Positions 1-64,000 of a stretch of DNA of 64,000 nucleotides are shown here, piece after piece. The stretch comes from Escherichia coli (GTDB lineage: Bacteria > Pseudomonadota > Gammaproteobacteria > Enterobacterales > Enterobacteriaceae). The stretch lies in assembly GCF_024502345.1 (NCBI RefSeq), contig NZ_JALDNN010000001.1. One strand, 5' to 3'. Both the position numbers and the translations under genes were made by a program. Within the stretch, counting starts at the first letter, position 1. The number at the start of each line of letters is the position of its first letter. The notes beneath the pieces were generated by a model. That model saw nothing but the letters and a program-made list of their open reading frames with translations, did no database searches and was not told the origin of the DNA.

Positions 1-756
1 GATAACGTACTGATCCCGTGGGAAAACGTGCTGATCTACCGCGATTTTGATCGCTGCCGTCGCTGGACAATGGAAGGCGGTTTTGCCCGTATGTATCCGC
101 TGCAAGCCTGTGTGCGCCTGGCAGTGAAACTCGACTTCATTACGGCACTGCTGAAAAAATCACTCGAATGTACCGGCACCCTGGAGTTCCGTGGTGTGCA
201 GGCCGATCTCGGTGAAGTGGTGGCGTGGCGCAACACCTTCTGGGCATTGAGTGACTCGATGTGTTCAGAAGCAACGCCGTGGGTCAACGGGGCTTATTTA
301 CCGGATCATGCCGCACTGCAAACCTATCGCGTACTGGCACCAATGGCCTACGCGAAGATCAAAAACATTATCGAACGCAACGTTACCAGTGGCCTGATCT
401 ATCTCCCTTCCAGTGCCCGTGACCTGAACAATCCGCAGATCGACCAGTATCTGGCGAAGTATGTGCGCGGTTCGAACGGTATGGATCACGTCCAGCGCAT
501 CAAGATCCTCAAACTGATGTGGGATGCCATTGGCAGCGAATTTGGTGGTCGTCACGAACTGTATGAAATCAACTACTCCGGTAGCCAGGATGAGATTCGC
601 CTGCAATGTCTGCGCCAGGCACAAAGCTCCGGCAATATGGACAAGATGATGGCGATGGTTGATCGCTGCCTGTCGGAATACGACCAGAACGGCTGGACTG
701 TGCCGCACCTGCACAACAACGACGATATCAACATGCTGGATAAGCTGCTGAAATAA
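1..756 (+). CDS. hpaB: 4-hydroxyphenylacetate 3-monooxygenase oxygenase component, C-terminal part (5' end lies outside the window)
   Basis: Open frame from window position 1 (track ORF 28..756 is in frame with position 1); immediately followed by a 170-aa flavin-reductase ORF that I recognise as HpaC. Assignment from context and memory, not a search. Confidence 0.7.
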   Translation, partial: DNVLIPWENVLIYRDFDRCRRWTMEGGFARMYPLQACVRLAVKLDFITALLKKSLECTGTLEFRGVQADLGEVVAWRNTFWALSDSMCSEATPWVNGAYLPDHAALQTYRVLAPMAYAKIKNIIERNVTSGLIYLPSSARDLNNPQIDQYLAKYVRGSNGMDHVQRIKILKLMWDAIGSEFGGRHELYEINYSGSQDEIRLQCLRQAQSSGNMDKMMAMVDRCLSEYDQNGWTVPHLHNNDDINMLDKLLK

Positions 757-773
757 CGCAGCAGGAGGTTAAG

Positions 774-1286
774 ATGCAATTAGATGAACAACGCCTGCGC
801 TTTCGTGACGCGATGGCCAGCCTGTCGGCAGCGGTAAATATTATCACCACCGAGGGCGACGCCGGACAATGCGGGATTACGGCAACGGCCGTCTGCTCGG
901 TCACGGATACACCACCGTCGCTGATGGTGTGCATTAACGCCAACAGTGCGATGAACCCGGTTTTTCAGGGCAACGGCAAGTTGTGCGTCAACGTCCTCAA
1001 CCATGAGCAGGAGCTGATGGCACGCCACTTCGCGGGCATGACAGGCATGGCGATGGAAGAGCGTTTTAGCCTCTCATGCTGGCAAAAAGGTCCGCTGGCG
1101 CAGCCGGCGCTGAAAGGTTCGCTTGCCAGTCTTGAAGGTGAGATCCGCGATGTGCAGGCAATTGGCACACATCTGGTGTATCTGGTGGAGATTAAAAACA
1201 TCATCCTCAGTGCAGAAGGTCACGGACTTATTTACTTTAAACGCCGTTTCCATCCGGTGATGCTGGAAATGGAAGCTGCGATTTAA
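774..1286 (+). CDS. hpaC: 4-hydroxyphenylacetate 3-monooxygenase reductase component (flavin:NADH reductase)
   Basis: 170-aa ORF starting MQLDEQRLRFRDAMASLSAAVNIITTEGDAGQCGITATAVCSVTDTPPSLMVCINAN, a flavin reductase-like sequence of the length I recall for HpaC; AGGAGG-like RBS (gcaggaggtt) a few nt upstream of the ATG. Confidence 0.8.
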   Translation: MQLDEQRLRFRDAMASLSAAVNIITTEGDAGQCGITATAVCSVTDTPPSLMVCINANSAMNPVFQGNGKLCVNVLNHEQELMARHFAGMTGMAMEERFSLSCWQKGPLAQPALKGSLASLEGEIRDVQAIGTHLVYLVEIKNIILSAEGHGLIYFKRRFHPVMLEMEAAI

Positions 1287-1293
1287 GCTCCAG

Positions 1294-1328
1294 CCCCTTC
1301 ACGTATTCGTCGAAGGGGCATTTTTATT
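1294..1328 (+). terminator. Rho-independent terminator candidate downstream of hpaC
   Basis: GC-rich inverted repeat ccccttcacgtattcgtcgaagggg followed by a T-run (cattttta). Confidence 0.5.
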
Positions 1329-1371
1329 GTGATCTCAATCACATATCCACCCGATGAATAATTCTTGCCCA

Positions 1372-1420
1372 ACCGCTCACCGCCATTCCTGACCGCTTAC
1401 ATCCCTAAAATAACCACTCA
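1372..1420 (+). promoter_or_regulatory. Putative BtsR (YehT) response-regulator boxes in the btsT promoter
   Basis: Three direct repeats ACCGCTCA / ACCGCTTA / ACCACTCA spaced 12-13 nt apart upstream of btsT; matches the ACC(G/A)CT(C/T)A repeat reported for the yjiY promoter (from memory). Confidence 0.4.
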
Positions 1421-1678
1421 GTTATTTACCTTACTTTACGCGCGCGTATCTCTGGCAACATCACTGCAGGATAGCGGTCAATTTACCTCCTCAAACGCAA
1501 CGCAAACCTAGAACGGCTTCGGCCTATGATTAACAAATTACTCTATGGATTTTGGTTTGCAGGAAGGCAGCAAGTAAGTGAATCCCCGGGAGCTTACAAC
1601 AGTAAGTGACAGGGGTGAACGAACGCAGCTGCCGCACCTGTAAGCCAAAAGACGACGAGTAAAATGCCAGGTTTTACT

Positions 1679-3829
1679 ATGGATACGAAAAAACTATTCA
1701 AGCACATACCCTGGGTGATTCTCGGAATCATCGGTGCATTCTGCCTCGCGGTAGTTGCATTACGTCGGGGGGAGCACGTCAGCGCCCTGTGGATCGTGGT
1801 CGCCTCTGTGTCGGTGTATCTGGTGGCGTATCGCTACTACAGTCTGTACATCGCCCAGAAGGTGATGAAACTCGACCCCACGCGCGCGACGCCTGCGGTT
1901 ATTAACAACGACGGTCTGAACTACGTTCCGACCAACCGTTACGTGTTGTTTGGTCACCACTTCGCCGCTATCGCCGGTGCTGGTCCGCTGGTTGGTCCGG
2001 TTCTCGCCGCGCAGATGGGCTACCTGCCTGGCACGCTGTGGCTGCTGGCGGGGGTAGTGCTGGCCGGTGCGGTACAGGACTTTATGGTGCTGTTTATCTC
2101 CTCTCGCCGTAACGGCGCATCTCTCGGTGAGATGATCAAAGAAGAGATGGGACCAGTACCGGGGACTATCGCGCTGTTTGGCTGTTTCTTAATCATGATC
2201 ATCATCCTCGCCGTTCTGGCGCTGATTGTGGTTAAAGCCCTGGCCGAAAGTCCGTGGGGTGTCTTCACCGTTTGCTCAACCGTACCAATTGCGCTGTTTA
2301 TGGGTATCTATATGCGCTTTATTCGTCCGGGGCGTGTAGGTGAAGTCTCTGTCATTGGTATCGTGCTGCTGGTTGCCTCTATCTACTTCGGTGGCGTGAT
2401 TGCTCACGATCCGTACTGGGGTCCGGCACTGACCTTTAAAGACACCACCATTACCTTCGCGCTGATTGGCTATGCGTTTGTTTCCGCGCTGCTGCCGGTG
2501 TGGCTGATCCTCGCACCACGCGACTATCTGGCAACCTTCCTGAAAATCGGCGTTATCGTCGGCCTGGCGCTGGGTATCGTGGTGCTGAACCCGGAACTGA
2601 AAATGCCTGCGATGACCCAGTACATTGACGGTACTGGCCCGCTGTGGAAAGGCGCTCTGTTCCCGTTCCTGTTCATCACCATCGCCTGTGGTGCGGTATC
2701 TGGCTTCCACGCACTGATCTCTTCCGGTACGACGCCGAAACTGCTGGCTAATGAAACCGACGCGCGTTTCATCGGTTATGGCGCAATGCTGATGGAGTCC
2801 TTCGTGGCGATTATGGCGCTGGTTGCTGCGTCCATCATCGAACCAGGTCTTTACTTCGCGATGAACACCCCGCCTGCTGGCCTTGGCATCACCATGCCTA
2901 ACCTGCATGAAATGGGTGGCGAGAACGCGCCGATCATCATGGCGCAGCTGAAAGACGTTACCGCACACGCGGCAGCGACCGTCAGCTCCTGGGGCTTCGT
3001 GATTTCGCCAGAACAGATCCTGCAAACCGCGAAAGACATTGGTGAGCCTTCTGTCCTGAACCGTGCAGGTGGTGCGCCGACGCTGGCGGTAGGTATCGCT
3101 CACGTGTTCCACAAAGTGCTGCCGATGGCTGACATGGGCTTCTGGTATCACTTCGGTATTCTGTTCGAAGCACTGTTCATCCTGACCGCGCTGGATGCGG
3201 GTACCCGTTCTGGCCGCTTTATGTTGCAAGACCTGCTGGGTAACTTCATCCCGTTCCTGAAAAAAACCGACTCTCTGGTTGCCGGTATCATCGGTACTGC
3301 GGGCTGTGTGGGTCTGTGGGGCTACCTGCTGTATCAGGGCGTGGTCGATCCGCTGGGCGGCGTTAAGAGCCTGTGGCCGCTGTTCGGTATCTCCAACCAG
3401 ATGCTGGCAGCCGTGGCGCTGGTACTGGGCACCGTTGTGCTGATTAAGATGAAGCGCACCCAATACATCTGGGTTACTGTTGTTCCGGCTGTATGGCTGC
3501 TTATCTGCACCACCTGGGCGCTGGGCCTGAAACTATTCAGCACCAACCCGCAGATGGAAGGCTTCTTCTACATGGCAAGCCAGTACAAAGAGAAGATTGC
3601 TAACGGTACTGACCTGACGGCGCAGCAGATTGCCAACATGAACCACATCGTTGTGAACAACTACACCAACGCAGGCCTGAGTATTCTGTTCCTGATTGTG
3701 GTGTACAGCATCATCTTCTACGGTTTCAAAACCTGGCTTGCGGTGCGTAACAGCGACAAACGTACTGACAAAGAAACTCCGTACGTTCCAATCCCGGAAG
3801 GCGGCGTGAAGATCTCTTCGCACCACTAA
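1679..3829 (+). CDS. btsT: CstA-family pyruvate/H+ symporter (BtsT/YjiY)
   Basis: Track ORF 1664..3829; likely start at MDTKKLFKHIPWV (716 aa). Large polytopic membrane protein of the carbon-starvation CstA family; synteny with yjiX-yjiA. Confidence 0.9.
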   Translation: MDTKKLFKHIPWVILGIIGAFCLAVVALRRGEHVSALWIVVASVSVYLVAYRYYSLYIAQKVMKLDPTRATPAVINNDGLNYVPTNRYVLFGHHFAAIAGAGPLVGPVLAAQMGYLPGTLWLLAGVVLAGAVQDFMVLFISSRRNGASLGEMIKEEMGPVPGTIALFGCFLIMIIILAVLALIVVKALAESPWGVFTVCSTVPIALFMGIYMRFIRPGRVGEVSVIGIVLLVASIYFGGVIAHDPYWGPALTFKDTTITFALIGYAFVSALLPVWLILAPRDYLATFLKIGVIVGLALGIVVLNPELKMPAMTQYIDGTGPLWKGALFPFLFITIACGAVSGFHALISSGTTPKLLANETDARFIGYGAMLMESFVAIMALVAASIIEPGLYFAMNTPPAGLGITMPNLHEMGGENAPIIMAQLKDVTAHAAATVSSWGFVISPEQILQTAKDIGEPSVLNRAGGAPTLAVGIAHVFHKVLPMADMGFWYHFGILFEALFILTALDAGTRSGRFMLQDLLGNFIPFLKKTDSLVAGIIGTAGCVGLWGYLLYQGVVDPLGGVKSLWPLFGISNQMLAAVALVLGTVVLIKMKRTQYIWVTVVPAVWLLICTTWALGLKLFSTNPQMEGFFYMASQYKEKIANGTDLTAQQIANMNHIVVNNYTNAGLSILFLIVVYSIIFYGFKTWLAVRNSDKRTDKETPYVPIPEGGVKISSHH

Positions 3830-3915
<86 letters not shown>

Positions 3916-3959
3916 CCTAGCCCGGACCTTCCGGGCTTTACGCATATCTGGAAGGCAAA

Positions 3960-4163
3960 ATGTTTGGTAACTTAGGACAGGCAAAAAAATATCTCGGCCA
4001 GGCGGCGAAGATGTTGATTGGCATTCCAGACTACGACAACTACGTCGAGCATATGAAGACCAACCATCCCGACAAGCCGTACATGAGCTATGAAGAATTC
4101 TTCCGCGAACGCCAGAACGCGCGCTACGGCGGCGATGGTAAAGGCGGTATGCGCTGTTGTTAA
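3960..4163 (+). CDS. yjiX: Small conserved protein YjiX (DUF466-like)
   Basis: 67-aa [70 protein letters not shown]; conserved partner position after the cstA-like gene. Confidence 0.8.
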
Positions 4164-4173
4164 TGGAGAGAGC

Positions 4174-5130
4174 ATGAACCCGATTGCAGTTACCCTACTC
4201 ACCGGTTTTTTAGGCGCGGGCAAAACTACCCTGCTGCGCCATATTCTTAACGAACAACACGGCTACAAGATTGCCGTGATTGAAAACGAATTCGGCGAAG
4301 TCTCCGTTGATGATCAATTGATTGGTGATCGCGCCACGCAGATCAAAACGCTGACCAACGGCTGCATCTGCTGTTCGCGCTCCAACGAGCTGGAAGACGC
4401 ACTACTCGACCTGCTGGATAATCTCGATAAGGGCAATATTCAGTTCGATCGTCTGGTCATTGAATGCACCGGCATGGCCGATCCTGGCCCGATTATTCAG
4501 ACCTTTTTCTCCCATGAGATTTTATGCCAGCGCTACCTGCTGGACGGCGTGATTGCGCTGGTGGATGCGGTACATGCCGATGAGCAGATGAACCAGTTCA
4601 CCATCGCCCAGTCACAGGTTGGCTACGCCGACCGTATTCTGCTGACTAAAACCGACGTCGCAGGCGAAGCAGAAAAACTGCGTGAACGCCTGGCGCGCAT
4701 CAACGCCCGTGCACCGGTCTACACCGTTACCCACGGCGACATCGACCTGGGCCTGCTGTTCAACACCAACGGTTTTATGCTGGAAGAAAACGTCGTCAGC
4801 ACCAAACCGCGTTTCCACTTTATCGCGGATAAACAAAACGATATTTCGTCGATTGTGGTGGAACTGGATTACCCGGTAGATATCAGCGAAGTTTCCCGGG
4901 TGATGGAAAACCTGCTGCTGGAATCGGCGGATAAACTGCTGCGTTACAAAGGGATGCTGTGGATTGACGGCGAACCTAACCGCCTGCTGTTCCAGGGCGT
5001 CCAGCGCCTCTACAGCGCCGACTGGGACAGGCCATGGGGCGATGAAAAACCGCATAGCACGATGGTGTTTATCGGGATTCAGTTGCCGGAGGATGAGATT
5101 CGGGCGGCGTTTGCGAGGTTGAGGAAGTAA
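4174..5130 (+). CDS. yjiA: CobW/HypB-family P-loop GTPase YjiA
   Basis: Track ORF 4090..5130; likely start at MNPIAVTLLTGFLGAGKTTLL (Walker A GxxGAGKT); CxCC motif (GCICCSRSNE) typical of COG0523 GTPases. Confidence 0.9.
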   Translation: MNPIAVTLLTGFLGAGKTTLLRHILNEQHGYKIAVIENEFGEVSVDDQLIGDRATQIKTLTNGCICCSRSNELEDALLDLLDNLDKGNIQFDRLVIECTGMADPGPIIQTFFSHEILCQRYLLDGVIALVDAVHADEQMNQFTIAQSQVGYADRILLTKTDVAGEAEKLRERLARINARAPVYTVTHGDIDLGLLFNTNGFMLEENVVSTKPRFHFIADKQNDISSIVVELDYPVDISEVSRVMENLLLESADKLLRYKGMLWIDGEPNRLLFQGVQRLYSADWDRPWGDEKPHSTMVFIGIQLPEDEIRAAFARLRK

Positions 5131-5163
5131 TTTTGGATGATGGCCGCCATGTGGTGGCCTGAA

Positions 5164-5466
5164 TTATTTTTTGTTCTGATCGCGCAGCATCGCCTCACGT
5201 AAAATTGCGTTCAGGCGAGTTTGATAGCCTTTACCAGGTCGCTTCAGCCATTCCATCACATCAGCATCAATACGCACCGAAGCCTGGGTTTTCAATGGCC
5301 GATAAAACTTACCGCGTTCTGCGTTAGACCATTGCTCATCGCTGGAAGGCGGGATATCACTGTAATCAATATCTTCGTCGGATTTATTCGCCAGTGCCTT
5401 CAGTTCGGCCTCATGCTGCACATCGAGTGTAGAGGGTGTCCCTCGTTTATGTTTAACCATGCTCAT
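5164..5466 (-). CDS. BrnA-like ribbon-helix-helix antitoxin-family protein (orphan; no BrnT gene seen)
   Basis: Track ORF 5164..5532; likely start at MSMVKHKRG with AGGAG RBS. C-terminal VRIDADVMEWLKRPGKGYQTRLNAILREAM matches my memory of the BrnA/COG3514 signature. Confidence 0.55.
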   Translation of the reverse strand: MSMVKHKRGTPSTLDVQHEAELKALANKSDEDIDYSDIPPSSDEQWSNAERGKFYRPLKTQASVRIDADVMEWLKRPGKGYQTRLNAILREAMLRDQNKK

Positions 5467-5604
5467 AGCGACTCCTCTCTTTACGATCTGCTTTTCGTGC
5501 ACTGATGATTCGAATGTTGGAAATAGCATCACGTTTTAGGAAAAGATGGGGAAGTTGATATGAAGGGGCTGGATGGCAACATTGGGACACCATCCAGCAC
5601 TTAT

Positions 5605-6339
5605 TCAAACCTGATAGCAATCCACCAAAAATGCCATCATTTCACTGGCATCTTTGCTGTGATAAAAGCGCACCATTTTGCTGTTGAACTCCAGCGCACG
5701 AGCCGCGGGTACACTAATGGGATTGTAACCGTGGCGCATTAACCAGCCGTTCATCATATGGCGACTGGTACGCTTGTTGCCATCAAAGAAAAACTGATAG
5801 TAGGCTCCAAAAAGGAACATCGCCAGCGCGCCTTCAAACGGGGAAAGCATTTTAATATGCGCGACACCCTCAGCAAAAATGCGATTCAGTTCAGGTGCAC
5901 CTGCTTCAGTGGCTGGTGGAAAATGAGTGCCCAGTTCACCGAGATGAACGCGGGCATTGTAATGTAACTCCTCACCTTCGCCGCGAAAAACGCCCCACTC
6001 CAGCGCCTCATTACGCGCAATAATGCCGTTAAGTAACGTGAACGTTTTCTTATCAAGGTCGAAACGCCCGGATTGCACAAGTTCAATCAGTTTTTTTGCG
6101 CTATCTGCCAGGTTCAACACCTGCTCTGTGTCACTGACCTTATGCCCGCCAATGGTGACACCATCGAGCAGCGTTTTAACTTCAACAAAGGTATAGGGGT
6201 TATTTTCCAGTTGCGCGGCATCCCAGACAAACCCAGCCATATGCGTTTTGAAGGTAAATAAGGCTGCGCGCGTACCGACAATTTGCATCGCCGGGATGGC
6301 ATTTGCATTCCAGCTCAGGTCCAGTAGTTTGGTTGTCAT
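5605..6339 (-). CDS. Fic/Doc (Fido)-fold-like protein with a non-canonical active-site motif (QFFFDGNKRTSR)
   Basis: 244-aa ORF with AAGGA RBS 8 nt upstream. ...AYYQFFFDGNKRTSRHMMNGWL aligns position-for-position with the Fic HPFx(D/E)GNGRxxR and Doc HxFx(D/N)(A/G)NKR motifs, but Gln occupies the catalytic His position. Family assignment by eye only. Confidence 0.5.
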   Translation of the reverse strand: MTTKLLDLSWNANAIPAMQIVGTRAALFTFKTHMAGFVWDAAQLENNPYTFVEVKTLLDGVTIGGHKVSDTEQVLNLADSAKKLIELVQSGRFDLDKKTFTLLNGIIARNEALEWGVFRGEGEELHYNARVHLGELGTHFPPATEAGAPELNRIFAEGVAHIKMLSPFEGALAMFLFGAYYQFFFDGNKRTSRHMMNGWLMRHGYNPISVPAARALEFNSKMVRFYHSKDASEMMAFLVDCYQV

Positions 6340-6382
6340 TAGAGGATCCTTGATTGCATGGTAAAGAGGATATTATTCCATA

Positions 6383-6568
6383 TTAAACCATCGCGTTATC
6401 CATCTGCTTTTCAAATGCCTGACGAATTAATCCCATCACATAAGGAAGCTCAGAAAGATCGCTGAAACCTACTTCAACATCGCCATTGCCCCAACGGCTT
6501 ATATCTGAGACGTCACGAGCAATACCTTTCGGATCGATCAATTCATGGAATGGCATGTTTAGCGTCAA
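6383..6568 (-). CDS. Small hypothetical protein (57-61 aa) between the GmrSD-like and Fic-like genes
   Basis: ORF whose TTG start overlaps the upstream gene stop by 4 nt (alternative ATG 12 nt downstream, MPFHELIDPKG...); no strong RBS; same strand as flanking genes. Coding status uncertain. Confidence 0.35.
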   Translation of the reverse strand: MTLNMPFHELIDPKGIARDVSDISRWGNGDVEVGFSDLSELPYVMGLIRQAFEKQMDNAMV

Positions 6569-8481
6569 ATGTAATCGTTTTTTTGCGGCACTGCATCAAC
6601 AAAATTCGTCTCCGCTTTGAAGGCAACATAGAGCTTCAATATTTCTCGCGTAACCCCAGCGTCCAGCGCCATAACGGCATCAGAAAGGCTGTCAAAAAGT
6701 ACGCGGATATGTGTACCTTCTTCAAGTTGCGGGAAATCAGCAAGGACATATCCCGTTCCTCGTTCAACGACGGTGCGATAACGAGCCAACACGTCTTCCG
6801 AAAGTTTGGGGATCGCCCAGACGTCTATTGCCAGCTCGGCCAGACGTTCCGCTCTCTTTTGTATCGCTGCACGATCCCATATTTCACATTGCCCTAACCC
6901 CGTGTTCAGGCGTAATGGACTTTCCTTAAAGCCACCTTTTATATCTCGTTTCTTCGCAAATGGACGGTCGCTGTAGCTTGAGTTATAGCCAGTTAACGTT
7001 AAATTACCCAACGTATGGAGCCACTTTTTATGGATTCGCTTCCATTCCGGACCAAGGTCATCGCGCCACTTCGCCGATAAATTAGGGTTCTGCGGCATGA
7101 TATGTTCAATCGTATATTCGTCTACGCAGACCCGTTCTTTACGACCGTGGTTTTCAAATCTGCGTAGCCAATAGCTGCGATTACGGAAGTTGTAGAGGTC
7201 GCGAGTTTTCAGTTCACGTTGAAATTCATCATCATCCGGGAAACGACGGTAGGAAGGCAGTTCCAGCAAATGCGCCGCAATGCTCTCCAGATAACGCTCT
7301 TTATCCAGCACTTTGTAAAACGTGGCGAAGGTTTTGGTAAATGAGTTGGTGGGAATGGCACAGACTGCGCGCCGGAAGATATACGACTCAATTAAACGCG
7401 TGGCACTTAAAAAATCCGCGGCAGAAAGGATCCCCTGTTTATAGTCGTGATAAAGCACCAACAGGAACGGCCATGCAGCATCAACTTTCAGCTGGCGTAG
7501 ATCCTGAAACGCCATCTTTAAGGTTTTATCCTTTTCGCTATCCAGCGCCATCGCACAAAAATAGTCAGCAAACGTACGAATATCCGCAACCAGCGCCTCC
7601 ATCCCGCTATCCATCACTCCTGGTTTTCGCGCATAGCGTTTAAAGGCTTCATAGACATCACCAATTCGCGGAATCTCACCTGTTTTTACCGTCAGGTAAT
7701 TACGCATAAAACTGTCGAAATAGTCAGTGTATCCCTTCTGACCAAATGCCAGCTCCATGGGCCGCCAGTAATCGTCGTACAGTTGGCTTTGATGTTCTGG
7801 CTCCAGCCCCATCAGAACATAGTTGCGTACCAGATCCGCCTGACTCAGCGCTTTTCCTGTTGAGTTCATGCTTTCAAAGATTAGTTGCGGATTATCCTGA
7901 CCGCGATTCAAGGCGACATCCACAATAAGCAGTTTGGAAAGTCCCTGACATAACGCGGTGAAATTGCCGTGGAGTTTGCCTATTTGCTCATGGAAAAACT
8001 CAAAATTCTCTTTCACGCGTAGAGAGCAATTTTCTGCCAGCGGTTTTTGTCTAATCAATGCCAGCAGGCTTTCTCTGTCCGTTTGCGTAAGCAGTAACTT
8101 AAAACCACGCTCGCCCGATTCATACGGATTGAGCAGATAATAGTTTCGTAATTTCATGGCGGAGAAACCATCCATCACCTCGTCATCACCAAGATGTCTG
8201 GACAACGCTTCCAGCAATAACATCGCCGTTGTTAGGCGTTGCTGACCGTCAATCACCAGTAAGGGAGAGATCCCCGAAACCTGATATAGGCCCTGTTCGA
8301 TATACACCACCGAGCCGATAAAATGCGCCGGGATATCATCACGCTGCCCGGCACGTATTACATCGTCCCAGAGCTGGCGGCACTGTTCCTCTGACCATGA
8401 ATAAGTACGCTGATAAATGGGAATAACGAATTGCTGAGAGCGTTTAAGAAAATCGAGTAATCGGGCTTCGGTGGCTTTCAT
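6565..8481 (-). CDS. GmrSD-family Type IV (modification-dependent) restriction endonuclease, single polypeptide (DUF262 + DUF1524)
   Basis: 638 aa; N-terminal FVIPIYQRTYSW and DGQQRLT motifs (DUF262/ParB-like NTPase); C-terminal EYTIEHIMPQ...HTLGNLTL...N His-Me finger signature (DUF1524); AGGAG RBS 7 nt upstream of the ATG. Confidence 0.8.
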   Translation of the reverse strand: MKATEARLLDFLKRSQQFVIPIYQRTYSWSEEQCRQLWDDVIRAGQRDDIPAHFIGSVVYIEQGLYQVSGISPLLVIDGQQRLTTAMLLLEALSRHLGDDEVMDGFSAMKLRNYYLLNPYESGERGFKLLLTQTDRESLLALIRQKPLAENCSLRVKENFEFFHEQIGKLHGNFTALCQGLSKLLIVDVALNRGQDNPQLIFESMNSTGKALSQADLVRNYVLMGLEPEHQSQLYDDYWRPMELAFGQKGYTDYFDSFMRNYLTVKTGEIPRIGDVYEAFKRYARKPGVMDSGMEALVADIRTFADYFCAMALDSEKDKTLKMAFQDLRQLKVDAAWPFLLVLYHDYKQGILSAADFLSATRLIESYIFRRAVCAIPTNSFTKTFATFYKVLDKERYLESIAAHLLELPSYRRFPDDDEFQRELKTRDLYNFRNRSYWLRRFENHGRKERVCVDEYTIEHIMPQNPNLSAKWRDDLGPEWKRIHKKWLHTLGNLTLTGYNSSYSDRPFAKKRDIKGGFKESPLRLNTGLGQCEIWDRAAIQKRAERLAELAIDVWAIPKLSEDVLARYRTVVERGTGYVLADFPQLEEGTHIRVLFDSLSDAVMALDAGVTREILKLYVAFKAETNFVDAVPQKNDYI

Positions 8482-8667
8482 GAATGACTCCTGTCAAATT
8501 GCACTGGCAAACGGCGTCATTATGCTGCGAATAAAAAATAAAAGTTAGCGTCTTTGTTTCTACAAAAATACCATTCCAGGATAAATCAAAATATATTAAG
8601 AAACACCTCAAAACGCATTCATTAGAGCAATTAATACTTCCAATTCATATTTATAACACATTGAAAA

Positions 8668-8688
8668 TGATCATGTTTTTGATCATCA
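8668..8688. promoter_or_regulatory. GATC-containing repeat TGATCATGTTTTTGATCATCA in the divergent gmrSD-like / hsdM intergenic region
   Basis: Two TGATCA palindromes (each holding a Dam GATC site) 12 bp apart in the AT-rich divergent promoter region. Function not established. Confidence 0.25.
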
Positions 8689-8756
8689 CAACGATAGTTT
8701 GATATAACAAAGCATTCACTTCACATTGAATATCTCCCTCTTTTTCAGGGCAAGGA

Positions 8757-11111
8757 ATGCTTTTTATGTCATCAACTAATTTCAGTCAGATCGCAGCCTT
8801 CCTGTGGTCTGTCGCCGACCTGTTACGCGGCGATTTTAAACAATCCCAATATGGGCGAATTATTCTCCCTTTCACTCTTCTTCGTCGTCTGGAATGCGTA
8901 CTCGAAACAACGAAAGACGCGGTCATTGCCGAGGCGCAAAAAGTAAAAGCCATGAAACTGCCGGAGGAAGCCCAGGAGAAAATGATCCTGCGGGCGACTA
9001 ATGGCCTCACGTTCTTTAATGCCTCAGCAATGGATCTCAGCAAAATGGGGCAAAATGGCATACAGGACAACCTGGAAAACTACATCCAGTCGTTCTCTTC
9101 GGATGCCCGCGAAATTTTCGAACACTTCAAGTTCAGCGAGTTTGTCGGACAGCTGGCGGATGCGAACTTACTGTTCAAAGTGGTGCAAATATTCGCTAAA
9201 GCAGATTTATACCCGGAGCACGTCACCAACCACGATATGGGGCTGGTATTTGAGGAGCTGATCCGACGTTTTGCCGAGAGTTCTAACGAAACCGCGGGGG
9301 AGCACTTTACCCCGCGTGATATCGTCAATCTGACCACCTCGCTGGTGTTTTTCGATGATGATGACGCGCTCAATAAAGACGGCATCATCCGCACCATTTA
9401 CGATCCAACGGCAGGAACCGGCGGCTTTCTCTCCTCCGGCATGGAGTTCGTCCACAAACAAAACCCCAATGCCGTGATGCGCGCGTTTGGTCAGGAGTTA
9501 AACCCGGAATCCTACGCCATCTGTAAAGCCGACATGCTGATTAAGGGCCAGGACGTCAGCCTTATCAAACTCGGCAACACCCTGTCCAACGATCAGCTCC
9601 CCGCAGAAAAATTCGATTACATGCTTTCTAATCCACCTTTCGGCGTGGACTGGAAAAAGATAGAAACCGACATCATCAACGAGCACAAACTCAAAGGTGC
9701 CGATGGTCGATTTGGCCCCGGCCTGCCCCGCGTCTCCGACGGTTCGTTGCTGTTTCTGCTTCACCTGATCAGCAAAATGCGCGATGCCAAAAGCGGTGGC
9801 GGGCGGATCGGCATCATTCTTAATGGTTCGCCGTTATTCACCGGCGGTGCAGGAAGCGGTGAAAGCGAGATCCGCCGCTACATTCTGGAAGCGGATTTGC
9901 TGGAAGGCATTATCGCCCTGCCCACCGACATGTTTTACAACACCGGTATCGCTACCTATGTGTGGATTTTGTCGAATAAAAAAGCGCCAGAACGCAAAGG
10001 CAAAGTCCAGCTTATTGACGGCAGCAACCTGTGCGGCAAGATGCGTAAATCGCTGGGGTCAAAACGCAATATTCTCGGAGACGAGGATATTGGTTTAATC
10101 ACCCGCACGTTTGGCGATTTCGAACCCGTTGCCACCACCACGCTTGCGGCGTTAGGCCTGGAGAAAGCACCTGAACAAAAATCCAGCCGGGGACGCCAGC
10201 CCGCAACAACCAAAACCGAGGCGGCAAAAACCTTTGCCAGCAAAGTCTTTCACAGCACCGAGTTTGGCTATCGTCGCATCACCGTTGAGCGCCCGTTACG
10301 CCTGTCGGCTCAGATCACCGATGACGCCATTGCCACATTACGCTTTGCGCCGAAGCCGTTTAACGCGCCGATGGCACAACTGTATGACGCCTTTGCTTTC
10401 CAGTGGCAGGACGGTAATTACGGCGACTTAACAGCGCTAGAAAGTGAAGCCCGCGCCATTCTTAAAGCCGATTTTAGCGAGCTGAAAGAGAAGCAAATTA
10501 AAGATCTGCTCGACAGCAAATTATGGCTGGCCCAGCGCGGATTAATGGAAAAAGCGCGGCGTATTCAGGCGGCGATGGGTATGCAGGCGGGCGGCAAAGA
10601 CACCGTTAGCAATAACTTTAATCTGTTCCAGTTGACGCTGAAAGAGGCGTTCAAAACCGCAGGCGTGAAGCTGGATGCGAAAGAGAACAAGCAGTTTATC
10701 GATGCCATCACCCGCAAAAACCCGGATGCCGAGCCGGTAATCAGCAAGGTACTGAAAGAGGCGGCCCAACCGCTGTATGGCGCGTGTGAGTACAACGGAA
10801 AGGTTGTGGAGTTTGAACCGGATGGCGACCTGCGCGATAACGAGAATGTACCGTTAAATCCGTCTGTATCTACCAGCGAGTTGATCGAGGGTTACTTCAA
10901 AGCAGAAGTGTTGCCGCACGTTGCGGATGCGTGGATTAACGCCGATAAGCGCGATGCGAAAGATGGGGATATCGGGATTGTGGGGTATGAAATTCCGTTT
11001 AATCGTCATTTTTATGTTTATCAGCCGCCAAGGCCGCTGGAGGAGATTGATGCGGATCTGGATGCGGTAAGCGCTGAGATTATGAAACTGTTGCAGGAGG
11101 TACATTCCTGA
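8757..11111 (+). CDS. hsdM: Type I restriction-modification system DNA methyltransferase subunit HsdM (long form, about 780 aa)
   Basis: NPPFG catalytic motif ([12 protein letters not shown]), AdoMet motif region ([10 protein letters not shown]), HsdM-like N-terminus ([31 protein letters not shown]). Alternative start at 8766 (MSSTNF) has better RBS spacing. About 270 aa C-terminal extension beyond a typical HsdM. Confidence 0.85.
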
Positions 11112-12385
11112 TGGCAGGGTTAAATAAATATCAGGCGTATCCGGAGTATAGGGATTCTGGGGTGGAGTGGTTGGGGGAGATTCCTGCTCATTGGGAAACG
11201 TTACAGCATAAATACGTCGCATATTATACTAAGGGCAAAAATCCTTCTTTTTTGCTCGATACCCCAACAAAGAACACCCTACCTTATCTTTCTATGGATT
11301 GTTTAAGAAATAACTCCATAGATAAATATGCTATAGTATCTAATGATATTCGTATTGCATTAGAGGGACAACCACTTATTATTTGGGATGGTTCTAATGC
11401 TGGGGAATTTGTCAAAGGCCGAAAAGGTATTTTATCCTCAACGATGGCCTCTGCAACGCTTAATTATCCTTTGCACATGCAATATTACTGGTATTTATGC
11501 ACTGCAATTGAATCTGAAATGCGTAAACATGCAAATGGTATGGGTATCCCTCATGTAAATGGAGAAGAATTAAAGAACATTCATCTAAGTATCCCTTCAA
11601 TAACCGAACAAAAAAGCATCGCTGGTTTTCTTGAATTTGAAACAACGAAAATTTCGAACCTTATAGAAAAACAACAACAACTAATTGAATTACTAAAAGA
11701 AAAACGTCAGGTCGTGATTAGCCATGCGGTCACAAAAGGGCTAAATCCTGACGTGCCGATGAAAGATTCTGGGGTTAAGTGGTTGGGGGAAGTTCCAAAA
11801 CACTGGCACATATGCAAGTTAAAATGGTTTGCTAATTTGAAAAGTGGTGATTTTATAACCAGCAATTCAATAGAACCAGAAGGAAACTATCCTGTATATG
11901 GTGGAAATGGATTAAGAGGATATTATTCTTATTTTACACACAATGGTGAATATGTTCTTATTGGTAGACAAGGTGCTCTTTGCGGAAATATAAATTACGC
12001 AATTGGAAAGTTTTGGGCTTCAGAACATGCTGTTGTTGTCACCCCAAACGAAAGAGCTGTTACAATATGGTTAGGAGAATTATTAAGAATAATGAACTTA
12101 AACCAATATTCAGTTTCTGCTGCACAACCGGGGCTTGCGGTTGAAAGAATTACTGATTTATATATTCCAATCCCACCATATCAAGAGCAAATAAATATCG
12201 GAACTTATATATCTAAATATATTTCTCTAGATAAAAAATTGATTGAGCATAGTACAGATAATATTGAACTCCTCAAAGAACGCCGCACCGCCCTTATCTC
12301 CGCCGCCGTCACCGGCAAAATTGATCTACGCAACTGGACCGCGCCCATCCCCGAAGCGGAAACACCCACGGAGGCCAGCGCATGA
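11111..12385 (+). CDS. hsdS: Type I restriction-modification specificity subunit HsdS (two target-recognition domains)
   Basis: Start overlaps hsdM stop (TGATG). Two repeated conserved segments (DSGVEWLGEIPAHWE / DSGVKWLGEVPKHW) each followed by a variable, AT-rich TRD; conserved central and C-terminal coiled regions (LIEKQQQLIELLKEKRQ / LIEHSTDNIELLKERRTALISAAVTGKIDL). Confidence 0.85.
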   Translation: MAGLNKYQAYPEYRDSGVEWLGEIPAHWETLQHKYVAYYTKGKNPSFLLDTPTKNTLPYLSMDCLRNNSIDKYAIVSNDIRIALEGQPLIIWDGSNAGEFVKGRKGILSSTMASATLNYPLHMQYYWYLCTAIESEMRKHANGMGIPHVNGEELKNIHLSIPSITEQKSIAGFLEFETTKISNLIEKQQQLIELLKEKRQVVISHAVTKGLNPDVPMKDSGVKWLGEVPKHWHICKLKWFANLKSGDFITSNSIEPEGNYPVYGGNGLRGYYSYFTHNGEYVLIGRQGALCGNINYAIGKFWASEHAVVVTPNERAVTIWLGELLRIMNLNQYSVSAAQPGLAVERITDLYIPIPPYQEQINIGTYISKYISLDKKLIEHSTDNIELLKERRTALISAAVTGKIDLRNWTAPIPEAETPTEASA

Positions 12386-15300
12386 GCCACGACATTACAA
12401 AAGAGGTTAACCTGCAAAACGACATCATCGCGCAGATGGTGGAAAAAGGCTGGATTGTCGGCAAAGGTGACGGCTACGACCGGGAACGTGCGCTATACGC
12501 ACAGGATACCTTAAACTTCGTGCAGACCACTCAAACGCAGGAGTGGGAGAAATTCGCCCGCGTTTACCCTAACGACCCAGAGCGCCATTTCCTCGACGCG
12601 CTGGTCGCGCAGCTTAAAAAAGCCGACAGCAACGCCACCGATATCCAGTCGCGCACCTGGGGTACGCTCGGCGTACTTCGCCACGGTCTGAAAATCCGCA
12701 ATGCCCGTTTTTCGCTGTGCCAGTTTAAACCGGAACACAACCTCAACCCGGAAACGCTGGCGCGCTATCAGCAAAATATCTGCCGTATCGTGCCGGAACT
12801 GGTCTACAGCCCTTATGCCTCAAATAGCGTCTTTGCAGAAACGGGCGTGAAAGCCAAAAAATGGCGCATCGACCTTGTGCTGTTTATCAACGGCCTGCCA
12901 ATTGCCACGCTGGAGCTGAAATCCGAATTTAAACAGGCGGTGCAGAACGCCATTGCGCAGTACAAAAAGACCCGCCTGCCGAAAGATCCCGCTACCAATA
13001 AACCTGAACCGCTGCTGGCCTTTAAGCGCGGGGCGCTGGTGCATTTTGCCGTCAGCCAGTATGACGTCTTTATGACCACCAAACTCGCAGGTGACAGCAC
13101 CTTCTTCCTGCCGTTTAACAAAGGCACCAAAGAAGGCGGTGCAGGCAATGAGATCCCCGAAGATACTCGCCGCTACGCCACCGATTATCTGTGGAATGAA
13201 GTGCTGCTGCCGGACAACTTATTAAAAATCCTCGCCAGTTTTGTCCATTTGCAGATTGAAGAAAAAGAGGAGTGGAACGGGCTGAAAGCGAAGAAAGAGA
13301 GCCTGATTTTCCCGCGCTATCACCAGTGGGATGTGGTCAACAAACTGCTGGAGGCTGCGACGGTCGAAGACACCGGCCATAAATACCTGATTCAGCACAG
13401 CGCAGGTTCCGGAAAGTCGAACTCCATTGCCTGGACCGCCCACCAGCTCTCTCGTCTGTACGACGCAAACGGGGAAAAACAGTTCCACTCCGTTATCGTG
13501 GTGACAGACCGCACGGTGCTGGACGACCAGCTTCAGGACACCATCTGGCAGTTCGAACATGCCGACGGCGTGGTCGGGCGCATCAATAACAGAGAGGGCG
13601 ACGGCTCTAAATCGGAAAAGCTCGCCAACGCGCTGGAAAACTCGCAACCGATTATTATTGTCACCATCCAGACGTTCCCGTTCGTATTGAAAGCTATCGA
13701 AAACAGTGTCAGCCTGAAGCAGCGTAAATACGCGGTAATCGCCGATGAAGCGCACTCCTCGCAGAGCGGTTCTACCGCCCGTCAGCTCAAAGAAGTGCTG
13801 ATGAGCGAAGAGATGGATGATGACGTGGTACTGTCGTCAGAAGATATTCTGGATGCGACCATCGCCGCACGGAAAGGTAGCAGTAACCTGAACTACTATG
13901 CCTTTACCGCCACGCCCAAATCCAAAACCCTGGAACTTTTTGGTCGCCGTCCACGTCCCGATGAACCGGCGTCAAAAACCAATAAACCTGAGGCCTTCCA
14001 CGTCTACTCCATGCGCCAGGCAATCGAAGAAGGCTTTATCCTCGACGTGCTGAAAAACTACACCAACTACAAAGTGGCGTATCAGTTGCTGCAAAAGCTG
14101 GAAGATGAAGACCGCGAAGTCGATAGCAAACGGGCGAAGGTAAAACTCAATCAGTGGGTGACACTGCACGACCACAATATCTCGCAGAAGGTGAAGGTGA
14201 TTGTGGAGCACTTCCGCAAACATGTGATGCATCTGCTTGGCGGCCAGGCTAAAGCGATGGTGGTCACCAGTTCACGCAAAGCCGCCGTGCGCTATAAGCT
14301 GGCATTTGATAAATACATTAGCGAGAACAATTACCAGAAAATCAGCGCGATGGTGGCGTTTTCCGGGGAAGTTGAATTCCGGGAAGGCGACCCTAACAGC
14401 CTGGCATTGTTAAACCAGAAATTTACTGAAATAAACATGAACCCCGGCCTGAAAGGACGGGATATGCGCAAAGCCTTCGACAGCGACGATTACCAAGTCA
14501 TGCTGGTCGCCAATAAATTCCAGACCGGTTTTGACCAGCCGAAGCTGTGCGCGATGTACGTGGATAAAGCCCTCGGCGGCGTCGAGTGTGTGCAGACGCT
14601 CTCCCGCCTGAACCGCACCTATCCGGGCAAAGCGGAATCTGGCACTTTTGTCCTCGATTTTTATAATGATCCGGACGAGATCCTCGGCGCATTCCAGCCC
14701 TATTTCCAGACGGCGGAACTGACCGATGTCAGCGATCCGCAGCAGGTATTCGATCTGTTTGAAAAACTGCGCGCCACGCAGATTTTTCAGTGGCATGAAG
14801 TCGAGCAGTTCTGCGAGGCATACTTCATCAAAAATAAATCGAATGCGGCGATCAGTAATATTTGCAAACCGGCGGTCGAACGCTGGAAAAAGCGTTATCT
14901 GATGGCGATAGACGCCTATTTGACCGCCAAAGAGATGTTCGAGCGCACCAAAAAAACGGGCGATACAGTATTAATCACCAATGCGGAAAACAGTTTTAAA
15001 GCCTGTAAGCAGGAGAAAGATCGTCTGGAAATATTCAAAAAAGATCTCGGCAGCTTTGTTCGTTTTTATGAATTTATGTCGCAGATCGTTGAATACGATG
15101 ACAAGGATCTGGAAAAGCTAAGCCTGTTTGCTCGTCATCTGCGTCCGCTGCTGCATGAGCAACGTCTGGAAGATGATGAAATTGATCTCAGTAATGTGGA
15201 GATGAGTCACTATCGTTTATCGAAAATCCATGAGCAAGATTTACGCTTACAGGAAGAAACGCCTGACTATACGCTGGATGCAAGTAATAATATTGGTACG

Positions 15301-15645
15301 GCAAAAGCGAAAGATAAAAAAGAGGAGTTTTTATCTCAGGTGCTTTCTCGGATGAATGAATTATTCATTAGTGACCATTTGACCGACAAAGATATGATCA
15401 GCAATGCTTTTTCGGTGTATAACAAAATAACTGAAAATGAAAATGTTATGACACAAATTAAAAACAATCCCCCAGAACAAGCGATTCTTGGTGATTTCCT
15501 CCAGGCAGTTGATAATGCTGTAATGGACAGTAATGACGCTCGGCAAGAATTCATGTTGCAATATTTATCCGATCCAGCTCGGGCAAAGGGCTTTGCTTAT
15601 CTGATGTTTGATATGCTAACGGGGAAAATTGCTTTGCCAACATAA
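12382..15645 (+). CDS. hsdR: Type I restriction enzyme endonuclease/translocase subunit HsdR
   Basis: 4-nt start/stop overlap with hsdS (ATGA). N-terminal PD-(D/E)xK motif (RIDLVLFINGLPIATLELKS), Walker A (HSAGSGKSNS), DEAH box (VIADEAHSSQ). 1087 aa. Confidence 0.85.
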   Translation: MSHDITKEVNLQNDIIAQMVEKGWIVGKGDGYDRERALYAQDTLNFVQTTQTQEWEKFARVYPNDPERHFLDALVAQLKKADSNATDIQSRTWGTLGVLRHGLKIRNARFSLCQFKPEHNLNPETLARYQQNICRIVPELVYSPYASNSVFAETGVKAKKWRIDLVLFINGLPIATLELKSEFKQAVQNAIAQYKKTRLPKDPATNKPEPLLAFKRGALVHFAVSQYDVFMTTKLAGDSTFFLPFNKGTKEGGAGNEIPEDTRRYATDYLWNEVLLPDNLLKILASFVHLQIEEKEEWNGLKAKKESLIFPRYHQWDVVNKLLEAATVEDTGHKYLIQHSAGSGKSNSIAWTAHQLSRLYDANGEKQFHSVIVVTDRTVLDDQLQDTIWQFEHADGVVGRINNREGDGSKSEKLANALENSQPIIIVTIQTFPFVLKAIENSVSLKQRKYAVIADEAHSSQSGSTARQLKEVLMSEEMDDDVVLSSEDILDATIAARKGSSNLNYYAFTATPKSKTLELFGRRPRPDEPASKTNKPEAFHVYSMRQAIEEGFILDVLKNYTNYKVAYQLLQKLEDEDREVDSKRAKVKLNQWVTLHDHNISQKVKVIVEHFRKHVMHLLGGQAKAMVVTSSRKAAVRYKLAFDKYISENNYQKISAMVAFSGEVEFREGDPNSLALLNQKFTEINMNPGLKGRDMRKAFDSDDYQVMLVANKFQTGFDQPKLCAMYVDKALGGVECVQTLSRLNRTYPGKAESGTFVLDFYNDPDEILGAFQPYFQTAELTDVSDPQQVFDLFEKLRATQIFQWHEVEQFCEAYFIKNKSNAAISNICKPAVERWKKRYLMAIDAYLTAKEMFERTKKTGDTVLITNAENSFKACKQEKDRLEIFKKDLGSFVRFYEFMSQIVEYDDKDLEKLSLFARHLRPLLHEQRLEDDEIDLSNVEMSHYRLSKIHEQDLRLQEETPDYTLDASNNIGTAKAKDKKEEFLSQVLSRMNELFISDHLTDKDMISNAFSVYNKITENENVMTQIKNNPPEQAILGDFLQAVDNAVMDSNDARQEFMLQYLSDPARAKGFAYLMFDMLTGKIALPT

Positions 15646-15710
15646 AAATACGTTAATAGCCGGGGTCGCACTTTCTACCCCGGCCATATTATTTACAATA
15701 AGGAATAGCT

Positions 15711-16424
15711 ATGCTGAAGATGATTAAAGATTTTAAATTCAAAAAATACATTAAAAAATTACGTGAAGAAGGTTTGTTATTTTATGTTTCTTTCGGGTTT
15801 ATATTTACATTGTTAATGGAAGTTGATGATCGATTACCGTACTATCTTCAACAAGACTTCTTTTTTTATACACTTATAGGATTTATGCCAATCAATATAT
15901 TCTTTGTTTTGATTTGCACATATATATTTTTCAATGCCGTCCATGCGCTTATTTCACCATATAAATTTCAAAGAATTGGTGAGAAATTCCTCTCTGAACT
16001 TGATAAAAGAACACAACAAATTGGCTTTATTATTTCATTCATATGTTTTGGCATGACTTTGTTTTGTGCACTGGTGTGGTTGCTGTTTTTTGAAATGAAT
16101 ACTGAAAGTTACTACGCAAAATATACATTAAATTTTTTAGCTGCTTTTATCATTATGATTATAATTTCTTCAGTAGTTAATCCAGTAATGAACAGAACAT
16201 TCCAAAAAATGAAGGAATCGGACTCACATGGAAATTCAAAAATAATTCTTATAATTATAATCATTATATTGTTGCTATTATTACCAATTGCGTGCATTAT
16301 CAATAAAAATAAAACAATTGAAATCAATATTAAGAAAGAAACCTATCAGCAAATAAAAGAAAAAACAAAGATAAAACCAGAAGATTATATCAAAAAATTG
16401 ATTACTGATATTAAATTCAACTAA
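15711..16424 (+). CDS. Hypothetical AT-rich integral membrane protein (about 4 predicted TM segments, Lys-rich termini)
   Basis: 237-aa ORF 65 nt downstream of hsdR with AAGGAA RBS; strongly AT-rich; hydrophobic stretches (FYVSFGFIFTLLM, IGFMPINIFFVLICTYIFF, IGFIISFICFGMTLFCALVWLLFF, NFLAAFIIMIIISSVV, ILIIIIIILLLLLPIACII). No recognisable family. Confidence 0.6.
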   Translation: MLKMIKDFKFKKYIKKLREEGLLFYVSFGFIFTLLMEVDDRLPYYLQQDFFFYTLIGFMPINIFFVLICTYIFFNAVHALISPYKFQRIGEKFLSELDKRTQQIGFIISFICFGMTLFCALVWLLFFEMNTESYYAKYTLNFLAAFIIMIIISSVVNPVMNRTFQKMKESDSHGNSKIILIIIIIILLLLLPIACIINKNKTIEINIKKETYQQIKEKTKIKPEDYIKKLITDIKFN

Positions 16425-16428
16425 TATC

Positions 16429-16463
16429 TATATGTACCCTGGTTTCTTCCAGGGTACATATAA
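16429..16463. terminator. Perfect hairpin between the membrane-protein gene and convergent yjiS (possible bidirectional terminator)
   Basis: tatatgtaccctgg-tttcttc-cagggtacatata inverted repeat; no clean U-tract on the plus strand. Confidence 0.35.
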
Positions 16464-16499
16464 AAAGTTAATATCCTGATTTATTCTCAACATCCTCTA

Positions 16500-16664
16500 T
16501 TACTCCACATCCTCCCTGCTTAACCCAATATCCCTCAACCGTTCATCACTCATCTGCTGTAACACTCGTCGGGTCTGCATTTGCCGCCGCCAACGCCTCA
16601 CCGCATGCCAGAGTTGCACAAGTCTGATAAACGGCGTTTTGGCTTTGTTTTCGTGAAATTCCAT
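16500..16664 (-). CDS. yjiS: DUF1127-family small protein YjiS
   Basis: 54-aa ORF below the track cutoff, read by hand: MEFHENKAKTPFIRLVQLWHAVRRWRRQMQTRRVLQQMSDERLRDIGLSREDVE, GAGGAGG RBS upstream; conserved position next to yjiR. Confidence 0.6.
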   Translation of the reverse strand: MEFHENKAKTPFIRLVQLWHAVRRWRRQMQTRRVLQQMSDERLRDIGLSREDVE

Positions 16665-16840
16665 CTGCTGCCTCCTCATCTTTCAGAGGCTTCATCATCC
16701 GTCTTCTGGCAGTTCACAATACAGATGCAAATATTAGTTTTATTTAACATACAGACAGGTTAAAACAGCATCTGCATCCGGTTTTTTAGCCTCATCTGTA
16801 CCGGTTTTTCTCTCTGTATGGTCCAAATAAGGAATACAGC

Positions 16841-18253
16841 ATGACGCGTTATCAACATCTGGCAACTCTGCTTGCCGAGCGGATTGAGCAAGGGCTGTAT
16901 CGTCACGGGGAGAAATTGCCGTTGGTGCGCAGCTTAAGTCAGGAGCACGGCGTCAGCATCAGCACCGTGCAGCAGGCGTACCAGACGCTGGAGACGATGA
17001 AGCTCATCACTCCGCAGCCGCGTTCGGGTTATTTTGTCGCACAACGTAAAGCCCAGCCGCCTGTACCGCCGATGACGCGTCCGGTGCAGCGCCCGGTGGA
17101 AATTACCCAGTGGGATCAGGTGCTGGATATGCTGGAGGCGCATAGCGACAATTCCATTGTTCCGTTAAGCAAAAGCACGCCGGATGTCGAAACGCCCAGC
17201 CTGAAACCGCTGTGGCGTGAGCTAAGCCGGGTGGTGCAGCATAATCTGCAAACCGTTCTCGGTTATGACTTGTTAGCCGGTCAGCGAGTGTTGCGGGAGC
17301 AGATTGCCCGCCTGATGCTCGACAGCGGCTCGGTGGTCACCGCCGATGACATCATCATCACCAGCGGCTGCCATAACTCGATGTCGCTGGCGTTAATGGC
17401 GGTGTGTAAACCGGGCGATATTGTCGCGGTCGAATCTCCCTGTTATTACGGTTCGATGCAGATGCTGCGAGGCATGGGCGTGAAAGTGATTGAAATCCCA
17501 ACCGATCCAGAAACTGGCATCAGCGTTGAAGCACTGGAACTGGCGCTGGAACAGTGGCCGATTAAAGGCATCATTCTGGTGCCAAACTGTAATAATCCGC
17601 TGGGATTTATTATGCCGGACGCACGCAAACGGGCCGTTCTCTCTCTCGCTCAGCGTCATGATATTGTGATTTTTGAAGATGATGTCTACGGCGAACTGGC
17701 AACGGAGTATCCGCGCCCGCGGACCATCCATTCATGGGATATCGACGGGCGAGTGCTGTTGTGCAGCTCGTTCAGTAAAAGTATTGCTCCAGGCCTGCGC
17801 GTGGGTTGGGTCGCACCGGGGCGTTATCACGATAAACTGATGCATATGAAATACGCCATCAGCAGCTTTAATGTGCCGTCCACGCAAATGGCGGCGGCAA
17901 CGTTTGTGTTGGAAGGCCACTATCATCGCCATATCCGGCGGATGCGGCAGACTTATCAGCGCAATCTGGCGCTTTATACCTGCTGGATACGGGAATATTT
18001 TCCCTGCGAAATCTGTATTACGCGCCCGAAAGGCGGATTTTTACTGTGGATCGAATTGCCTGAACAGGTCGATATGGTCTGCGTCGCGCGGCAGCTGTAC
18101 CGCATGAAAATCCAGGTGGCGGCAGGCTCGATTTTCTCGGCTTCCGGCAAATACCGTAATTGTCTGCGCATCAACTGCGCTTTGCCGCTCAGCGAAACCT
18201 ATCGCGAAGCACTAAAGCAAATTGGCGATGCCGTGTATCGGGCAATGGAATAA
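16841..18253 (+). CDS. yjiR: MocR/GabR-type GntR-family transcriptional regulator with aminotransferase-like domain (YjiR)
   Basis: 470 aa; N-terminal winged HTH (LPLVRSLSQEHGVSISTVQQAYQTLE) plus a large PLP-fold domain (FSKSIAPGLRVGWV). Confidence 0.9.
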   Translation: MTRYQHLATLLAERIEQGLYRHGEKLPLVRSLSQEHGVSISTVQQAYQTLETMKLITPQPRSGYFVAQRKAQPPVPPMTRPVQRPVEITQWDQVLDMLEAHSDNSIVPLSKSTPDVETPSLKPLWRELSRVVQHNLQTVLGYDLLAGQRVLREQIARLMLDSGSVVTADDIIITSGCHNSMSLALMAVCKPGDIVAVESPCYYGSMQMLRGMGVKVIEIPTDPETGISVEALELALEQWPIKGIILVPNCNNPLGFIMPDARKRAVLSLAQRHDIVIFEDDVYGELATEYPRPRTIHSWDIDGRVLLCSSFSKSIAPGLRVGWVAPGRYHDKLMHMKYAISSFNVPSTQMAAATFVLEGHYHRHIRRMRQTYQRNLALYTCWIREYFPCEICITRPKGGFLLWIELPEQVDMVCVARQLYRMKIQVAAGSIFSASGKYRNCLRINCALPLSETYREALKQIGDAVYRAME

Positions 18254-18370
18254 ATTCGAATTAGTGCCGAGGCCCCTGATTTACTCTCACGAATAACCTG
18301 TGACTCGTTTTATCTTTATAGCGACATCGCCACGTTCCGGCATGGCTTAGGCAAAGTGTGCTTCGTTCAT

Positions 18371-18475
18371 GCCAGATGCCATGTGAACGCCTTACCAGGT
18401 CTACAAAATATTAAAAGTTCAATATATTTAATGGATTATGTAGACCTGATAAGCGTAGCGCATCAGGCTGCTTTG
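18371..18475. repeat. REP/BIME-type palindromic repeats
   Basis: gccagatgcc...gccttaccaggtctacaaa / tgtagacctgataagcgtagcgcatcaggc palindromic units. Confidence 0.4.
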
Positions 18476-18495
18476 CGTTTGTCATCAGCCTCTGA

Positions 18496-19452
18496 TTAGT
18501 ACTCGATCCATGGTTCGCGCTTGCTTTCAGGCAAGGGCTGATCTAATGCCTGCATTTGCTCTGCCGAAAGTCCGGTATATCGTTGTATCCATTCAGGATC
18601 GGCCCCATTCTGCAACAACAATCGGAGGAGGCTCCGTTCCCCTTCTACTTTCCCTTCTTTCCTCCCCCTCTCCCTTCCCAACAGCCATCCATCATTATGA
18701 ATTCGCTCTGCAATTGTCATTATTCGCTCCCTGTGGTGTGGCATTCGCCTGGTAAGTTCGCTGATAAACGCCTTAAAACGCGCTTCATCGCCAGTCAGTA
18801 AAATGTAATTTAACAGCGCAGTTATCTGGCTGTCATTAGCACACTCTGTAACCAGTAATACTACCAGTTGGTCAATAAGCCCCATCAGATCGCGCTGGCG
18901 AATATGCTTTTGGATCAACTCCAACAGGGCGACTCTGCGATGCTGCACAATCTCGTCGTCTGGCACGACAGTGACATCCACCAGCGGGAACGCTGCGGTA
19001 TAAAGTTTCCGTGCGGTAGTCGGGGCGGCAAATTCGTCCAGCCAGCACAGGGACCAGGGGTAAGGACTACGGCTACCGTGATAAAACAGCATCGGGATAA
19101 CCAGCGGTAGCGGCCGGCGTTTATCATGCTCGATATGGCGCTGCATCACCGCCATGGAATATCGCATCAGGCGAAACGCCATATGAATATCCTCACGGCT
19201 CTGATGTTCAATCACCACATAGATATAGCCATCACCTTCACGGGTCTTTACCGACCACAGAATATCGGAGTGTAGCGCCCGCAATTTTTCATCGACAAAG
19301 CTGGCTGACTCCAGTTTTAAGCTGTCGAGATCGCACAGTTCACGTAAATCTTTGGGTAAGTGGATCTCCATAAAATCCCGCGCGGTGTCAGGGTGCGTGA
19401 GAAAGGACTTAAATAATGCGTCATGCGGCGTGCTGGTCGTGAAGTTTGTCAT
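18496..19452 (-). CDS. rpnD: Rpn-family recombination-promoting nuclease / PD-(D/E)xK transposase-like protein (apparently intact)
   Basis: 318 aa; N-terminus [24 protein letters not shown] typical of Rpn (YhgA-like) proteins; position matches the yjiP/yjiQ locus, which I recall as a split pseudogene in K-12. Confidence 0.75.
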
Positions 19453-19918
19453 GGCGATCCGTCACCTGTAGATAAGATGGCCCGACTTTAGCGACTAACA
19501 AAATCATTCTCACCCGGCAATTTCCCGTTCCCCGAGGCGCTTTCCAGGCTATTTTTGTTCATCTGCAAACGATACATTTTTCCGGAAACAGGCTCGCGTT
19601 TTACATTTCCTGTACCCGGCAGATATTCCCCTTTCCACCGCGCTCTTTTGATTAACCGCAAATTTTAATTACACTTAAGGTGTATATTTTCTATGCAACC
19701 CATCAATTCAAGAGGTGTAATGTGCTGATGACTATTTGTAATCGTTATACATTCTGACCCGAAGTCAGAAGGTATTTCTCTGTCTGTGTGTTCACAGGCA
19801 GTGTGGTTGATTACATGAAATTCAGTACATTTGTCCTTCTCGCCTGCCTTTCGTCATTACCGACGGTATTGAATTTCGTTTTCCCCGTTGGGGTTCTCCG
19901 GACAAGGAGTTGTTTGTT

Positions 19919-21151
19919 ATGCCACGTTTTTTTGCCCGCCATGCCGCTACGCTGTTTTTCCCGATGGCGTTGATTTTGTATGATTTTGCCGCGTACCTGT
20001 CGACGGACCTGATTCAGCCGGGGATCATTAATGTGGTCCGTGATTTTAATGCCGATGTCAGTCTGGCCCCTGCTGCCGTCAGTCTCTATCTCGCTGGCGG
20101 TATGGCGTTACAGTGGCTGCTGGGGCCGCTTTCCGACAGGATTGGCCGCAGGCCAGTGCTGATTACCGGGGCGCTCATTTTTACCCTTGCCTGCGCTGCG
20201 ACAATGTTCACAACGTCTATGACACAGTTTCTTATCGCGCGTGCAATTCAGGGCACCAGTATCTGTTTTATTGCTACCGTTGGTTATGTCACGGTGCAGG
20301 AGGCGTTCGGACAGACAAAAGGGATCAAGTTGATGGCGATTATCACCTCCATCGTACTGATTGCGCCGATTATTGGCCCGCTTTCCGGCGCAGCTCTGAT
20401 GCACTTTGTGCACTGGAAAGTCCTTTTTGCCATCATTGCGGTTATGGGTTTTATCTCATTTGTTGGCTTACTGCTGGCGATGCCAGAGACGGTGAAGCGC
20501 GGCGCGGTTCCATTTAGCGCCAAAAGCGTCTTGCGCGATTTTCGTAATGTCTTTTGCAATCGGCTGTTCCTCTTTGGTGCAGCAACCATCTCTTTAAGCT
20601 ATATCCCCATGATGAGTTGGGTGGCTGTCTCGCCGGTGATCCTGATTGACGCAGGCGGCTTAACGACCTCGCAGTTCGCCTGGACACAGGTTCCGGTGTT
20701 CGGCGCGGTGATTGTCGCGAATGCCATCGTGGCGCGTTTCGTTAAAGATCCGACCGAACCGCGCTTTATCTGGCGTGCTGTACCCATTCAACTGGTCGGC
20801 CTCGCGCTGTTGATTATCGGCAATCTGCTGTCACCGCACGTCTGGCTGTGGTCGGTGCTGGGCACCAGTCTGTATGCTTTCGGGATTGGTTTGATCTTCC
20901 CGACCTTATTCCGCTTTACGCTTTTTTCCAATAACTTACCGAAAGGGACCGTCTCCGCATCGCTGAATATGGTGATCCTGATGGTGATGTCTGTCTCGGT
21001 CGAAATTGGCCGCTGGCTGTGGTTTAACGGCGGTCGCTTGCCGTTTCATCTGTTAGCCGTTGTGGCAGGCGTTATCGTCGTTTTCACCCTGGCCGGATTG
21101 CTTAATCGCGTGCGCCAACATCAGGCTGCCGAGCTGGCGGAGGAGCGGTGA
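19919..21151 (+). CDS. mdtM: MFS multidrug efflux transporter MdtM
   Basis: Track ORF 19910..21151; 12-TM MFS-like protein starting [23 protein letters not shown]; synteny. Confidence 0.9.
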
Positions 21152-21191
21152 TTTTTGCGCGATCCTGCCGTCAGGCTCTATTCTTAACGTT

Positions 21192-22472
21192 ATGAATAAA
21201 CTCATTGAACTCAGACGCGCCAAAATGTTGGCGCTCTCTTTACTGCTTATCGCCGCTGCGACCTTTGTCGTTACGCTGTTTTTGCCGCCCAATTTTTGGG
21301 TGAGCGGCGTGAAGGCGATTGCCGAAGCGGCGATGGTCGGCGCGCTGGCGGACTGGTTTGCGGTGGTGGCGCTGTTTCGCCGCGTGCCGATCCCGATCAT
21401 TTCTCGCCATACGGCGATTATCCCGCGTAATAAAGACCGGATTGGCGAAAATCTCGGCCAGTTCGTGCAGGAAAAATTTCTTGATACTCAATCTCTGGTG
21501 GCATTGATTCGACGCCACGAACCGGCGTTGTTGATTGGCAACTGGTTTAGTCAGCCAGAAAACGCCCGCCGCGTTGGTCAGCATCTGTTGCAGATCATGA
21601 GCGGTTTTCTCGAATTAACTGATGATGCGCGTATTCAGCGCCTGCTTAAGCGCGCAGTCCATCGGGCGATTGATAAGGTCGATCTTTCCGGCACCAGTGC
21701 GTTGATGCTGGAGAGTATGACCAAAAACGATCGTCATCAGGTGCTGCTGGATACGCTGATCGCACAGTTGATCGCCCTTCTCCAGCGCGATAAATCGCGC
21801 AAGTTTATTGCCCAGCAAATTGTTCGCTGGCTGGAGAGCGAGCATCCGCTGAAAGCCAAAATTCTCCCCACCGAATGGTTGGGCGAACATAGCGCGGAGT
21901 TGGTTTCTGACGCGGTGAATTCTTTGCTTGATGATATCAGCCGCGATCGTGCGCATCAGATCCGCCATGCGTTTGATCGCGCCACTTTTGCCCTGATCGA
22001 CAAGCTGAAAAACGATCCGGAAATGGCAGCGCGAGCCGATGCCGTAAAAAGTTATCTGAAAGAAGATGAAGCTTTTAACCGCTATCTCAGTGAATTGTGG
22101 GGGGATTTACGGGAATGGCTGAAAGCGGATATCGACAGTGAAGATTCTCGTGTGAAAGAACGTATCGCGCGGGCGGGTCAATGGTTTGGCGAAACGTTAA
22201 TTGCCGATGATGCCTTGCGGGCGTCGTTAAATGGTCACCTGGAACAAGCCGCGCACCGCGTCGCGCCTGAGTTTTCTGCATTCCTGACGCGCCATATCAG
22301 CGATACGGTAAAAAGCTGGGATGCGCAGGATATGTCGCGGCAAATCGAGTTAAATATCGGCAAAGATCTGCAGTTTATCCGTGTCAACGGTACGCTGGTT
22401 GGCGGTTGTATTGGGCTAATTTTGTATTTGCTGTCGCAGCTCCCGGCCTTGTTCCCCCTCGGCAATTTTTAG
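21192..22472 (+). CDS. yjiN: DUF445-family membrane-associated protein YjiN
   Basis: Track ORF 21060..22472; probable start at [15 protein letters not shown] (426 aa); synteny. Confidence 0.8.
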
Positions 22473-22587
22473 AAATCCATGAAAAACTAAGTGGCTAACC
22501 GCGAGAGAGATCAAATAAACCATACTAAAAGAATGGTAATAATGTGGCCTCTTTTCATTATCTCCCGTGGTACGGGGAAGGAAAATC

Positions 22588-25695
<3,108 letters not shown>

Positions 25696-25762
25696 CAGAC
25701 TGGCATATTTCACCTTTTTGTTATTAACTTGTTAACAACAAAAATGACATACAAGGTTAAAC

Positions 25763-26941
25763 ATGCCTTCGTCCTCGCATCCCGTAGAACGCTTTTCTTT
25801 CAGCACCGCGCTTTTCGGGATGCTGGTTCTGACCTTAGGTATGGGATTAGGTCGCTTCCTTTATACGCCTATGTTGCCCGTCATGATGGCGGAAGGGGCG
25901 TTTTCATTTAGCCAGCTCTCGTGGATTGCCAGCGGCAACTATGCGGGGTATCTGGCTGGCAGTCTGCTATTTTCGTTTGGCGCATTTCACCAGCCGTCGC
26001 GCCTGCGCCCATTTCTGTTGGTTTCTGCCCTGGCGAGCGGGTTGTTGATCCTCGCAATGGCATGGTTGCCGCCATTTATTCTGGTGTTATTGATTCGCTT
26101 CCTGGCGGGTGTCGCCAGCGCCGGTATGCTGATTTTTGGTTCGACGCTGATTATGCAGCACACGCGCCATCCTTTTGTGCTGGCAGCTTTGTTTTCTGGC
26201 GTTGGCATTGGCATTGCACTGGGCAACGAATATGTTCTGGCAGGCCTGCATTTTGCCTTCTCCTCGCAAACGTTATGGCAAGGCGCCGGGGCGCTTTCTG
26301 GCATGATGCTGATTGCACTTACGCTTTTAATGCCCTCGAAAAAACACGCCATCGCACCAATGCCATTGGCAAAAACGGAGCAACAGATAATGAACTGGTG
26401 GTTACTGGCTATTCTGTACGGCCTGGCGGGATTTGGTTATATCATCGTCGCGACTTTCCTGCCGCTCATGGCGAAAGATGCAGGCTCACCATTGTTAACC
26501 GCCCATCTCTGGACGTTAGTCGGCTTATCAATTGTGCCAGGCTGCTTTGGCTGGCTATGGGCAGCAAAACGTTGGGGGGCTTTGCCTTGCCTGACGGCGA
26601 ATTTGCTGGTGCAGGCTATCAGTGTGCTGCTTACTCTCGCCAGCGACTCTCCTCTCTTGCTTATCATTAGTAGTATCGGTTTTGGCGGTACCTTTATGGG
26701 CACGACATCTCTGGTGATGACTATCGCCCGCCAACTGAGCGTTCCGGGAAATCTCAATCTTTTAGGCTTTGTGACGCTCATTTACGGCATTGGACAAATC
26801 CTCGGCCCGGCGCTGACCAGTATGCTCGGCAATGGAACATCGGCGCTTGCCGGCGCCACTCTCTGCGGCGCGGCGGCGTTGTTTATTGCTGCGCTTATCA
26901 GCACAGTACAATTATTTAAGCTGCAAGTGGTCACTTCATGA
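25763..26941 (+). CDS. yjiJ: MFS transporter YjiJ
   Basis: 392-aa polytopic membrane protein; synteny. Confidence 0.85.
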
Positions 26942-26953
26942 GGAGTGTTTCCC

Positions 26954-27508
26954 TTACCACTCAAGAAATTCGACCGCAACCGTTGATGTCAGCCAGACTC
27001 CGTTTTCCGCTTGCCAGAAAGGGATGCCTCGTTTCGCCATTTCCTGTGCTTTGACGGTTAAGATAACCGGCGATCCGTGTCTTGCTCCTACTTTGCGTGC
27101 CGTTGCTTCATCAGCAGAGAGATGCACGTAATGACGCTCCCCTGCAATCAGCCCCTGTTTTTTTATCTCGTCAAGGAAACGGCTTGCCGTACCGTGGTAG
27201 AGAAACTGTGGCGGTGTTTTTTCGGCAAAGGAAATGGCGACCTGCGAAGTCGAATGCCCCTGAACCGCGCGGATGCACCTACCATCACTGGAATAACTAA
27301 AACGTTTTTTATCACTGGTAGCGACCACGGTATCCAGCAATGCACGGGTTAACCGCTTGCCCGCTTTTTGGGCACAGAGTATAAGCTTATCGATATCCGC
27401 CCATCCTTCACGGTCAAGTACGATACCAATCGCCTCCGGTTTGTGTCGGAGGACAAAACTTAAAAACTTGCTCGTATCCGCCAGCTCTTTTTCGTTGTAC
27501 TTTGCCAT
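26954..27508 (-). CDS. kptA: RNA 2'-phosphotransferase (Tpt1 family)
   Basis: Track ORF 26954..27610; likely start at [25 protein letters not shown] (184 aa); Tpt1-like KFLSFVLRH and HGTS motifs. Confidence 0.85.
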
Positions 27509-27757
27509 CTCGTTTTCGTCCCTGGATTTTCTGTTTTTATTTACTGATGTCATTGTCACTGGGTTTATGAATTTTCTGCAACTCAATCCTGCGCAGAGCC
27601 TTTTCCACACAGCATAATTTTTCCGCTATGCAAAAAACGCATAGCCAGAAACATACTTGCATTTTCCCCATACCCACATGGCTGATAAGGTTTTTCCGCT
27701 CCAGGAATTTTCCTGGCTCAAGCAACACACAAACACAAAAAAACAATGGGGATTGTT

Positions 27758-28441
27758 ATGACACAACAAGGGGATGCTGTAGCCGGGGAGCTGGCGACAG
27801 AAAAAGTGGGCATTAAAGGGTATCTGGCTTTTTTTCTCACCATAATCTTTTTTTCCGGTGTTTTTTCCGGAACAGACAGCTGGTGGCGCGTTTTTGATTT
27901 TTCCGTTCTGAACGGATCGTTTGGGCAACTGCCTGGTGCGAACGGAGCCACCACCTCATTTCGCGGGGCGGGTGGCGCGGGGGCTAAAGATGGCTTTCTC
28001 TTTGCGCTGGAGCTGGCACCGTCAGTCATTCTCTCTCTGGGGATTATTTCAATTACCGATGGTCTTGGTGGATTACGCGCCGCGCAGCAGTTAATGACGC
28101 CTGTGCTAAAACCGTTGTTGGGCATTCCAGGGATCTGCTCGCTGGCGCTGATCGCTAACCTGCAAAACACTGATGCCGCCGCCGGTATGACCAAAGAGCT
28201 GGCGCAGGAAGGGGAAATTACCGAACGCGATAAAGTGATTTTCGCCGCATATCAAACCAGCGGTAGCGCCATCATCACCAACTACTTCTCTTCCGGCGTC
28301 GCGGTGTTTGCCTTTCTGGGCACGTCCGTAATCGTACCTTTAGCCGTCATCCTGGTGTTTAAATTTGTCGGAGCCAACATTTTGCGCGTCTGGCTTAACT
28401 TCGAAGAACGTCGCAACCCAACGCAAGGAGCGCAAGCATGA
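27758..28441 (+). CDS. yjiH: Nucleoside-recognition-domain membrane protein YjiH
   Basis: Track ORF 27746..28441; paired with yjiG (4-nt overlap); membrane protein. Confidence 0.8.
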   Translation: MTQQGDAVAGELATEKVGIKGYLAFFLTIIFFSGVFSGTDSWWRVFDFSVLNGSFGQLPGANGATTSFRGAGGAGAKDGFLFALELAPSVILSLGIISITDGLGGLRAAQQLMTPVLKPLLGIPGICSLALIANLQNTDAAAGMTKELAQEGEITERDKVIFAAYQTSGSAIITNYFSSGVAVFAFLGTSVIVPLAVILVFKFVGANILRVWLNFEERRNPTQGAQA

Positions 28442-28899
28442 CAACTCAGGTCCGCAAAAATGTCATGGATATGTTTATCGATGGTGCGCGCCGTGGCTTT
28501 ACTATCGCCACGACCAACCTGCTGCCAAACGTGGTGATGGCGTTTGTCATCATTCAGGCGCTGAAAATTACCGGCCTGCTCGACTGGGTGGGGCATATCT
28601 GTGAACCCGTAATGGCGCTGTGGGGATTACCCGGTGAAGCGGCAACCGTCCTTTTAGCCGCATTAATGAGTATGGGCGGCGCAGTCGGTGTTGCCGCCAG
28701 TCTGGCGACCGCCGGCGCATTAACCGGTCACGATGTCACCGTTTTACTGCCCGCGATGTATTTAATGGGCAACCCGGTGCAAAATGTCGGTCGCTGCCTG
28801 GGGACAGCCGAAGTGAATGCCAAATATTACCCGCATATCATTACGGTCTGCGTGATTAACGCATTGCTGTCGATCTGGGTTATGCAGCTTATTGTTTAA
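28438..28899 (+). CDS. yjiG: SpmB-like membrane protein YjiG
   Basis: 153-aa membrane protein, start overlaps the yjiH stop. Confidence 0.85.
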   Translation: MTTQVRKNVMDMFIDGARRGFTIATTNLLPNVVMAFVIIQALKITGLLDWVGHICEPVMALWGLPGEAATVLLAALMSMGGAVGVAASLATAGALTGHDVTVLLPAMYLMGNPVQNVGRCLGTAEVNAKYYPHIITVCVINALLSIWVMQLIV

Positions 28900-28911
28900 C
28901 AAGGAGTTACC

Positions 28912-30084
28912 ATGATTGATTATACCGCAGCCGGTTTTACCCTGCTGCAGGGAGCGCATTTGTATGCGCCGGAAGATCGGGGAATTTGCGATGTCCTCGT
29001 CGCTAACGGCAAAATTATCGCCGTTGCCAGCAATATCCCTTCTGACATTGTACCGGACTGCACGGTTGTCGATCTCAGCGGGCAGATCCTCTGTCCTGGT
29101 TTTATTGATCAACACGTCCATTTGATTGGTGGTGGCGGCGAAGCAGGTCCCACGACGCGCACGCCAGAAGTGGCGCTAAGTCGCCTGACGGAAGCGGGCG
29201 TCACGTCAGTGGTTGGTCTGCTGGGCACCGACTCTATCTCTCGCCACCCGGAATCCCTGCTCGCCAAGACCCGTGCGCTCAATGAAGAAGGCATCAGCGC
29301 CTGGATGCTGACCGGCGCTTATCATGTCCCTTCCCGCACCATTACAGGTTCCGTGGAAAAAGACGTGGCGATTATCGATCGTGTGATTGGCGTGAAATGC
29401 GCCATCTCTGATCACCGTTCTGCCGCACCGGACGTTTATCACCTGGCTAATATGGCGGCGGAATCCCGCGTTGGCGGTTTGCTCGGCGGTAAACCTGGCG
29501 TCACCGTGTTCCACATGGGCGACAGCAAAAAGGCGTTACAGCCTGTCTATGACCTGCTGGAAAACTGCGATGTGCCGATCAGCAAGTTGCTGCCGACCCA
29601 CGTTAACCGCAACGTTCCGTTGTTTGAGCAGGCGCTGGAGTTCGCGCGCAAAGGCGGCACTATCGATATCACCAGCAGCATTGACGAACCGGTCGCCCCT
29701 GCCGAAGGTATTGCCCGCGCCGTTCAGGCGGGTATTCCGCTGGCACGCGTCACCCTCAGCTCCGACGGCAACGGTAGCCAGCCGTTCTTCGATGACGAAG
29801 GGAATTTAACCCATATCGGTGTTGCCGGTTTTGAAACGTTGCTGGAAACCGTGCAGGTGCTGGTCAAAGACTATGATTTCAGTATCAGCGATGCCCTGCG
29901 CCCGCTCACCAGTAGCGTAGCCGGTTTCCTTAACCTGACCGGGAAAGGCGAAATTCTGCCAGGCAATGATGCTGACTTGCTGGTCATGACGCCAGAACTG
30001 CGCATTGAGCAGGTATACGCTCGCGGCAAACTGATGGTCAAAGACGGCAAAGCCTGCGTGAAAGGAACGTTTGAAACGGCTTAA
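28912..30084 (+). CDS. iadA: Isoaspartyl dipeptidase
   Basis: 390 aa; amidohydrolase metal-binding motifs (GFIDQHVHLIGGGGE). Confidence 0.9.
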   Translation: MIDYTAAGFTLLQGAHLYAPEDRGICDVLVANGKIIAVASNIPSDIVPDCTVVDLSGQILCPGFIDQHVHLIGGGGEAGPTTRTPEVALSRLTEAGVTSVVGLLGTDSISRHPESLLAKTRALNEEGISAWMLTGAYHVPSRTITGSVEKDVAIIDRVIGVKCAISDHRSAAPDVYHLANMAAESRVGGLLGGKPGVTVFHMGDSKKALQPVYDLLENCDVPISKLLPTHVNRNVPLFEQALEFARKGGTIDITSSIDEPVAPAEGIARAVQAGIPLARVTLSSDGNGSQPFFDDEGNLTHIGVAGFETLLETVQVLVKDYDFSISDALRPLTSSVAGFLNLTGKGEILPGNDADLLVMTPELRIEQVYARGKLMVKDGKACVKGTFETA

Positions 30085-30148
30085 ACGGTTGTCAGCCGCC
30101 CGAATGGACGTAGAATGCCCGCAAGGGCGGCTGACAGAGTAAAACGTA

Positions 30149-31060
30149 ATGGATGACTGTGGTGCGATTTTGCATAATATTGAAACCAAATGGCTTTATG
30201 ATTTTCTGACCCTGGAAAAATGCCGCAATTTTTCCCAGGCGGCAGTCAGTCGCAACGTCTCGCAACCGGCATTCAGCCGCCGCATCCGTGCGCTGGAACA
30301 GGCGATTGGTGTTGAATTGTTTAACCGCCAGGTAACGCCGCTGCAACTCTCAGAACAAGGGAAAATCTTCCATTCGCAGATCCGCCATCTGTTGCAACAG
30401 TTAGAGAGCAATCTGGCAGAGCTGCGTGGCGGCAGCGATTACGCGCAACGAAAAATCAAGATAGCCGCTGCACACTCTCTTTCCCTCGGGCTGTTACCGT
30501 CCATTATCAGCCAGATGCCGCCGCTCTTTACCTGGGCAATTGAAGCTATTGATGTCGATGAAGCGGTCGATAAACTGCGTGAAGGGCAAAGTGACTGTAT
30601 TTTTTCCTTTCACGACGAAGATTTGCTGGAAGCGCCGTTTGACCACATTCGCTTATTTGAATCTCAATTGTTCCCTGTCTGCGCCAGTGACGAACACGGA
30701 GAAGCACTTTTTAACCTCGCGCAGCCACACTTTCCGTTACTGAATTACAGCCGCAACTCCTACATGGGGCGATTGATTAATCGCACCCTGACGCGCCACA
30801 GTGAGTTAAGTTTCAGCACCTTTTTTGTCTCTTCGATGAGCGAGCTTTTAAAGCAGGTTGCCCTCGACGGCTGTGGGATTGCCTGGCTGCCGGAGTACGC
30901 CATCCAACAAGAAATTCGCAGCGGGAAGCTCGTTGTACTGAATCGGGACGAACTGGTGATCCCGATTCAGGCCTATGCATACCGAATGAATACCCGCATG
31001 AATCCAGTTGCCGAACGCTTCTGGCGTGAACTGCGCGAGCTGGAGATTGTGCTTAGCTGA
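30149..31060 (+). CDS. hypT: LysR-type transcriptional regulator HypT (YjiE)
   Basis: 303 aa; N-terminal LysR HTH ([31 protein letters not shown]). Confidence 0.9.
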
Positions 31061-31445
31061 CATTCTCCAGCATCGCACTACACCAACCGCCATTATCCCA
31101 GACCAGATCAAACGTTAGCGGTTCACCGTCGTGGTACAGCATTATCTCAAGGCTGATCGCCAGAGTGTGGCAGTACGCTTCTTTAAAATTAACCTGCAAC
31201 GCCGCAATCCGTGGCTCATGAAATAACAGTGCAGAACGCAGCTGACGGCAATACCAGCTCTGGAGATGTTTGTCGCTCTGGTTATGCACTTGCCACTCTG
31301 GCATGCCTGAAACAAGTAATGACGGTAATGCCGAATGAGGAGAATTAAAAAGAGTGAGGATATCGCTGCATACCGATTTACGCAGCAATGACGTTTTATT
31401 GCCTGAAATTTCAGGTAAAACAGCCTGAAGTGATTGGCGCATCAT
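31053..31445 (-). CDS. iraD: Anti-adaptor protein IraD
   Basis: Track ORF 31053..31454; likely start at [15 protein letters not shown] (130 aa); convergent and overlapping with hypT. Confidence 0.85.
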
Positions 31446-32117
31446 TTTGCGCACTCCTGACGTTTAGCAACATATGCGGCTTGCCCTGAACACCGGGCAC
31501 CACAGTATTGATGCTCATTTTCCATAGCCATTCCCTTTTGTTCATTACATCCATGTCAGTCTGAGACAGGCCTGAATCCTGTCAGCAAAGTATAAAACCT
31601 TACTTGCCTATGAATATCTACTGACTTTTCAGGAAAAAAGTCATGATTTGATAAAAATCATCAAACTCAAAAAAAAACCGCTAGTATATTCTGAATATTC
31701 CGAATAGTTACGTAGATGAAAATACTTGTCACCGCCGCTACTTAATTCCGGTGGAAAATTATTTATTTCCGCATAATCAGCCATGTATTATTTGAAACAA
31801 TTAGTTTGTAAATAATATAAATTGATAACATATCAAATACATCAAAAATACCATTCACAGGCATTATTAACATAGACCTCAATATAGCAACATCAAATTC
31901 CAATTAGTAATAAGATATGCTTTTTAATTGCATGCAAATAATTTTAAATGAGCGTTTTTTGATACTTTAGAGTGTTTCCCACCCTTTAATATCACCATGT
32001 AGAGTTGATATCACTACAACAGAAACATGCATGTCATTTGTTTACTTCTCTTTTTACTACAGAAAAATTTATCTATTTTTCTAAACATCAGTGAAATACT
32101 CATAAAAGGTAACTATT

Positions 32118-32291
32118 ATGTCTATGCCATTAAGCAATGCCCTTCAGAGTCAAATTATTACAGATGATCACTTCCTTCATCACCCAATAGTCGACAGTGA
32201 GTTAATACGTAAATATGAACGTACACGCCTGGATACGGAAAATATCTATCTTCTGCCTCTTGTTCGTGGCAATAACGGCTTTGTTGAATAA
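32118..32291 (+). pseudogene. Short ORF abutting the IS903-like element; possible 5' fragment of yjiC
   Basis: 57-codon ORF (MSMPLSNALQSQIITDDHFLHHPIV...) running into the IS inverted repeat; identity as yjiC inferred from position only. Confidence 0.3.
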
Positions 32292-33333
32292 ATCAGATTT
32301 CGGGTAAGTCTCCCCCGTAGCGGGTTGTGTTTTCAGGCAATACGCACGCTTTCAGGCATACCTGCTTTCGTCATTTTGTTCAGCGCTCGTACCAGGGCCA
32401 TAGCCTCTGCAACCTGACCATCGTAGTCACGCAGTGTCAGTGAACCCCCGAACAGCTGTTTTACCCGGTACATCGCCGTTTCCGCTATCGAGCGACGGTT
32501 GTAATCTGTTGTCCATTTCCACCGCGCATTACTCCCGGTCATTCGCTGATTAGCCACTGCACGGTTACGGTCTGCATATTCACCGGGCCAGTAACCCGCA
32601 CCTTTTCGGGGAGGGATAAGCGCGCTGATTTTCTTACGCCGCAGTTCATCGTGACATAGCCGGGTATCGTAAGCGCCATCGGCGGCGGCTGACCTGATTT
32701 TCCGGTGGGTTTGCCGGATTAACCCGGGGAAGGCCTCTGAGTCCGTAACGTTGTTCAGCGACAGGTCAGCGCAGATGATTTCATGTGTTTTACTGTCAAC
32801 GGCGAGATGCAGCTTACGCCAGATACGGCGGCGTTCCTGGCCATGCTTTTTGACTTTCCACTCGCCTTCACCGAAGACCTTCAGCCCGGTGGAATCAATT
32901 ACCAGGTGTGCGATTTCACCCCGGGTGGGCGTTTTGAAACTGACATTAACCGACTTTGCCCGCCTGCTGACACAGCTGTAATCCGGGCAGCGTAGCGGAA
33001 CGTTCATCAGAGAAAAAATGGAATCAATAAAGCCCTGCGCAGCGCGCAGGGTCAGCCTGAATACGCGTTTAATGACCAGCACAGTCGTGATGGCAAGGTC
33101 AGAATAGCGCTGAGGTCTGCCTCGTGAAGAAGGTGTTGCTGACTCATACCAGGCCTGAATAGCTTCATCATCCAGCCAGAAAGTTATGGAGCCACGGTTG
33201 ATGAGGGCTTTATTGTAGGTGGGCCAGTTGGTGATTTTGAACTTTTGCTTTGCCACGGAACGGTCTGCGTTGTCGGGAAGATACGTGATCTGATCCTTCA
33301 ACTCAGCAAAAGTTCGATTTATTCAACAAAGCC
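32277..33333 (-). mobile_element. IS903-like insertion sequence (IS5 family), copy A, 1057 bp
   Basis: Terminal inverted repeats GGCTTTGTTGAATAAATC at both ends enclosing a 322-aa DDE transposase; no flanking 9-bp target duplication seen. Confidence 0.85.
32333..33301 (-). CDS. IS903-like (IS5-family) transposase
   Basis: 322-aa ORF identical to the one at 48576..49544; TTG start. Confidence 0.9.
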   Translation of the reverse strand: MKDQITYLPDNADRSVAKQKFKITNWPTYNKALINRGSITFWLDDEAIQAWYESATPSSRGRPQRYSDLAITTVLVIKRVFRLTLRAAQGFIDSIFSLMNVPLRCPDYSCVSRRAKSVNVSFKTPTRGEIAHLVIDSTGLKVFGEGEWKVKKHGQERRRIWRKLHLAVDSKTHEIICADLSLNNVTDSEAFPGLIRQTHRKIRSAAADGAYDTRLCHDELRRKKISALIPPRKGAGYWPGEYADRNRAVANQRMTGSNARWKWTTDYNRRSIAETAMYRVKQLFGGSLTLRDYDGQVAEAMALVRALNKMTKAGMPESVRIA

Positions 33334-33550
33334 CCTTGCCGCATTACTTAATGCTAATATTGAGTTGGGTAATGACCCAATAATTGGTATAGAAGCCTAT
33401 CCCGGTACCGCGGAGATCCATGCAAAAATGGGATATAAAGTTATCCCGGGTGATGAAAATGCACCACTCAAACGTATGACTCTGCAACCGTCATCTCTTC
33501 CAGAACTGTTTGAATTAAAAAATGGTGAATGGAATTATATTGGTAAATAA
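33334..33550 (+). pseudogene. 3' fragment of a gene disrupted by IS903-like copy A (possibly yjiC)
   Basis: Open frame continuing out of the IS right end (...PLAALLNANIELGNDPIIGIEAYPG...NGEWNYIGK*); position between iraD and uxuR. Confidence 0.3.
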
Positions 33551-33690
33551 CTACCAGGAACAATGAGTACTAATATTCAGGTTATACAGATATTTAAACA
33601 ATACCCTGCAATTTACAAAGTAATACTCATTGCGACTTCTTAATTTAAGAAAGCGCAAGGAACGTTTACCCTTGCGCTTATTATAATAAG

Positions 33691-53710: not shown

Positions 53711-55213
53711 ATGAGCGAACCCCTGTTAATTGCCCGCACGCCGGACACAGAACTGTTTTTAATGCCGGGAATGGCTAACCGTCACGGGCTGATTACTGGC
53801 GCAACGGGGACGGGTAAAACCGTTACGCTGCAAAAACTGGCAGAGTCATTGTCGGAAATCGGCGTGCCGGTGTTTATGGCTGATGTGAAAGGCGATCTGA
53901 CCGGCATCGCGCAGGCAGGAACGGCATCGGAAAAACTGCTCGCAAGGCTTAAAAATATCGGCGTAAATGACTGGCAACCGCATGCCAATCCGGTGGTGAT
54001 GTGGGATATCTTTGGCGAGAAAGGCCATCCGGTGCGGGCGACGGTTTCAGACCTGGGGCCGCTGTTGCTGGCGCGTTTGTTGAATCTCAACGATGTGCAA
54101 TCTGGCGTCCTGAATATCATCTTCCGCATTGCTGACGATCAGGGGCTGTTACTGCTCGACTTTAAAGATTTGCGGGCGATTACCCAGTACATCGGCGATA
54201 ACGCCAAATCTTTCCAGAATCAGTACGGTAATATCAGTAGCGCATCGGTTGGTGCCATCCAGCGCGGATTACTGTCGCTGGAGCAACAAGGTGCGGCGCA
54301 TTTCTTTGGCGAGCCGATGCTGGATATCAAAGACTGGATGCGCACCGATGCCAACGGTAAAGGCGTTATCAATATCCTCAGCGCCGAGAAACTTTATCAG
54401 ATGCCGAAACTGTACGCCGCCAGCCTGCTGTGGATGCTTTCAGAGTTGTATGAACAATTGCCGGAAGCGGGCGATCTGGAGAAACCAAAACTGGTGTTTT
54501 TCTTCGACGAGGCACATCTGCTGTTTAACGATGCCCCGCAGGTACTGCTGGATAAGATTGAGCAGGTGATAAGGCTTATTCGCTCAAAAGGCGTGGGCGT
54601 CTGGTTCGTTTCGCAAAACCCGTCTGATATTCCAGATAATGTGCTCGGCCAGCTCGGTAATCGCGTTCAACACGCTTTGCGGGCTTTTACGCCAAAAGAT
54701 CAGAAAGCAGTGAAGGCAGCGGCGCAAACCATGCGGGCCAATCCGGCATTTGATACGGAAAAGGCAATCCAGGAACTGGGGACCGGCGAGGCGTTAATCT
54801 CGTTTCTCGATGCAAAAGGAAGTCCTTCTGTGGTGGAACGGGCGATGGTGATTGCGCCTTGTTCGCGGATGGGGCCGGTGACGGAAGATGAGCGTAATGG
54901 CTTGATTAATCACTCTCCGGTGTATGGCAAGTACGAGGATGACGTGGACCGGGAATCCGCCTATGAGATGTTGCAAAAAGGCGTACAGGCAAGCACCGAG
55001 CAGCAAAATAATCCTGCCGTGAAAAGGAAAGAGGTAGCGGTAGATGACGGCATTCTTGGTGGATTGAAGGATATTTTGTTTGGCACTACCGGACCACGCG
55101 GCGGGAAGAAAGATGGTGTTGTGCAAACAATGGCGAAAAGCGCCGCCCGCCAGGTGACGAATCAGATTGTGCGTGGAATGTTGGGGAGTTTGCTGGGGGG
55201 GAGAAAAAGGTAA
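53711..55213 (+). CDS. yjgR: DUF853-family P-loop NTPase YjgR
   Basis: Track ORF 53663..55213; likely start at [11 protein letters not shown]; Walker A ([10 protein letters not shown]). Confidence 0.85.
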
Positions 55214-55373
55214 GCCAGGTGCGATTTGTCTTTGCCTGATGCGACGCTGGCGCGTCTTATCATGCCTACACCACTGCAATACATTGGATTTTCATGATTT
55301 TTCAGGCATGAATGAAGCACACTTTGCTAATAATAATAAAGGGAGCTTTCGCTCCCTTTATTCGTTCATTCGG

Positions 55374-56459
55374 TTACGATTTTCTCATTAACAGCCACAG
55401 GCTGATTAAGAAGAAGCTGGCGCTTGGCAACAGTGCGCCAATGATCGGCGGGATGCCGTAAACCAACGTCAGCGGACCGAAGATCTGGTCCAGTACGTAG
55501 AAGACAAAACCGAAGCTGATACCGGTGACCACACGCACGCCCATCGGTACGCTACGCAGTGGGCCAAAGATGAACGACAGCGCCATCAGCATCATCACCG
55601 CCACGGATAGCGGCTGGAAGATTTTGCTCCACATGTTGAGCTGATAACGTCCGGCATCCTGACCGCTCGACTTCAGATACTTCACGTAGTTGTGCAAACC
55701 GCTGATTGAGAGTGCATCCGGGTCCAGCGCCACCACGCCCAGTTTGTCTGGCGTGAGGTTGGTTTTCCAGGTGCCGCTCACCGTCTGCGAACCGGTAATC
55801 TGTTTCGGATTGGTCAGATCAGATTCATCAACCTGCGACAGACGCCAGACTTTATGTTCCGGGTCAAACTTCGCAGTAGCGGCATAGCGTACGGATTGCA
55901 GACGACGATTTTCGTTAAAGGCATAAATGCTGATGCCACCTAACTCTTCGTCACCTTTAACCCGCTCAATGTAAACGAAGTTGTTGCCATCTTTCGCCCA
56001 TAAGCCTTGCTGGGTAGAGAGCAACGAGCCGCCGTACATCGCCTGCGCACGGTAGTTACGCGCCATCTGCTCGCCCTGCGGCGCGACCCATTCACCAATC
56101 GCCATCGTCAGCAAGACCAGCGGAATGGCGGTTTTCATCACCGACAGCGCAACCTGCATACGGGTGAAACCAGAAGCCTGCATCACCACCAGTTCGCTGC
56201 GCTGCGCCAGCATCCCAAGACCAAGCAACGCCCCAAGCAGAGCCGCCATCGGGAAGAATATTTGCACATCTTTCGGCACGCTCAGCAAGGTATACATTCC
56301 TGCGCCTAACGCGTCGTAACTCCCCTGCCCGGCTTTTTTCAGCTGATCGACAAATTTGATAATGCCCGACAGCGACACCAGCATGAACAGCGTCATCATG
56401 ATGGTGGTGAAAATAGTTTTACCGATATAGCGGTCAAGTACGCCAAAAGGTTGCATCAC
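55374..56459 (-). CDS. lptG: LPS export ABC transporter permease LptG
   Basis: 361-aa membrane protein directly downstream of lptF with 4-nt overlap. Confidence 0.9.
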   Translation of the reverse strand: MMQPFGVLDRYIGKTIFTTIMMTLFMLVSLSGIIKFVDQLKKAGQGSYDALGAGMYTLLSVPKDVQIFFPMAALLGALLGLGMLAQRSELVVMQASGFTRMQVALSVMKTAIPLVLLTMAIGEWVAPQGEQMARNYRAQAMYGGSLLSTQQGLWAKDGNNFVYIERVKGDEELGGISIYAFNENRRLQSVRYAATAKFDPEHKVWRLSQVDESDLTNPKQITGSQTVSGTWKTNLTPDKLGVVALDPDALSISGLHNYVKYLKSSGQDAGRYQLNMWSKIFQPLSVAVMMLMALSFIFGPLRSVPMGVRVVTGISFGFVFYVLDQIFGPLTLVYGIPPIIGALLPSASFFLISLWLLMRKS

Positions 56460-57556
56460 ACCGCTCCTTTACGCGAAAAACTGGCGCGCAGGCGGCGGAC
56501 CGGCACGGTGTCCCAAAGGTTGAGAACAATCGCCAAAGCCAGATAAATCAGGTTAACGGTCCACATCCACAGCGTCGGGTCCAGCTTACCTTTACCGCCG
56601 TTCGATTTCAGGGAGGTCTGGATCAGGAAGAACAACAGATACAGCAGCATGGCTGGCAGCATCGATAGTACGCGCCCCTGACGCGGGTTAACCACGCTCA
56701 GCGGTACGACCATAAGTGCCATCATAAACACGGTGAACACCAACGTGATACGCCAGTTCAGTTCTGCGCGAGCACGATCGGTGTCAGTGTTCCACAATGT
56801 GCGCATGTCCATCTGGTCGGTATCGTTCGGGTCGAGCGCCACCGCCTGGTGACCAATGATCGCCTGATAATCCTGGAAATCCGTAATGCGGAAATCACGT
56901 AACAGTGCAGTGCCTTCGAAGCGCGTTCCCTGGTTGAGAGTGACGACCTGGGAGCCGTCGCGCAGCTGGGTTAAATGTCCGGAATCGGCCACCACCACAG
57001 AAGGAAGTGCATTACCTTTTGGTCGAATTTGCGCGAGGAACACATCTTTGAAATCGCTGCCGTCAACGCTTTCGATGAACAGCACCGAACTGCCATTAGT
57101 CGCTTGCTGGAATTGCCCTTGCGCCAGCGCCGCCATGCCAGGGTTCGCTTTCGCTTCTGCTAACACTTCATCCTGATGACGCGATGACCACGGTCCCGCC
57201 CACATCACGTTAACCGCCGCGACGATTGCCGTGAATACCGCAAGGATCATTGCCGCTTTCACCAGAACCGCTTTGCTCAGGCCGCAGGCATGCATTACCG
57301 TAATTTCACTTTCGGTATACAGTTTGCCCAGCGTCATCAGCAGCCCGAGGAACAGGCTTAATGGCAGGATAAGCTGCGCCATTTCCGGCACGCCCAACCC
57401 GAGAAGGGAGAGCACCAGATTCGCCGGAATATCGCCGTCAACCGCTGCGCCGAGGATCCTCACTAACTTTTGACAGAAGAAGATCAAAAGCAAGATGAAG
57501 AGTATCGCCAGCTGGCTTTTGAGCGTCTCCCGCACCAGATATCTTATGATTATCAC
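56456..57556 (-). CDS. lptF: LPS export ABC transporter permease LptF
   Basis: 366-aa membrane protein divergent from pepA. Confidence 0.9.
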   Translation of the reverse strand: MIIIRYLVRETLKSQLAILFILLLIFFCQKLVRILGAAVDGDIPANLVLSLLGLGVPEMAQLILPLSLFLGLLMTLGKLYTESEITVMHACGLSKAVLVKAAMILAVFTAIVAAVNVMWAGPWSSRHQDEVLAEAKANPGMAALAQGQFQQATNGSSVLFIESVDGSDFKDVFLAQIRPKGNALPSVVVADSGHLTQLRDGSQVVTLNQGTRFEGTALLRDFRITDFQDYQAIIGHQAVALDPNDTDQMDMRTLWNTDTDRARAELNWRITLVFTVFMMALMVVPLSVVNPRQGRVLSMLPAMLLYLLFFLIQTSLKSNGGKGKLDPTLWMWTVNLIYLALAIVLNLWDTVPVRRLRASFSRKGAV

Positions 57557-57819
57557 TTTAAATACGCCCGTAAAAACTCGTCTTTTGCAGGATTTTAGCT
57601 TGTTTCATGGCTTAAACGTCATTTATTCTCTTGAGTCGTCGAAATCGTCGCTAAGATAATTATACTCAACGGATTCACCTCTCAGATTTTGTTCTGACGT
57701 GCCAATGCCGTAATAACGTTAAGATTAACACGAAGTCATCGCAACAGCGGACATGAGTTACGAAAGCTTGCAATTCTATCTGTAGCCACCGCCGTTGTCT
57801 TTAAGATTCAGGAGCGTAG

Positions 57820-59334
<1,515 letters not shown>

Positions 59335-59337
59335 TTG

Positions 59338-59650
<313 letters not shown>

Positions 59651-59687
59651 TGATGCGTATTTAAATCCACCACAAGAAGCCCCATAT

Positions 59688-60131
59688 ATGAAAAACGCAA
59701 CGTTCTACCTTCTGGACAATGACACCACCGTCGATGGCTTAAGCGCCGTTGAGCAGCTGGTGTGTGAAATTGCCGCAGAACGTTGGCGCAGCGGTAAGCG
59801 CGTGCTCATCGCCTGTGAAGATGAAAAGCAGGCTTACCGGCTGGATGAAGCCCTGTGGGCGCGTCCGGCAGAAAGCTTTGTTCCGCATAATTTAGCGGGA
59901 GAAGGACCGCGCGGCGGTGCGCCGGTGGAGATCGCCTGGCCGCAAAAACGCAGCAGCAGCCCGCGCGATATATTGATTAGTCTGCGAACAAGCTTTGCAG
60001 ATTTTGCCACCGCTTTCACAGAAGTGGTAGACTTCGTTCCTTATGAAGATTCTCTGAAACAACTGGCGCGCGAACGCTATAAAGCCTACCGCGTGGCTGG
60101 TTTCAACCTGAATACGGCAACCTGGAAATAA
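59688..60131 (+). CDS. holC: DNA polymerase III chi subunit
   Basis: 147 aa; start of valS overlaps its stop; conserved pepA-holC-valS synteny. Confidence 0.9.
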
Positions 60132-62986
60132 TGGAAAAGACATATAACCCACAAGATATCGAACAGCCGCTTTACGAGCACTGGGAAAAGCAGGGCTACT
60201 TTAAGCCTAATGGCGATGAAAGCCAGGAGAGTTTCTGCATCATGATCCCGCCGCCGAACGTCACCGGCAGTTTGCATATGGGTCACGCCTTCCAGCAAAC
60301 CATCATGGATACCATGATCCGCTATCAGCGCATGCAGGGCAAAAACACCCTGTGGCAGGTCGGTACTGACCACGCCGGGATCGCTACCCAGATGGTCGTT
60401 GAGCGCAAGATTGCTGCAGAAGAAGGTAAAACCCGTCACGACTACGGCCGCGAAGCTTTCATCGACAAAATTTGGGAATGGAAAGCGGAATCCGGCGGCA
60501 CGATTACCCGTCAGATGCGCCGTCTCGGCAACTCCGTCGACTGGGAGCGTGAACGCTTCACCATGGACGAAGGCCTGTCCAATGCGGTGAAAGAAGTTTT
60601 CGTTCGTCTGTATAAAGAAGACCTGATTTACCGTGGCAAACGCCTGGTAAACTGGGATCCGAAACTGCGCACCGCTATCTCTGACCTGGAAGTCGAAAAC
60701 CGCGAATCGAAAGGTTCGATGTGGCACATCCGCTATCCGCTGGCTGACGGTGCGAAAACCGCAGACGGTAAAGATTATCTGGTGGTCGCGACTACCCGTC
60801 CGGAAACCCTGCTGGGCGATACTGGCGTAGCCGTTAACCCGGAAGATCCGCGTTACAAAGATCTGATTGGCAAATATGTCATTCTGCCGCTGGTTAACCG
60901 TCGTATTCCGATCGTTGGCGACGAACACGCCGACATGGAAAAAGGCACCGGCTGCGTGAAAATCACTCCGGCGCACGACTTTAACGACTATGAAGTGGGT
61001 AAACGTCACGCGCTGCCGATGATCAACATCCTGACCTTTGACGGCGATATCCGTGAAAGTGCCCAGGTGTTCGATACCAAAGGTAACGAATCTGACGTTT
61101 ATTCCAGCGAGATCCCCGCAGAATTCCAGAAACTGGAGCGTTTTGCTGCACGTAAAGCGGTCGTTGCTGCGGTTGACGCACTCGGCCTGCTGGAAGAAAT
61201 TAAACCACATGACCTGACCGTTCCTTATGGCGACCGTGGTGGCGTGGTCATCGAACCGATGCTGACCGACCAGTGGTACGTGCGTGCCGATGTCCTGGCG
61301 AAACCGGCAGTTGAAGCGGTTGAGAACGGCGACATTCAGTTCGTACCGAAGCAGTACGAAAACATGTACTTCTCCTGGATGCGCGATATTCAGGACTGGT
61401 GTATCTCTCGTCAGTTGTGGTGGGGTCACCGTATCCCGGCATGGTATGACGAAGCGGGTAACGTTTATGTTGGCCGCAACGAAGACGAAGTGCGTAAAGA
61501 AAATAACCTCGGTGCTGATGTTGTCCTGCGTCAGGACGAAGACGTTCTCGACACCTGGTTCTCTTCTGCGCTGTGGACCTTCTCTACCCTTGGCTGGCCG
61601 GAAAATACCGACGCCCTGCGTCAGTTCCACCCAACCAGCGTGATGGTATCTGGTTTCGACATCATCTTCTTCTGGATTGCCCGCATGATCATGATGACCA
61701 TGCACTTCATCAAAGATGAAAATGGCAAACCGCAGGTGCCGTTCCACACTGTTTACATGACCGGCCTGATTCGTGACGACGAAGGCCAGAAGATGTCCAA
61801 ATCCAAGGGTAACGTTATTGACCCACTGGATATGGTTGACGGTATTTCGCTGCCAGAACTGCTGGAAAAACGCACCGGCAATATGATGCAGCCACAGCTG
61901 GCGGACAAAATCCGTAAGCGCACCGAGAAGCAGTTCCCGAACGGTATTGAACCGCACGGTACTGACGCGCTGCGCTTCACCCTGGCGGCGCTGGCTTCTA
62001 CCGGTCGCGATATCAACTGGGATATGAAACGCCTGGAAGGTTACCGTAACTTCTGTAACAAGCTGTGGAACGCCAGCCGCTTTGTGCTGATGAACACGGA
62101 AGGTCAGGATTGCGGCTTCAACGGCGGCGAGATGACGCTGTCGCTGGCGGATCGCTGGATTCTGGCGGAGTTCAACCAGACCATCAAAGCGTACCGCGAA
62201 GCGCTGGACAGCTTCCGCTTCGATATCGCCGCAGGCATTCTGTATGAGTTCACCTGGAACCAGTTCTGTGACTGGTATCTGGAGCTGACTAAGCCGGTAA
62301 TGAACGGTGGCACCGAAGCCGAACTGCGCGGTACTCGCCATACGCTGGTGACCGTGCTGGAAGGTCTGCTGCGCCTCGCGCATCCGATCATTCCGTTCAT
62401 CACCGAAACCATCTGGCAGCGTGTGAAAGTACTTTGCGGTATCACTGCCGACACCATCATGCTGCAGCCGTTCCCGCAGTACGATGCATCTCAGGTTGAT
62501 GAAGCCGCACTGGCCGACACAGAGTGGTTGAAGCAGGCGATCGTTGCGGTACGTAACATCCGTGCAGAAATGAACATCGCGCCGGGCAAACCGCTGGAGC
62601 TGCTGCTGCGTGGTTGCAGCGCGGATGCAGAACGTCGCGTAAATGAAAACCGTGGCTTCCTGCAAACCCTGGCGCGTCTGGAAAGCATCACCGTGCTGCC
62701 TGCCGATGACAAAGGTCCGGTTTCCGTTACGAAGATCATCGACGGTGCAGAGCTGCTGATCCCGATGGCTGGCCTCATCAACAAAGAAGATGAGCTGGCG
62801 CGTCTGGCGAAAGAAGTGGCGAAGATTGAAGGTGAAATCAGCCGTATCGAGAACAAGCTGGCGAATGAAGGCTTTGTCGCCCGCGCACCGGAAGCGGTCA
62901 TCGCGAAAGAGCGTGAGAAGCTGGAAGGCTATGCAGAAGCGAAAGCGAAGCTGATTGAACAGCAGGCTGTTATCGCCGCGCTGTAA
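60131..62986 (+). CDS. valS: Valine--tRNA ligase
   Basis: 951 aa; class I aaRS HIGH ([12 protein letters not shown]) and KMSKS (QKMSKSKGN) motifs. Confidence 0.95.
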
Positions 62987-63010
62987 TCAAAACACAGTGA
63001 TGAAAACGAA

Positions 63011-63037
63011 GGCCGGAGCATGCTCCGGCCTTTTTTA
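63011..63037. terminator. Rho-independent terminator after valS (between convergent valS and yjgN)
   Basis: ggccggagcatgctccggcc perfect hairpin followed by TTTTTTAT. Confidence 0.7.
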
Positions 63038-63041
63038 TCTC

Positions 63042-64000
63042 TTACAGAAATGGTAAAGAAGGCATAATTCCCCGTGAAATACTGGCTAAGAAGCCTTTAT
63101 CTGGTTGTTCTTCTTTATTGATTAAAGGAAGGTCATCCAAATCGCCCAGCAAATATGTATTTTTTGCCTGCCAGTCAATCATCCATATTTTCAGCAGTGG
63201 ATAAGCCAGACCGCCCGTAATCCCGGATATCACCACCAACGCACACATGCGATAAAGCATACCGTGGTATGTTAAAGTTGAGCGAAAACGAATACGCCCA
63301 TCATTCAGTGACAGGTTGCTCATAAAATGATTTCGCAACGACACCGTTAAATAACTGGTGCTAACAGCAATCCCAAAATAATAGATTAACTGCGCGATTA
63401 TCATTTTACGTTGCATTTCCATAAATTGCTGTAAATTCTCAATATCATCATTTGCATACACAGAACTATCATACGCATTTAATATTTGATCGAAGATAAT
63501 ATAACCAGCAACAGCGAGAAAAGGTAATAAAGCTAAAAATGCGAGAATGGCATATTTTATACAATACGTAGTATCTAATTTCACCTTGAAACGATGTATA
63601 CCGAAACTGGTATTGCTCCAGAGAAAACTCATTACCAGACTATATAAAGTACCATTAAAAATACCAATGGAAACAATACCAACTATTGCCATCAGAACCA
63701 CAGATATAATAACACTACTTGAACTATTGGCATGTAGCATCTTTGTCGAGATAAAGAAAACAGCCCCCATCCCAATGGCCATTAAAATCGGCAAGAAAAA
63801 GGTTACCCACCAGAACCCTTTCAAAGAGCAATTAAAACTAAATCTTACGCCGTTGAGACTGGTCATCAAGGCCTGATAACGCAGTCCTTTTGCTGCCATA
63901 AATATAAGCAAAACCAACAGTGACAAAGTCAAAACACAGCCAACAAGCGGCATATCTGCTGACACTGTCATTAAGATTGCGAAATAGAAAAAAACAAAAA
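63042..64000 (-). CDS. yjgN: DUF898-family inner membrane protein YjgN (5' end beyond the window)
   Basis: Open frame to the window edge; hydrophobic multi-TM sequence; convergent with valS as I recall for K-12. Confidence 0.65.
   Translation of the reverse strand, partial: FVFFYFAILMTVSADMPLVGCVLTLSLLVLLIFMAAKGLRYQALMTSLNGVRFSFNCSLKGFWWVTFFLPILMAIGMGAVFFISTKMLHANSSSSVIISVVLMAIVGIVSIGIFNGTLYSLVMSFLWSNTSFGIHRFKVKLDTTYCIKYAILAFLALLPFLAVAGYIIFDQILNAYDSSVYANDDIENLQQFMEMQRKMIIAQLIYYFGIAVSTSYLTVSLRNHFMSNLSLNDGRIRFRSTLTYHGMLYRMCALVVISGITGGLAYPLLKIWMIDWQAKNTYLLGDLDDLPLINKEEQPDKGFLASISRGIMPSLPFL

Follow-up and report, generated by a model that had tools for sequence, protein, structure and literature searches.

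The three direct repeats at positions 1372-1420 of the Escherichia coli DNA analyzed here (the window, a stretch of 64,000 nucleotides or 64 kb) are very probably, as judged from the sequence, the BtsR operator of the btsT promoter. The operator is a real and already known regulatory element and, apart from the conservation of its distal repeat M1, represents ordinary biology. It is the cis-element that couples the sensing of external pyruvate to the synthesis of a high-affinity pyruvate importer in E. coli. External pyruvate is bound by BtsS, and BtsR, in which a LytTR domain is joined to a CheY-like receiver, has btsT as the sole target that it activates (PMC5936718; PMC5431176). The dependence of btsT on BtsR has been shown in K-12 and in Salmonella (PMC5936718; PMC5431176). 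Expression of btsT also needs cAMP-CRP and is restrained post-transcriptionally by CsrA (PMC5936718; PMC5431176; PMC7730263). The features of the btsT region in the window are as follows.

To 756: 3' end of hpaB, upstream of btsT
774-1286: hpaC, upstream of btsT
1293-1319, + strand: intrinsic terminator hairpin of hpaC, followed by a U-run (UUUUUAUU), the whole element extending to 1326; dG -19.1 kcal/mol, z -5.2
1329-1344, unstranded: CRP-type site TGTGATCTCAATCACA, a perfect palindrome of the form TGTGA-N6-TCACA
1372-1379, + strand: distal repeat M1, ACCGCTCA, a perfect match to ACCRCTYA
1392-1399, + strand: central repeat M2, ACCGCTTA, the same in K-12 and in the YehT-bs oligonucleotide; one half of the published pair
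1413-1420, + strand: proximal repeat M3, ACCACTCA, also the same in K-12 and in that oligonucleotide; the other half of the published pair
1453-1461, + strand: candidate extended -10 element TGgCAACAT (TG at 1453-1454, hexamer at 1456-1461), proposed from conservation
1679-3829, + strand: btsT (yjiY), the regulated gene, encoding a 716-aa pyruvate/H+ symporter
3960-4163: yjiX, after btsT in the same order as in K-12
4174-5130: yjiA, a GTPase gene, after yjiX in the same order as in K-12

The gene context therefore identifies the window as belonging to the hpa-positive E. coli type and places the repeats in the btsT (yjiY) promoter. DNA that is 99.6% identical carries the RefSeq annotation 'pyruvate/proton symporter BtsT', and the product is a CstA-family paralogue that scores below the CstA equivalog cut-off. 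The btsS and btsR genes have other chromosomal locations, beyond the 64 kb window. An in-frame ATG is present 15 nt upstream of the btsT start (1664-1678, + strand), in K-12 as well, and would give a 721-aa ORF rather than one of 716 aa; across genera it is the MDTKK start of BtsT that is conserved. Only about 3 bp separate the end of the hpaC terminator from the CRP-type site, and about 50 bp separate it from M1. Strain 2020CK-00188 has the same terminator-like sequence before the CRP site, yet its upstream gene is an amino acid deaminase gene. Between btsT and yjiX there is a REP/BIME-like palindromic cluster (3835-3940), which includes a sub-threshold Rfam match to naRNA4 at 3880-3937 (46.3 bits against a gathering score of 59.5).

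The array extends from the first base of M1 through the last base of M3 (...cccaACCGCTCAccgccattcctgACCGCTTAcatccctaaaataACCACTCAgtta...) and lies on the btsT coding strand, 259-307 bp 5' of the btsT start. The original prediction had placed direct repeats in this position upstream of btsT, and exact matches on the + strand were found for all three. The M1-M2 spacer is 12 nt and the M2-M3 spacer 13 nt, giving start-to-start distances of 20 and 21 bp; with repeats of 8 bp this is the arrangement of a LytTR-type operator (direct repeats of 8-13 bp with spacers of ~11-13 bp). The 8-mer ACCRCTYA alone has 12 matches in the 64 kb window by pattern search, against 6.07 +/- 2.4 expected. When three copies 19-22 bp apart with at most 4 mismatches in total were sought on both strands of the 64 kb window, the M1-M3 array was the only one found, the sole further scan entry (at 1350, with 3 mismatches) being one that overlaps it. 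Elsewhere in the window, the best triple of a 450-bp chunk had 6-10 mismatches (274 chunks), 500 shuffles of the btsT promoter gave best triples with 4-10, and a rough expectation for a phased triple arising by chance is ~2e-6 per window. CCCGATGA at 1350 might be a fourth, upstream copy, but with 3 mismatches it was not considered significant.

The site described by Kraxenberger et al. 2012 (J Bacteriol 194:4272) is said to be a direct repeat of the motif ACC[G/A]CT[C/T]A in two copies with a 13-bp spacer, and was reportedly defined by gel shift and mutagenesis, not by nuclease footprint. M2 and M3 form such a pair with a 13-nt spacer, and a third copy is located 12 nt upstream. The Jung laboratory has used an oligonucleotide named 'yjiY YehT bs', GGGG-CCTTTGCCGCTCAACCGCAAAACTGACCGCTTACATCCCTAAAATAACCACTCAGTTA-GGGG (PMC4847170), that covers all three repeat positions of K-12. 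The last 36 nt of its core occur once in the window, at 1389-1424, where they are identical at 36/36 positions and cover M2 and M3. The distal third of the oligonucleotide has diverged from the window, with CCGCTCA kept. It had been predicted that the repeats match the response-regulator site of the yjiY promoter, and the 36-nt identity to the K-12 oligonucleotide bears this out. Its core maps to 1389-1424, and therefore the published site is not located elsewhere. The same prediction regarded the repeats as expected biology, which is a fair description of a site already known. Alignment with MG1655 showed that M2, M3 and all of the sequence to 1536 are nearly identical to the window, while there is strong divergence in the M1-M2 spacer and in the 28 bp that precede M1. 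The K-12 distal copy, GCCGCTCA, has a mismatch at position 1 (GCC vs ACC) and keeps 7/8 positions. Since the published two-copy definition fits M2 and M3 and the distal copy of K-12 is GCCGCTCA, the perfect M1 belongs to this strain's allele.

Conservation of the array across the Enterobacterales was examined by a BtsT protein scan with one genome per species, which gave 80 loci from about 30 genera. The 80 BtsT-like genes found are 90-100% identical to the BtsT of the window over the best aligned segment. In nearly all of them the region upstream of btsT has three ACCRCTYA-like copies at intervals of 20/20 or 20/21 bp; the spacing is 20/20 in 52 promoters, 20/21 in 22 and 21/21 in 4. The ACC.CT positions are nearly invariant in all three copies, with 73-78 of 78 distinct promoters agreeing and near-maximal information content (A in 75-77 sequences, C in 78, C in 78, R, C in 73-78 and T in 78), while the spacer columns of these promoters mostly hold less than 0.9 bit. 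For M1 the columns are A 75, C 78, C 78, G/A 68/10, C 77 and T 78. The distal M1 is about as conserved as the published pair M2/M3. G at the first position of M1, the K-12 state, is rare outside E. coli (3/78). The triples in other genera were first located by matching the motif, which is circular, and therefore the null distributions given above and a motif-blind MAFFT alignment of 26 genera served as controls. In this alignment M1-M3 are in register and the invariant columns are the CC..T of each repeat, the half-sites of the CRP-type site and TGnCAnnnT at 1453-1461. A fourth in-phase copy is present in some genera, for example at loci L023, L031, L052 and L073. BtsR motifs have been reported to be conserved and functional across genera (PMC5552118).

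Within E. coli, the window-type distal region is present in 2253 of 5426 complete E. coli genomes and the K-12-type in 2632 (about half), 589 of the latter at only 80-90% identity. The btsT promoters of E. coli are mosaics over 1345-1391 (loci L001 and L082-L086): both the stretch of 28 bp that separates the CRP site from M1 and the 12-nt M1-M2 spacer come in two or three unrelated, recombining versions. Strains U1 and AGR6137 have a K-type upstream sequence and a window-type spacer, and the O157 strain ATCC 43889 has a third, unrelated upstream sequence followed by ACCGCTCA and a K-type spacer. As upstream neighbor, different strains have hpaC, tsr, an amino acid deaminase gene or a hypothetical-protein gene. 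The CRP half-sites, the M1 core CCGCTCA and all distances are unchanged in every representative E. coli locus. Fixed sites amid variable flanks are the pattern that would be expected of selected sites in unconstrained DNA.

It is possible, if rather unlikely, that the BtsR site consists of the two proximal copies only (1392-1420) and that M1 is a non-functional look-alike. The published definition reportedly has two copies and a 13-bp spacer, and K-12, in which the system works, has the position-1 mismatch in its distal copy, as do the roughly half of E. coli genomes with the K-12-type allele (2632/5426). LytTR sites are also generally described as two repeats (PMC4064291; PMC4847170). However, the conservation of M1 equals that of M2/M3 in about 30 genera, with a fixed 20-bp phase and a fixed distance of 44 bp from the CRP site, and M1 is kept inside the otherwise unalignable flanks of the E. 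coli haplotypes. The K-12 variant itself retains 7/8 positions, and the binding-site oligonucleotide of the Jung laboratory includes the distal copy (PMC4847170). These observations weigh against this reading.

A different assignment of the repeats, to the paralogous LytTR regulator YpdB (PyrR) or to some other factor in place of BtsR, is very improbable. E. coli does have two related pyruvate-responsive LytTR regulators, and YpdA/YpdB influence btsT expression (PMC5936718), but the YpdB motif GGCATTTCAT is unrelated to ACCRCTYA and in surface plasmon resonance a PyjiY fragment with the repeats was used as the 'no binding' control for that protein (PMC4847170). Furthermore, Salmonella is without YpdAB, keeps the array and needs BtsSR for btsT expression. 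Chance clustering, or a scar left at the hpa gene-island junction, is an extremely unlikely origin of the repeats. Enrichment of the 8-mer by itself in the window is only about twofold, and the hpaC terminator ends ~50 bp upstream of M1, but the window has no second phased triple, the null distributions fall far short of this one, and the array is present whatever the upstream neighbor (hpaC, tsr, amino acid deaminase or hypothetical-protein gene) and in distant genera. The comparative data refute this reading, and it can be considered excluded.

The CRP-type site begins 44 bp upstream of M1 in 69/79 promoters and 43-45 bp upstream in 9 more. The centre-to-centre distances in the series CRP-M1-M2-M3 are 40, 20 and 20-21 bp, and thus all of the elements would lie on one helical face. 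The activity of the btsT promoter is crp-dependent and is lost in a crp deletion (PMC7730263; PMC5431176). With a putative CRP site of conserved position and the reported crp dependence, the promoter is of the CRP co-activated kind.

The promoter itself is a candidate placed by conservation: in the motif-blind alignment G1454, C1456, A1457 and T1461 are invariant across 26 genera, which points to a -10 element at 1453-1461 and a start near 1468. With such a start the centres of the repeats would be near -52, -72.5 and -92.5, and that of the CRP site near -131.5. A scan of 1250-1720 for strict sigma-70 and terminator consensus sequences gave nothing and missed the hpaC terminator too. The lack of a strict sigma-70 consensus is what an activator-dependent promoter would be expected to show. 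A sigma-54-like interpretation of TGGCAACATCACTGCA (1453-1468) was set aside, since its downstream GC element is not conserved (K-12 does not have it, and in other genera it is displaced) and LytTR regulators are without the ATPase domain needed for sigma-54 activation. Two TTTAC elements, ATTTACC and CTTTACG, are located 11 bp apart at 1424-1440 (+ strand) between M3 and the candidate -10. Both are kept in Escherichia, Citrobacter, Klebsiella, Enterobacter and relatives, and not in Kosakonia, Phytobacter and Erwiniaceae, and could represent a -35 or UP-like region or be bound by another factor.

It is proposed that external pyruvate is sensed by BtsS and that activated BtsR monomers then occupy the repeats. 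The repeats are two helical turns apart, so bound BtsR would be found on one face of the DNA. Monomers of the paralogue YpdB bind two sites sequentially and cooperatively (PMC4847170), and by analogy BtsR probably does so too. BtsR on the proximal repeat (~-52 from the inferred start), just upstream of a weak extended -10 promoter, would recruit RNA polymerase, and cAMP-CRP at 1329-1344, on the same face and 40 bp upstream of M1, would act as co-activator. Under the combined control of BtsR and CRP, btsT would be made only with pyruvate present and preferred carbon sources scarce. In this scheme we infer the binding of the distal copy, the stoichiometry and the polymerase contact.

The leader of btsT contains an ERIC/IRU repeat at about 1541-1660 (+ strand), between the conserved leader and the ribosome-binding region. 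The ERIC2 primer matches 19/22 positions at 1600-1621 and the complement of ERIC1R matches 20/22 at 1578-1599. The element folds as one long hairpin (dG -60.7 kcal/mol, z -8.6). K-12 does not have the insertion, Escherichia sp. E1V33 and E. albertii have it at the corresponding position, and ~2060 of the 5426 E. coli genomes cover at least 80% of window positions 1250-1720, with the ERIC element included. An Rfam search of the promoter and leader gave no meaningful match, except for a weak V_AS5 match over the ERIC element (1541-1659). The ERIC element could affect mRNA stability or control by CsrA. Leaders ~70-140 bp longer, without the ERIC core, were found in Citrobacter portucalensis, Intestinirhabdus alba and an Enterobacterales MAG (L013, L021 and L074). 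The leader region of btsT may be a recurrent insertion site.

Confirmation of the operator as such adds nothing new; it does show an intact element in a strain with an hpaC neighbor, a diverged flank and an ERIC-bearing leader. The added value is modest and comparative, in that M1 and the distance to the CRP site are kept about as strictly as the published pair, which suggests that it is the distal site of the reference strain, where the operator was defined, that is atypical and weakened. What looks to be beyond the literature located is the apparent three-site array locked to the CRP site and the ERIC element in the btsT leader. The chances seem evenly balanced that the operator is a conserved three-site (sometimes four-site) array with a two-helical-turn phase, 40 bp centre to centre from the CRP site, with the distal site weakened (GCC for ACC) in K-12 and about half of E. 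coli, while strains like this one have a consensus distal site and a leader ERIC hairpin. Because the alleles differ in the distal site and the ERIC element, the induction of btsT by pyruvate could have another threshold, cooperativity or pulse shape from one natural allele to the next.

The closest known system is the yjiY site of K-12. It shares the gene, the placement with respect to the CRP site and conserved leader, and the sequences of M2, M3 and their 13-nt spacer. The differences are in the distal copy, which is GCCGCTCA in K-12 and a perfect ACCGCTCA in this strain, and in the M1-M2 spacer and the 28 bp upstream of M1, which are of another haplotype. The upstream neighbor is tsr in K-12 but hpaC in this strain. 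The distance from the site to the start codon is 136-184 bp in K-12 and 259-307 bp here, the greater length being due to the leader's ERIC insertion of ~120 bp. The YpdB (PyrR) site of the yhjX promoter is similar in that a paralogous LytTR regulator uses direct repeats about two helical turns apart. However, it is a direct repeat of GGCATTTCAT with an 11-bp spacer, and the sequence of the repeat is unrelated to that of the BtsR site. The yhjX oligonucleotide (PMC4847170), as read in this analysis, also has a degenerate third copy, GTCATTCATT, upstream of the pair. LytTR regulators generally bind direct repeats of 8-13 bp that are ~12 bp apart (PMC4064291; PMC4847170). The operators AgrA P2/P3, VirR boxes, ComE, PlnC/D and AlgR are alike in having imperfect repeats of this size and separation with a weak promoter just downstream. 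Such operators usually have two repeats, whereas btsT has three in-phase copies, or four in some genera, and a CRP site at a fixed distance.

Follow-up and report, generated by a model that had tools for sequence, protein, structure and literature searches.

A frameshifted three-domain GmrSD-family gene beside a type I restriction-modification operon in the Escherichia coli immigration control region

Introduction

In a 64,000-nucleotide stretch of Escherichia coli DNA (contig NZ_JALDNN010000001.1; hereafter the window), a 638-codon open reading frame with an ATG start and its own stop codon (positions 6565-8481, minus strand) ends in a TGA (6565-6567) that overlaps the first possible start, a TTG (6566-6568), of a 61-amino acid open reading frame. 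An earlier note had read this arrangement as a complete single-polypeptide enzyme of the GmrSD/BrxU type, standing in for Mrr/McrBC, acting on glucosyl-hydroxymethylcytosine or otherwise modified DNA, and co-expressed with the small open reading frame and the unassigned genes that follow it. The overlap raises the question of whether these are two genes or one, and with it whether the 638-amino acid chain is an intact enzyme. GmrSD prototypes and BrxU are NTP-stimulated modification-dependent nucleases (PMC4437046, PMC8565348). [quoted passage not shown] 2015, PMC4437046, Fig. 8), and "GmrSD" makes up 12% of ICRs (EcoSal Plus 2025, PMC12707154).

Results

The open reading frame holds four motifs of the GmrSD superfamily, as the earlier note had observed: IPIYQRTYSW at residues 20-29 (8395-8424), DGQQRLT at residues 78-84 (8230-8250), EHIMPQ at residues 459-464 (7090-7107) and GNLTL at residues 492-496 (6994-7008), all on the minus strand, which the note had left unspecified. 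Profile searches bore out both catalytic domains in a single chain. GmrSD_N (PF03235, DUF262, a ParB/Srx-like NTPase domain) covers residues 9-222 (7816..8457, minus strand) with an E-value of 4.1e-34, and GmrSD_C (PF07510, DUF1524, a His-Me finger nuclease domain) covers residues 414-549 (6835..7242, minus strand) with an E-value of 2.5e-27; in an AF2 model of the full-length protein (pLDDT 89.9), helices from about residue 228 to 444 lie between the two. The DUF262 motifs (Y23-Q24-R25, D78-G-Q-Q-R82 and F202-x-x-x-N206) and the DUF1524 residues E459, H460 and P463 (E459-H460-I-M-P463), N493 and N500 all fall in invariant or near-invariant alignment columns, and within residues 1-632 the window product has lost none of the 18 invariant or 79 near-invariant residues of the family. 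An NCBIfam search returned no family for the 638-amino acid protein, the 61-amino acid open reading frame or the two genes that follow them, which encode a Fic-like protein and BrnA.

The C-terminal end of the chain is a different matter. In relatives, the locus is a single coding sequence of 2100 bp, encoding 699 amino acids and annotated as a "GmrSD restriction endonuclease domain-containing protein", whereas the corresponding gene in the window (6383..8481, minus strand) is 2099 nt long. At 6578..6584 (minus strand) the alignment places a run of seven adenines (A7) where the nearest relatives have eight (A8), and this is the sole indel across 13.7 kb between the window and its nearest genome, CP104123. 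When one adenine is added to the window gene, a 699-amino acid open reading frame results that differs from WP_219411637.1 at two residues. Without it the frame shifts at codon 633, and the open reading frame consists of native residues 1-632 followed by NDYI and a stop codon. The 61-amino acid open reading frame (6383..6568, minus strand; native residues ~637-699) reads ...TLNMPFHEL...GNGDVEV...QAFEKQ, which is the C-terminus of the intact protein, and it matches the PADLOC PDC-S18 profile at its C-terminal end only (positions 250-301 of 302).

The sequence interrupted in this way is a third domain, DUF5655. In the intact protein it matches Pfam model positions 13-108 of 109 (E 6e-12); in the window only its first part remains in frame, at residues 593-632 (6586..6705, minus strand; model positions 13-55 of 109, E 0.07), and the rest lies out of frame in the small open reading frame. 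Mapped onto the AF2 model, the truncation comes directly after the strand at 626-632 and removes the strands at 637-641 and 669-673 and the helix at 676-695. With one adenine lost from the A8 run, the product has 638 amino acids, and its third domain is missing its final two strands and C-terminal helix. The 61-amino acid open reading frame is therefore the out-of-frame tail of the same gene (the C-terminal 67 residues) and no separate partner, and the stop and start codons overlap because a frameshift lies inside one gene. As the small open reading frame is this tail and the native coding sequence is 2100 bp, the 638-amino acid chain is a truncated product of an enzyme that natively has three domains, and not the complete enzyme that had been proposed.

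A complete two-domain GmrSD/BrxU-type enzyme of 638 amino acids, translationally coupled to a separate small gene and to the genes downstream, can call on the intact open reading frame with both of its catalytic domains, on the TTG start that overlaps the stop, and on a Fic-like gene of the same orientation that starts 43 nt past the native gene end, across a gap in which a scan found no terminator-like site. Set against this, the small open reading frame is the C-terminus of the relatives' 699-amino acid protein shifted by one base, the Pfam DUF5655 domain is divided between the two open reading frames, and the top 120 homologs, mostly of 696-703 amino acids (range 676-731), have three Pfam domains without exception. 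In addition, the ATG of the remnant is not preceded by a Shine-Dalgarno-like sequence, and the remnant aligns with the PDC-S18 profile at its end alone. The two-gene arrangement is refuted at the sequence level, and we regard it as extremely improbable. What stands of the earlier reading at this point is the TGA/TTG overlap itself; co-expression as a separate gene does not.

The domain anatomy, the frameshift, the conservation and the genomic context are shown directly. To the reading as a whole, in which 6383-8481 on the minus strand is one gene for a three-domain GmrSD-superfamily defence nuclease of ~699 amino acids, frameshifted here by an A8 to A7 change and acting as proposed in the Discussion, we give a probability of about 75%. 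The gene is of a known and already annotated kind, present as a frameshifted allele. Its native product comprises an N-terminal DUF262 ParB/Srx-like NTPase with the DGQQR motif, a DUF1524 His-Me finger nuclease (E459-H460...N493...N500) that follows a long helical linker, and a C-terminal DUF5655 domain with a predicted YjbR/YdhG "double-wing"-like alpha/beta fold.

Homopolymer indels are a classic type of sequencing and assembly error, and A7 was found in none of the 114 complete E. coli genomes that carry the gene, 112 of which have no homopolymer at this site (AAAAAAGT). Both observations would fit a genome that in reality has an intact 699-amino acid gene. However, at least 95 contigs from NCBI, ENA and Logan (163 index blocks) encode the identical 638-amino acid protein; they come from independent isolate and metagenome assemblies and show two upstream and structural contexts. 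In six independent contigs that were retrieved, the 2099 nt of the gene match the window without a difference, with A7 in each. A search for the window's exact haplotype with A8, run as a test of phase variation, found none on record, and as noted above the missing base is the only indel in 13.7 kb relative to the nearest genome. An error is very improbable on this evidence; the A7 allele is real, inherited and clonal. The window's backbone is ~98.4% identical to its best match among 5,426 complete E. coli genomes.

A real A7 run could still be bypassed, through -1 ribosomal slippage, transcriptional slippage or switching between A7 and A8, so that the frameshift would act as an expression switch and some full-length enzyme would be made. 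The slippery-heptamer pattern under established frameshift rules is X_XXY_YYZ. The codons CAA AAA AAC at the A7 run form A_AAA_AAC, a canonical heptamer of this kind in the correct frame, and a -1 shift would restore the native frame (...PQKN-RLHLTLNMPF...) with a single K633N change. Against such a switch, no stimulatory RNA structure is present downstream of the heptamer (z = +0.54), the 112 E. coli alleles without a homopolymer need no shift, and the same haplotype with A8 has not been recorded. The A7 contigs are moreover all clonal, which points to one recent mutation and not to repeated switching. We consider bypass distinctly unlikely.

The gene lies within the yjiA-yjiS/yjiN ICR, between yjiA and a type I restriction-modification (R-M) operon, and it adjoins yjiA at the site that mrr occupies in K-12-type strains, in agreement with the proposed Mrr-replacing position. 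The operon hsdMSR (8757..15645, plus strand; PADLOC, NCBIfam and annotation) consists of hsdM (8757-11111; PADLOC MTase_I, E 8.5e-280; NCBIfam hsdM), hsdS (11111-12385; PADLOC Specificity_I, E 5.8e-108) and hsdR (12382-15645; PADLOC REase_I, E 1.2e-35; NCBIfam hsdR), all on the plus strand. The GmrSD-like gene is not embedded in it; the two are divergent, and the intergenic region between the gene and hsdM is 275 bp long (8482..8756) and contains no strong sigma-70 consensus that we could find. Over 5100-8800 as a whole, a scan for promoters and terminators found promoter-like sites to be scarcer than in shuffled sequence, and it yielded nothing of use in the divergent intergenic region. Leaving aside the small open reading frame, the unassigned genes on the other side encode a Fic-family protein of 244 amino acids with a degenerate motif, QFFFDGNKRTSR (5605..6339, minus strand; Pfam Fic, E 0.0025; PGAP "Fic family protein"), and a member of the BrnA antitoxin family (5164..5466, minus strand), the latter named from the annotation of relatives and from a Pfam BrnA_antitoxin match on the same gene at another locus (L009). 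Outside this E. coli ICR configuration the Fic protein does not accompany the GmrSD-like gene, and brnT is absent from the window's genome despite the BrnA gene. A 237-amino acid open reading frame after hsdR was compared with the YgjP/SprT-like gene located downstream of hsdR in Kiritimatiella and showed no similarity to it.

Proximity to type I R-M genes extends well beyond E. coli. The three-domain clade spans E. coli, Chloroflexota, Kiritimatiellota and methanogenic archaea at 64-72% identity, and in Kiritimatiella, Oceanimonas and Litorilinea (L004, L005 and L007) the GmrSD-like protein is encoded on the same strand inside a type I operon. Type I genes were detected within 8 kb at 15 of 24 informative three-domain loci, including 10 of 11 at >=60% identity, and were not detected at the other nine; these counts are lower bounds, as the type I HMMs were built from four operons only. 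Three further neighbourhoods (P0153, P0151 and P0196) had contigs that were too short or an uninformative context. In published work, no neighbours of GmrSD homologs were more enriched than type I domains (PMC4619093). Between hosts the GmrSD-like protein is 68-72% identical, compared with only 22-41% for their HsdM and HsdR, and their HsdS subunits differ. Homologs at E<=1e-30 comprise 2,708 representatives. The third domain is not universal in the wider family: among the 150 best representatives, 25 are "core-only" and 24 have other C-termini.

Among E. coli, the three-domain subfamily occurs in ~17% of complete genomes, and the gene has been broken repeatedly, through the present frameshift, an IS4 insertion, splits and possibly a substitution in DGQQR, which suggests a cost or relaxed selection in these lineages. 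A literature search for DUF5655 together with GmrSD returned no papers, the only DUF5655 paper found being irrelevant, and no published biochemical or phage assay of the three-domain subfamily was found.

The closest E. coli comparison is the ICR copy of the UTI89-like strain NU14, which is 75% identical over 699 residues, has the same three domains and, like the window copy, adjoins type I R-M genes in the yjiA-yjiN island. It follows symE at the island's opposite end (the site of mcrBC in K-12), with mrr retained, while the window copy is next to yjiA in the mrr position, is accompanied by the Fic and BrnA genes and is frameshifted. APECO1_2080 is likewise 75% identical to the window protein, and only 24% identical to Eco94GmrSD (He et al., PMC4437046). 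One reading of the EcoSal review would make the window protein Eco94GmrSD itself; this was rejected, as Eco94GmrSD has 629 amino acids, is prophage-borne and carries a DHxxP motif (PMC4437046). EcoCT596GmrSD, Eco94GmrSD and BrxU (PDB 7P9K) also carry the two Pfam domains on one chain, in the order seen here, and have no DUF5655. BrxU was not recovered by phmmer at E<=1 nor by hmmsearch with a 90-sequence profile at E<=0.01, and matched by fold only.

Better matches lie elsewhere. The best PADLOC family is "Orf5" (E 6.6e-217), a label only, whose accession numbers fall among the Dnd, Pbe and Ssp models. HEC-06 (PDLC04155) gives an E-value of 2.6e-60, aligning residues 8-557 with positions 12-560 of 562, and is thus a sister family by profile score rather than the best assignment. 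Like the window protein, HEC-06 is a single protein that acts alone and has DGQQR and an EHxxP nuclease motif, with defence requiring the DGQQR and EH motifs (Payne et al. 2024, bioRxiv 10.1101/2024.01.29.577857); it differs in its length of ~562 amino acids, in having no DUF5655 and in being embedded in Hma systems and not in type I R-M. A profile search against the PDB gave DndI as the best match (9.4e-39, residues 6-555), and Foldseek ranked DndI (5e-16) ahead of SspE (1.8e-13) and BrxU (2.7e-5, TM ~0.3). DndI of S. enterica Cerro 87 (PDB 9JFL; PMC11662687) and SspE (PDB 6JIV/7DRS) are consequently the nearest solved structures by profile and fold, and neither is a classical type IV enzyme. 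Both combine a DUF262 NTPase bearing DGQQR with a DUF1524 HNH nickase, as the window protein does, and both differ from it in having no DUF5655, at an identity of ~15-18%. In sequence and modelled fold, DndI, SspE and PADLOC HEC-06 resemble the protein more than prototype GmrSD or BrxU do, and homology does not establish the GmrSD/BrxU-type activity on glucosyl-hydroxymethylcytosine or other modified DNA that the earlier note had proposed.

DndI and SspE function alongside dnd or ssp phosphorothioation genes and are licensed by phosphorothioate (PT) in host DNA, which they sense through a tyrosine in a hydrophobic pocket (Y25 in DndI, PMC11662687; Y30 in SspE). The window enzyme could by extension be a nickase of this type, with an NTPase regulated by the host's own DNA mark (PT or type I m6A) and directed at unmarked invader DNA. 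The profile and fold ranking favours this, as do the numbering of "Orf5", the embedding of the family between type I modification and restriction genes, and the alignment of Y23 with Y25 of DndI. The aligned tyrosine is, however, part of the generic DUF262 motif P-x-YQR-x-Y-x-W and is not diagnostic, and no dnd or ssp genes lie beside the gene in the window, where its neighbours are yjiA, brnA, the Fic-like gene and hsdMSR, or at L004, L005 and L007, the three distant loci that were annotated. The disparity in conservation between the protein and its host operons also argues against a tight fit to one R-M system, and TgvAB, a type I-embedded relative, targets hypermodified cytosine (PMC11411939). 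A nickase guided by the host mark is unlikely, though the least so of the alternatives weighed here.

Discussion

The preferred reading is of one three-domain gene, frameshifted in this lineage. By analogy with the characterised relatives HEC-06, DndI, SspE, BrxU and TgvAB, binding and hydrolysis of NTP by the DUF262 domain would gate nicking or cleavage of DNA by the DUF1524 domain. The placement of a DUF262/DUF1524 nuclease in or beside hsdMSR is shared with TgvAB from V. cholerae VPI-2 and RloF from C. jejuni (PMC11411939, PMC4619093), although TgvAB is made of two proteins, a DUF262-only TgvA and TgvB, and not of one chain with an extra C-terminal domain. The role suggested for type I-embedded GmrSD-like genes is to act on modified phage DNA and so to supplement type I restriction (PMC11411939, PMC4619093). 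As such a companion, the enzyme would most likely attack invading DNA that escapes classical restriction, hypermodified phage DNA being one example. The C-terminal domain would be a putative accessory module that binds DNA or a ligand, as its modelled fold suggests; the fold match is at 11-14% identity, and the same fold includes frataxin/CyaY, which do not bind DNA.

The type I operons of its hosts are much less conserved than the clade itself, and the role of the clade might therefore go beyond that of an independent type IV enzyme. The three-domain proteins could form a second effector in functional partnership with type I R-M, for instance by reading the host's m6A as "self", much as DndI and SspE, the nearest solved relatives, read PT, and by using the YjbR/YdhG-like C-terminal domain as the sensor, an idea to which we give only a slender chance. 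If it were true, the A7 allele would be a natural mutant in which the sensor is removed and the NTPase and nuclease are kept.

As for the truncated allele itself, it is probably impaired or inactive. Partial activity is a realistic prospect, if short of an even chance, because natural "core-only" homologs of ~560 amino acids exist. The half-domain that remains on the truncated protein could nevertheless misfold, unlike a clean "core-only" enzyme.

For annotation, the locus is best described as one frameshifted GmrSD-family gene and not as a 638-amino acid enzyme with a small partner open reading frame, and glucosyl-hydroxymethylcytosine should not be taken for granted as its substrate. The subfamily to which it belongs is widespread across many phyla, including archaea, unusually conserved and usually found with type I R-M, and the A7 allele offers a natural test of the role of its C-terminal domain.

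A truncated three-domain gene with intact catalytic motifs

The window carries a truncated three-domain gene of the GmrSD superfamily that keeps its catalytic motifs and is associated with a type I restriction-modification (R-M) system. The open reading frame at 6565-8481 was borne out on the minus strand (ATG 8481-8479, TGA 6567-6565, 638 codons), with all four motif strings quoted in the earlier note at aa 20-29, 78-84, 459-464 and 492-496. A formal HMM search for the two domains proposed there was positive in Pfam for both GmrSD_N (PF03235, formerly DUF262; aa 9-222, E 4.1e-34) and GmrSD_C (PF07510, formerly DUF1524; aa 414-549, E 2.5e-27). Thirty-four PADLOC families match the ORF, led by 'Orf5' (PDLC02693, E 6.6e-217) and HEC-06 (E 2.6e-60), with mREase_IV and SspE among the weaker matches, and superfamily membership is solid. 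Within aa 1-632 the ORF retains 18/18 invariant and 79/79 near-invariant residues. A third Pfam domain, DUF5655, is cut short by the stop codon itself, at position 55 of the 109 in its model.

The DNA at the truncation reads ...GTG CCG CAA AAA AAC GAT TAC ATT TGA and contains a run of seven adenines at 6578-6584 (allele A7). One extra A is present in this run (A8) in the two nearest complete genomes, CP104123 and CP159689 (99.8% identical), which encode a single 2100-bp CDS of 699 aa annotated as 'GmrSD restriction endonuclease domain-containing protein'. With one A inserted, the window sequence gives a 699-aa ORF that differs at 2 residues from the protein of those genomes and contains the whole DUF5655 (positions 13-108 of 109, E 6e-12). 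As the extra A restores both the reading frame and the domain, the 61-aa ORF at 6383-6568 is the out-of-frame tail of the same protein, which at the level of sequence refutes the proposal that it is a separate, co-expressed small gene. The overlap of stop and start that had suggested such a gene exists because of the one-base shift and a permissive TTG start. By itself the 61-aa ORF matches the PADLOC PDC-S18 profile over its final 50 positions and nowhere else, and inspection of the window sequence found no Shine-Dalgarno-like sequence upstream of the remnant's first ATG. In the AlphaFold2 model the frameshift falls after strand 626-632, and the C-terminal domain is left without two of its strands and its long terminal helix.

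The A7 allele is genuine and clonal

Across 13,742 bases aligned to the nearest relative there are 25 substitutions and one gap only, the missing A. A sequencing error in an intact gene could account for such a gap, but at least 95 contigs (163 index blocks) drawn from NCBI isolates, ENA metagenomes and Logan assemblies encode the exact 638-aa product, in two upstream contexts, with hsdM either intact or cut by an integrase-bearing element. Six fetched A7 contigs match the window without a single difference across the 2099 nt of the gene. Together these observations show that A7 is a real allele of recent, clonal origin and not an isolated error. With a 91-nt probe across the site, the gene was located in 114 complete E. 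coli genomes, of which 0/114 have A7, 2/114 have A8 and 112/114 have the non-homopolymeric in-frame AAAAAAGT. The A8 form of the window's exact haplotype is not on record; the remnant is undecayed, and the A8 allele is only four substitutions away.

A programmed or phase-variable read-through could in principle yield the full-length enzyme, as the codons CAA AAA AAC form an in-frame A_AAA_AAC slippery heptamer at which a -1 slip would return translation to the native frame with one K-to-N change. However, RNA structure downstream is absent (z = +0.54) and 112/114 E. coli alleles lack a homopolymer at the site, so programmed use of the heptamer has nothing in its support.

In two assemblies with the A7 allele (GCA_028654935.1 and GCA_053255715.1, 1-2716), the adjacent hsdM is reduced to 233 aa by an element with a phage-type integrase, which leaves this sub-lineage with damage to its type I system as well as to the GmrSD-like gene.

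The immigration control region and its surroundings

[quoted passage not shown] A further 837 complete E. coli genomes carry a copy about 73% identical in DNA and 75% in protein at the other island end, after symE, which is the mcrBC position in K-12. This copy is the 'diverged ICR GmrSD homolog' (APECO1_2080, UTI89_C5048) of He et al. 2015 (PMC4437046), and a 2025 EcoSal Plus review counts it as 'GmrSD, 12% of ICRs' (PMC12707154). The B2-lineage ICR copy of E. coli NU14 (NZ_CP019777.1; locus L100:9001-11094, minus strand) is an uninterrupted 697-codon ORF that PGAP splits into a 'DUF262 ... incomplete' pseudogene and a 387-aa protein. Relative to the common allele P0023 it carries P21T and D78E. 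Both positions are invariant in the family, D78 being the first residue of DGQQR, so that the NTPase of this copy may be impaired.

The ICR segment (3960-17700) is 99.8% identical to E. coli USMARC-49610, against about 98.4% for the backbone (1-3832 and 16500-41000), a difference that suggests exchange of the island between lineages. Among 5,426 complete E. coli genomes the best match to the backbone reaches only about 98.3-98.6% identity, and the source genome belongs to an Escherichia/Shigella lineage that this collection lacks.

Downstream of the GmrSD-like gene, a 244-aa Fic family protein (5605-6339, minus strand; Pfam E 0.0025) has the degenerate motif QFFFDGNKRTSR in place of HxFx(D/E)GNGRxxR, with the catalytic His and second Gly replaced, and no PADLOC or NCBIfam match. 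The intervening gap is 43 nt with no terminator-like site, and co-transcription is possible. The two genes lie side by side only in the window's E. coli ICR configuration, and the Fic-like gene is no conserved partner. A BrnA antitoxin gene (5164-5466, minus strand) stands without a BrnT toxin gene; strain OkiPb01695 has brnT-brnA at that place. Directly 3' of hsdR, the 237-aa ORF (15711-16424, plus strand) is conserved in relatives, where it is annotated 'hypothetical protein'; neither NCBIfam nor PADLOC gives a match, and the ORF is unrelated to the YgjP/SprT-like gene after Kiritimatiella hsdR.

Farther along, a low-GC block (~41-52 kb) contains a 267-aa ORF (44451-45254, plus strand) that covers an inner stretch of a type I-like N6-adenine methyltransferase and matches PADLOC MTase_I (PDLC03019) at profile positions 102-336 of 932 with E 6e-101. 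This fragment adjoins an AIDA/MisL-type autotransporter (45318-48506), followed by an IS5 transposase (48576-49544, plus strand; scores identical to those of the IS5-family ORF at 32333-33301, minus strand) and a P4-type integrase (50842-52092, minus strand); the whole has the look of a decayed island on the leuX/yjgR side. A 32-40% GC block holds a sce7726-family protein (41089-41991, minus strand; NCBIfam NF033832, E 4e-52) with a weak PADLOC 'cll' match. The fim cluster (fimA-H, fimB/E) and nanC/nanM, which the nearest relative has between yjiC and leuX, are missing from the window, and this may reflect IS5-mediated deletion or rearrangement.

Association with type I systems across phyla

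In distant phyla the gene (X) lies inside type I operons and shares their strand, and the stop and start codons of neighbouring genes often overlap: hsdM-hsdS-X-hsdR in Kiritimatiella, hsdM-hsdS-bro-hsdR-X in Oceanimonas and hsdM-X-...-hsdS-darTG-hsdR in Litorilinea. Other cargo inside these operons comprises Bro-N in Oceanimonas and DarT-Macro in Litorilinea. We searched 80 species-level loci with HMMs from four operons, so that all counts are lower bounds; type I genes lie within 8 kb at no fewer than 15 of the 24 informative loci (three domains, at least 4 kb on either side) and 10 of the 11 at ≥60% identity. The E. coli protein is 68-72% identical to those of the three distant operons, compared with 27-39% for HsdM and 22-41% for HsdR. 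Such a cassette, far more conserved than its host operon, fits a mobile module inserting into different type I systems. Type I domains are known as the most enriched neighbours of GmrSD homologs, as with RloF in C. jejuni (PMC4619093), and embedding has been described for TgvAB (PMC11411939) and in the 'embedding' survey of Payne et al. (bioRxiv 10.1101/2024.01.29.577857). We give a low probability to a mode of action in which this clade, so unusually well conserved and found within R-M operons, is coupled to the type I system.

Characterised relatives and the C-terminal domain

A sequence-profile comparison with solved structures puts DndI first (9JFL, E 9.4e-39 over residues 6-555) and SspE next, without a match to BrxU; fold comparison ranks DndI (5e-16, TM 0.51-0.57), SspE (1.8e-13) and BrxU (2.7e-5). 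Among characterised proteins, the closest are DndI, SspE and HEC-06, and not GmrSD or BrxU. HEC-06 has been validated as a defence protein that acts alone and requires its DGQQR and EH motifs (bioRxiv 10.1101/2024.01.29.577857). Hypermodified cytosine DNA is cut by GmrSD, BrxU and TgvAB (PMC4437046, PMC8565348, PMC11411939), but with these nearest relatives the cleavage of glucosyl-hydroxymethylcytosine DNA suggested in the earlier note is not established for the window protein. An alternative of low probability is a DndI/SspE-like mode with sensing of a self mark; both of these proteins are nickases under NTPase control, and they are licensed by phosphorothioate that the host places on its own DNA (PMC11662687). 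Identity with Eco94GmrSD was considered and rejected, as that protein, unlike the window's, has 629 aa, is prophage-borne and carries DHxxP.

All 120 best homologs have the three Pfam domains, with lengths mostly of 696-703 aa (range 676-731). Identity to the E. coli protein is 68-72% in Kiritimatiella, Litorilinea (Chloroflexota), Binatia and many Gammaproteobacteria, and a species-genome scan added Acidobacteria, Actinobacteria, Bacteroidota, Firmicutes, Cyanobacteria and archaea (Methanococcoides, 64%). An exhaustive search gave 2,708 representatives of 50%-identity clusters at E≤1e-30; among the best 150 of these, 95 have a DUF5655-like C-terminus, 25 consist of the core alone ('core-only', ~560 aa, with identity of up to 60%) and 24 bear another C-terminal extension. 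The C-terminal domain is therefore a modular appendage to a self-sufficient NTPase-nuclease core. The full-length AlphaFold2 model is confident (pLDDT 89.9, pTM 0.79). Modelled by itself (pLDDT 94.3), the C-terminal domain has a YjbR/YdhG 'double-wing'-like alpha/beta fold, from which an accessory role in binding DNA or a ligand can reasonably be inferred.

Proposed mechanism and significance

By analogy with its relatives, DUF262 would bind and hydrolyse NTP through DGQQR and so gate the His-Me nuclease (E459-H460, N493, N500), which would then nick or cut invading DNA; the C-terminal domain, judged from its fold, may contribute DNA or ligand binding. As a companion to type I R-M, the enzyme would most plausibly cover DNA that escapes classical restriction. 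With half a domain left dangling, we put the chance that the A7 product is impaired or inactive at roughly 60%; since natural core-only homologs exist, some remaining activity is a somewhat less probable but serious prospect.

The gene in the window is of a known kind, and its allele is broken. [quoted passage not shown] The present analysis contributes the frameshift, which explains what the 'small ORF' is; it also identifies a third domain and its fold, records how often the truncated allele occurs, and places DndI, SspE and HEC-06, not GmrSD or BrxU, as the nearest characterised relatives.

Follow-up and report, generated by a model that had tools for sequence, protein, structure and literature searches.

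[quoted passage not shown] Within the 64,000-nucleotide stretch of DNA that we analysed (the window), we favour the second answer with a probability of roughly 85%: the sequence points to an intact, probably functional Type I system of a widespread long-HsdM family, located in the immigration control region, with the additional residues inserted inside HsdM. The window is E. coli chromosome, 99.9% identical to NZ_CP104123, and the hsd cassette sits between yjiA and yjiS, that is, in the E. coli "immigration control region", where at least one Citrobacter genome examined also has the system. The cassette is present in 116 of 5,426 complete E. coli genomes (~2%), and is chromosomal in every case.

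The features of the locus are collected in Table 1. The true start of hsdM is the ATG at 8766 and not 8757, as indicated by the RefSeq annotation of the 99.9%-identical genome and by homologues, which begin M-x-N-T-N-F-S-Q. From the intergenic region upstream, hsdM on the + strand and gmrSD on the - strand diverge; gmrSD, adjoining the cassette, is frameshifted in the window. Direct reading of the junctions bore out the overlaps first described for genes in M-S-R order: hsdM and hsdS share 1 nt (tcc-TGATG-gca), and hsdS and hsdR share 4 nt (gcgcATGAgcc). Shine-Dalgarno sequences were found 10 nt 5' of the hsdS ATG (AGGAGG) and 6 nt 5' of the hsdR ATG (GGAGG). A simple sigma-70 scan gave no site above threshold upstream of hsdM or hsdR, and matches elsewhere were not above chance; because of this, the hsdM promoter is placed between gmrSD and hsdM from position only. 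The overlaps, and the lack of an above-chance promoter-like site before hsdR in a scan that also missed any hsdM promoter, suggest a single hsd transcription unit.

Table 1. Features of the hsd locus (nucleotide positions in the window; residue numbers for protein regions)
Feature	Position	Strand	Remarks
gmrSD/hsdM divergent intergenic region	8482..8765	.	AT-rich, GC ~0.40; presumed hsd promoter region, from position only
hsdM ORF	8757..11111	+	ORF list; start revised to 8766
hsdM	8766..11111	+	781 aa; Pfam, motifs, RefSeq start, homologues
HsdM_N domain	HsdM residues 1-150
N6-adenine MTase domain	HsdM residues 151-460		DPTAGTGGF at 213, NPPF at 289
HsdM linker	residues 461-488		variable, disordered
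HsdM family-specific C-terminal region	10230..11108	+	aa 489-781
HsdM conserved basic beta-hairpin	aa 489-518		[14 protein letters not shown]
HsdM variable helical module	aa 519-648
HsdM conserved acidic beta-rich subdomain	aa 649-741		EPDxDLRDxENVPL...PHVxDAWI
HsdM tail	aa 742-781		[11 protein letters not shown] + terminal helix
hsdS	11111..12385	+	424 aa
HsdS TRD1	about 11171-11626	+	allele differs from E. coli ZH063; BLAST gap at 11171-11626
hsdR	12382..15645	+	1087 aa
HsdR family-specific C-terminal region	about 800-1087 aa		no Pfam match
hsdR AT-rich 3' part	14782..15645	+	encodes C-terminal helical region

All three products have the hallmarks of Type I subunits. In the first ORF, Pfam matched HsdM_N and N6_Mtase (E 1.3e-57) across residues 12-458 and no domain across about 460-784, and the protein has the N6-adenine methyltransferase fold expected of an HsdM, with motif I at 213 and motif IV at 289. 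Its N-terminal ~470 aa superpose on solved HsdM structures with TM-scores of 0.66-0.72, normalised to target length. Pfam Methylase_S matches HsdS in two stretches, as befits a Type I specificity subunit with two target recognition domains (TRDs) and conserved helical regions between them, and PADLOC Specificity_I matches its residues 5-412 with 360 bits; the gene is AT-rich (GC 0.39, GC3 0.31). HsdR combines the PD-(D/E)xK nuclease (D164...E178-L-K180) and the SF2 motor (GSGKS 342, DEAH 455, TAT 509 and QTLSRLNR 738, of the form QxxSRxNR) that define a Type I HsdR, with the Pfam domains HSDR_N, ResIII/SWI2_SNF2 and T1R_D3.

The 3' end of hsdR had been noted as AT-richer than the rest of the gene, and our measurements agree: GC per 300 bp is 0.50-0.58 and then 0.42, 0.41 and 0.39, and from nt 14782 onwards GC3 is 0.53 and 0.40, compared with 0.61-0.75 before. 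Could this be a recombination scar that damaged HsdR, in a cassette that is decaying or already inactive? The neighbouring gmrSD is indeed frameshifted, and the last ~135 codons, with a GC3 of ~0.40, encode the most divergent stretch of the protein, which is only 48-76% identical to relatives beyond aa 950. Against this, none of the three hsd ORFs is truncated and all catalytic motifs are intact, other E. coli carriers retain this HsdR tail with about 96% identity at the DNA level, and the HsdR alignment reaches aa 1081 of 1087 with Serratia and V. campbellii and aa 1079 with the pKpQIL plasmid system. Moreover, the dip occurs at the same place in the Citrobacter, Klebsiella, Serratia and Xenorhabdus genes examined (0.42-0.50), and is deepest in this E. 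coli hsdR. We therefore consider decay highly improbable, and the AT-rich end would be better read as a family-wide dip over the C-terminal helical domain combined with a tail that has diverged in this lineage and borders on a very AT-rich gene downstream.

Type I families are defined by complementation (exchange of subunits) and by high sequence similarity. EcoKI, EcoAI/EcoCFTI and EcoR124I have the Type I architecture and three-subunit motifs in common with this system, and EcoKI and EcoCFTI also have an hsdM/hsdS stop-start overlap. Nevertheless, their HsdMs are shorter (489-529 aa), and alignment against references for types IA to ID gave 23-31% identity or weak scores and no membership in any of them. 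Type IA was rejected at 27% (HsdM) and 23% (HsdR) identity to EcoKI, and type IB (EcoAI/EcoCFTI) at 26% for HsdM and 31% over only 81 aa for HsdR, the IB HsdR being 810 aa long; both types have the order R-M-S. For type IC, phmmer against the EcoR124 chains in the PDB yielded 95 bits for HsdM and 45 bits for HsdR. Type ID was assumed at first, because a review gives only types IA, IB and ID for the enterobacterial immigration control region (PMC12707154). Its prototype StySBLI was represented by EcoMII of E. coli EC958, the HsdR proteins of the two being reported as 92% identical (PMC4659465). EcoMII occupies the same immigration control region site, is arranged hsdM-hsdS-hsdR, which its authors term a 'typical type I operon' (PMC4659465), has an HsdR of 1087 aa, and gave the best HsdM score among the classical families (148 bits). 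However, its HsdM (539 aa) lacks the insertion, its hsdS and hsdR lie 94 nt apart, and identities of 28% (HsdM) and 24% (HsdR) led us to reject type ID as well. The M-S-R order, set apart from the R-M-S order of EcoKI in the preliminary description, does differ from EcoKI but is not unusual, EcoMII and all relatives fetched having it. The M-S-R systems of V. cholerae VPI-2 and P. aeruginosa PAO1, both characterised by experiment, were considered as possible members of the long-HsdM family, but their papers contain neither lengths nor sequences; for the catalytic lysine, the numbering is K172 versus K180 here.

The relatives of the system lie elsewhere. Nearly all of the best 120 HsdM homologues are 780-789 aa long, with at least 81% identity over 99-100% of their length, and they come from Citrobacter, Salmonella, Serratia, Yersinia, Klebsiella, Pantoea, Xenorhabdus and Vibrio. 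HsdR likewise aligns over its full length (99%) with the HsdR of relatives, at 40-84% identity. Serratia, Xenorhabdus and Klebsiella share the layout M(786-787)-S-R(1082) with identical 1-nt and 4-nt overlaps, and a Citrobacter relative (M 781, R 1085) has the same order and overlaps. More distant M-S-R relatives are found on a V. campbellii plasmid, an E. coli IncFIB plasmid and pKpQIL. The system of the pKpQIL-type IncFIB(pQil)/IncFII plasmids of K. pneumoniae, plasmid-borne where the E. coli cassette is chromosomal, encodes an HsdR of 1085 aa (41% identity over 99% of its length) and an HsdM of 675 aa (46% identity) that shares the hairpin, beta subdomain and tail and has a short helical module (about 99 aa versus 174 aa here). 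The family is marked by M-S-R order, by an HsdM of about 645-800 aa and by an HsdR of about 1082-1087 aa that has a C-terminal region of its own.

This family is also very large. The PADLOC MTase_I profile PDLC03029 (PADLOC/REBASE-derived) matches HsdM from end to end (residues 2-780 on positions 2-660 of 661, 928 bits), and the C-terminal 296 aa alone still score 193 bits on positions 453-660. The C-terminal region matches 2,413 clusters of a 50%-identity protein library, 1,021 of them at E<=1e-10, as well as 817 plasmids including pKpQIL; the HsdR search returned 803 plasmids and near-identical genus counts, and it is this similarity of counts from two separate searches that we mean by co-occurrence of the HsdM insertion and the HsdR C-terminal region. 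In a one-genome-per-species scan, many phyla were represented among the tail-motif matches listed; among these (120 other genomes), the median distance between the motif and the ORF end is 42 aa, and NPPF/Y/W is also present in 72 of the 81 bounded ORFs carrying it. A long HsdM is thus the norm in a very large Type I family already covered by a PADLOC profile, and does not stand as an unusual feature. The preliminary description would have given up its claim had the length proved standard for an established Type I family; that is largely what we found, except that the family is none of IA to ID. Names of cluster members were generic only and included no KpnBI-named sequence, and our searches identified no close relative that had been characterised by experiment.

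It is possible, though we lean against it, that the system belongs to type IE (prototype KpnBI, from Klebsiella pneumoniae), in which case the long HsdM would be the documented length of an established family. KpnBI of K. pneumoniae GM236 was reportedly described by Chin et al. in 2004 as having an unusually long hsdM that overlaps hsdS by one base, and subunits said to be only 25-33% identical to those of families IA-ID. All three features fit, the last matching the identities measured here, and Klebsiella chromosomes encode 786-aa HsdM homologues at 82% identity. On the other hand, KpnBI hsdM is reportedly 2631 bp long (876 aa) versus 2346-2364 bp here, unless the digits of that figure are transposed (2361 bp would give 786 aa). 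Other PADLOC Type I methylase profiles, of 810-932 positions, match our HsdM only over about its first 430-455 residues, and because of this limited match each of them could equally be the KpnBI family. On sequence, the system stands outside IA, IB, IC and ID, and its likeness to type IE is one of reported features.

Where, then, are the additional residues, and what might they do? The domain search proposed earlier for the C-terminal part of HsdM, run against PDB, Pfam, NCBIfam and PADLOC, matched only the family's own PADLOC profile, with no Pfam family and no PDB relative. AF2 gave pLDDT values of 92.6 and 87.4, the latter for full-length HsdM, in which residues 471-483 fall below 50. A search for structural neighbours of the confidently folded C-terminal model found none, and a literature search on HsdM C-terminal extensions found nothing relevant. 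Most of the conservation in this region falls on the hairpin, beta subdomain and tail: the motifs FGYxxxxVxRPLR at residue 500 and GYEIxF(N/T)RxFY at 740-750 are invariant or nearly so in two family alignments. In contrast, the helical module falls into two size classes among relatives, about 95 aa or 150-187 aa. Classical HsdMs end in a canonical tail that lies against the coiled coil of HsdS. By eye, the tail of this HsdM (Y-x-I-x-F-x-R-x-F-Y and then a helix) resembles those of EcoMII, EcoCFTI and EcoKI, and its terminal helix looks equivalent to the HsdS-binding helix of classical HsdMs. As judged from these comparisons, the 'extra' residues are an insertion between the catalytic domain and the tail, composed of the hairpin, the helical module and the acidic beta-rich subdomain, and not a terminal domain bolted on.

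An insertion of this kind could be a functional add-on, namely a sensor or shield against anti-restriction DNA mimics of the Ocr/ArdA type, or a regulator of restriction where hsdR lacks its own promoter. Such a role would suit a conserved (acidic beta-rich subdomain, basic hairpin), confidently folded region without structural neighbours, and in close relatives the 4-nt overlap joins hsdR to the operon, so that control of restriction in a new host cannot depend on a separate hsdR promoter. Yet the overlap is not universal: in the V. campbellii relative the genes are separated by 124 and 79 nt, and the E. coli plasmid relative has a DUF4268 gene inserted. Furthermore, Pfam, NCBIfam, PADLOC and PDB searches revealed no likeness to a known sensor, protease-recruitment or anti-restriction-binding domain, and of the roles put forward in the preliminary description (assembly, regulation, anti-anti-restriction), the last gained no specific indication from our analysis. 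We regard the add-on as quite improbable. A structural role fits better because the helical module is the most variable and dispensable part and the conserved parts flank the canonical tail. Most likely, although we say so with low confidence, the insertion serves as a family-specific surface of the holoenzyme that contacts, for instance, DNA or the equally distinctive C-terminal region of HsdR. A bolder proposal, which we think unlikely, is that the insertion and the HsdR C-terminal region form a distinct M-R docking or control interface that defines how this very common family, the pKpQIL system included, assembles and restrains restriction without a separate hsdR promoter, the missing promoter referring to close relatives. 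If true, this interface would represent a mode of holoenzyme assembly or regulation unlike those of EcoKI and EcoR124I.

In the intact long-HsdM system that we favour, a single transcript starting upstream of hsdM would cover hsdM, hsdS and hsdR, and Shine-Dalgarno sites inside the preceding genes, together with the stop/start overlaps, would couple their translation. If solved Type I enzymes are a guide, one HsdS and two HsdM would form an M2S1 methyltransferase that methylates a bipartite target specified by the two TRDs, and binding of HsdR would turn it into an ATP-driven translocating endonuclease acting on unmethylated targets.

The locus itself adds little: it is one more allele of a Type I system that is annotated routinely, and the defence island around it is well known. 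Yet a system that tests as none of IA, IB and ID (nor IC) occupies the immigration control region in ~2% of complete E. coli genomes. It also carries ~290 confidently folded HsdM residues that have no Pfam family or solved relative, although thousands of Type I methylases, across many phyla and on epidemic Klebsiella plasmids, have conserved them. A holoenzyme structure from the long-HsdM family would supply something that this mature field truly lacks.

The three hsd open reading frames are co-oriented and their Pfam domains assign them to HsdM, HsdS and HsdR (see table). Direct reading of the sequence bore out both junctions of the preliminary description, with overlaps of 1 nt at TGATG and 4 nt at ATGA, and Shine-Dalgarno sequences (AGGAGG and GGAGG) sit within the preceding genes. 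The hsdM frame does open where that description had placed it, but the true start is the ATG at 8766, as indicated by the RefSeq annotation and by homologues beginning M-x-N-T-N-F-S-Q, so that the protein has 781 residues and not 784. Catalytic motifs are intact in HsdM (DPTAGTGGF at 213 and NPPF at 289) and in HsdR (D164...E178-L-K180, GSGKS at 342, DEAH at 455 and QTLSRLNR at 738).

Coordinates of the hsd genes (window positions) and of the C-terminal regions of HsdM (residues)
Feature	Position	Strand	Content
hsdM ORF	8757..11111	+	Pfam HsdM_N at residues 12-146, N6_Mtase at 158-458
hsdS ORF	11111..12385	+	Pfam Methylase_S, two stretches
hsdR ORF	12382..15645	+	Pfam HSDR_N, ResIII/SWI2_SNF2 and T1R_D3-like domains
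HsdM linker	residues 461-488		disordered, variable
HsdM beta-hairpin	residues 489-518		conserved, basic; 14-residue motif
HsdM helical module	residues 519-648		poorly conserved
HsdM beta-rich subdomain	residues 649-741		conserved, acidic; EPDxDLRDxENVPL ... PHVxDAWI
HsdM tail	residues 742-781		19-residue motif; terminal helix 758-780

The M-S-R order had been thought unusual, a view that does not hold. EcoMII, at the immigration control region (ICR) of E. coli EC958, is arranged hsdM-hsdS-hsdR; its authors call it 'a typical type I operon' and give 92% identity between its R subunit and that of StySBLI, the type ID prototype (PMC4659465). The same order was found in every relative fetched, from Serratia, Xenorhabdus, Citrobacter, Klebsiella, a Vibrio campbellii plasmid, pKpQIL and an E. 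coli IncFIB plasmid. In this last, a distant relative with an HsdM of 809 aa (NZ_CP110979.1), hsdS and hsdR are separated by an inserted DUF4268 gene (L014:8256-9419), another accessory gene within a Type I operon. Both overlaps are kept in the four close chromosomal relatives but are absent from some distant ones, and the hsdM/hsdS stop-start overlap is also present in EcoKI and EcoCFTI (PMC3510504). Since a promoter scan gave no matches above chance, with none before hsdR and none before hsdM either, it is from the overlaps that we infer a single operon.

The length of HsdM was confirmed, but not its supposed oddity. Nearly all of the best 120 database homologues (from Citrobacter, Salmonella, Serratia, Yersinia, Klebsiella, Pantoea, Xenorhabdus, Cronobacter, Enterobacter and Vibrio) have 780-789 aa and are at least 81% identical across 99-100% of the query. 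The PADLOC Type I methylase profile PDLC03029 matches HsdM end to end (928 bits), and many other such profiles span 650-1,200 positions. These lengths indicate that 500-530 aa is the usual size in the classical E. coli families and not for HsdM generally. When the C-terminal 326 residues alone were searched against a 50%-identity library, 2,413 clusters were matched (1,021 at E<=1e-10), and among the near-full-length matches listed (about 640-800 aa) the region forms the C-terminal end. The tail motif GYEIxF(N/T)RxFY was also sought as a degenerate DNA pattern in a one-genome-per-species collection; the matches listed come from Actinomycetota, Bacteroidota, Chloroflexota, Planctomycetota, Bacillota, Cyanobacteria, several proteobacterial classes and one archaeon. 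Among the loci listed, a median of 42 residues separates the motif from the ORF end, NPPF/Y/W occurs in 72 of 81 bounded ORFs, and the median stop-to-stop length is ~680 codons. One Anaerolineae MAG contig (JAKLPW010000446.1; L072:8431-9343) holds three copies (GYEISFNRxFYKPQPLRSLEEIRADI...) within ~900 bp, and two of the copies fall in short ORFs (86 and 60 codons); these could represent hsdM 3' ends that are degenerate or were duplicated in tandem.

To place the system among the established families, reference sequences drawn from annotated genomes were compared with HsdM and HsdR. Identities were low for type IA (EcoKI of MG1655: HsdM 27%, HsdR 23%), type IB (EcoCFTI of CFT073: HsdM 26%, HsdR 31% over 81 aa) and type ID (EcoMII, taken as its proxy: HsdM 28%, HsdR 24%), and for type IC the EcoR124 chains of the PDB scored 95 bits with HsdM and 45 bits with HsdR; all four were rejected, and by these comparisons the system belongs to none of them. 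Type IE is represented by KpnBI, in which hsdM is reportedly long and overlaps hsdS by one base, and identity to IA-ID is 25-33%, all of which would fit; its hsdM is, however, reported to measure 2631 bp, against 2346-2364 bp in the window system and its relatives, and we consider membership of the type IE family rather unlikely.

The window comes from an E. coli chromosome and shares 99.9% identity with strain USDA-ARS-USMARC-49610, the hsd cassette lying in the ICR between yjiA and yjiS. The cassette is present in 116 of 5,426 complete E. coli genomes, every time on the chromosome and in 114 of them at >=95% identity. A recent review gives only families IA, IB and ID for the enterobacterial ICR (PMC12707154); the long-HsdM family occupies this region in Citrobacter as well as in E. 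coli. When the cassette was compared with that of the ST131 strain ZH063, the sole unalignable stretch (11171-11626) corresponded to the first target recognition domain of hsdS, in which DNA similarity is undetectable, the remaining cassette being ~96% identical. Exchange of such a domain is the usual route by which Type I enzymes change specificity, and, as the two alleles are dissimilar, the corresponding recognition half-sites should differ. On the other side of hsdM lies a gmrSD-family Type IV restriction gene (6382-8481, - strand) that is frameshifted near its 3' end, reading PQKNDYI-stop and encoding 638 aa, whereas in both ZH063 and the 99.9%-identical strain the product stays in frame and has 699 aa (PQKKRLHL...). 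The change looks like a 1-nt difference in an A-run and could reflect a sequencing error or a genuine truncation; the product keeps the Pfam GmrSD_N and GmrSD_C domains. Between yjiA and gmrSD (~5160-6340, - strand) we also found a brnA antitoxin gene that lacks the partner toxin gene brnT and adjoins a 244-aa Fic-family gene (5605-6339); EC958 and Citrobacter have an intact brnT-brnA pair in the same place.

The AT-rich 3' end of hsdR is equally real: GC per 300 bp stays at 0.50-0.58 through the initial 2.4 kb, with 0.42, 0.41 and 0.39 in the intervals that follow. GC3 falls too, from 0.61-0.75 to 0.53 and 0.40, so amino-acid composition alone does not account for the shift. The hsdR genes of Citrobacter, Klebsiella, Serratia and Xenorhabdus dip to 0.42-0.50 in the same place, making the effect partly a family trait, and none of those compared is as AT-rich as the E. 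coli allele. The final ~135 residues of HsdR are also its most diverged, with 48-76% identity to relatives against 78-100% in the preceding 800. Beyond them, 65 nt past hsdR in E. coli carriers, comes a very AT-rich ORF (15711-16424, + strand, 237 aa; GC 0.26-0.34, GC3 0.27), which is replaced by a DUF5655 gene in Citrobacter and by mcrBC in Serratia and Klebsiella. Lineage-specific exchange or divergence at the right end of the cassette seems the likeliest explanation. HsdR aligns with its relatives to the very end (aa 1079-1081 of 1087), and hence shows no sign of damage. Its final ~80 residues (aa 1005-1082; window 15394-15627) match the C-terminus of PDC-S15, a candidate defence protein in PADLOC (E ~1e-7), and an unannotated stretch of a Pseudomonas fragi plasmid (L013:6001-6660), between kfrB and a phosphoribosyl transferase gene, is 34% identical to aa 865-1085; this C-terminal region could thus also exist as a module in its own right. 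The adjoining ORF encodes a Lys-, Ile- and Phe-rich protein with hydrophobic stretches that gave no Pfam match above the curated cut-off, no PADLOC match and two weak NCBIfam matches far below cut-off. No terminator was predicted between it and hsdR, a hairpin with a 16-bp stem lies downstream (16427-16464), and the ORF could share a transcript with the hsd genes.

The anatomy of the HsdM extension was drawn from two alignments with relatives (A1 and A2) and two AlphaFold2 models, one of the C-terminal region alone (pLDDT 92.6, pTM 0.76) and one of the full-length protein (pLDDT 87.4, pTM 0.78). The N-terminal ~470 residues superpose on the solved HsdMs of PacII, S. thermophilus, EcoKI and EcoR124I (TM-scores <=0.72, normalised to target length). 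The stretch from the hairpin to the conserved beta core falls into two size classes: it spans ~95 residues where HsdM has 645-685 aa, as in pKpQIL, and 150-187 residues where HsdM has 725-800 aa, the window protein included. By eye, the tail looks like a canonical HsdM tail (in EcoMII, NDYVLTPGRYV and then a helix), which packs against the coiled coil of HsdS in Type I enzymes of known structure. This resemblance suggests that the extra residues are an insertion ahead of a retained canonical tail. The C-terminal region had no sequence match in Pfam, NCBIfam or the PDB, no Foldseek hit at E<1, and a PADLOC match only to its own family profile; that of HsdR (aa ~800-1087) is family-specific and likewise without a Pfam match. 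The former matched 817 plasmids, 522 of them from Klebsiella, and HsdR 803, with almost equal genus counts. We favour a structural role for the insertion within the holoenzyme, where it may lie against the family-specific C-terminal region of HsdR, the grounds for this being the co-distribution and the pattern of conservation.

The preliminary description was thus sound in what it observed (ORFs, junctions, length and AT-rich end) and in recognizing a Type I system; the gene order and long HsdM that it took for oddities are the norm of the family. [quoted passage not shown] The one real gap is the conserved HsdM insertion together with the HsdR C-terminal region, both structurally and functionally uncharacterised.

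Follow-up and report, generated by a model that had tools for sequence, protein, structure and literature searches.

The DNA analysed here, a 64-kb stretch of Escherichia coli sequence referred to below as the window, contains a chromosomal hsdM-hsdS-hsdR operon, a Type I restriction-modification system of the E. coli Immigration Control Region (Table 1). The three genes are tightly packed, as the hsdM stop and hsdS start overlap by 1 nt (TGATG) and the hsdS stop and hsdR start by 4 nt (ATGA). According to the annotation of a RefSeq locus that is 99.8% identical to this one, the operon lies between yjiA and yjiS and adjoins GmrSD and BrnA. In the same annotation, which is that of the closest genome, the hsdM product is 781 aa long. 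The system is present in 116 of 5,426 E. coli genomes, and an exact look-up found the identical HsdS protein to be already public, on 75 contigs.

A recent review reports that the Immigration Control Region holds Type IA, IB and ID systems only, and that Type ID and GmrSD are equally frequent there, at 12% each (2025; PMC12707154). HsdM is far from the solved HsdM structures of EcoKI (Type IA, 3e-11) and EcoR124II (Type IC, 3.7e-26). Judging by location and neighbor genes, the operon probably belongs to the Type ID family: like the family of StySBLI, EcoR9I and KpnAI it lies in the Immigration Control Region, a likeness of location and not of alignment to these enzymes.

The hsdS product carries two Pfam PF01420 (Methylase_S) matches, at residues 27-191 (1.1e-12) and 229-386 (7.4e-18), which correspond to two target-recognition domains (TRDs); conserved helical regions lie between them, and the gene shares one operon with hsdM and hsdR. 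hsdS arose by duplication within the gene and is laid out as x-TRD1-y-x-TRD2-y. The two halves of HsdS align over their full length (24% identity, E=4e-11), and the C-terminal conserved region is the protein-level counterpart, designated y, of the central helix (IELLKEKRQVVISHAVTKG vs IELLKERRTALISAAVTGK). At the DNA level only 30/57 nt of the y pair are identical in the window allele; the two y regions of another allele, L005, are ~74% identical.

Table 1. Genes of the operon and segments of hsdS, in window coordinates. Segments were placed using allele alignment and base composition.
Feature	Position	Strand	GC	GC3	Description
hsdM	8757..11111	+	0.518		Type I methyltransferase subunit; 784-aa ORF; PADLOC MTase_I E=8.5e-280; NCBIfam hsdM
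hsdS	11111..12385	+	0.386		Specificity subunit, 424 aa; two Methylase_S domains; PADLOC Specificity_I 5.8e-108
N-terminal conserved region	11111..11197	+	0.49	0.52	29 aa
Repeat x copy 1	11153..11184	+			GATTCTGGGGTGGAGTGGTTGGGGGAGATTCC, encodes DSGVEWLGEIP
TRD1	11198..11620	+	0.36	0.28	Variable, AT-rich
Central conserved region, first part	11621..11707	+	0.28	0.10	Start of dimerisation helix, FLEFETTKISNLIEKQQQLIELLKEKR; most AT-rich stretch of the gene
Central conserved region, second part	11708..11809	+	0.51	0.56	QVVISHAVTKGLNPDVPMKDSGVKWLGEVPKHWH; holds repeat x copy 2
Repeat x copy 2	11765..11796	+			GATTCTGGGGTTAAGTGGTTGGGGGAAGTTCC, encodes DSGVKWLGEVP
TRD2 cassette	11798..12273	+	0.33	0.19	AT-rich
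C-terminal conserved region	12275..12385	+	0.64	0.69	KERRTALISAAVTGKIDLRNW...
hsdR	12382..15645	+	0.498		Type I restriction/translocase subunit, 1087 aa; NCBIfam HsdR family 2.8e-53; PADLOC REase_I

Repeat x and the exchange of TRDs between alleles

A repeat search identified a single repeat family, composed of two direct 32-nt copies (28/32 identical) located 612 nt apart. This confirms the near-identical direct repeat of about 32 bp that a preliminary description of this DNA had placed at the start of each TRD. This spacing corresponds to exactly 204 codons, and each copy is read in the hsdS frame. The best pair of 32-mers in 300 codon shuffles of hsdS never exceeded 24/32, and the motif occurs only twice within the 64-kb window. 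The repeat exists because the same linker stands before both TRDs. In copy 1 the 5′ half lies within the N-terminal conserved region and the 3′ half forms the start of TRD1.

The preliminary description had proposed aligning hsdS alleles from related strains, and the alignment revealed the variation it anticipated: ten E. coli alleles have N-terminal, central and C-terminal blocks in common while their TRDs are wholly different, and the points at which alleles diverge fall inside or just past each copy of x. Among the 116 E. coli carriers, only 4 match the query region over 80% or more of its length, ~60 have TRD2 only, and ~50 have neither TRD. The TRD1 type of the window is rare in E. coli, and its closest relative outside Escherichia is found in Kluyvera (82-83% aa). 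The first part of the central region, 11621-11707, is 77% identical to other alleles, compared to 90-92% in the next segment, and departs in the window allele from the family consensus FLDHETAKIDNLIEKQQQ; the TRD1-type block therefore extends into the start of the helix.

The window TRD2, in turn, occurs together with six different TRD1 types. When compared to alleles L002 and L003, it is 99.1-99.4% identical, whereas the flanks are only 92-97% identical. Over 11798-12273, identity is 99.4-99.6% (2-3 mismatches in 476 nt) between alleles that differ by 4-8% in their flanks. There are 10 mismatches in 11690-11797; the last of this run is at 11797 and the next run starts at 12274, with ~5% mismatches beyond. 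The high-identity block thus begins where repeat x copy 2 ends. Near-identity of TRD2 between alleles whose flanks have diverged indicates that TRD2 was exchanged recently. Domain swapping at the conserved hsdS blocks is directly supported by these comparisons.

Related TRDs are also found at position 1 of some alleles and position 2 of others. The TRD1 of L002 (nt 43-580) matches the TRD2 of L007 (nt 673-1210) with 70.7% nt identity, and the TRD1 of L005 matches L005's own TRD2, likewise with 70.7% nt identity; in both matches, homology begins at the first base of x. With identities of ~70%, these position switches are, by their sequence divergence, old events.

By analogy with the established structure of Type I enzymes, the DNA target would be bipartite, with each TRD recognizing one of its halves, and the x linker (DSGVEWLGEIP) together with the y helix (ELLKE+R..IS.AVTGK) would hold the spacing of the TRDs constant and dock two HsdM subunits. 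The conserved modules are nearly identical among the alleles in the population and may serve as homology arms, such that recombination inside them would swap one TRD cassette and leave the rest of the operon untouched, giving a new specificity. Repeat x would mark the cassette border and, over long spans, may have let TRD types come to occupy either position. Because the y repeat is weak at the DNA level, a within-gene double crossover between positions would have poor homology on one side.

Possible recombination between the two copies of x

The preliminary description further proposed that the repeat offers a substrate for TRD swapping or deletion that would change specificity. The swapping part of this proposal stands, given the TRD2 shared among alleles with six TRD1 types and the breakpoints at x; deletion was not observed in the E. 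coli genomes searched. We looked in genome sequences for the half-length hsdS variants that it envisaged, using a query in which the last 400 nt of hsdM were fused to the first 400 nt of hsdR. Not one of 114 E. coli genomes had such a variant, as the distance from the hsdM end to the hsdR start exceeded 900 nt in all of them. All 114 gave two separate match places, and none therefore carries a deletion between the repeats; among the matches listed, spans were 2309-2445 nt. Neither one-TRD nor three-TRD alleles occurred at the locus in these 114 genomes, and single-TRD relatives occur in other taxa only. Several short proteins in the cluster of this allele were considered as candidate deletion products and rejected. 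P0002 (329 aa) comes from a gene of full length that has suffered a frameshift, P0265 (229 aa) ends at a contig end, and P0266, P0256 and P0264 were cut short by nonsense mutations or frameshifts.

The absence of deletion variants from these genomes is consistent with x being a by-product of protein constraint, that is, a linker needed for folding and contact with HsdM, with recombination from copy to copy playing no real role. Conservation of the x peptide motif reaches across phyla and extends to proteins with a single TRD, and the longest exact stretch common to the two copies is 13 nt. At the DNA level, the copies are not clearly more alike than the shared peptide alone would make them, since the chance probability of at least 5/8 identical codons is P=0.10. 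Furthermore, copy-specific differences (GTG vs GTT, GAG vs GAA) are retained across alleles, and the copies are therefore not being homogenized. Gene conversion between the copies, judged by codon identity, was rejected on these same two grounds. On the other hand, TRD types do occupy both positions, and their homology sets in precisely at x; in other species, TRDs have been documented to be deleted, duplicated or moved at repeats of this kind (Furuta et al., PMC3077401). Taking both sides together, we consider protein constraint as the sole explanation of x to be nearly as probable as its negation. This question bears only on copy-to-copy events; allelic exchange at the same blocks is undisputed.

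The layout x-TRD1-y-x-TRD2-y with "domain movement" has been reported for hsdS genes of H. pylori groups 2 and 3, S. pyogenes and M. agalactiae (Furuta et al., 2011; PMC3077401). As in those genes, a repeat of ~30 bp precedes each TRD here (28/32 nt), alleles combine the TRD cassettes in different ways, related TRDs occur in both positions, and single-TRD relatives exist. In contrast to them, the y pair is alike here as protein only (30/57 nt), the center is without a tandem spacer repeat, the switches are old (~70% nt), and the 114 E. coli genomes hold no one- or three-TRD allele. In Type IA systems, crossing-over in the conserved regions of StySP and StySB gave the hybrids StySQ and StySJ (Loenen et al., 2013; PMC3874165), and the crossovers described here likewise lie in conserved regions and would create hybrid specificities. 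Half-length homodimeric S subunits are known from Type IC, namely the truncations of EcoR124I and EcoDXXI, and NgoAV (PMC3874165). In this HsdS, too, the central helix resembles the C-terminal one, as is the case in Type IC, so a single-TRD product might plausibly dimerize (PMC3874165). However, this operon belongs to a different family from the Type IA and IC cases, and the predicted 220-aa in-frame deletion product, which would join the N-terminal region to TRD2 and the C-terminal region in 663 bp, was not observed in E. coli.

Internal hsdS repeats are also the substrate of known phase-variable Type I systems, in which specificity is switched reversibly, in a programmed manner, within one cell line. 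It is exceedingly improbable that the repeats drive such switching here. They are direct rather than inverted, unlike those of inverting hsdS shufflons, and the motif has only two copies in 64 kb; the window contains no second hsdS copy or fragment, and none is annotated nearby. There are no simple-sequence tracts, and the hsdM-hsdR gap is of full length in 114/114 genomes. In a 26-kb stretch of a near-identical genome no recombinase is annotated except for an Rpn family gene, a recombination-promoting nuclease/putative transposase ~2.9 kb downstream of hsdR.

Base composition of the TRDs

The composition of hsdS is far from uniform, ranging from a GC of 0.28 to 0.64 when computed per segment; the GC of the window as a whole is 0.491. 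The preliminary description had portrayed the gene as a mosaic with host-like ends and center and AT-rich TRDs. This holds for both TRDs and for both ends, but the center is host-like in its 3′ half only (Table 1). We recoded the same amino acids with the codon usage of hsdM and hsdR, which gave an expected GC3 of ~0.62. Relative to this expectation, z-scores of GC3 were -8.8 for TRD1, -11.5 for TRD2 and -5.4 for the central helix, while the remaining three GC-normal segments were within 1.5 sd of their recoded GC3. As GC3 falls far under the recoded expectation, the mosaic reflects codon choice and not amino-acid content alone. We also considered the GC3 of 0.69 in the C-terminal region as a sign of GC-biased conversion, an idea that was dropped because the value is within 0.6 sd of the hsdM/hsdR expectation.

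One explanation for these differences, building on the acquisition from low-GC donors put forward in the preliminary description, is that the TRDs were fairly recently imported from a low-GC organism and that their donor composition has not yet been adjusted to the host. The difference in GC3 is large (0.19-0.28 in the TRDs compared to 0.61 in hsdM and hsdR), TRD2-type domains occur in many phyla, including on a low-GC metagenomic contig (L018, locus GC 0.34), and GC deviation of hsd genes has been taken as evidence of horizontal transfer in published work (PMC12255300). However, the TRDs of 11 E. coli hsdS genes and of Kluyvera, Klebsiella and Citrobacter all have a GC of 0.32-0.40, whatever their sequence type. 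Orthologues of TRD1 and TRD2 are present in the same operon family of Kluyvera and Citrobacter, with dS of ~0.9-1.0 and dN/dS of ~0.1, values comparable to those of hsdM and hsdR (dS vs Kluyvera: TRD1 0.93, hsdM 1.18, hsdR 0.79). Over this divergence composition has hardly moved: TRD1 GC is constant in three orthologues (0.357, 0.357, and 0.364), TRD2 GC is close between orthologues (0.327 vs 0.378), and polarized substitutions are about balanced (9 vs 7, 4 vs 4, and 29 vs 18). Moreover, relatives of TRD2 are AT-shifted against their own operon in hosts whose backbone GC3 ranges from ~0.2 to 0.9. In searches with the full-length protein and with a synthetic single-TRD protein, and in translated searches of plasmids for each TRD, near-identical TRDs were confined to the enterobacterial family; identity in the best matches beyond it did not exceed 68%, and among plasmids the best match came from a high-GC alphaproteobacterium. 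The claimed footprint of a low-GC donor is thus not supported, and we regard recent import from such an organism as unlikely.

Instead, on the sequences compared, TRDs of this hsdS family and its relatives are stably AT-rich, and the view that a recent low-GC donor left this composition as a mark now fading is not supported. TRD GC3 is lower than that of hsdM/hsdR by 0.07-0.43 in E. coli, Kluyvera, Klebsiella and Citrobacter as well as in five further hosts (backbone GC3 0.2-0.9), and in a sixth other host (L017) it is below that of the conserved hsdS flanks. In E. coli TRDs, the AT shift has been maintained across a synonymous divergence of ~1. A broader proposal, which we put forward tentatively and consider rather doubtful, is that in every host a general process, and not donor history, holds TRDs at a stable composition AT-shifted relative to their own operon. 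As a candidate for such a process, the conserved blocks may recombine constantly and so remain at host GC, while TRD types, being unable to recombine with one another, would form small, long-lived balanced lineages that drift to an AT-biased mutational equilibrium.

A worked example of TRD exchange and composition

Modular hsdS genes, their recombination arms, TRD-flanking repeats and the atypical GC of hsd genes have been described since the hybrid Salmonella specificities of the 1980s and feature in current reviews. The present gene is of this known kind, a textbook modular hsdS whose layout and mechanism are published (PMC3077401, PMC3874165). Taken as a whole, the account given here, of a modular Type I hsdS in which conserved blocks act as exchange arms and the AT-richness of the TRDs is stable rather than the mark of a recent low-GC donor, is very probably correct. 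The locus has little importance of its own, and its worth is that of a worked example. It presents a freshly exchanged TRD2 cassette with sharp edges in a natural E. coli, and it demonstrates that, for TRDs, inferring a recent low-GC donor from AT-richness is unsafe. If a general process does hold TRDs at an AT-shifted composition, hsdS would offer a natural setting in which to test, inside a single gene, whether bacterial GC is shaped by recombination or by the efficacy of selection.

Operon and chromosomal setting

The window is E. coli chromosome, and its positions 10600-12900 match strain USDA-ARS-USMARC-49610 at 99.8%. In that strain the locus is flanked by btsT-yjiX-yjiA and yjiS-yjiR, the Immigration Control Region, and contains genes for a BrnA antitoxin, a Fic protein, GmrSD, hsdM, hsdS, hsdR and a hypothetical protein. 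The reading frames of the operon overlap, by 1 nt (TGATG) between hsdM and hsdS and by 4 nt (ATGA) between hsdS and hsdR, which suggests translational coupling. An identical HsdS protein is already present in public databases, on 75 contigs. According to a 2025 review, Type I systems of the Immigration Control Region are only IA, IB and ID, the region also has Mrr, McrBC or GmrSD together with brnAT, symE or rpn modules, and Type ID and GmrSD are equally frequent there, at 12% each (PMC12707154). The window HsdM is only distant kin to solved Type IA and IC proteins, and the operon probably belongs to the Type ID family.

Features of the operon and its surroundings (GC3 z-scores are relative to recoded sequences)
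Feature	Position	Strand	GC3	z	Remark
Fic-family and BrnA-type genes	5164-6339	-			Fic at 5605-6339
GmrSD	6382-8481	-			adjoins operon
hsdM	8757-11111	+			ORF; family searches agree
hsdS	11111-12385	+			424 aa; family searches agree
Repeat, copy 1	11153-11184				DSGVEWLGEIP
TRD1	11198-11620		0.28	-8.8	
Central helix start	11621-11707		0.10	-5.4	
Repeat, copy 2	11765-11796				DSGVKWLGEVP
TRD2	11798-12273		0.19	-11.5	
hsdR	12382-15645	+			ORF; family searches agree
Hypothetical gene	15711-16424	+			237 aa; in low-GC stretch 15251-16551

Several neighboring features were recorded in passing. The GmrSD gene has an apparent frameshift near its 3′ end: the window product ends AVPQKNDYI*, where a 99%-identical reference reads AVPQKKRLHLTLN and runs 61 residues further, giving ORFs of 638 aa in the window and 699 aa in the reference genome. 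The Fic-family gene lies immediately upstream of the antitoxin gene and BrnT toxin is absent; a Citrobacter locus has the usual BrnT-BrnA pair at the equivalent spot, and two distant Type I operons (L016 and L017) have Fic or RhuM/Fic genes within or alongside them. The hypothetical gene after hsdR is kept in Escherichia sp. E2748. Since PADLOC and NCBIfam searches returned no match for it and Pfam matches were weak and to membrane-protein families, its product is perhaps a small membrane protein that accompanies the operon. Several more long low-GC stretches (150-nt windows <0.38), among them 40676-43676, 47951-48526 and 50001-50951, fall beyond the part of the window analysed here.

Composition and repeat structure of hsdS

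The preliminary description presented hsdS as a mosaic of AT-rich target-recognition domains (TRDs) within host-like ends and centre. Recoding the same amino acids with hsdM and hsdR codon usage gave an expected GC3 of ~0.62. Both TRDs fall below this value, while both terminal blocks and the 3′ half of the central block stay within 1.5 sd of expectation. The mosaic is thus real at the level of codon choice, although the centre is host-like in its 3′ half only, because the start of its helix is depleted as well.

The ~32-bp repeat described at the start of each TRD was also confirmed. Its copies are identical at 28 of 32 positions, lie 612 nt (204 codons) apart and are both in the hsdS frame; the best 32-mer pair in codon shuffles of hsdS reached at most 24/32, and no third copy of the motif was found in the whole 64-kb window. 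The halves of HsdS align along their entire length (24% identity, E=4e-11). As the central block opens with a helix resembling the C-terminal block and continues as a linker repeating the N-terminal block, the gene has the layout x-TRD1-y-x-TRD2-y, with x the linker carrying the repeat and y the helix, identical to the scheme in which Furuta et al. depicted other hsdS genes (PMC3077401). The two x copies form a good repeat as DNA; the two y copies (30/57 nt) resemble each other as protein only.

We aligned 11 hsdS genes, comprising the window gene, nine E. coli alleles of the same system and the hsdS of L010, a related but more distant system. Apart from L004, whose N-terminus differs, and L010, whose central block is shortened, all have the N-terminal, central and C-terminal blocks in common; TRDs of different types are unrelated. 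DNA divergence between alleles begins within or just past each repeat copy (after GATTCTGGG, GAGTGG or TGGTTGG), so the 5′ half of x is part of the conserved block, and its 3′ half forms the TRD's conserved first strand.

Exchange and deletion of TRDs

Among 5426 complete E. coli genomes, the system occurs in 116. Four of these carriers match 80% or more of the 2.3-kb query, some 60 have only TRD2 in common with the window and some 50 have neither TRD in common with it. The swapping of TRDs that had been proposed is well supported. In the protein database, the window TRD2 type (98-100% aa identity) is paired with six different TRD1 types. Against two E. coli alleles (L002 and L003), TRD2 is 99.1-99.4% identical at the nucleotide level, versus 95.8% for the hsdM 3′ end, 92.1% for the central block, 95.5-97.3% for the C-terminal block and 93.6-94.4% for the hsdR 5′ end. 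The cassette edges are sharp, as ten mismatches in 11690-11797 give way to two or three in 11798-12273 and resume at ~5% from 12274 on; the left edge is the end of the second repeat copy and the right edge the opening codons of the C-terminal block. These comparisons are direct evidence for the transfer of TRD cassettes from one diverged backbone to another, apparently via crossovers in the conserved blocks.

Movements between positions 1 and 2 are old events. TRD1 of L002 (nt 43-580) matches TRD2 of the E. coli allele L007 (nt 673-1210) at 70.7%, as do the two TRDs of a third allele (L005) to each other, and both homologies begin at the first base of x. Kin of the window TRD2 occupy position 1 in several distant proteins.

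Elsewhere, the E2748 locus (L014, 5715-6990) has the same TRD1+TRD2 allele at 94.4% identity, in a likely pseudogene, since a 1-nt indel splits hsdS into ORFs of 101 and 329 aa; its hsdM and hsdR are intact. TRD2 (HsdS residues 230-368) aligns with the C-terminal recognition domain of PDB 7eew chain A (E=1.4e-17), a solved protein of 638 aa whose deposit describes it as a Type I methyltransferase subunit; its structure might be used as a template to predict the TRD2 half-site.

Deletion between the x copies, also proposed previously, is plausible; its predicted product is an in-frame 663-bp gene encoding 220 aa, but no such half-length allele occurs in the 114 E. coli genomes matching both flanks. 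Short proteins akin to the window allele result from frameshifts or nonsense mutations, or break off where a contig ends. Natural single-TRD proteins with matching x and y motifs and a TRD2-like domain were found in other organisms, one of them (P0219, 202 aa) within an intact hsdM-hsdS-hsdR operon. By analogy with Type IC HsdS truncations (PMC3874165), the 220-aa product would probably function as a homodimer. One 58.7-kb draft contig (GCA_013061765.1) stops at position 5686 of locus L022, equivalent to window 11796, the exact last base of the second repeat copy, and the truncated product also occurs on a second contig; an insertion element in TRD2, poor AT-rich coverage or a structural variant could account for this break.

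Base composition of TRDs

The AT-richness of the TRDs had been read as the footprint of low-GC donors. This reading fails several tests and is not supported. TRD GC is 0.32-0.40 in all 11 E. coli hsdS genes examined, irrespective of TRD type. TRDs of Kluyvera, Klebsiella and Citrobacter show the same, against 0.55 for their hsdM. For the Kluyvera orthologues, dS and dN are 0.93 and 0.093 for TRD1, 1.18 and 0.099 for hsdM, and 0.79 and 0.062 for hsdR; dS is 1.03 between TRD2 and its Citrobacter orthologue. Three TRD1 orthologues have GC of 0.357, 0.357 and 0.364, and polarised substitutions in TRDs are roughly balanced. As a separate observation, recent substitutions in hsdM and hsdR (window versus L014, outgroup L011) run ~2:1 from GC to AT (54 versus 27 and 87 versus 44, respectively).

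TRD2 kin in six other hosts all have GC3 below that of their own backbone (0.28 against 0.65 in L016, 0.09 against 0.21-0.30 in L018, 0.45 against 0.80 in L019, 0.53 against 0.69 in L020, 0.62 against 0.92 in L021 and, with the conserved hsdS flanks as backbone, 0.48 against 0.67-0.85 in L017). No near-identical TRD copy was found in other lineages by protein searches or on plasmids by translated searches. Taken together, the uniform TRD GC, the orthologue comparisons, the six hosts and the missing near-identical copies indicate that the AT shift is a stable, general property of TRDs. The feature seen in the window hsdS has been described before and is standard among hsdS genes.

Follow-up and report, generated by a model that had tools for sequence, protein, structure and literature searches.

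Bacterial geneticists have worked for decades on the restriction cassettes of the immigration control region, a classic locus. In Salmonella enterica LT2 this region contains STM4522, which is listed in UniProt as an "inner membrane protein"; our literature search found no mention of STM4522, of SL1344 neighbours in this context, or of the E. coli accessions. We analysed a 64,000-nucleotide stretch of Escherichia coli DNA (the window) carrying an open reading frame (ORF) that, judged by colinearity and gene order, is the E. coli positional counterpart of STM4522. Like STM4522, the ORF product falls within 233-237 aa, is colinear with it and contains five hydrophobic helices; the two proteins are 37% identical and have the motifs LPYYLQ and YY.K and a KPE.YI tail in common. 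Both genes are AT-rich, and both come last in the immigration control region and are convergent with yjiS. They differ in what precedes them: STM4522 follows hsdS-symE (type IA), whereas the ORF follows the hsdR of an unrelated type I family. Their divergence is also far above that of the flanking core genes, with YjiA, YjiX and YjiN being 90-94% identical.

The ORF lies on the + strand at 15711-16424; its 714 nt, stop codon counted, encode 237 aa. It is annotated as a CDS in RefSeq genomes, where its product, WP_060616454.1, is a "hypothetical protein". The initial annotation had placed this feature at 15711-16465; the reading frame stops at 16424, and the end at 16465 takes in a downstream hairpin. 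Several of its other local descriptions agree with our analysis. The translation confirms a 237-aa protein, and with hsdR ending at 15645 and the ORF starting at 15711 the spacer is indeed 65 bp. The ribosome-binding site attributed to the ORF corresponds to a Shine-Dalgarno-like AAGGAA at 15700-15705 (+ strand), 5 nt before the ATG and invariant in five alleles. The composition is as foreign as had been noticed: the ORF has a GC content of 26.1% (GC3 26.9%), whereas the window stands at 49.1% and hsdR at 49.8%.

Two hairpins flank the ORF. Just past the hsdR stop codon, a GC-rich hairpin (15659-15684, + strand) has an 8-bp stem, GCCGGGGT/ACCCCGGC, followed by CAUAUUAUUU; it folds at -16.7 kcal/mol (z = -1.7), is kept in other alleles, and failed the T-run rule of our terminator scan. 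We regard it as a possible, weak terminator-like element between hsdR and the ORF. A promoter scan found no sigma-70-like promoter upstream of the ORF on the + strand, and thus the ORF may be silent or rely on read-through from hsdR. The second hairpin (16429-16462, not assigned to a strand) lies between the convergent ORF and yjiS and combines a 14-bp stem with a 6-nt loop. Its fold energy of -23.4 kcal/mol (z = -7.0) is reached by none of 200 shuffled sequences, and the terminator scan scored it as terminator-like on the - strand. The perfect stem reported earlier is a property of this allele; in others, one or two uncompensated mismatches interrupt it. Based on folding and position, this hairpin is a probable transcript end shared by the ORF and yjiS, or a stabiliser. 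No Rfam family matched in or around the ORF.

Given AT-rich DNA and no recognisable promoter, such a frame might be open by chance, or be a decaying gene without function. The open frame itself argues against this: the chance of 237 stop-free codons at the composition of the ORF is about 5e-10, and in 2000 shuffles no open stretch exceeded 151 codons, versus the 240 observed. Between alleles, 45 of the 89 variable sites are third codon positions, and the dN/dS of 0.21-0.40 reflects purifying selection with a significant synonymous excess (Fisher p = 1e-5 to 4e-3). In favour of decay, dN/dS lies above that of neighbouring genes, being 3-8 times that of hsdR, so that constraint on the ORF is only moderate. 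Split or unannotated copies of the ORF occur in a few genomes, although a CDS is annotated under the match in nearly all carriers, among the matches listed. A screened frameshift variant (A7 for A6) was present in 1 of the 114 carrier genomes, strain Z1323HEC0477; we rejected it as a sign of decay after a targeted search returned it as a singleton. This variant at the A6/A7 run could be a sequencing error. Length and architecture are moreover kept across genera at 30-40% identity. By these measures of selection the ORF is a real protein-coding gene, and the chance or decay explanation, largely refuted already, is very improbable.

The ORF lies at the edge of a variable immigration-control cassette, which genome matches place at the yjiS stop codon (16500-16502, no strand assigned): for 3755 genomes the match begins only at query position 1703 (window position 16502), and in 114 it runs across the boundary. 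The ORF is present in 114 of 5426 genomes, and hsdR at >=95% identity is also found in 114. All E. coli loci that we inspected (the window and six others) have one haplotype, brnA-fic-GmrSD-hsdMSR-ORF-yjiS. The gene order in Salmonella is hsdS-symE(STM4523)-STM4522-yjiS(STM4521), in Pseudocitrobacter faecalis it is mrr-hsdRMS-symE-homologue, and in a further enterobacterium it is mrr-hsdM-hsdS-hsdR-homologue. In all four (Escherichia, Salmonella, Pseudocitrobacter and the further enterobacterium), the family member comes last in the region, at its far edge, which is the yjiS side in E. coli and Salmonella. From these gene orders we conclude that the ORF is a resident of the cassette edge whichever type I family is present.

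The initial annotation had suggested that the protein might be an accessory factor of the adjacent restriction system. Under such a coupling, it could be an abortive-infection membrane effector or accessory that depolarises the membrane if restriction fails, or it could anchor the enzyme. This would fit the linkage of the ORF to this hsdR allele in 114 of 114 E. coli genomes, the finding that the closer homologues all follow type I genes, and the gap of 32 nt without a hairpin between hsdR and the homologue in one genus (the further enterobacterium above), which suggests co-transcription. However, the partner systems belong to three unrelated type I families, with HsdR identities of 23-25% (the HsdR of the window included) and differing gene orders: the family member comes after hsdR in some loci and after hsdS-symE in others. 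Between the hsd genes and STM4522 of Salmonella lie symE and a terminator hairpin, and in the window the weak hairpin described above stands between hsdR and the ORF. A homologous hsdMSR (80% nucleotide identity) in another E. coli chromosomal island has no homologue of the ORF and is followed by mcrBC-like genes, 3641 genomes carry yjiS without the ORF, and no PADLOC model matched. The EcoKI system of K-12 works without such a gene. The linkage within E. coli is accounted for by one conserved haplotype: the ORF is linked to hsdR because the whole haplotype travels together. The product of this edge gene, found behind unrelated type I families, is not a subunit or obligate accessory of the enzyme, and we rejected the accessory-factor proposal since the association with one Hsd family is not constant. 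Any functional coupling to the adjacent type I system appears quite improbable.

The protein had been called an orphan, which is true of its function and annotation, but not of its homology. Homologues at 30-42% identity, full-length and colinear, occur in Salmonella, Pseudocitrobacter and another enterobacterium, with more distant ones elsewhere. Whole-library phmmer E-values were 6.8e-37, 3.7e-29 and 1.8e-21 for homologues at 32-42% identity, and tblastn against a Salmonella Infantis locus gave 2e-26 at 93% coverage. A profile built from the closer alignment, scanned across 100,044 species representatives, matched only E. coli E69 and Salmonella diarizonae. One homologue at 42% identity (P0010, locus L004) was considered as a second E. 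coli lineage and rejected; only the hsdS-symE part of its locus matches E. coli DNA (83%), and the protein closely matches Salmonella STM4522. Another locus, L003, had no match to E. coli DNA. AT-richness is a trait of the family, whose genes have 26-37% GC in hosts of 39-55% GC; the homologues by themselves span 28-37%. The full-length alignments indicate that the ORF product belongs to an unnamed AT-rich inner-membrane family of which STM4522 is the Salmonella member.

The initial annotation held that homologues found mainly outside defence contexts would speak against a defence-related role. All closer homologues lie beside restriction genes, but a distant Enterobacter/Pantoea subfamily sits among metabolic and transport genes, and thus any defence role may not be general.

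Hydropathy, AlphaFold2 and family alignments outline a membrane core at residues 22-197 (15774-16301, + strand). About four hydrophobic segments had been counted initially; hydropathy and AlphaFold2 give five helices, at approximately residues 22-38, 61-81, 104-126, 139-156 and 178-197. Five helices followed by a C-terminal strand-helix-helix tail are common to the 12-member family alignment. The conserved motifs LPYYLQ (residues 42-47) and YY.K (residues 134-137) sit in two acidic loops. The fifth transmembrane helix (16242-16301, + strand) contains the Ile/Leu run that had been pointed out before, IILIIIIIILLLLL, at residues 178-191. No other segment of the protein is as weakly constrained: across six intact E. 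coli alleles, 12 of the 20 positions of this helix vary, and a 2-residue deletion falls in it in E. fergusonii. The run IILIIIIIILLLLL would act simply as a generic membrane anchor.

The C-terminal module (40 residues; 16302-16421, + strand) was delimited by conservation and a tandem model, and has the strand-helix-helix elements TIEINI, KETYQQIKEKT and PEDYIKKLI. It is the best-conserved part of the protein, with only 2 of 40 positions varying among E. coli alleles, and 12 of the 37 columns that are invariant across genera in a five-sequence alignment fall within it. In the AlphaFold2 monomer model, two C-terminal helices come after an extended segment. A model of an artificial tandem C-terminal construct forms two strand-helix-helix units with strands at 3-11 and 54-62 (pLDDT 75.5, pTM 0.64). 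This moderate-confidence model suggests that the module is probably a dimerisation module, and that two copies would pair strand-to-strand to give a dimer.

To orient the protein in the membrane, we relied on loop charges. In 12 of 12 homologues, loops 2 and 4 are richer in Lys/Arg than loops 1 and 3, which are acidic or neutral, and the N-terminus is also Lys/Arg-richer in most of the 12. This pattern would place the N-terminus in the cytoplasm and both acidic motif loops, together with the C-terminal module, in the periplasm; with five helices, a cytoplasmic N-terminus leaves the tail outside the cytoplasm. The periplasmic side of the C-terminal module is thus a prediction from loop-charge counting alone. 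The Lys-rich termini described initially are present, with Lys/Arg at 8 of the first 21 positions and at 11 of the 39 that make up the C-terminal tail. The E. coli tail is Lys-rich (+11/-6), which counts against a periplasmic tail; in most of the 12 homologues the tail is net neutral or acidic.

The order of secondary structure elements in the C-terminal 40 residues is the one known from the ribbon-helix-helix (RHH) domains of Arc, MetJ and CopG and their tandem forms TraY and AvtR. The protein could accordingly be read as a membrane-tethered RHH regulator or antitoxin-like protein, with a cytoplasmic, dimeric, DNA-binding C-terminal module and a membrane part that senses a signal. Hydrophobic residues alternate in the strand, the tail is Lys-rich in E. 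coli, and the two best PDB matches of the tandem model are a chain of the F-plasmid relaxosome and the tandem-RHH protein AvtR. Weak Pfam matches to NikA-like (3.5e-3) and RHH_7 (0.08) families also occur, each in single members of the 12. Against this, the Foldseek matches of the fold fall short of significance (E = 0.9-1.7, TM-score 0.42-0.55), no RHH protein came up when PDB was searched with a profile, and the probability from hhalign with Arc, CopG and Mnt is 0.6% (with the Arc and CopG sequences confirmed against PDB). The strand residues that face outwards show no conservation and are in many cases acidic, and most homologues have a tail that is net neutral or acidic. Unlike RHH domains, the module is fused to a five-helix membrane protein and, by the loop charges, predicted outside the cytoplasm, where it could not act as a repressor. 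We consider an RHH-type regulator improbable.

Searches of family and structure collections returned little that points to a function. None of the 5027 PADLOC models matched the ORF product, even at E <= 1, no PHROG family matched at E <= 1, and in NCBIfam nothing came near any cut-off. Weak, overlapping Pfam matches to the unrelated transmembrane families DUF898, MscS_TM and Cation_ATPase_C (E about 2e-4) were set aside as compositional. Compared with AFDB50, the full-length model retrieved uncharacterised relatives followed by weak matches to Yip1, DUF3180 and GtrA-like helical bundles (E > 0.01), and against PDB nothing fell below E = 1. The abortive-infection effector proposed initially finds no support in the PADLOC result or in the distant Enterobacter/Pantoea relatives among metabolic and transport genes. 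The protein had also been proposed to be holin-like, and a lysis protein or prophage remnant could be imagined from a small hydrophobic, AT-rich-encoded protein with charged termini, yet a length of 237 aa and five transmembrane helices do not fall in the range usual for holins. PHROG gave no match, and no holin family is among the Pfam matches of the ORF product and the 12 members. The neighbours are hsdR and yjiS, with no lysis cassette and no endolysin, spanin, integrase or other phage gene nearby. We found no genuine phage or plasmid copy; the phage collection gave a single match, a chromosomal Salmonella contig of 501 kb stored among its records. We rejected the holin proposal on these grounds, and it is almost certainly wrong.

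Taken together, the best explanation of these data is a cassette-edge protein of a five-helix membrane family, with the architecture described above and an envelope-level role, to which as a whole we assign a probability of roughly 55%. The proposed mechanism is the weakest step. In it, the ORF would be a horizontally acquired accessory gene, putatively and probably silenced by H-NS, and two copies of its product would act together on the outer side of the inner membrane. The role that seems most likely would be envelope-level and independent of hsd, for example interfering with the entry of foreign DNA or phage.

One specific form of such a role is a stand-alone, superinfection-exclusion-like protein that keeps phage or plasmid DNA from crossing the inner membrane and needs none of the adjacent restriction enzymes. 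The placing of all conserved motifs of an inner-membrane protein on a single, predicted periplasmic, face would suit this, as would its location in the immigration control region of four genera, although these four occurrences represent one syntenic position and are thus not independent evidence. A relative in Vibrio parahaemolyticus lies in a variable island with a Multi_ubiq/ThiF/BubE ubiquitin-like system and VspR-like regulators, and 1 of the 12 members has a weak Pfam match to SieB (E = 1e-3). That match, however, is confined to a single member and is probably compositional, and neither PADLOC nor PHROG gave a match. Superinfection-exclusion-type proteins usually reside on prophages or plasmids, and the ORF family shows no prophage or plasmid carriage; the non-defence context of the Enterobacter/Pantoea subfamily is a further point against. 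Exclusion by a stand-alone protein is conceivable, though on balance unlikely. A more elaborate possibility is a hitherto unrecognised, conserved component of the immigration control region, a dimer in the inner membrane. Its conserved periplasm-facing surface, with an RHH-like module, would intercept the entry machinery or the phage or plasmid DNA that comes in, or would position the resident type I enzyme at sites of DNA entry. Such a component would, if real, explain why the gene is retained at the cassette edge while the adjacent restriction genes swap, but we rate it as improbable.

Whatever its role, this membrane family has stayed at one and the same edge of the region while three unrelated type I families were swapped, in at least four genera, which makes STM4522 and its E. 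coli counterpart concrete and cheaply testable candidates for an overlooked function at the immigration control region. Should they have no phenotype, the ORF would be one more AT-rich, probably silenced accessory membrane protein, and the value of the analysis would lie mainly in better annotation: positional orthology with STM4522, five transmembrane helices and a conserved C-terminal module. The case also warns against inferring function from adjacency within a single haplotype.

Compared with RexB, SieB, Imm, KwaA and the transmembrane effectors of CBASS and retron systems, by analogy and general knowledge, the ORF product is alike in being a small multi-pass inner-membrane protein in a defence hotspot, and differs from them in that neither PADLOC nor PHROG matches it, its partner genes vary and prophages do not carry it. 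The ORF also resembles the AT-rich islets silenced by H-NS, with 26% GC in a genome of roughly 50% GC and a place in a hypervariable region. Unlike typical recent acquisitions of that kind, however, the ORF family keeps the same position in several genera.

The window is an E. coli chromosome segment that covers the immigration control region (ICR), a restriction-gene hotspot, from yjiA to yjiS. The genes around the ORF run brnA, fic, GmrSD (minus strand), hsdM (8757-11111), hsdS (11111-12385), hsdR (12382-15645), the ORF, yjiS (16500-16664, minus strand) and yjiR. The 237-aa ORF (15711-16424, plus strand) begins 65 bp past hsdR with its own ribosome binding site, AAGGAA at 15700-15705. A GC-rich hairpin follows the hsdR stop codon (15659-15684), and another hairpin (16429-16462; 14-bp perfect stem, -23.4 kcal/mol, z = -7) lies between the convergent ORF and yjiS. 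A simple plus-strand scan upstream of the ORF found no sigma-70-like promoter. GC content is 26.1% (GC3 26.9%) versus 49.1% for the window, far from the host as the initial annotation had stated, and the Ile/Leu run IILIIIIIILLLLL, the Lys-rich termini, the ribosome binding site and the perfect downstream hairpin are all found as it described them. The hydrophobic segments that it put at about four are present as well, but hydropathy and AlphaFold2 count five. The observation is confirmed with these minor corrections.

At the composition of the ORF, chance would leave a frame this long open with a probability of ~5e-10; 2000 shuffles yielded at most 151 consecutive open codons, versus 240 observed. 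Of 5426 complete E. coli genomes, 114 carry the ORF segment, each time on the chromosome and in single copy, and RefSeq annotates the product as "hypothetical protein". Among six intact alleles 89 nucleotide sites vary, with 45 falling in the third position of a codon, and pairwise dN/dS is 0.21-0.40 (Fisher p 1e-5 to 4e-3), compared with 0.04-0.12 for hsdR in the same genomes; the ORF is under purifying selection, 3-8 times weaker than that on hsdR. Amino-acid variation peaks in the fifth helix, which holds the Ile/Leu run (12/20 positions variable), and is lowest in the N-terminal segment (1/21) and the C-terminal 40 residues (2/40). A non-functional ORF, at which the allele frameshifted at an A6/A7 run (1/114 genomes) and the split or missing annotation in a few other genomes might hint, is very improbable beside this constraint. 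The ORF is a real gene.

In most other E. coli genomes homology restarts at precisely the stop codon of yjiS (window 16502), which makes the ORF and its hairpin part of a variable cassette. This hsdR 3' end is present in all 114 ORF-bearing genomes, hsdR at ≥95% identity likewise occurs in 114 genomes, and every E. coli locus inspected carries the single haplotype brnA-fic-GmrSD-hsdMSR-ORF. Two further genomes have hsdR at ~80% nucleotide identity; in the one inspected, hsdMSR occupies another chromosomal island, with mcrBC-like genes after it in place of the ORF. In E. coli, then, the ORF goes with hsdR because both belong to one haplotype.

hsdS is poorer in GC (38.6%) than hsdM and hsdR (about 50-52%), and its annotated product ranges from 424 to 467 aa among carriers; both are consistent with target-recognition-domain swapping. 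The GmrSD-type (DUF262/DUF1524) type IV gene (6382-8481, minus strand) has a stop at 6565 and is open for 638 codons. In strain USDA-ARS-USMARC-49610 it is annotated with 699 codons, and the two frames part after ...AVPQK, as from a 1-bp indel; the window copy has either a sequencing error or a true frameshift that may inactivate the gene. In strain GF60, too, this gene is in two pieces. In most haplotype copies the BrnA antitoxin gene (window about 5160-5470, minus strand) stands without an adjacent BrnT toxin gene; strain OkiPb01695 keeps both (1124-1700 in that locus, L002), and in other inspected strains the orphan BrnA gene adjoins a Fic-family gene. Past yjiS the framework is also variable, since in some carriers of this haplotype (L018 13198-14418 and L020 13196-14416, versus window 16841-21151) yjiR is a 309-nt pseudogene, directly abutted by an Rpn-family gene, and mdtM is absent.

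Elsewhere in the window (40636-52366), a tRNA gene (52285-52366, minus strand) is flanked by an integrase (50842-52092, minus strand) and has an AT-rich island beside it. The genes of this island include a sce7725/sce7726 family pair (40636-41991), a truncated fragment of an hsdM-like methyltransferase (44451-45254), an AIDA-I/MisL-type autotransporter (45318-48506) and an IS5-family transposase (48576-49544). Rfam matches above gathering score at 58381-58575 and 59409-59580 (minus strand) are the antisense RNA Ysr276 (181 bits) and naRNA4/CssrE in two tandem copies (84 and 78 bits).

The protein had been taken for an orphan. A word-indexed search of 5.8 billion proteins returned Escherichia clusters only; an exhaustive search of representatives recovered homologues over the full length at 32-42% identity, along with weaker ones (23-29%), so strictly it is no orphan and belongs to a definable family. 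Salmonella enterica has yjiA-brnTA-mrr-hsdR-hsdM-hsdS-symE(STM4523)-homologue(STM4522)-yjiS(STM4521); there STM4522, 37% identical to the ORF protein, occupies the same slot, convergent with yjiS. Pseudocitrobacter faecalis has yjiA-mrr-hsdRMS-symE-homologue-aldehyde dehydrogenase, and a further enterobacterium has yjiA-mrr-hsdM-hsdS-hsdR-homologue-aldehyde dehydrogenase with a 32-nt gap between hsdR and the homologue and without a hairpin. A species-representative scan detected a copy in Salmonella diarizonae. HsdR of the compared loci is 23-25% identical to that of the window, HsdM of the further enterobacterium 27%, and type I gene order is R-M-S at some loci and M-S-R at others; the three type I systems are unrelated at family level. 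Between E. coli and Salmonella, YjiA, YjiX and YjiN are 90-94% identical, versus 37% for the ORF protein and 54% for YjiS. With three unrelated type I systems and divergence above that of the flanking core proteins, the family resides at the far edge of the ICR (on the yjiS side in E. coli and Salmonella), where it either diverges fast or is exchanged with the cassette, and it is not the partner of any particular restriction enzyme. Its four occurrences in the ICR all fall at one syntenic position and count as one independent observation.

The ORF thus stands at the edge of the ICR beside type I systems of three unrelated families and is independent of any one hsd family. The initial annotation had proposed an accessory factor of the restriction system, to which the constant company of hsdR in E. 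coli would be suited; we rejected this candidate because the company is that of one haplotype, a related hsdMSR occurs elsewhere without the ORF, and the type I partners at the slot are unrelated. An abortive-infection-type effector, also proposed, matches no described Abi or TM-effector protein, and a model coupling either role to hsd is improbable.

The ICR-boundary neighbour yjiS (DUF1127; window 16500-16664, minus strand, versus 12741-12905 in the Salmonella locus L026) evolves fast too, given its 54% identity between core proteins at 90-94%. It is missing from the corresponding position in Pseudocitrobacter and the further enterobacterium.

Enterobacter wuhouensis, Enterobacter bugandensis and Pantoea agglomerans carry a subfamily at 20-24% identity, encoded in a small islet with an AI-2E-family transporter gene on one side and mmuP/mmuM on the other, a non-defence neighbourhood. 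Homologues mainly in non-defence contexts, which the initial annotation had named as refuting its reading, are thus found in the distant subfamily but not in the close one. In Enterobacter the homologue and a GFA-family (PF04828) gene upstream of it overlap, by 4 nt at one locus (L006, 1385-2484) and by 28 nt as called at another (L022, 9645-10744), which suggests translational coupling; the GFA gene is absent from Pantoea, and a conserved uncharacterised 148-149-aa protein is encoded upstream in both genera. In Vibrio parahaemolyticus a relative (phmmer E = 2.6e-4, colinear over its full length) lies in a variable island with VspR-like regulators and a ubiquitin-like Multi_ubiq/ThiF/BubE system. 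That island (L009-L014; about 1-13900 in L009) also holds an HTH/M78-peptidase pair, several small uncharacterised proteins and an HD-domain protein, and looks like a defence island. Foldseek against AFDB50 added uncharacterised relatives in Citrobacter farmeri, Serratia rubidaea, Pseudomonas prosekii and Pseudoteredinibacter. Each member tested is more AT-rich than its host (26-37% versus 39-55% GC). The plasmid search returned zero copies, and the sole match in the phage collection was a Salmonella chromosome contig filed there.

The protein consists of a five-TM core and a conserved tail. In the family alignment a basic N-terminal segment leads into helix 1. The loop to helix 2 is acidic and carries LPYYLQ, and helix 2 itself has a short interfacial helix before it. 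Helices 2 and 3 are joined by a basic loop, helices 3 and 4 by a short loop with YY.K, and helices 4 and 5 by another basic loop; the 40-residue C-terminal tail TIEINIKKETYQQIKEKTKMKPEDYIKKLI comes last. The AlphaFold2 full-length model is all-helical (pLDDT 72, pTM 0.59), and at its C-terminus an extended segment leads into two short helices. Loops 2 and 4 are richer in Lys/Arg than loops 1 and 3, which are acidic or neutral, in 12/12 homologues, and the N-terminus is likewise Lys/Arg-richer in most of them. The positive-inside rule, applied to this pattern, predicts an N-in, five-TM, C-out topology, with the caveat that the E. coli tail is Lys-rich (+11/-6), most homologues' tails being neutral or acidic. 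With this topology the conserved tail would share one face, predicted to be periplasmic, with the motifs of loops 1 and 3.

The strand-helix-helix order of the tail and its alternating hydrophobic strand residues suggest a ribbon-helix-helix (RHH) fold. An artificial tandem construct (tail, linker, tail), modelled with matching rows from 11 homologues, gave two strand-helix-helix units with a strand formed in each (pLDDT 75.5, pTM 0.64). Its top PDB matches, an F-plasmid relaxosome chain and AvtR, both RHH-type, are not significant (E = 0.9-1.7, TM-score 0.42-0.55). Single members gave weak Pfam matches to NikA-like and RHH_7; a PDB profile search returned no RHH match, and profile-profile comparison with Arc, CopG and Mnt was negative. 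The tail is probably an RHH-like dimerisation module, which we do not assign to the RHH superfamily. A cytoplasmic RHH regulator would draw on the same fold resemblance; it is unlikely, as the tail could not be a cytoplasmic repressor if the C-out topology is right.

We consider the overall picture somewhat probable (about 0.55): a real gene of the ICR edge, tied to no one hsd family, whose five-TM product is predicted to be N-in/C-out, would dimerise via its tail and would have an envelope-level role independent of hsd, possibly interfering with entry of foreign DNA or phage. H-NS silences extremely AT-rich DNA, and the ORF, with its extreme AT content, would probably be silenced by it. An exclusion-type defence role, suited to the ICR setting and set against the non-defence islets of the distant subfamily, is a possibility of the less likely sort. 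The holin-like reading, for which membrane helices speak, is ruled out for practical purposes by wrong size and helix count, absent phage context and zero profile matches. The initial annotation was correct in observation and over-reaching in interpretation.

Pfam, NCBIfam, PADLOC and PHROG hold no family describing the protein, and no solved structure resembled the full-length model. The tail is like RHH proteins in its strand-helix-helix order and alternating hydrophobic strand, and unlike known ones in its negative profile comparisons and non-significant fold matches. The closest known entity is the uncharacterised STM4522, which the literature searched does not mention. The ORF is an uncharacterised, ordinary-looking accessory membrane protein gene, of a kind with lineage-restricted, AT-rich accessory membrane proteins in a hypervariable defence locus; its one notable feature is an ICR-edge position kept across genera and restriction-cassette swaps.

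Follow-up and report, generated by a model that had tools for sequence, protein, structure and literature searches.

A single IS903B copy at a 455-bp internal loss in the yjiC gene of an Escherichia coli chromosome

How does a complete insertion sequence come to lie within a gene without a target duplication, and between two gene fragments whose reading frames do not fit a simple insertion? This question is raised by a locus in the 64,000-nucleotide stretch of Escherichia coli DNA analysed here (assembly GCF_024502345.1, contig NZ_JALDNN010000001.1; hereafter the window). An earlier note, made from the letters alone, had described an IS903-like copy inside a disrupted gene, presumptively yjiC, which seemed to have lost internal sequence next to the element. 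Our analysis agrees with this description and assigns the element to IS903B itself. The features of relevance for this locus are:

32118-32276, plus strand: yjiC 5' fragment, codons 1-53, nt 1-159 (assigned by identity to E. coli strain 81 and by Pfam)
32277-33333, minus strand: IS903B copy A, complete, 1,057 bp, IS5 family, IS903 group
32277-32294, no strand: 18-bp terminal inverted repeat GGCTTTGTTGAATAAATC, at the end distal to the transposase start
32333-33256, minus strand: IS903B transposase gene, 307 aa, GTG start, intact (ORF list and Pfam)
33316-33333, no strand: 18-bp terminal inverted repeat, at the end proximal to the transposase start
33334-33550, plus strand: yjiC 3' fragment, nt 615-831 (third base of codon 205, codons 206-276 and stop)
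48544-49600, plus strand: IS903B copy B, identical to copy A and inverted relative to it (self-BLAST)

The interrupted open reading frame was identified by its position, its domain content and its alignment to intact copies of the gene. The gene order in the window is hypT (+), iraD (-), the interrupted frame (+), uxuR (-) and uxuB (-), with the interrupted frame holding the position that yjiC, annotated as "DUF2686 family protein", usually occupies between iraD and uxuR. Both fragments match the Pfam family DUF2686, the 5' fragment over profile positions 1-61 (E=6e-15) and the 3' fragment over profile positions 215-285 (E=4e-36), and they are 99.4% and 100% identical to nt 1-159 and nt 614/615-830, respectively, of yjiC of E. 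coli strain 81. The earlier note had proposed an alignment to an intact yjiC as a check of its reading, which would fail if the fragments turned out not to be parts of the same gene. In this alignment, both fragments are colinear, and on the same strand, with the yjiC annotated between iraD and uxuR in strain 81 and in thousands of other genomes. Compared to intact E. coli yjiC, which is found in the same place between iraD/idlP/ytiD and uxuR, the retained parts show 99-100% nucleotide identity, whereas codons 54-205 are missing from the interrupted gene in the window. The 57-codon open frame seen by the earlier note at the left IS end (32118-32291) reads through 53 codons of yjiC and a further four contributed by the IS (GFVE) before it stops, and the 3' fragment of roughly 70 codons on the right comprises 71 full codons plus the stop. 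Thus, yjiC in this chromosome is a pseudogene, of which 53 codons are left at the N-terminal end and 71 codons, out of frame, at the C-terminal end. We know of no function for yjiC. The gene converges with uxuR, which lies downstream and is therefore not expected to suffer a polar effect. A mechanical ORF of 101 aa (33245-33550) starts from a TTG inside the IS and runs in frame into the yjiC 3' fragment; a promoter scan of the IS end facing this fragment found no outward promoter-like site, leaving expression of the IS-yjiC fusion ORF unsupported.

The element itself was assessed with regard to its ends, its transposase and its overall similarity to annotated elements. The two terminal repeats of copy A are perfectly complementary over all 18 nt, and the transposase matches the Pfam domains DDE_Tnp_1_5 (PF13737; E=3e-40) and DDE_Tnp_1 (PF01609; E=6e-33) well above the cut-offs. 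Over its full 1,057 bp, copy A is 100% identical to many plasmid elements annotated as 'IS5-like element IS903B family transposase', and it shares its length, its perfect 18-bp repeats and its 307-aa DDE transposase with the IS903B elements on Enterobacteriaceae plasmids. Relatives of IS903B are IS903, IS102 and IS602. With the length, the repeats, the single DDE transposase and the near-identity all as in the IS903B/IS903 group, copy A is best classified as IS903B proper and not merely as IS903-like. Its completeness, together with the intact transposase gene and the perfect inverted repeats, indicates that it is competent for transposition. IS903 is 1,057 bp long, and insertions of IS903-group elements create a 9-bp target duplication (PMC12670165). 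Copy A differs from this norm in that, as the earlier note had stated, the duplication is missing: the 9-bp flanks are GGCAATAAC on the left and CCTTGCCGC on the right. Such a duplication marks a recent insertion event rather than the element as such, and copy A lacks it because 455 bp of flanking DNA were lost.

The extent of this loss was derived from the alignment of the flanks to the strain 81 locus (L001). The left flank (822 bp) aligns to positions 1501-2322 of this locus with 99.6% identity and ends at yjiC nt 159, i.e. at the end of codon 53, and the right flank (357 bp) aligns to positions 2778-3134 on the same strand and resumes at yjiC nt 615. Nucleotides 160-614 of yjiC (455 bp) are absent, and the IS begins and ends exactly at the two breakpoints, of which the right one is ambiguous by one base as yjiC nt 614 is a C, like the last base of the IS. 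When the missing 455 bp were sought elsewhere in the 64-kb window, only chance matches of up to 23 nt were found. The reading frame of yjiC is 0 upstream and 2 downstream of the IS. Had the IS simply inserted and duplicated 9 bp, the offset would be (1057+9) mod 3 = 1, while an insertion combined with the loss of 455 bp predicts (1057-455) mod 3 = 2, as observed, which agrees with the frame mismatch noticed in the earlier note. The anatomy of the locus, i.e. the IS identity, the exact breakpoints, the 455-bp loss, the missing duplication and the colinear flanks, is seen directly, and with a breakpoint at an IS terminus, colinear flanks and a lost duplication, it has the traits expected of an adjacent deletion.

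We regard it as rather likely that this locus arose by a simple insertion of IS903B followed by a transposase-mediated adjacent deletion through intramolecular replicative transposition. In a first step, IS903B would have entered yjiC by simple insertion at the site of one of the two junctions, thereby making a 9-bp duplication; the sequence does not say which of the junctions is the original one. The resident IS903B would then have transposed replicatively and intramolecularly into a second yjiC site, about 455 bp away, and the intervening DNA, from one IS end up to the new target, would have left as a non-replicating circle, carrying one IS copy, and been lost. The chromosome would thus end up with one IS, the original flank on one side, the new target on the other and no matching 9-bp repeats.

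This course of events is favoured because IS903 is known for such deletions (PMC11708052, PMC12670165). The passage on IS903 in PMC11708052, which names Weinert, Schaus and Grindley (1983, Science 222:755) as its source, states that adjacent deletions are common for this element, need both IS ends and rely on the cointegrate (replicative) pathway, and IS903 is likewise described to yield both adjacent deletions and cointegrates in PMC12670165. What counts against it is that IS5-family elements also use modes other than the replicative one (PMC11708052), and that no progenitor allele was found among 5,426 complete E. coli genomes. As far as the IS903 adjacent deletions are described in these accounts (Weinert et al. 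1983 via PMC11708052; PMC12670165), they share with the yjiC locus the retention of the IS, the loss of the DNA abutting one end, the breakpoint exactly at the IS terminus and the loss of the duplication. Unlike the IS903 deletions covered there, the yjiC case was met as an end product in a natural chromosome, from which we infer, rather than see, the order of events and the dependence on the transposase. The locus also resembles the IS-Del mutations of the Lenski long-term lines (IS150) and of E. coli C (IS5), in which an IS lies at the deletion without a duplication, but those deletions are large (62 kb in E. coli C), whereas the deletion in yjiC comprises 455 bp within a single gene (PMC11708052). 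Additional support comes from the neighbourhood of yjiC, where other IS-associated losses are found, namely an IS1 fragment, the absence of fim and gntP, and copy B, which also lacks a duplication.

The yjiC sequence alone cannot separate an adjacent deletion from recombination, one-step insertion or assembly collapse. Had IS903B inserted twice and independently, with both copies oriented alike, behind nt 159 and ahead of nt 615, a subsequent RecA-dependent recombination of the two copies would have removed one of them plus the 455 bp in between and left one IS with unmatched 9-bp flanks and colinear yjiC on either side, a product identical to the observed sequence. We consider this possible, if somewhat doubtful: recombination between IS copies is a frequent cause of missing duplications (PMC11708052), and the presence of at least two identical IS903B copies in this genome indicates that the element is active or multicopy, but it would take two equally oriented hits within some 455 bp of one non-essential gene and, in addition, the recombination, i.e. 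three events compared to two for insertion plus adjacent deletion, and no genome with either of the single yjiC insertions is found among 5,426 complete E. coli genomes. The IS could also have inserted in one step and without duplication, directly into a DNA break or a deletion junction. New IS copies at the centres of deletions without duplications have been reported, with insertion into strand breaks as the proposed explanation (PMC11708052). This proposal was made for an IS5 element in E. coli C, which the authors place in the IS903 sub-group (PMC11708052), and the anatomy of yjiC, with the IS at the deletion centre and without duplication, is compatible with it. If true, the yjiC allele would be a natural example of a one-step IS-Del route taken by an IS903-group element. 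We nevertheless judge this route improbable, as the proposal is unproven, its authors concede that insertion plus adjacent deletion remains possible (PMC11708052), and nothing in the yjiC sequence separates the two.

Apart from these biological routes, two IS903B copies around a 455-bp piece could have been collapsed into one during assembly, identical 1-kb repeats being classic collapse points. However, the two identical IS903B copies in the window, the IS3 and the IS1 fragment are all resolved in unique contexts, which suggests a repeat-resolved assembly and makes a collapse very unlikely. We give the least credence to a reading in which the junctions arose when copy A recombined, or underwent duplicative inversion, with copy B or a further distant copy, and regard this as extremely unlikely. 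It would be in line with the two copies being 100% identical, inverted and both devoid of duplications. For A and B, three expectations were examined, i.e. homologous inversion, duplicative inversion and composite A...B transposition, all of which predict matching 9-mers at the flanks. No such match is present among the four flanks, neither directly nor as reverse complement; both flanks of copy A are colinear yjiC in the same orientation, and the missing piece of yjiC is not located next to copy B. Copy B was therefore rejected as a partner in the yjiC deletion, for which insertion followed by adjacent deletion remains our preferred explanation.

Copy B lies 15,210 bp from copy A, 37 bp after the stop codon of an autotransporter gene. 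It is flanked by CATCCACCA and TCTCACTCT, without target duplication, and cuts off an AlpA-like HTH gene, located next to the leuX-island integrase, approximately 53 nt short of its 3' end. A further IS-associated deletion or junction is probably marked by this copy. Together, copies A and B bracket 15.2 kb (32277-49600) containing the yjiC 3' fragment, uxuR, uxuB, uxuA, island remnants and the autotransporter gene. This arrangement of inverted IS903 copies has the architecture of a Tn903-like composite, but the flanking 9-bp duplication of such an element is absent, both for the outer flanks (GGCAATAAC/TCTCACTCT) and for the inner flanks (CCTTGCCGC/CATCCACCA).

The distribution of the yjiC allele was assessed in 5,426 complete E. 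coli genomes. In none of them (0/5,426) does IS903B adjoin these yjiC flanks, neither of the two IS-yjiC junction sequences occurs, and no progenitor is found in which the IS sits at one or the other junction and still has its duplication intact. Nor does the left junction occur among the species representatives of GTDB release 220 (one genome per species). An artificial IS-free junction of 140 bp was used as query for a yjiC carrying the 455-bp deletion without the IS; among the best 6 matches, chosen by coverage x identity with 4,888 further matching records left aside, no such allele is present, and the flanks lie 455 bp apart in all six, giving a span of 595 bp. On these comparisons, the yjiC::IS903B allele appears to be strain-specific and private to the source lineage. 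The IS-yjiC junctions could serve as a lineage marker because they are absent from the 5,426 complete genomes.

Both the phenomenon, i.e. an IS-generated pseudogene, and the element IS903B are already well known. The result therefore matters little beyond annotation, where yjiC would be recorded as one IS-disrupted pseudogene with an internal loss of 455 bp and not as two small genes. In addition, the locus adds to the evidence for IS erosion of the iraD-to-leuX region in this chromosome, where several losses driven by IS elements (IS903B, IS1 and IS3) are seen, the yjiC event among them.

Several further observations were made in the surrounding DNA. The region 37500-42000 lacks gntP and the fim operon, whose normal place is between uxuA and leuX. 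A truncated gene of the sce7725 family, cut into two parts by an IS3 (orfB at 39446-40312), borders on an IS1 transposase fragment (38459-38962) and is followed by a gene of the sce7726 family. The autotransporter gene upstream of copy B (45318-48506) codes for a 1,062-aa protein of the AIDA-I/MisL-like type and is found in only 6 of the 5,426 complete E. coli genomes; it lies in a pheV island in the one genome examined (strain C 236-04A) and in the leuX-side island here. The 14.4 kb to the right of copy B (49601-64000, including ahr, lptFG, pepA and valS) have a best match of only 97-98% identity among the 5,426 E. coli genomes, the left flank of yjiC (31455-32276) shows the 99.6% identity to strain 81 given above, and the 140-bp spacer between yjiC and uxuR contains 9 mismatches. 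These values suggest a mosaic or an under-sampled lineage. Between pepA and holC (59337-59624), there are three tandem units of 96 bp, the second and third of which are 93% and 66% identical to the first, in what looks like a REP/BIME-type intergenic repeat array.
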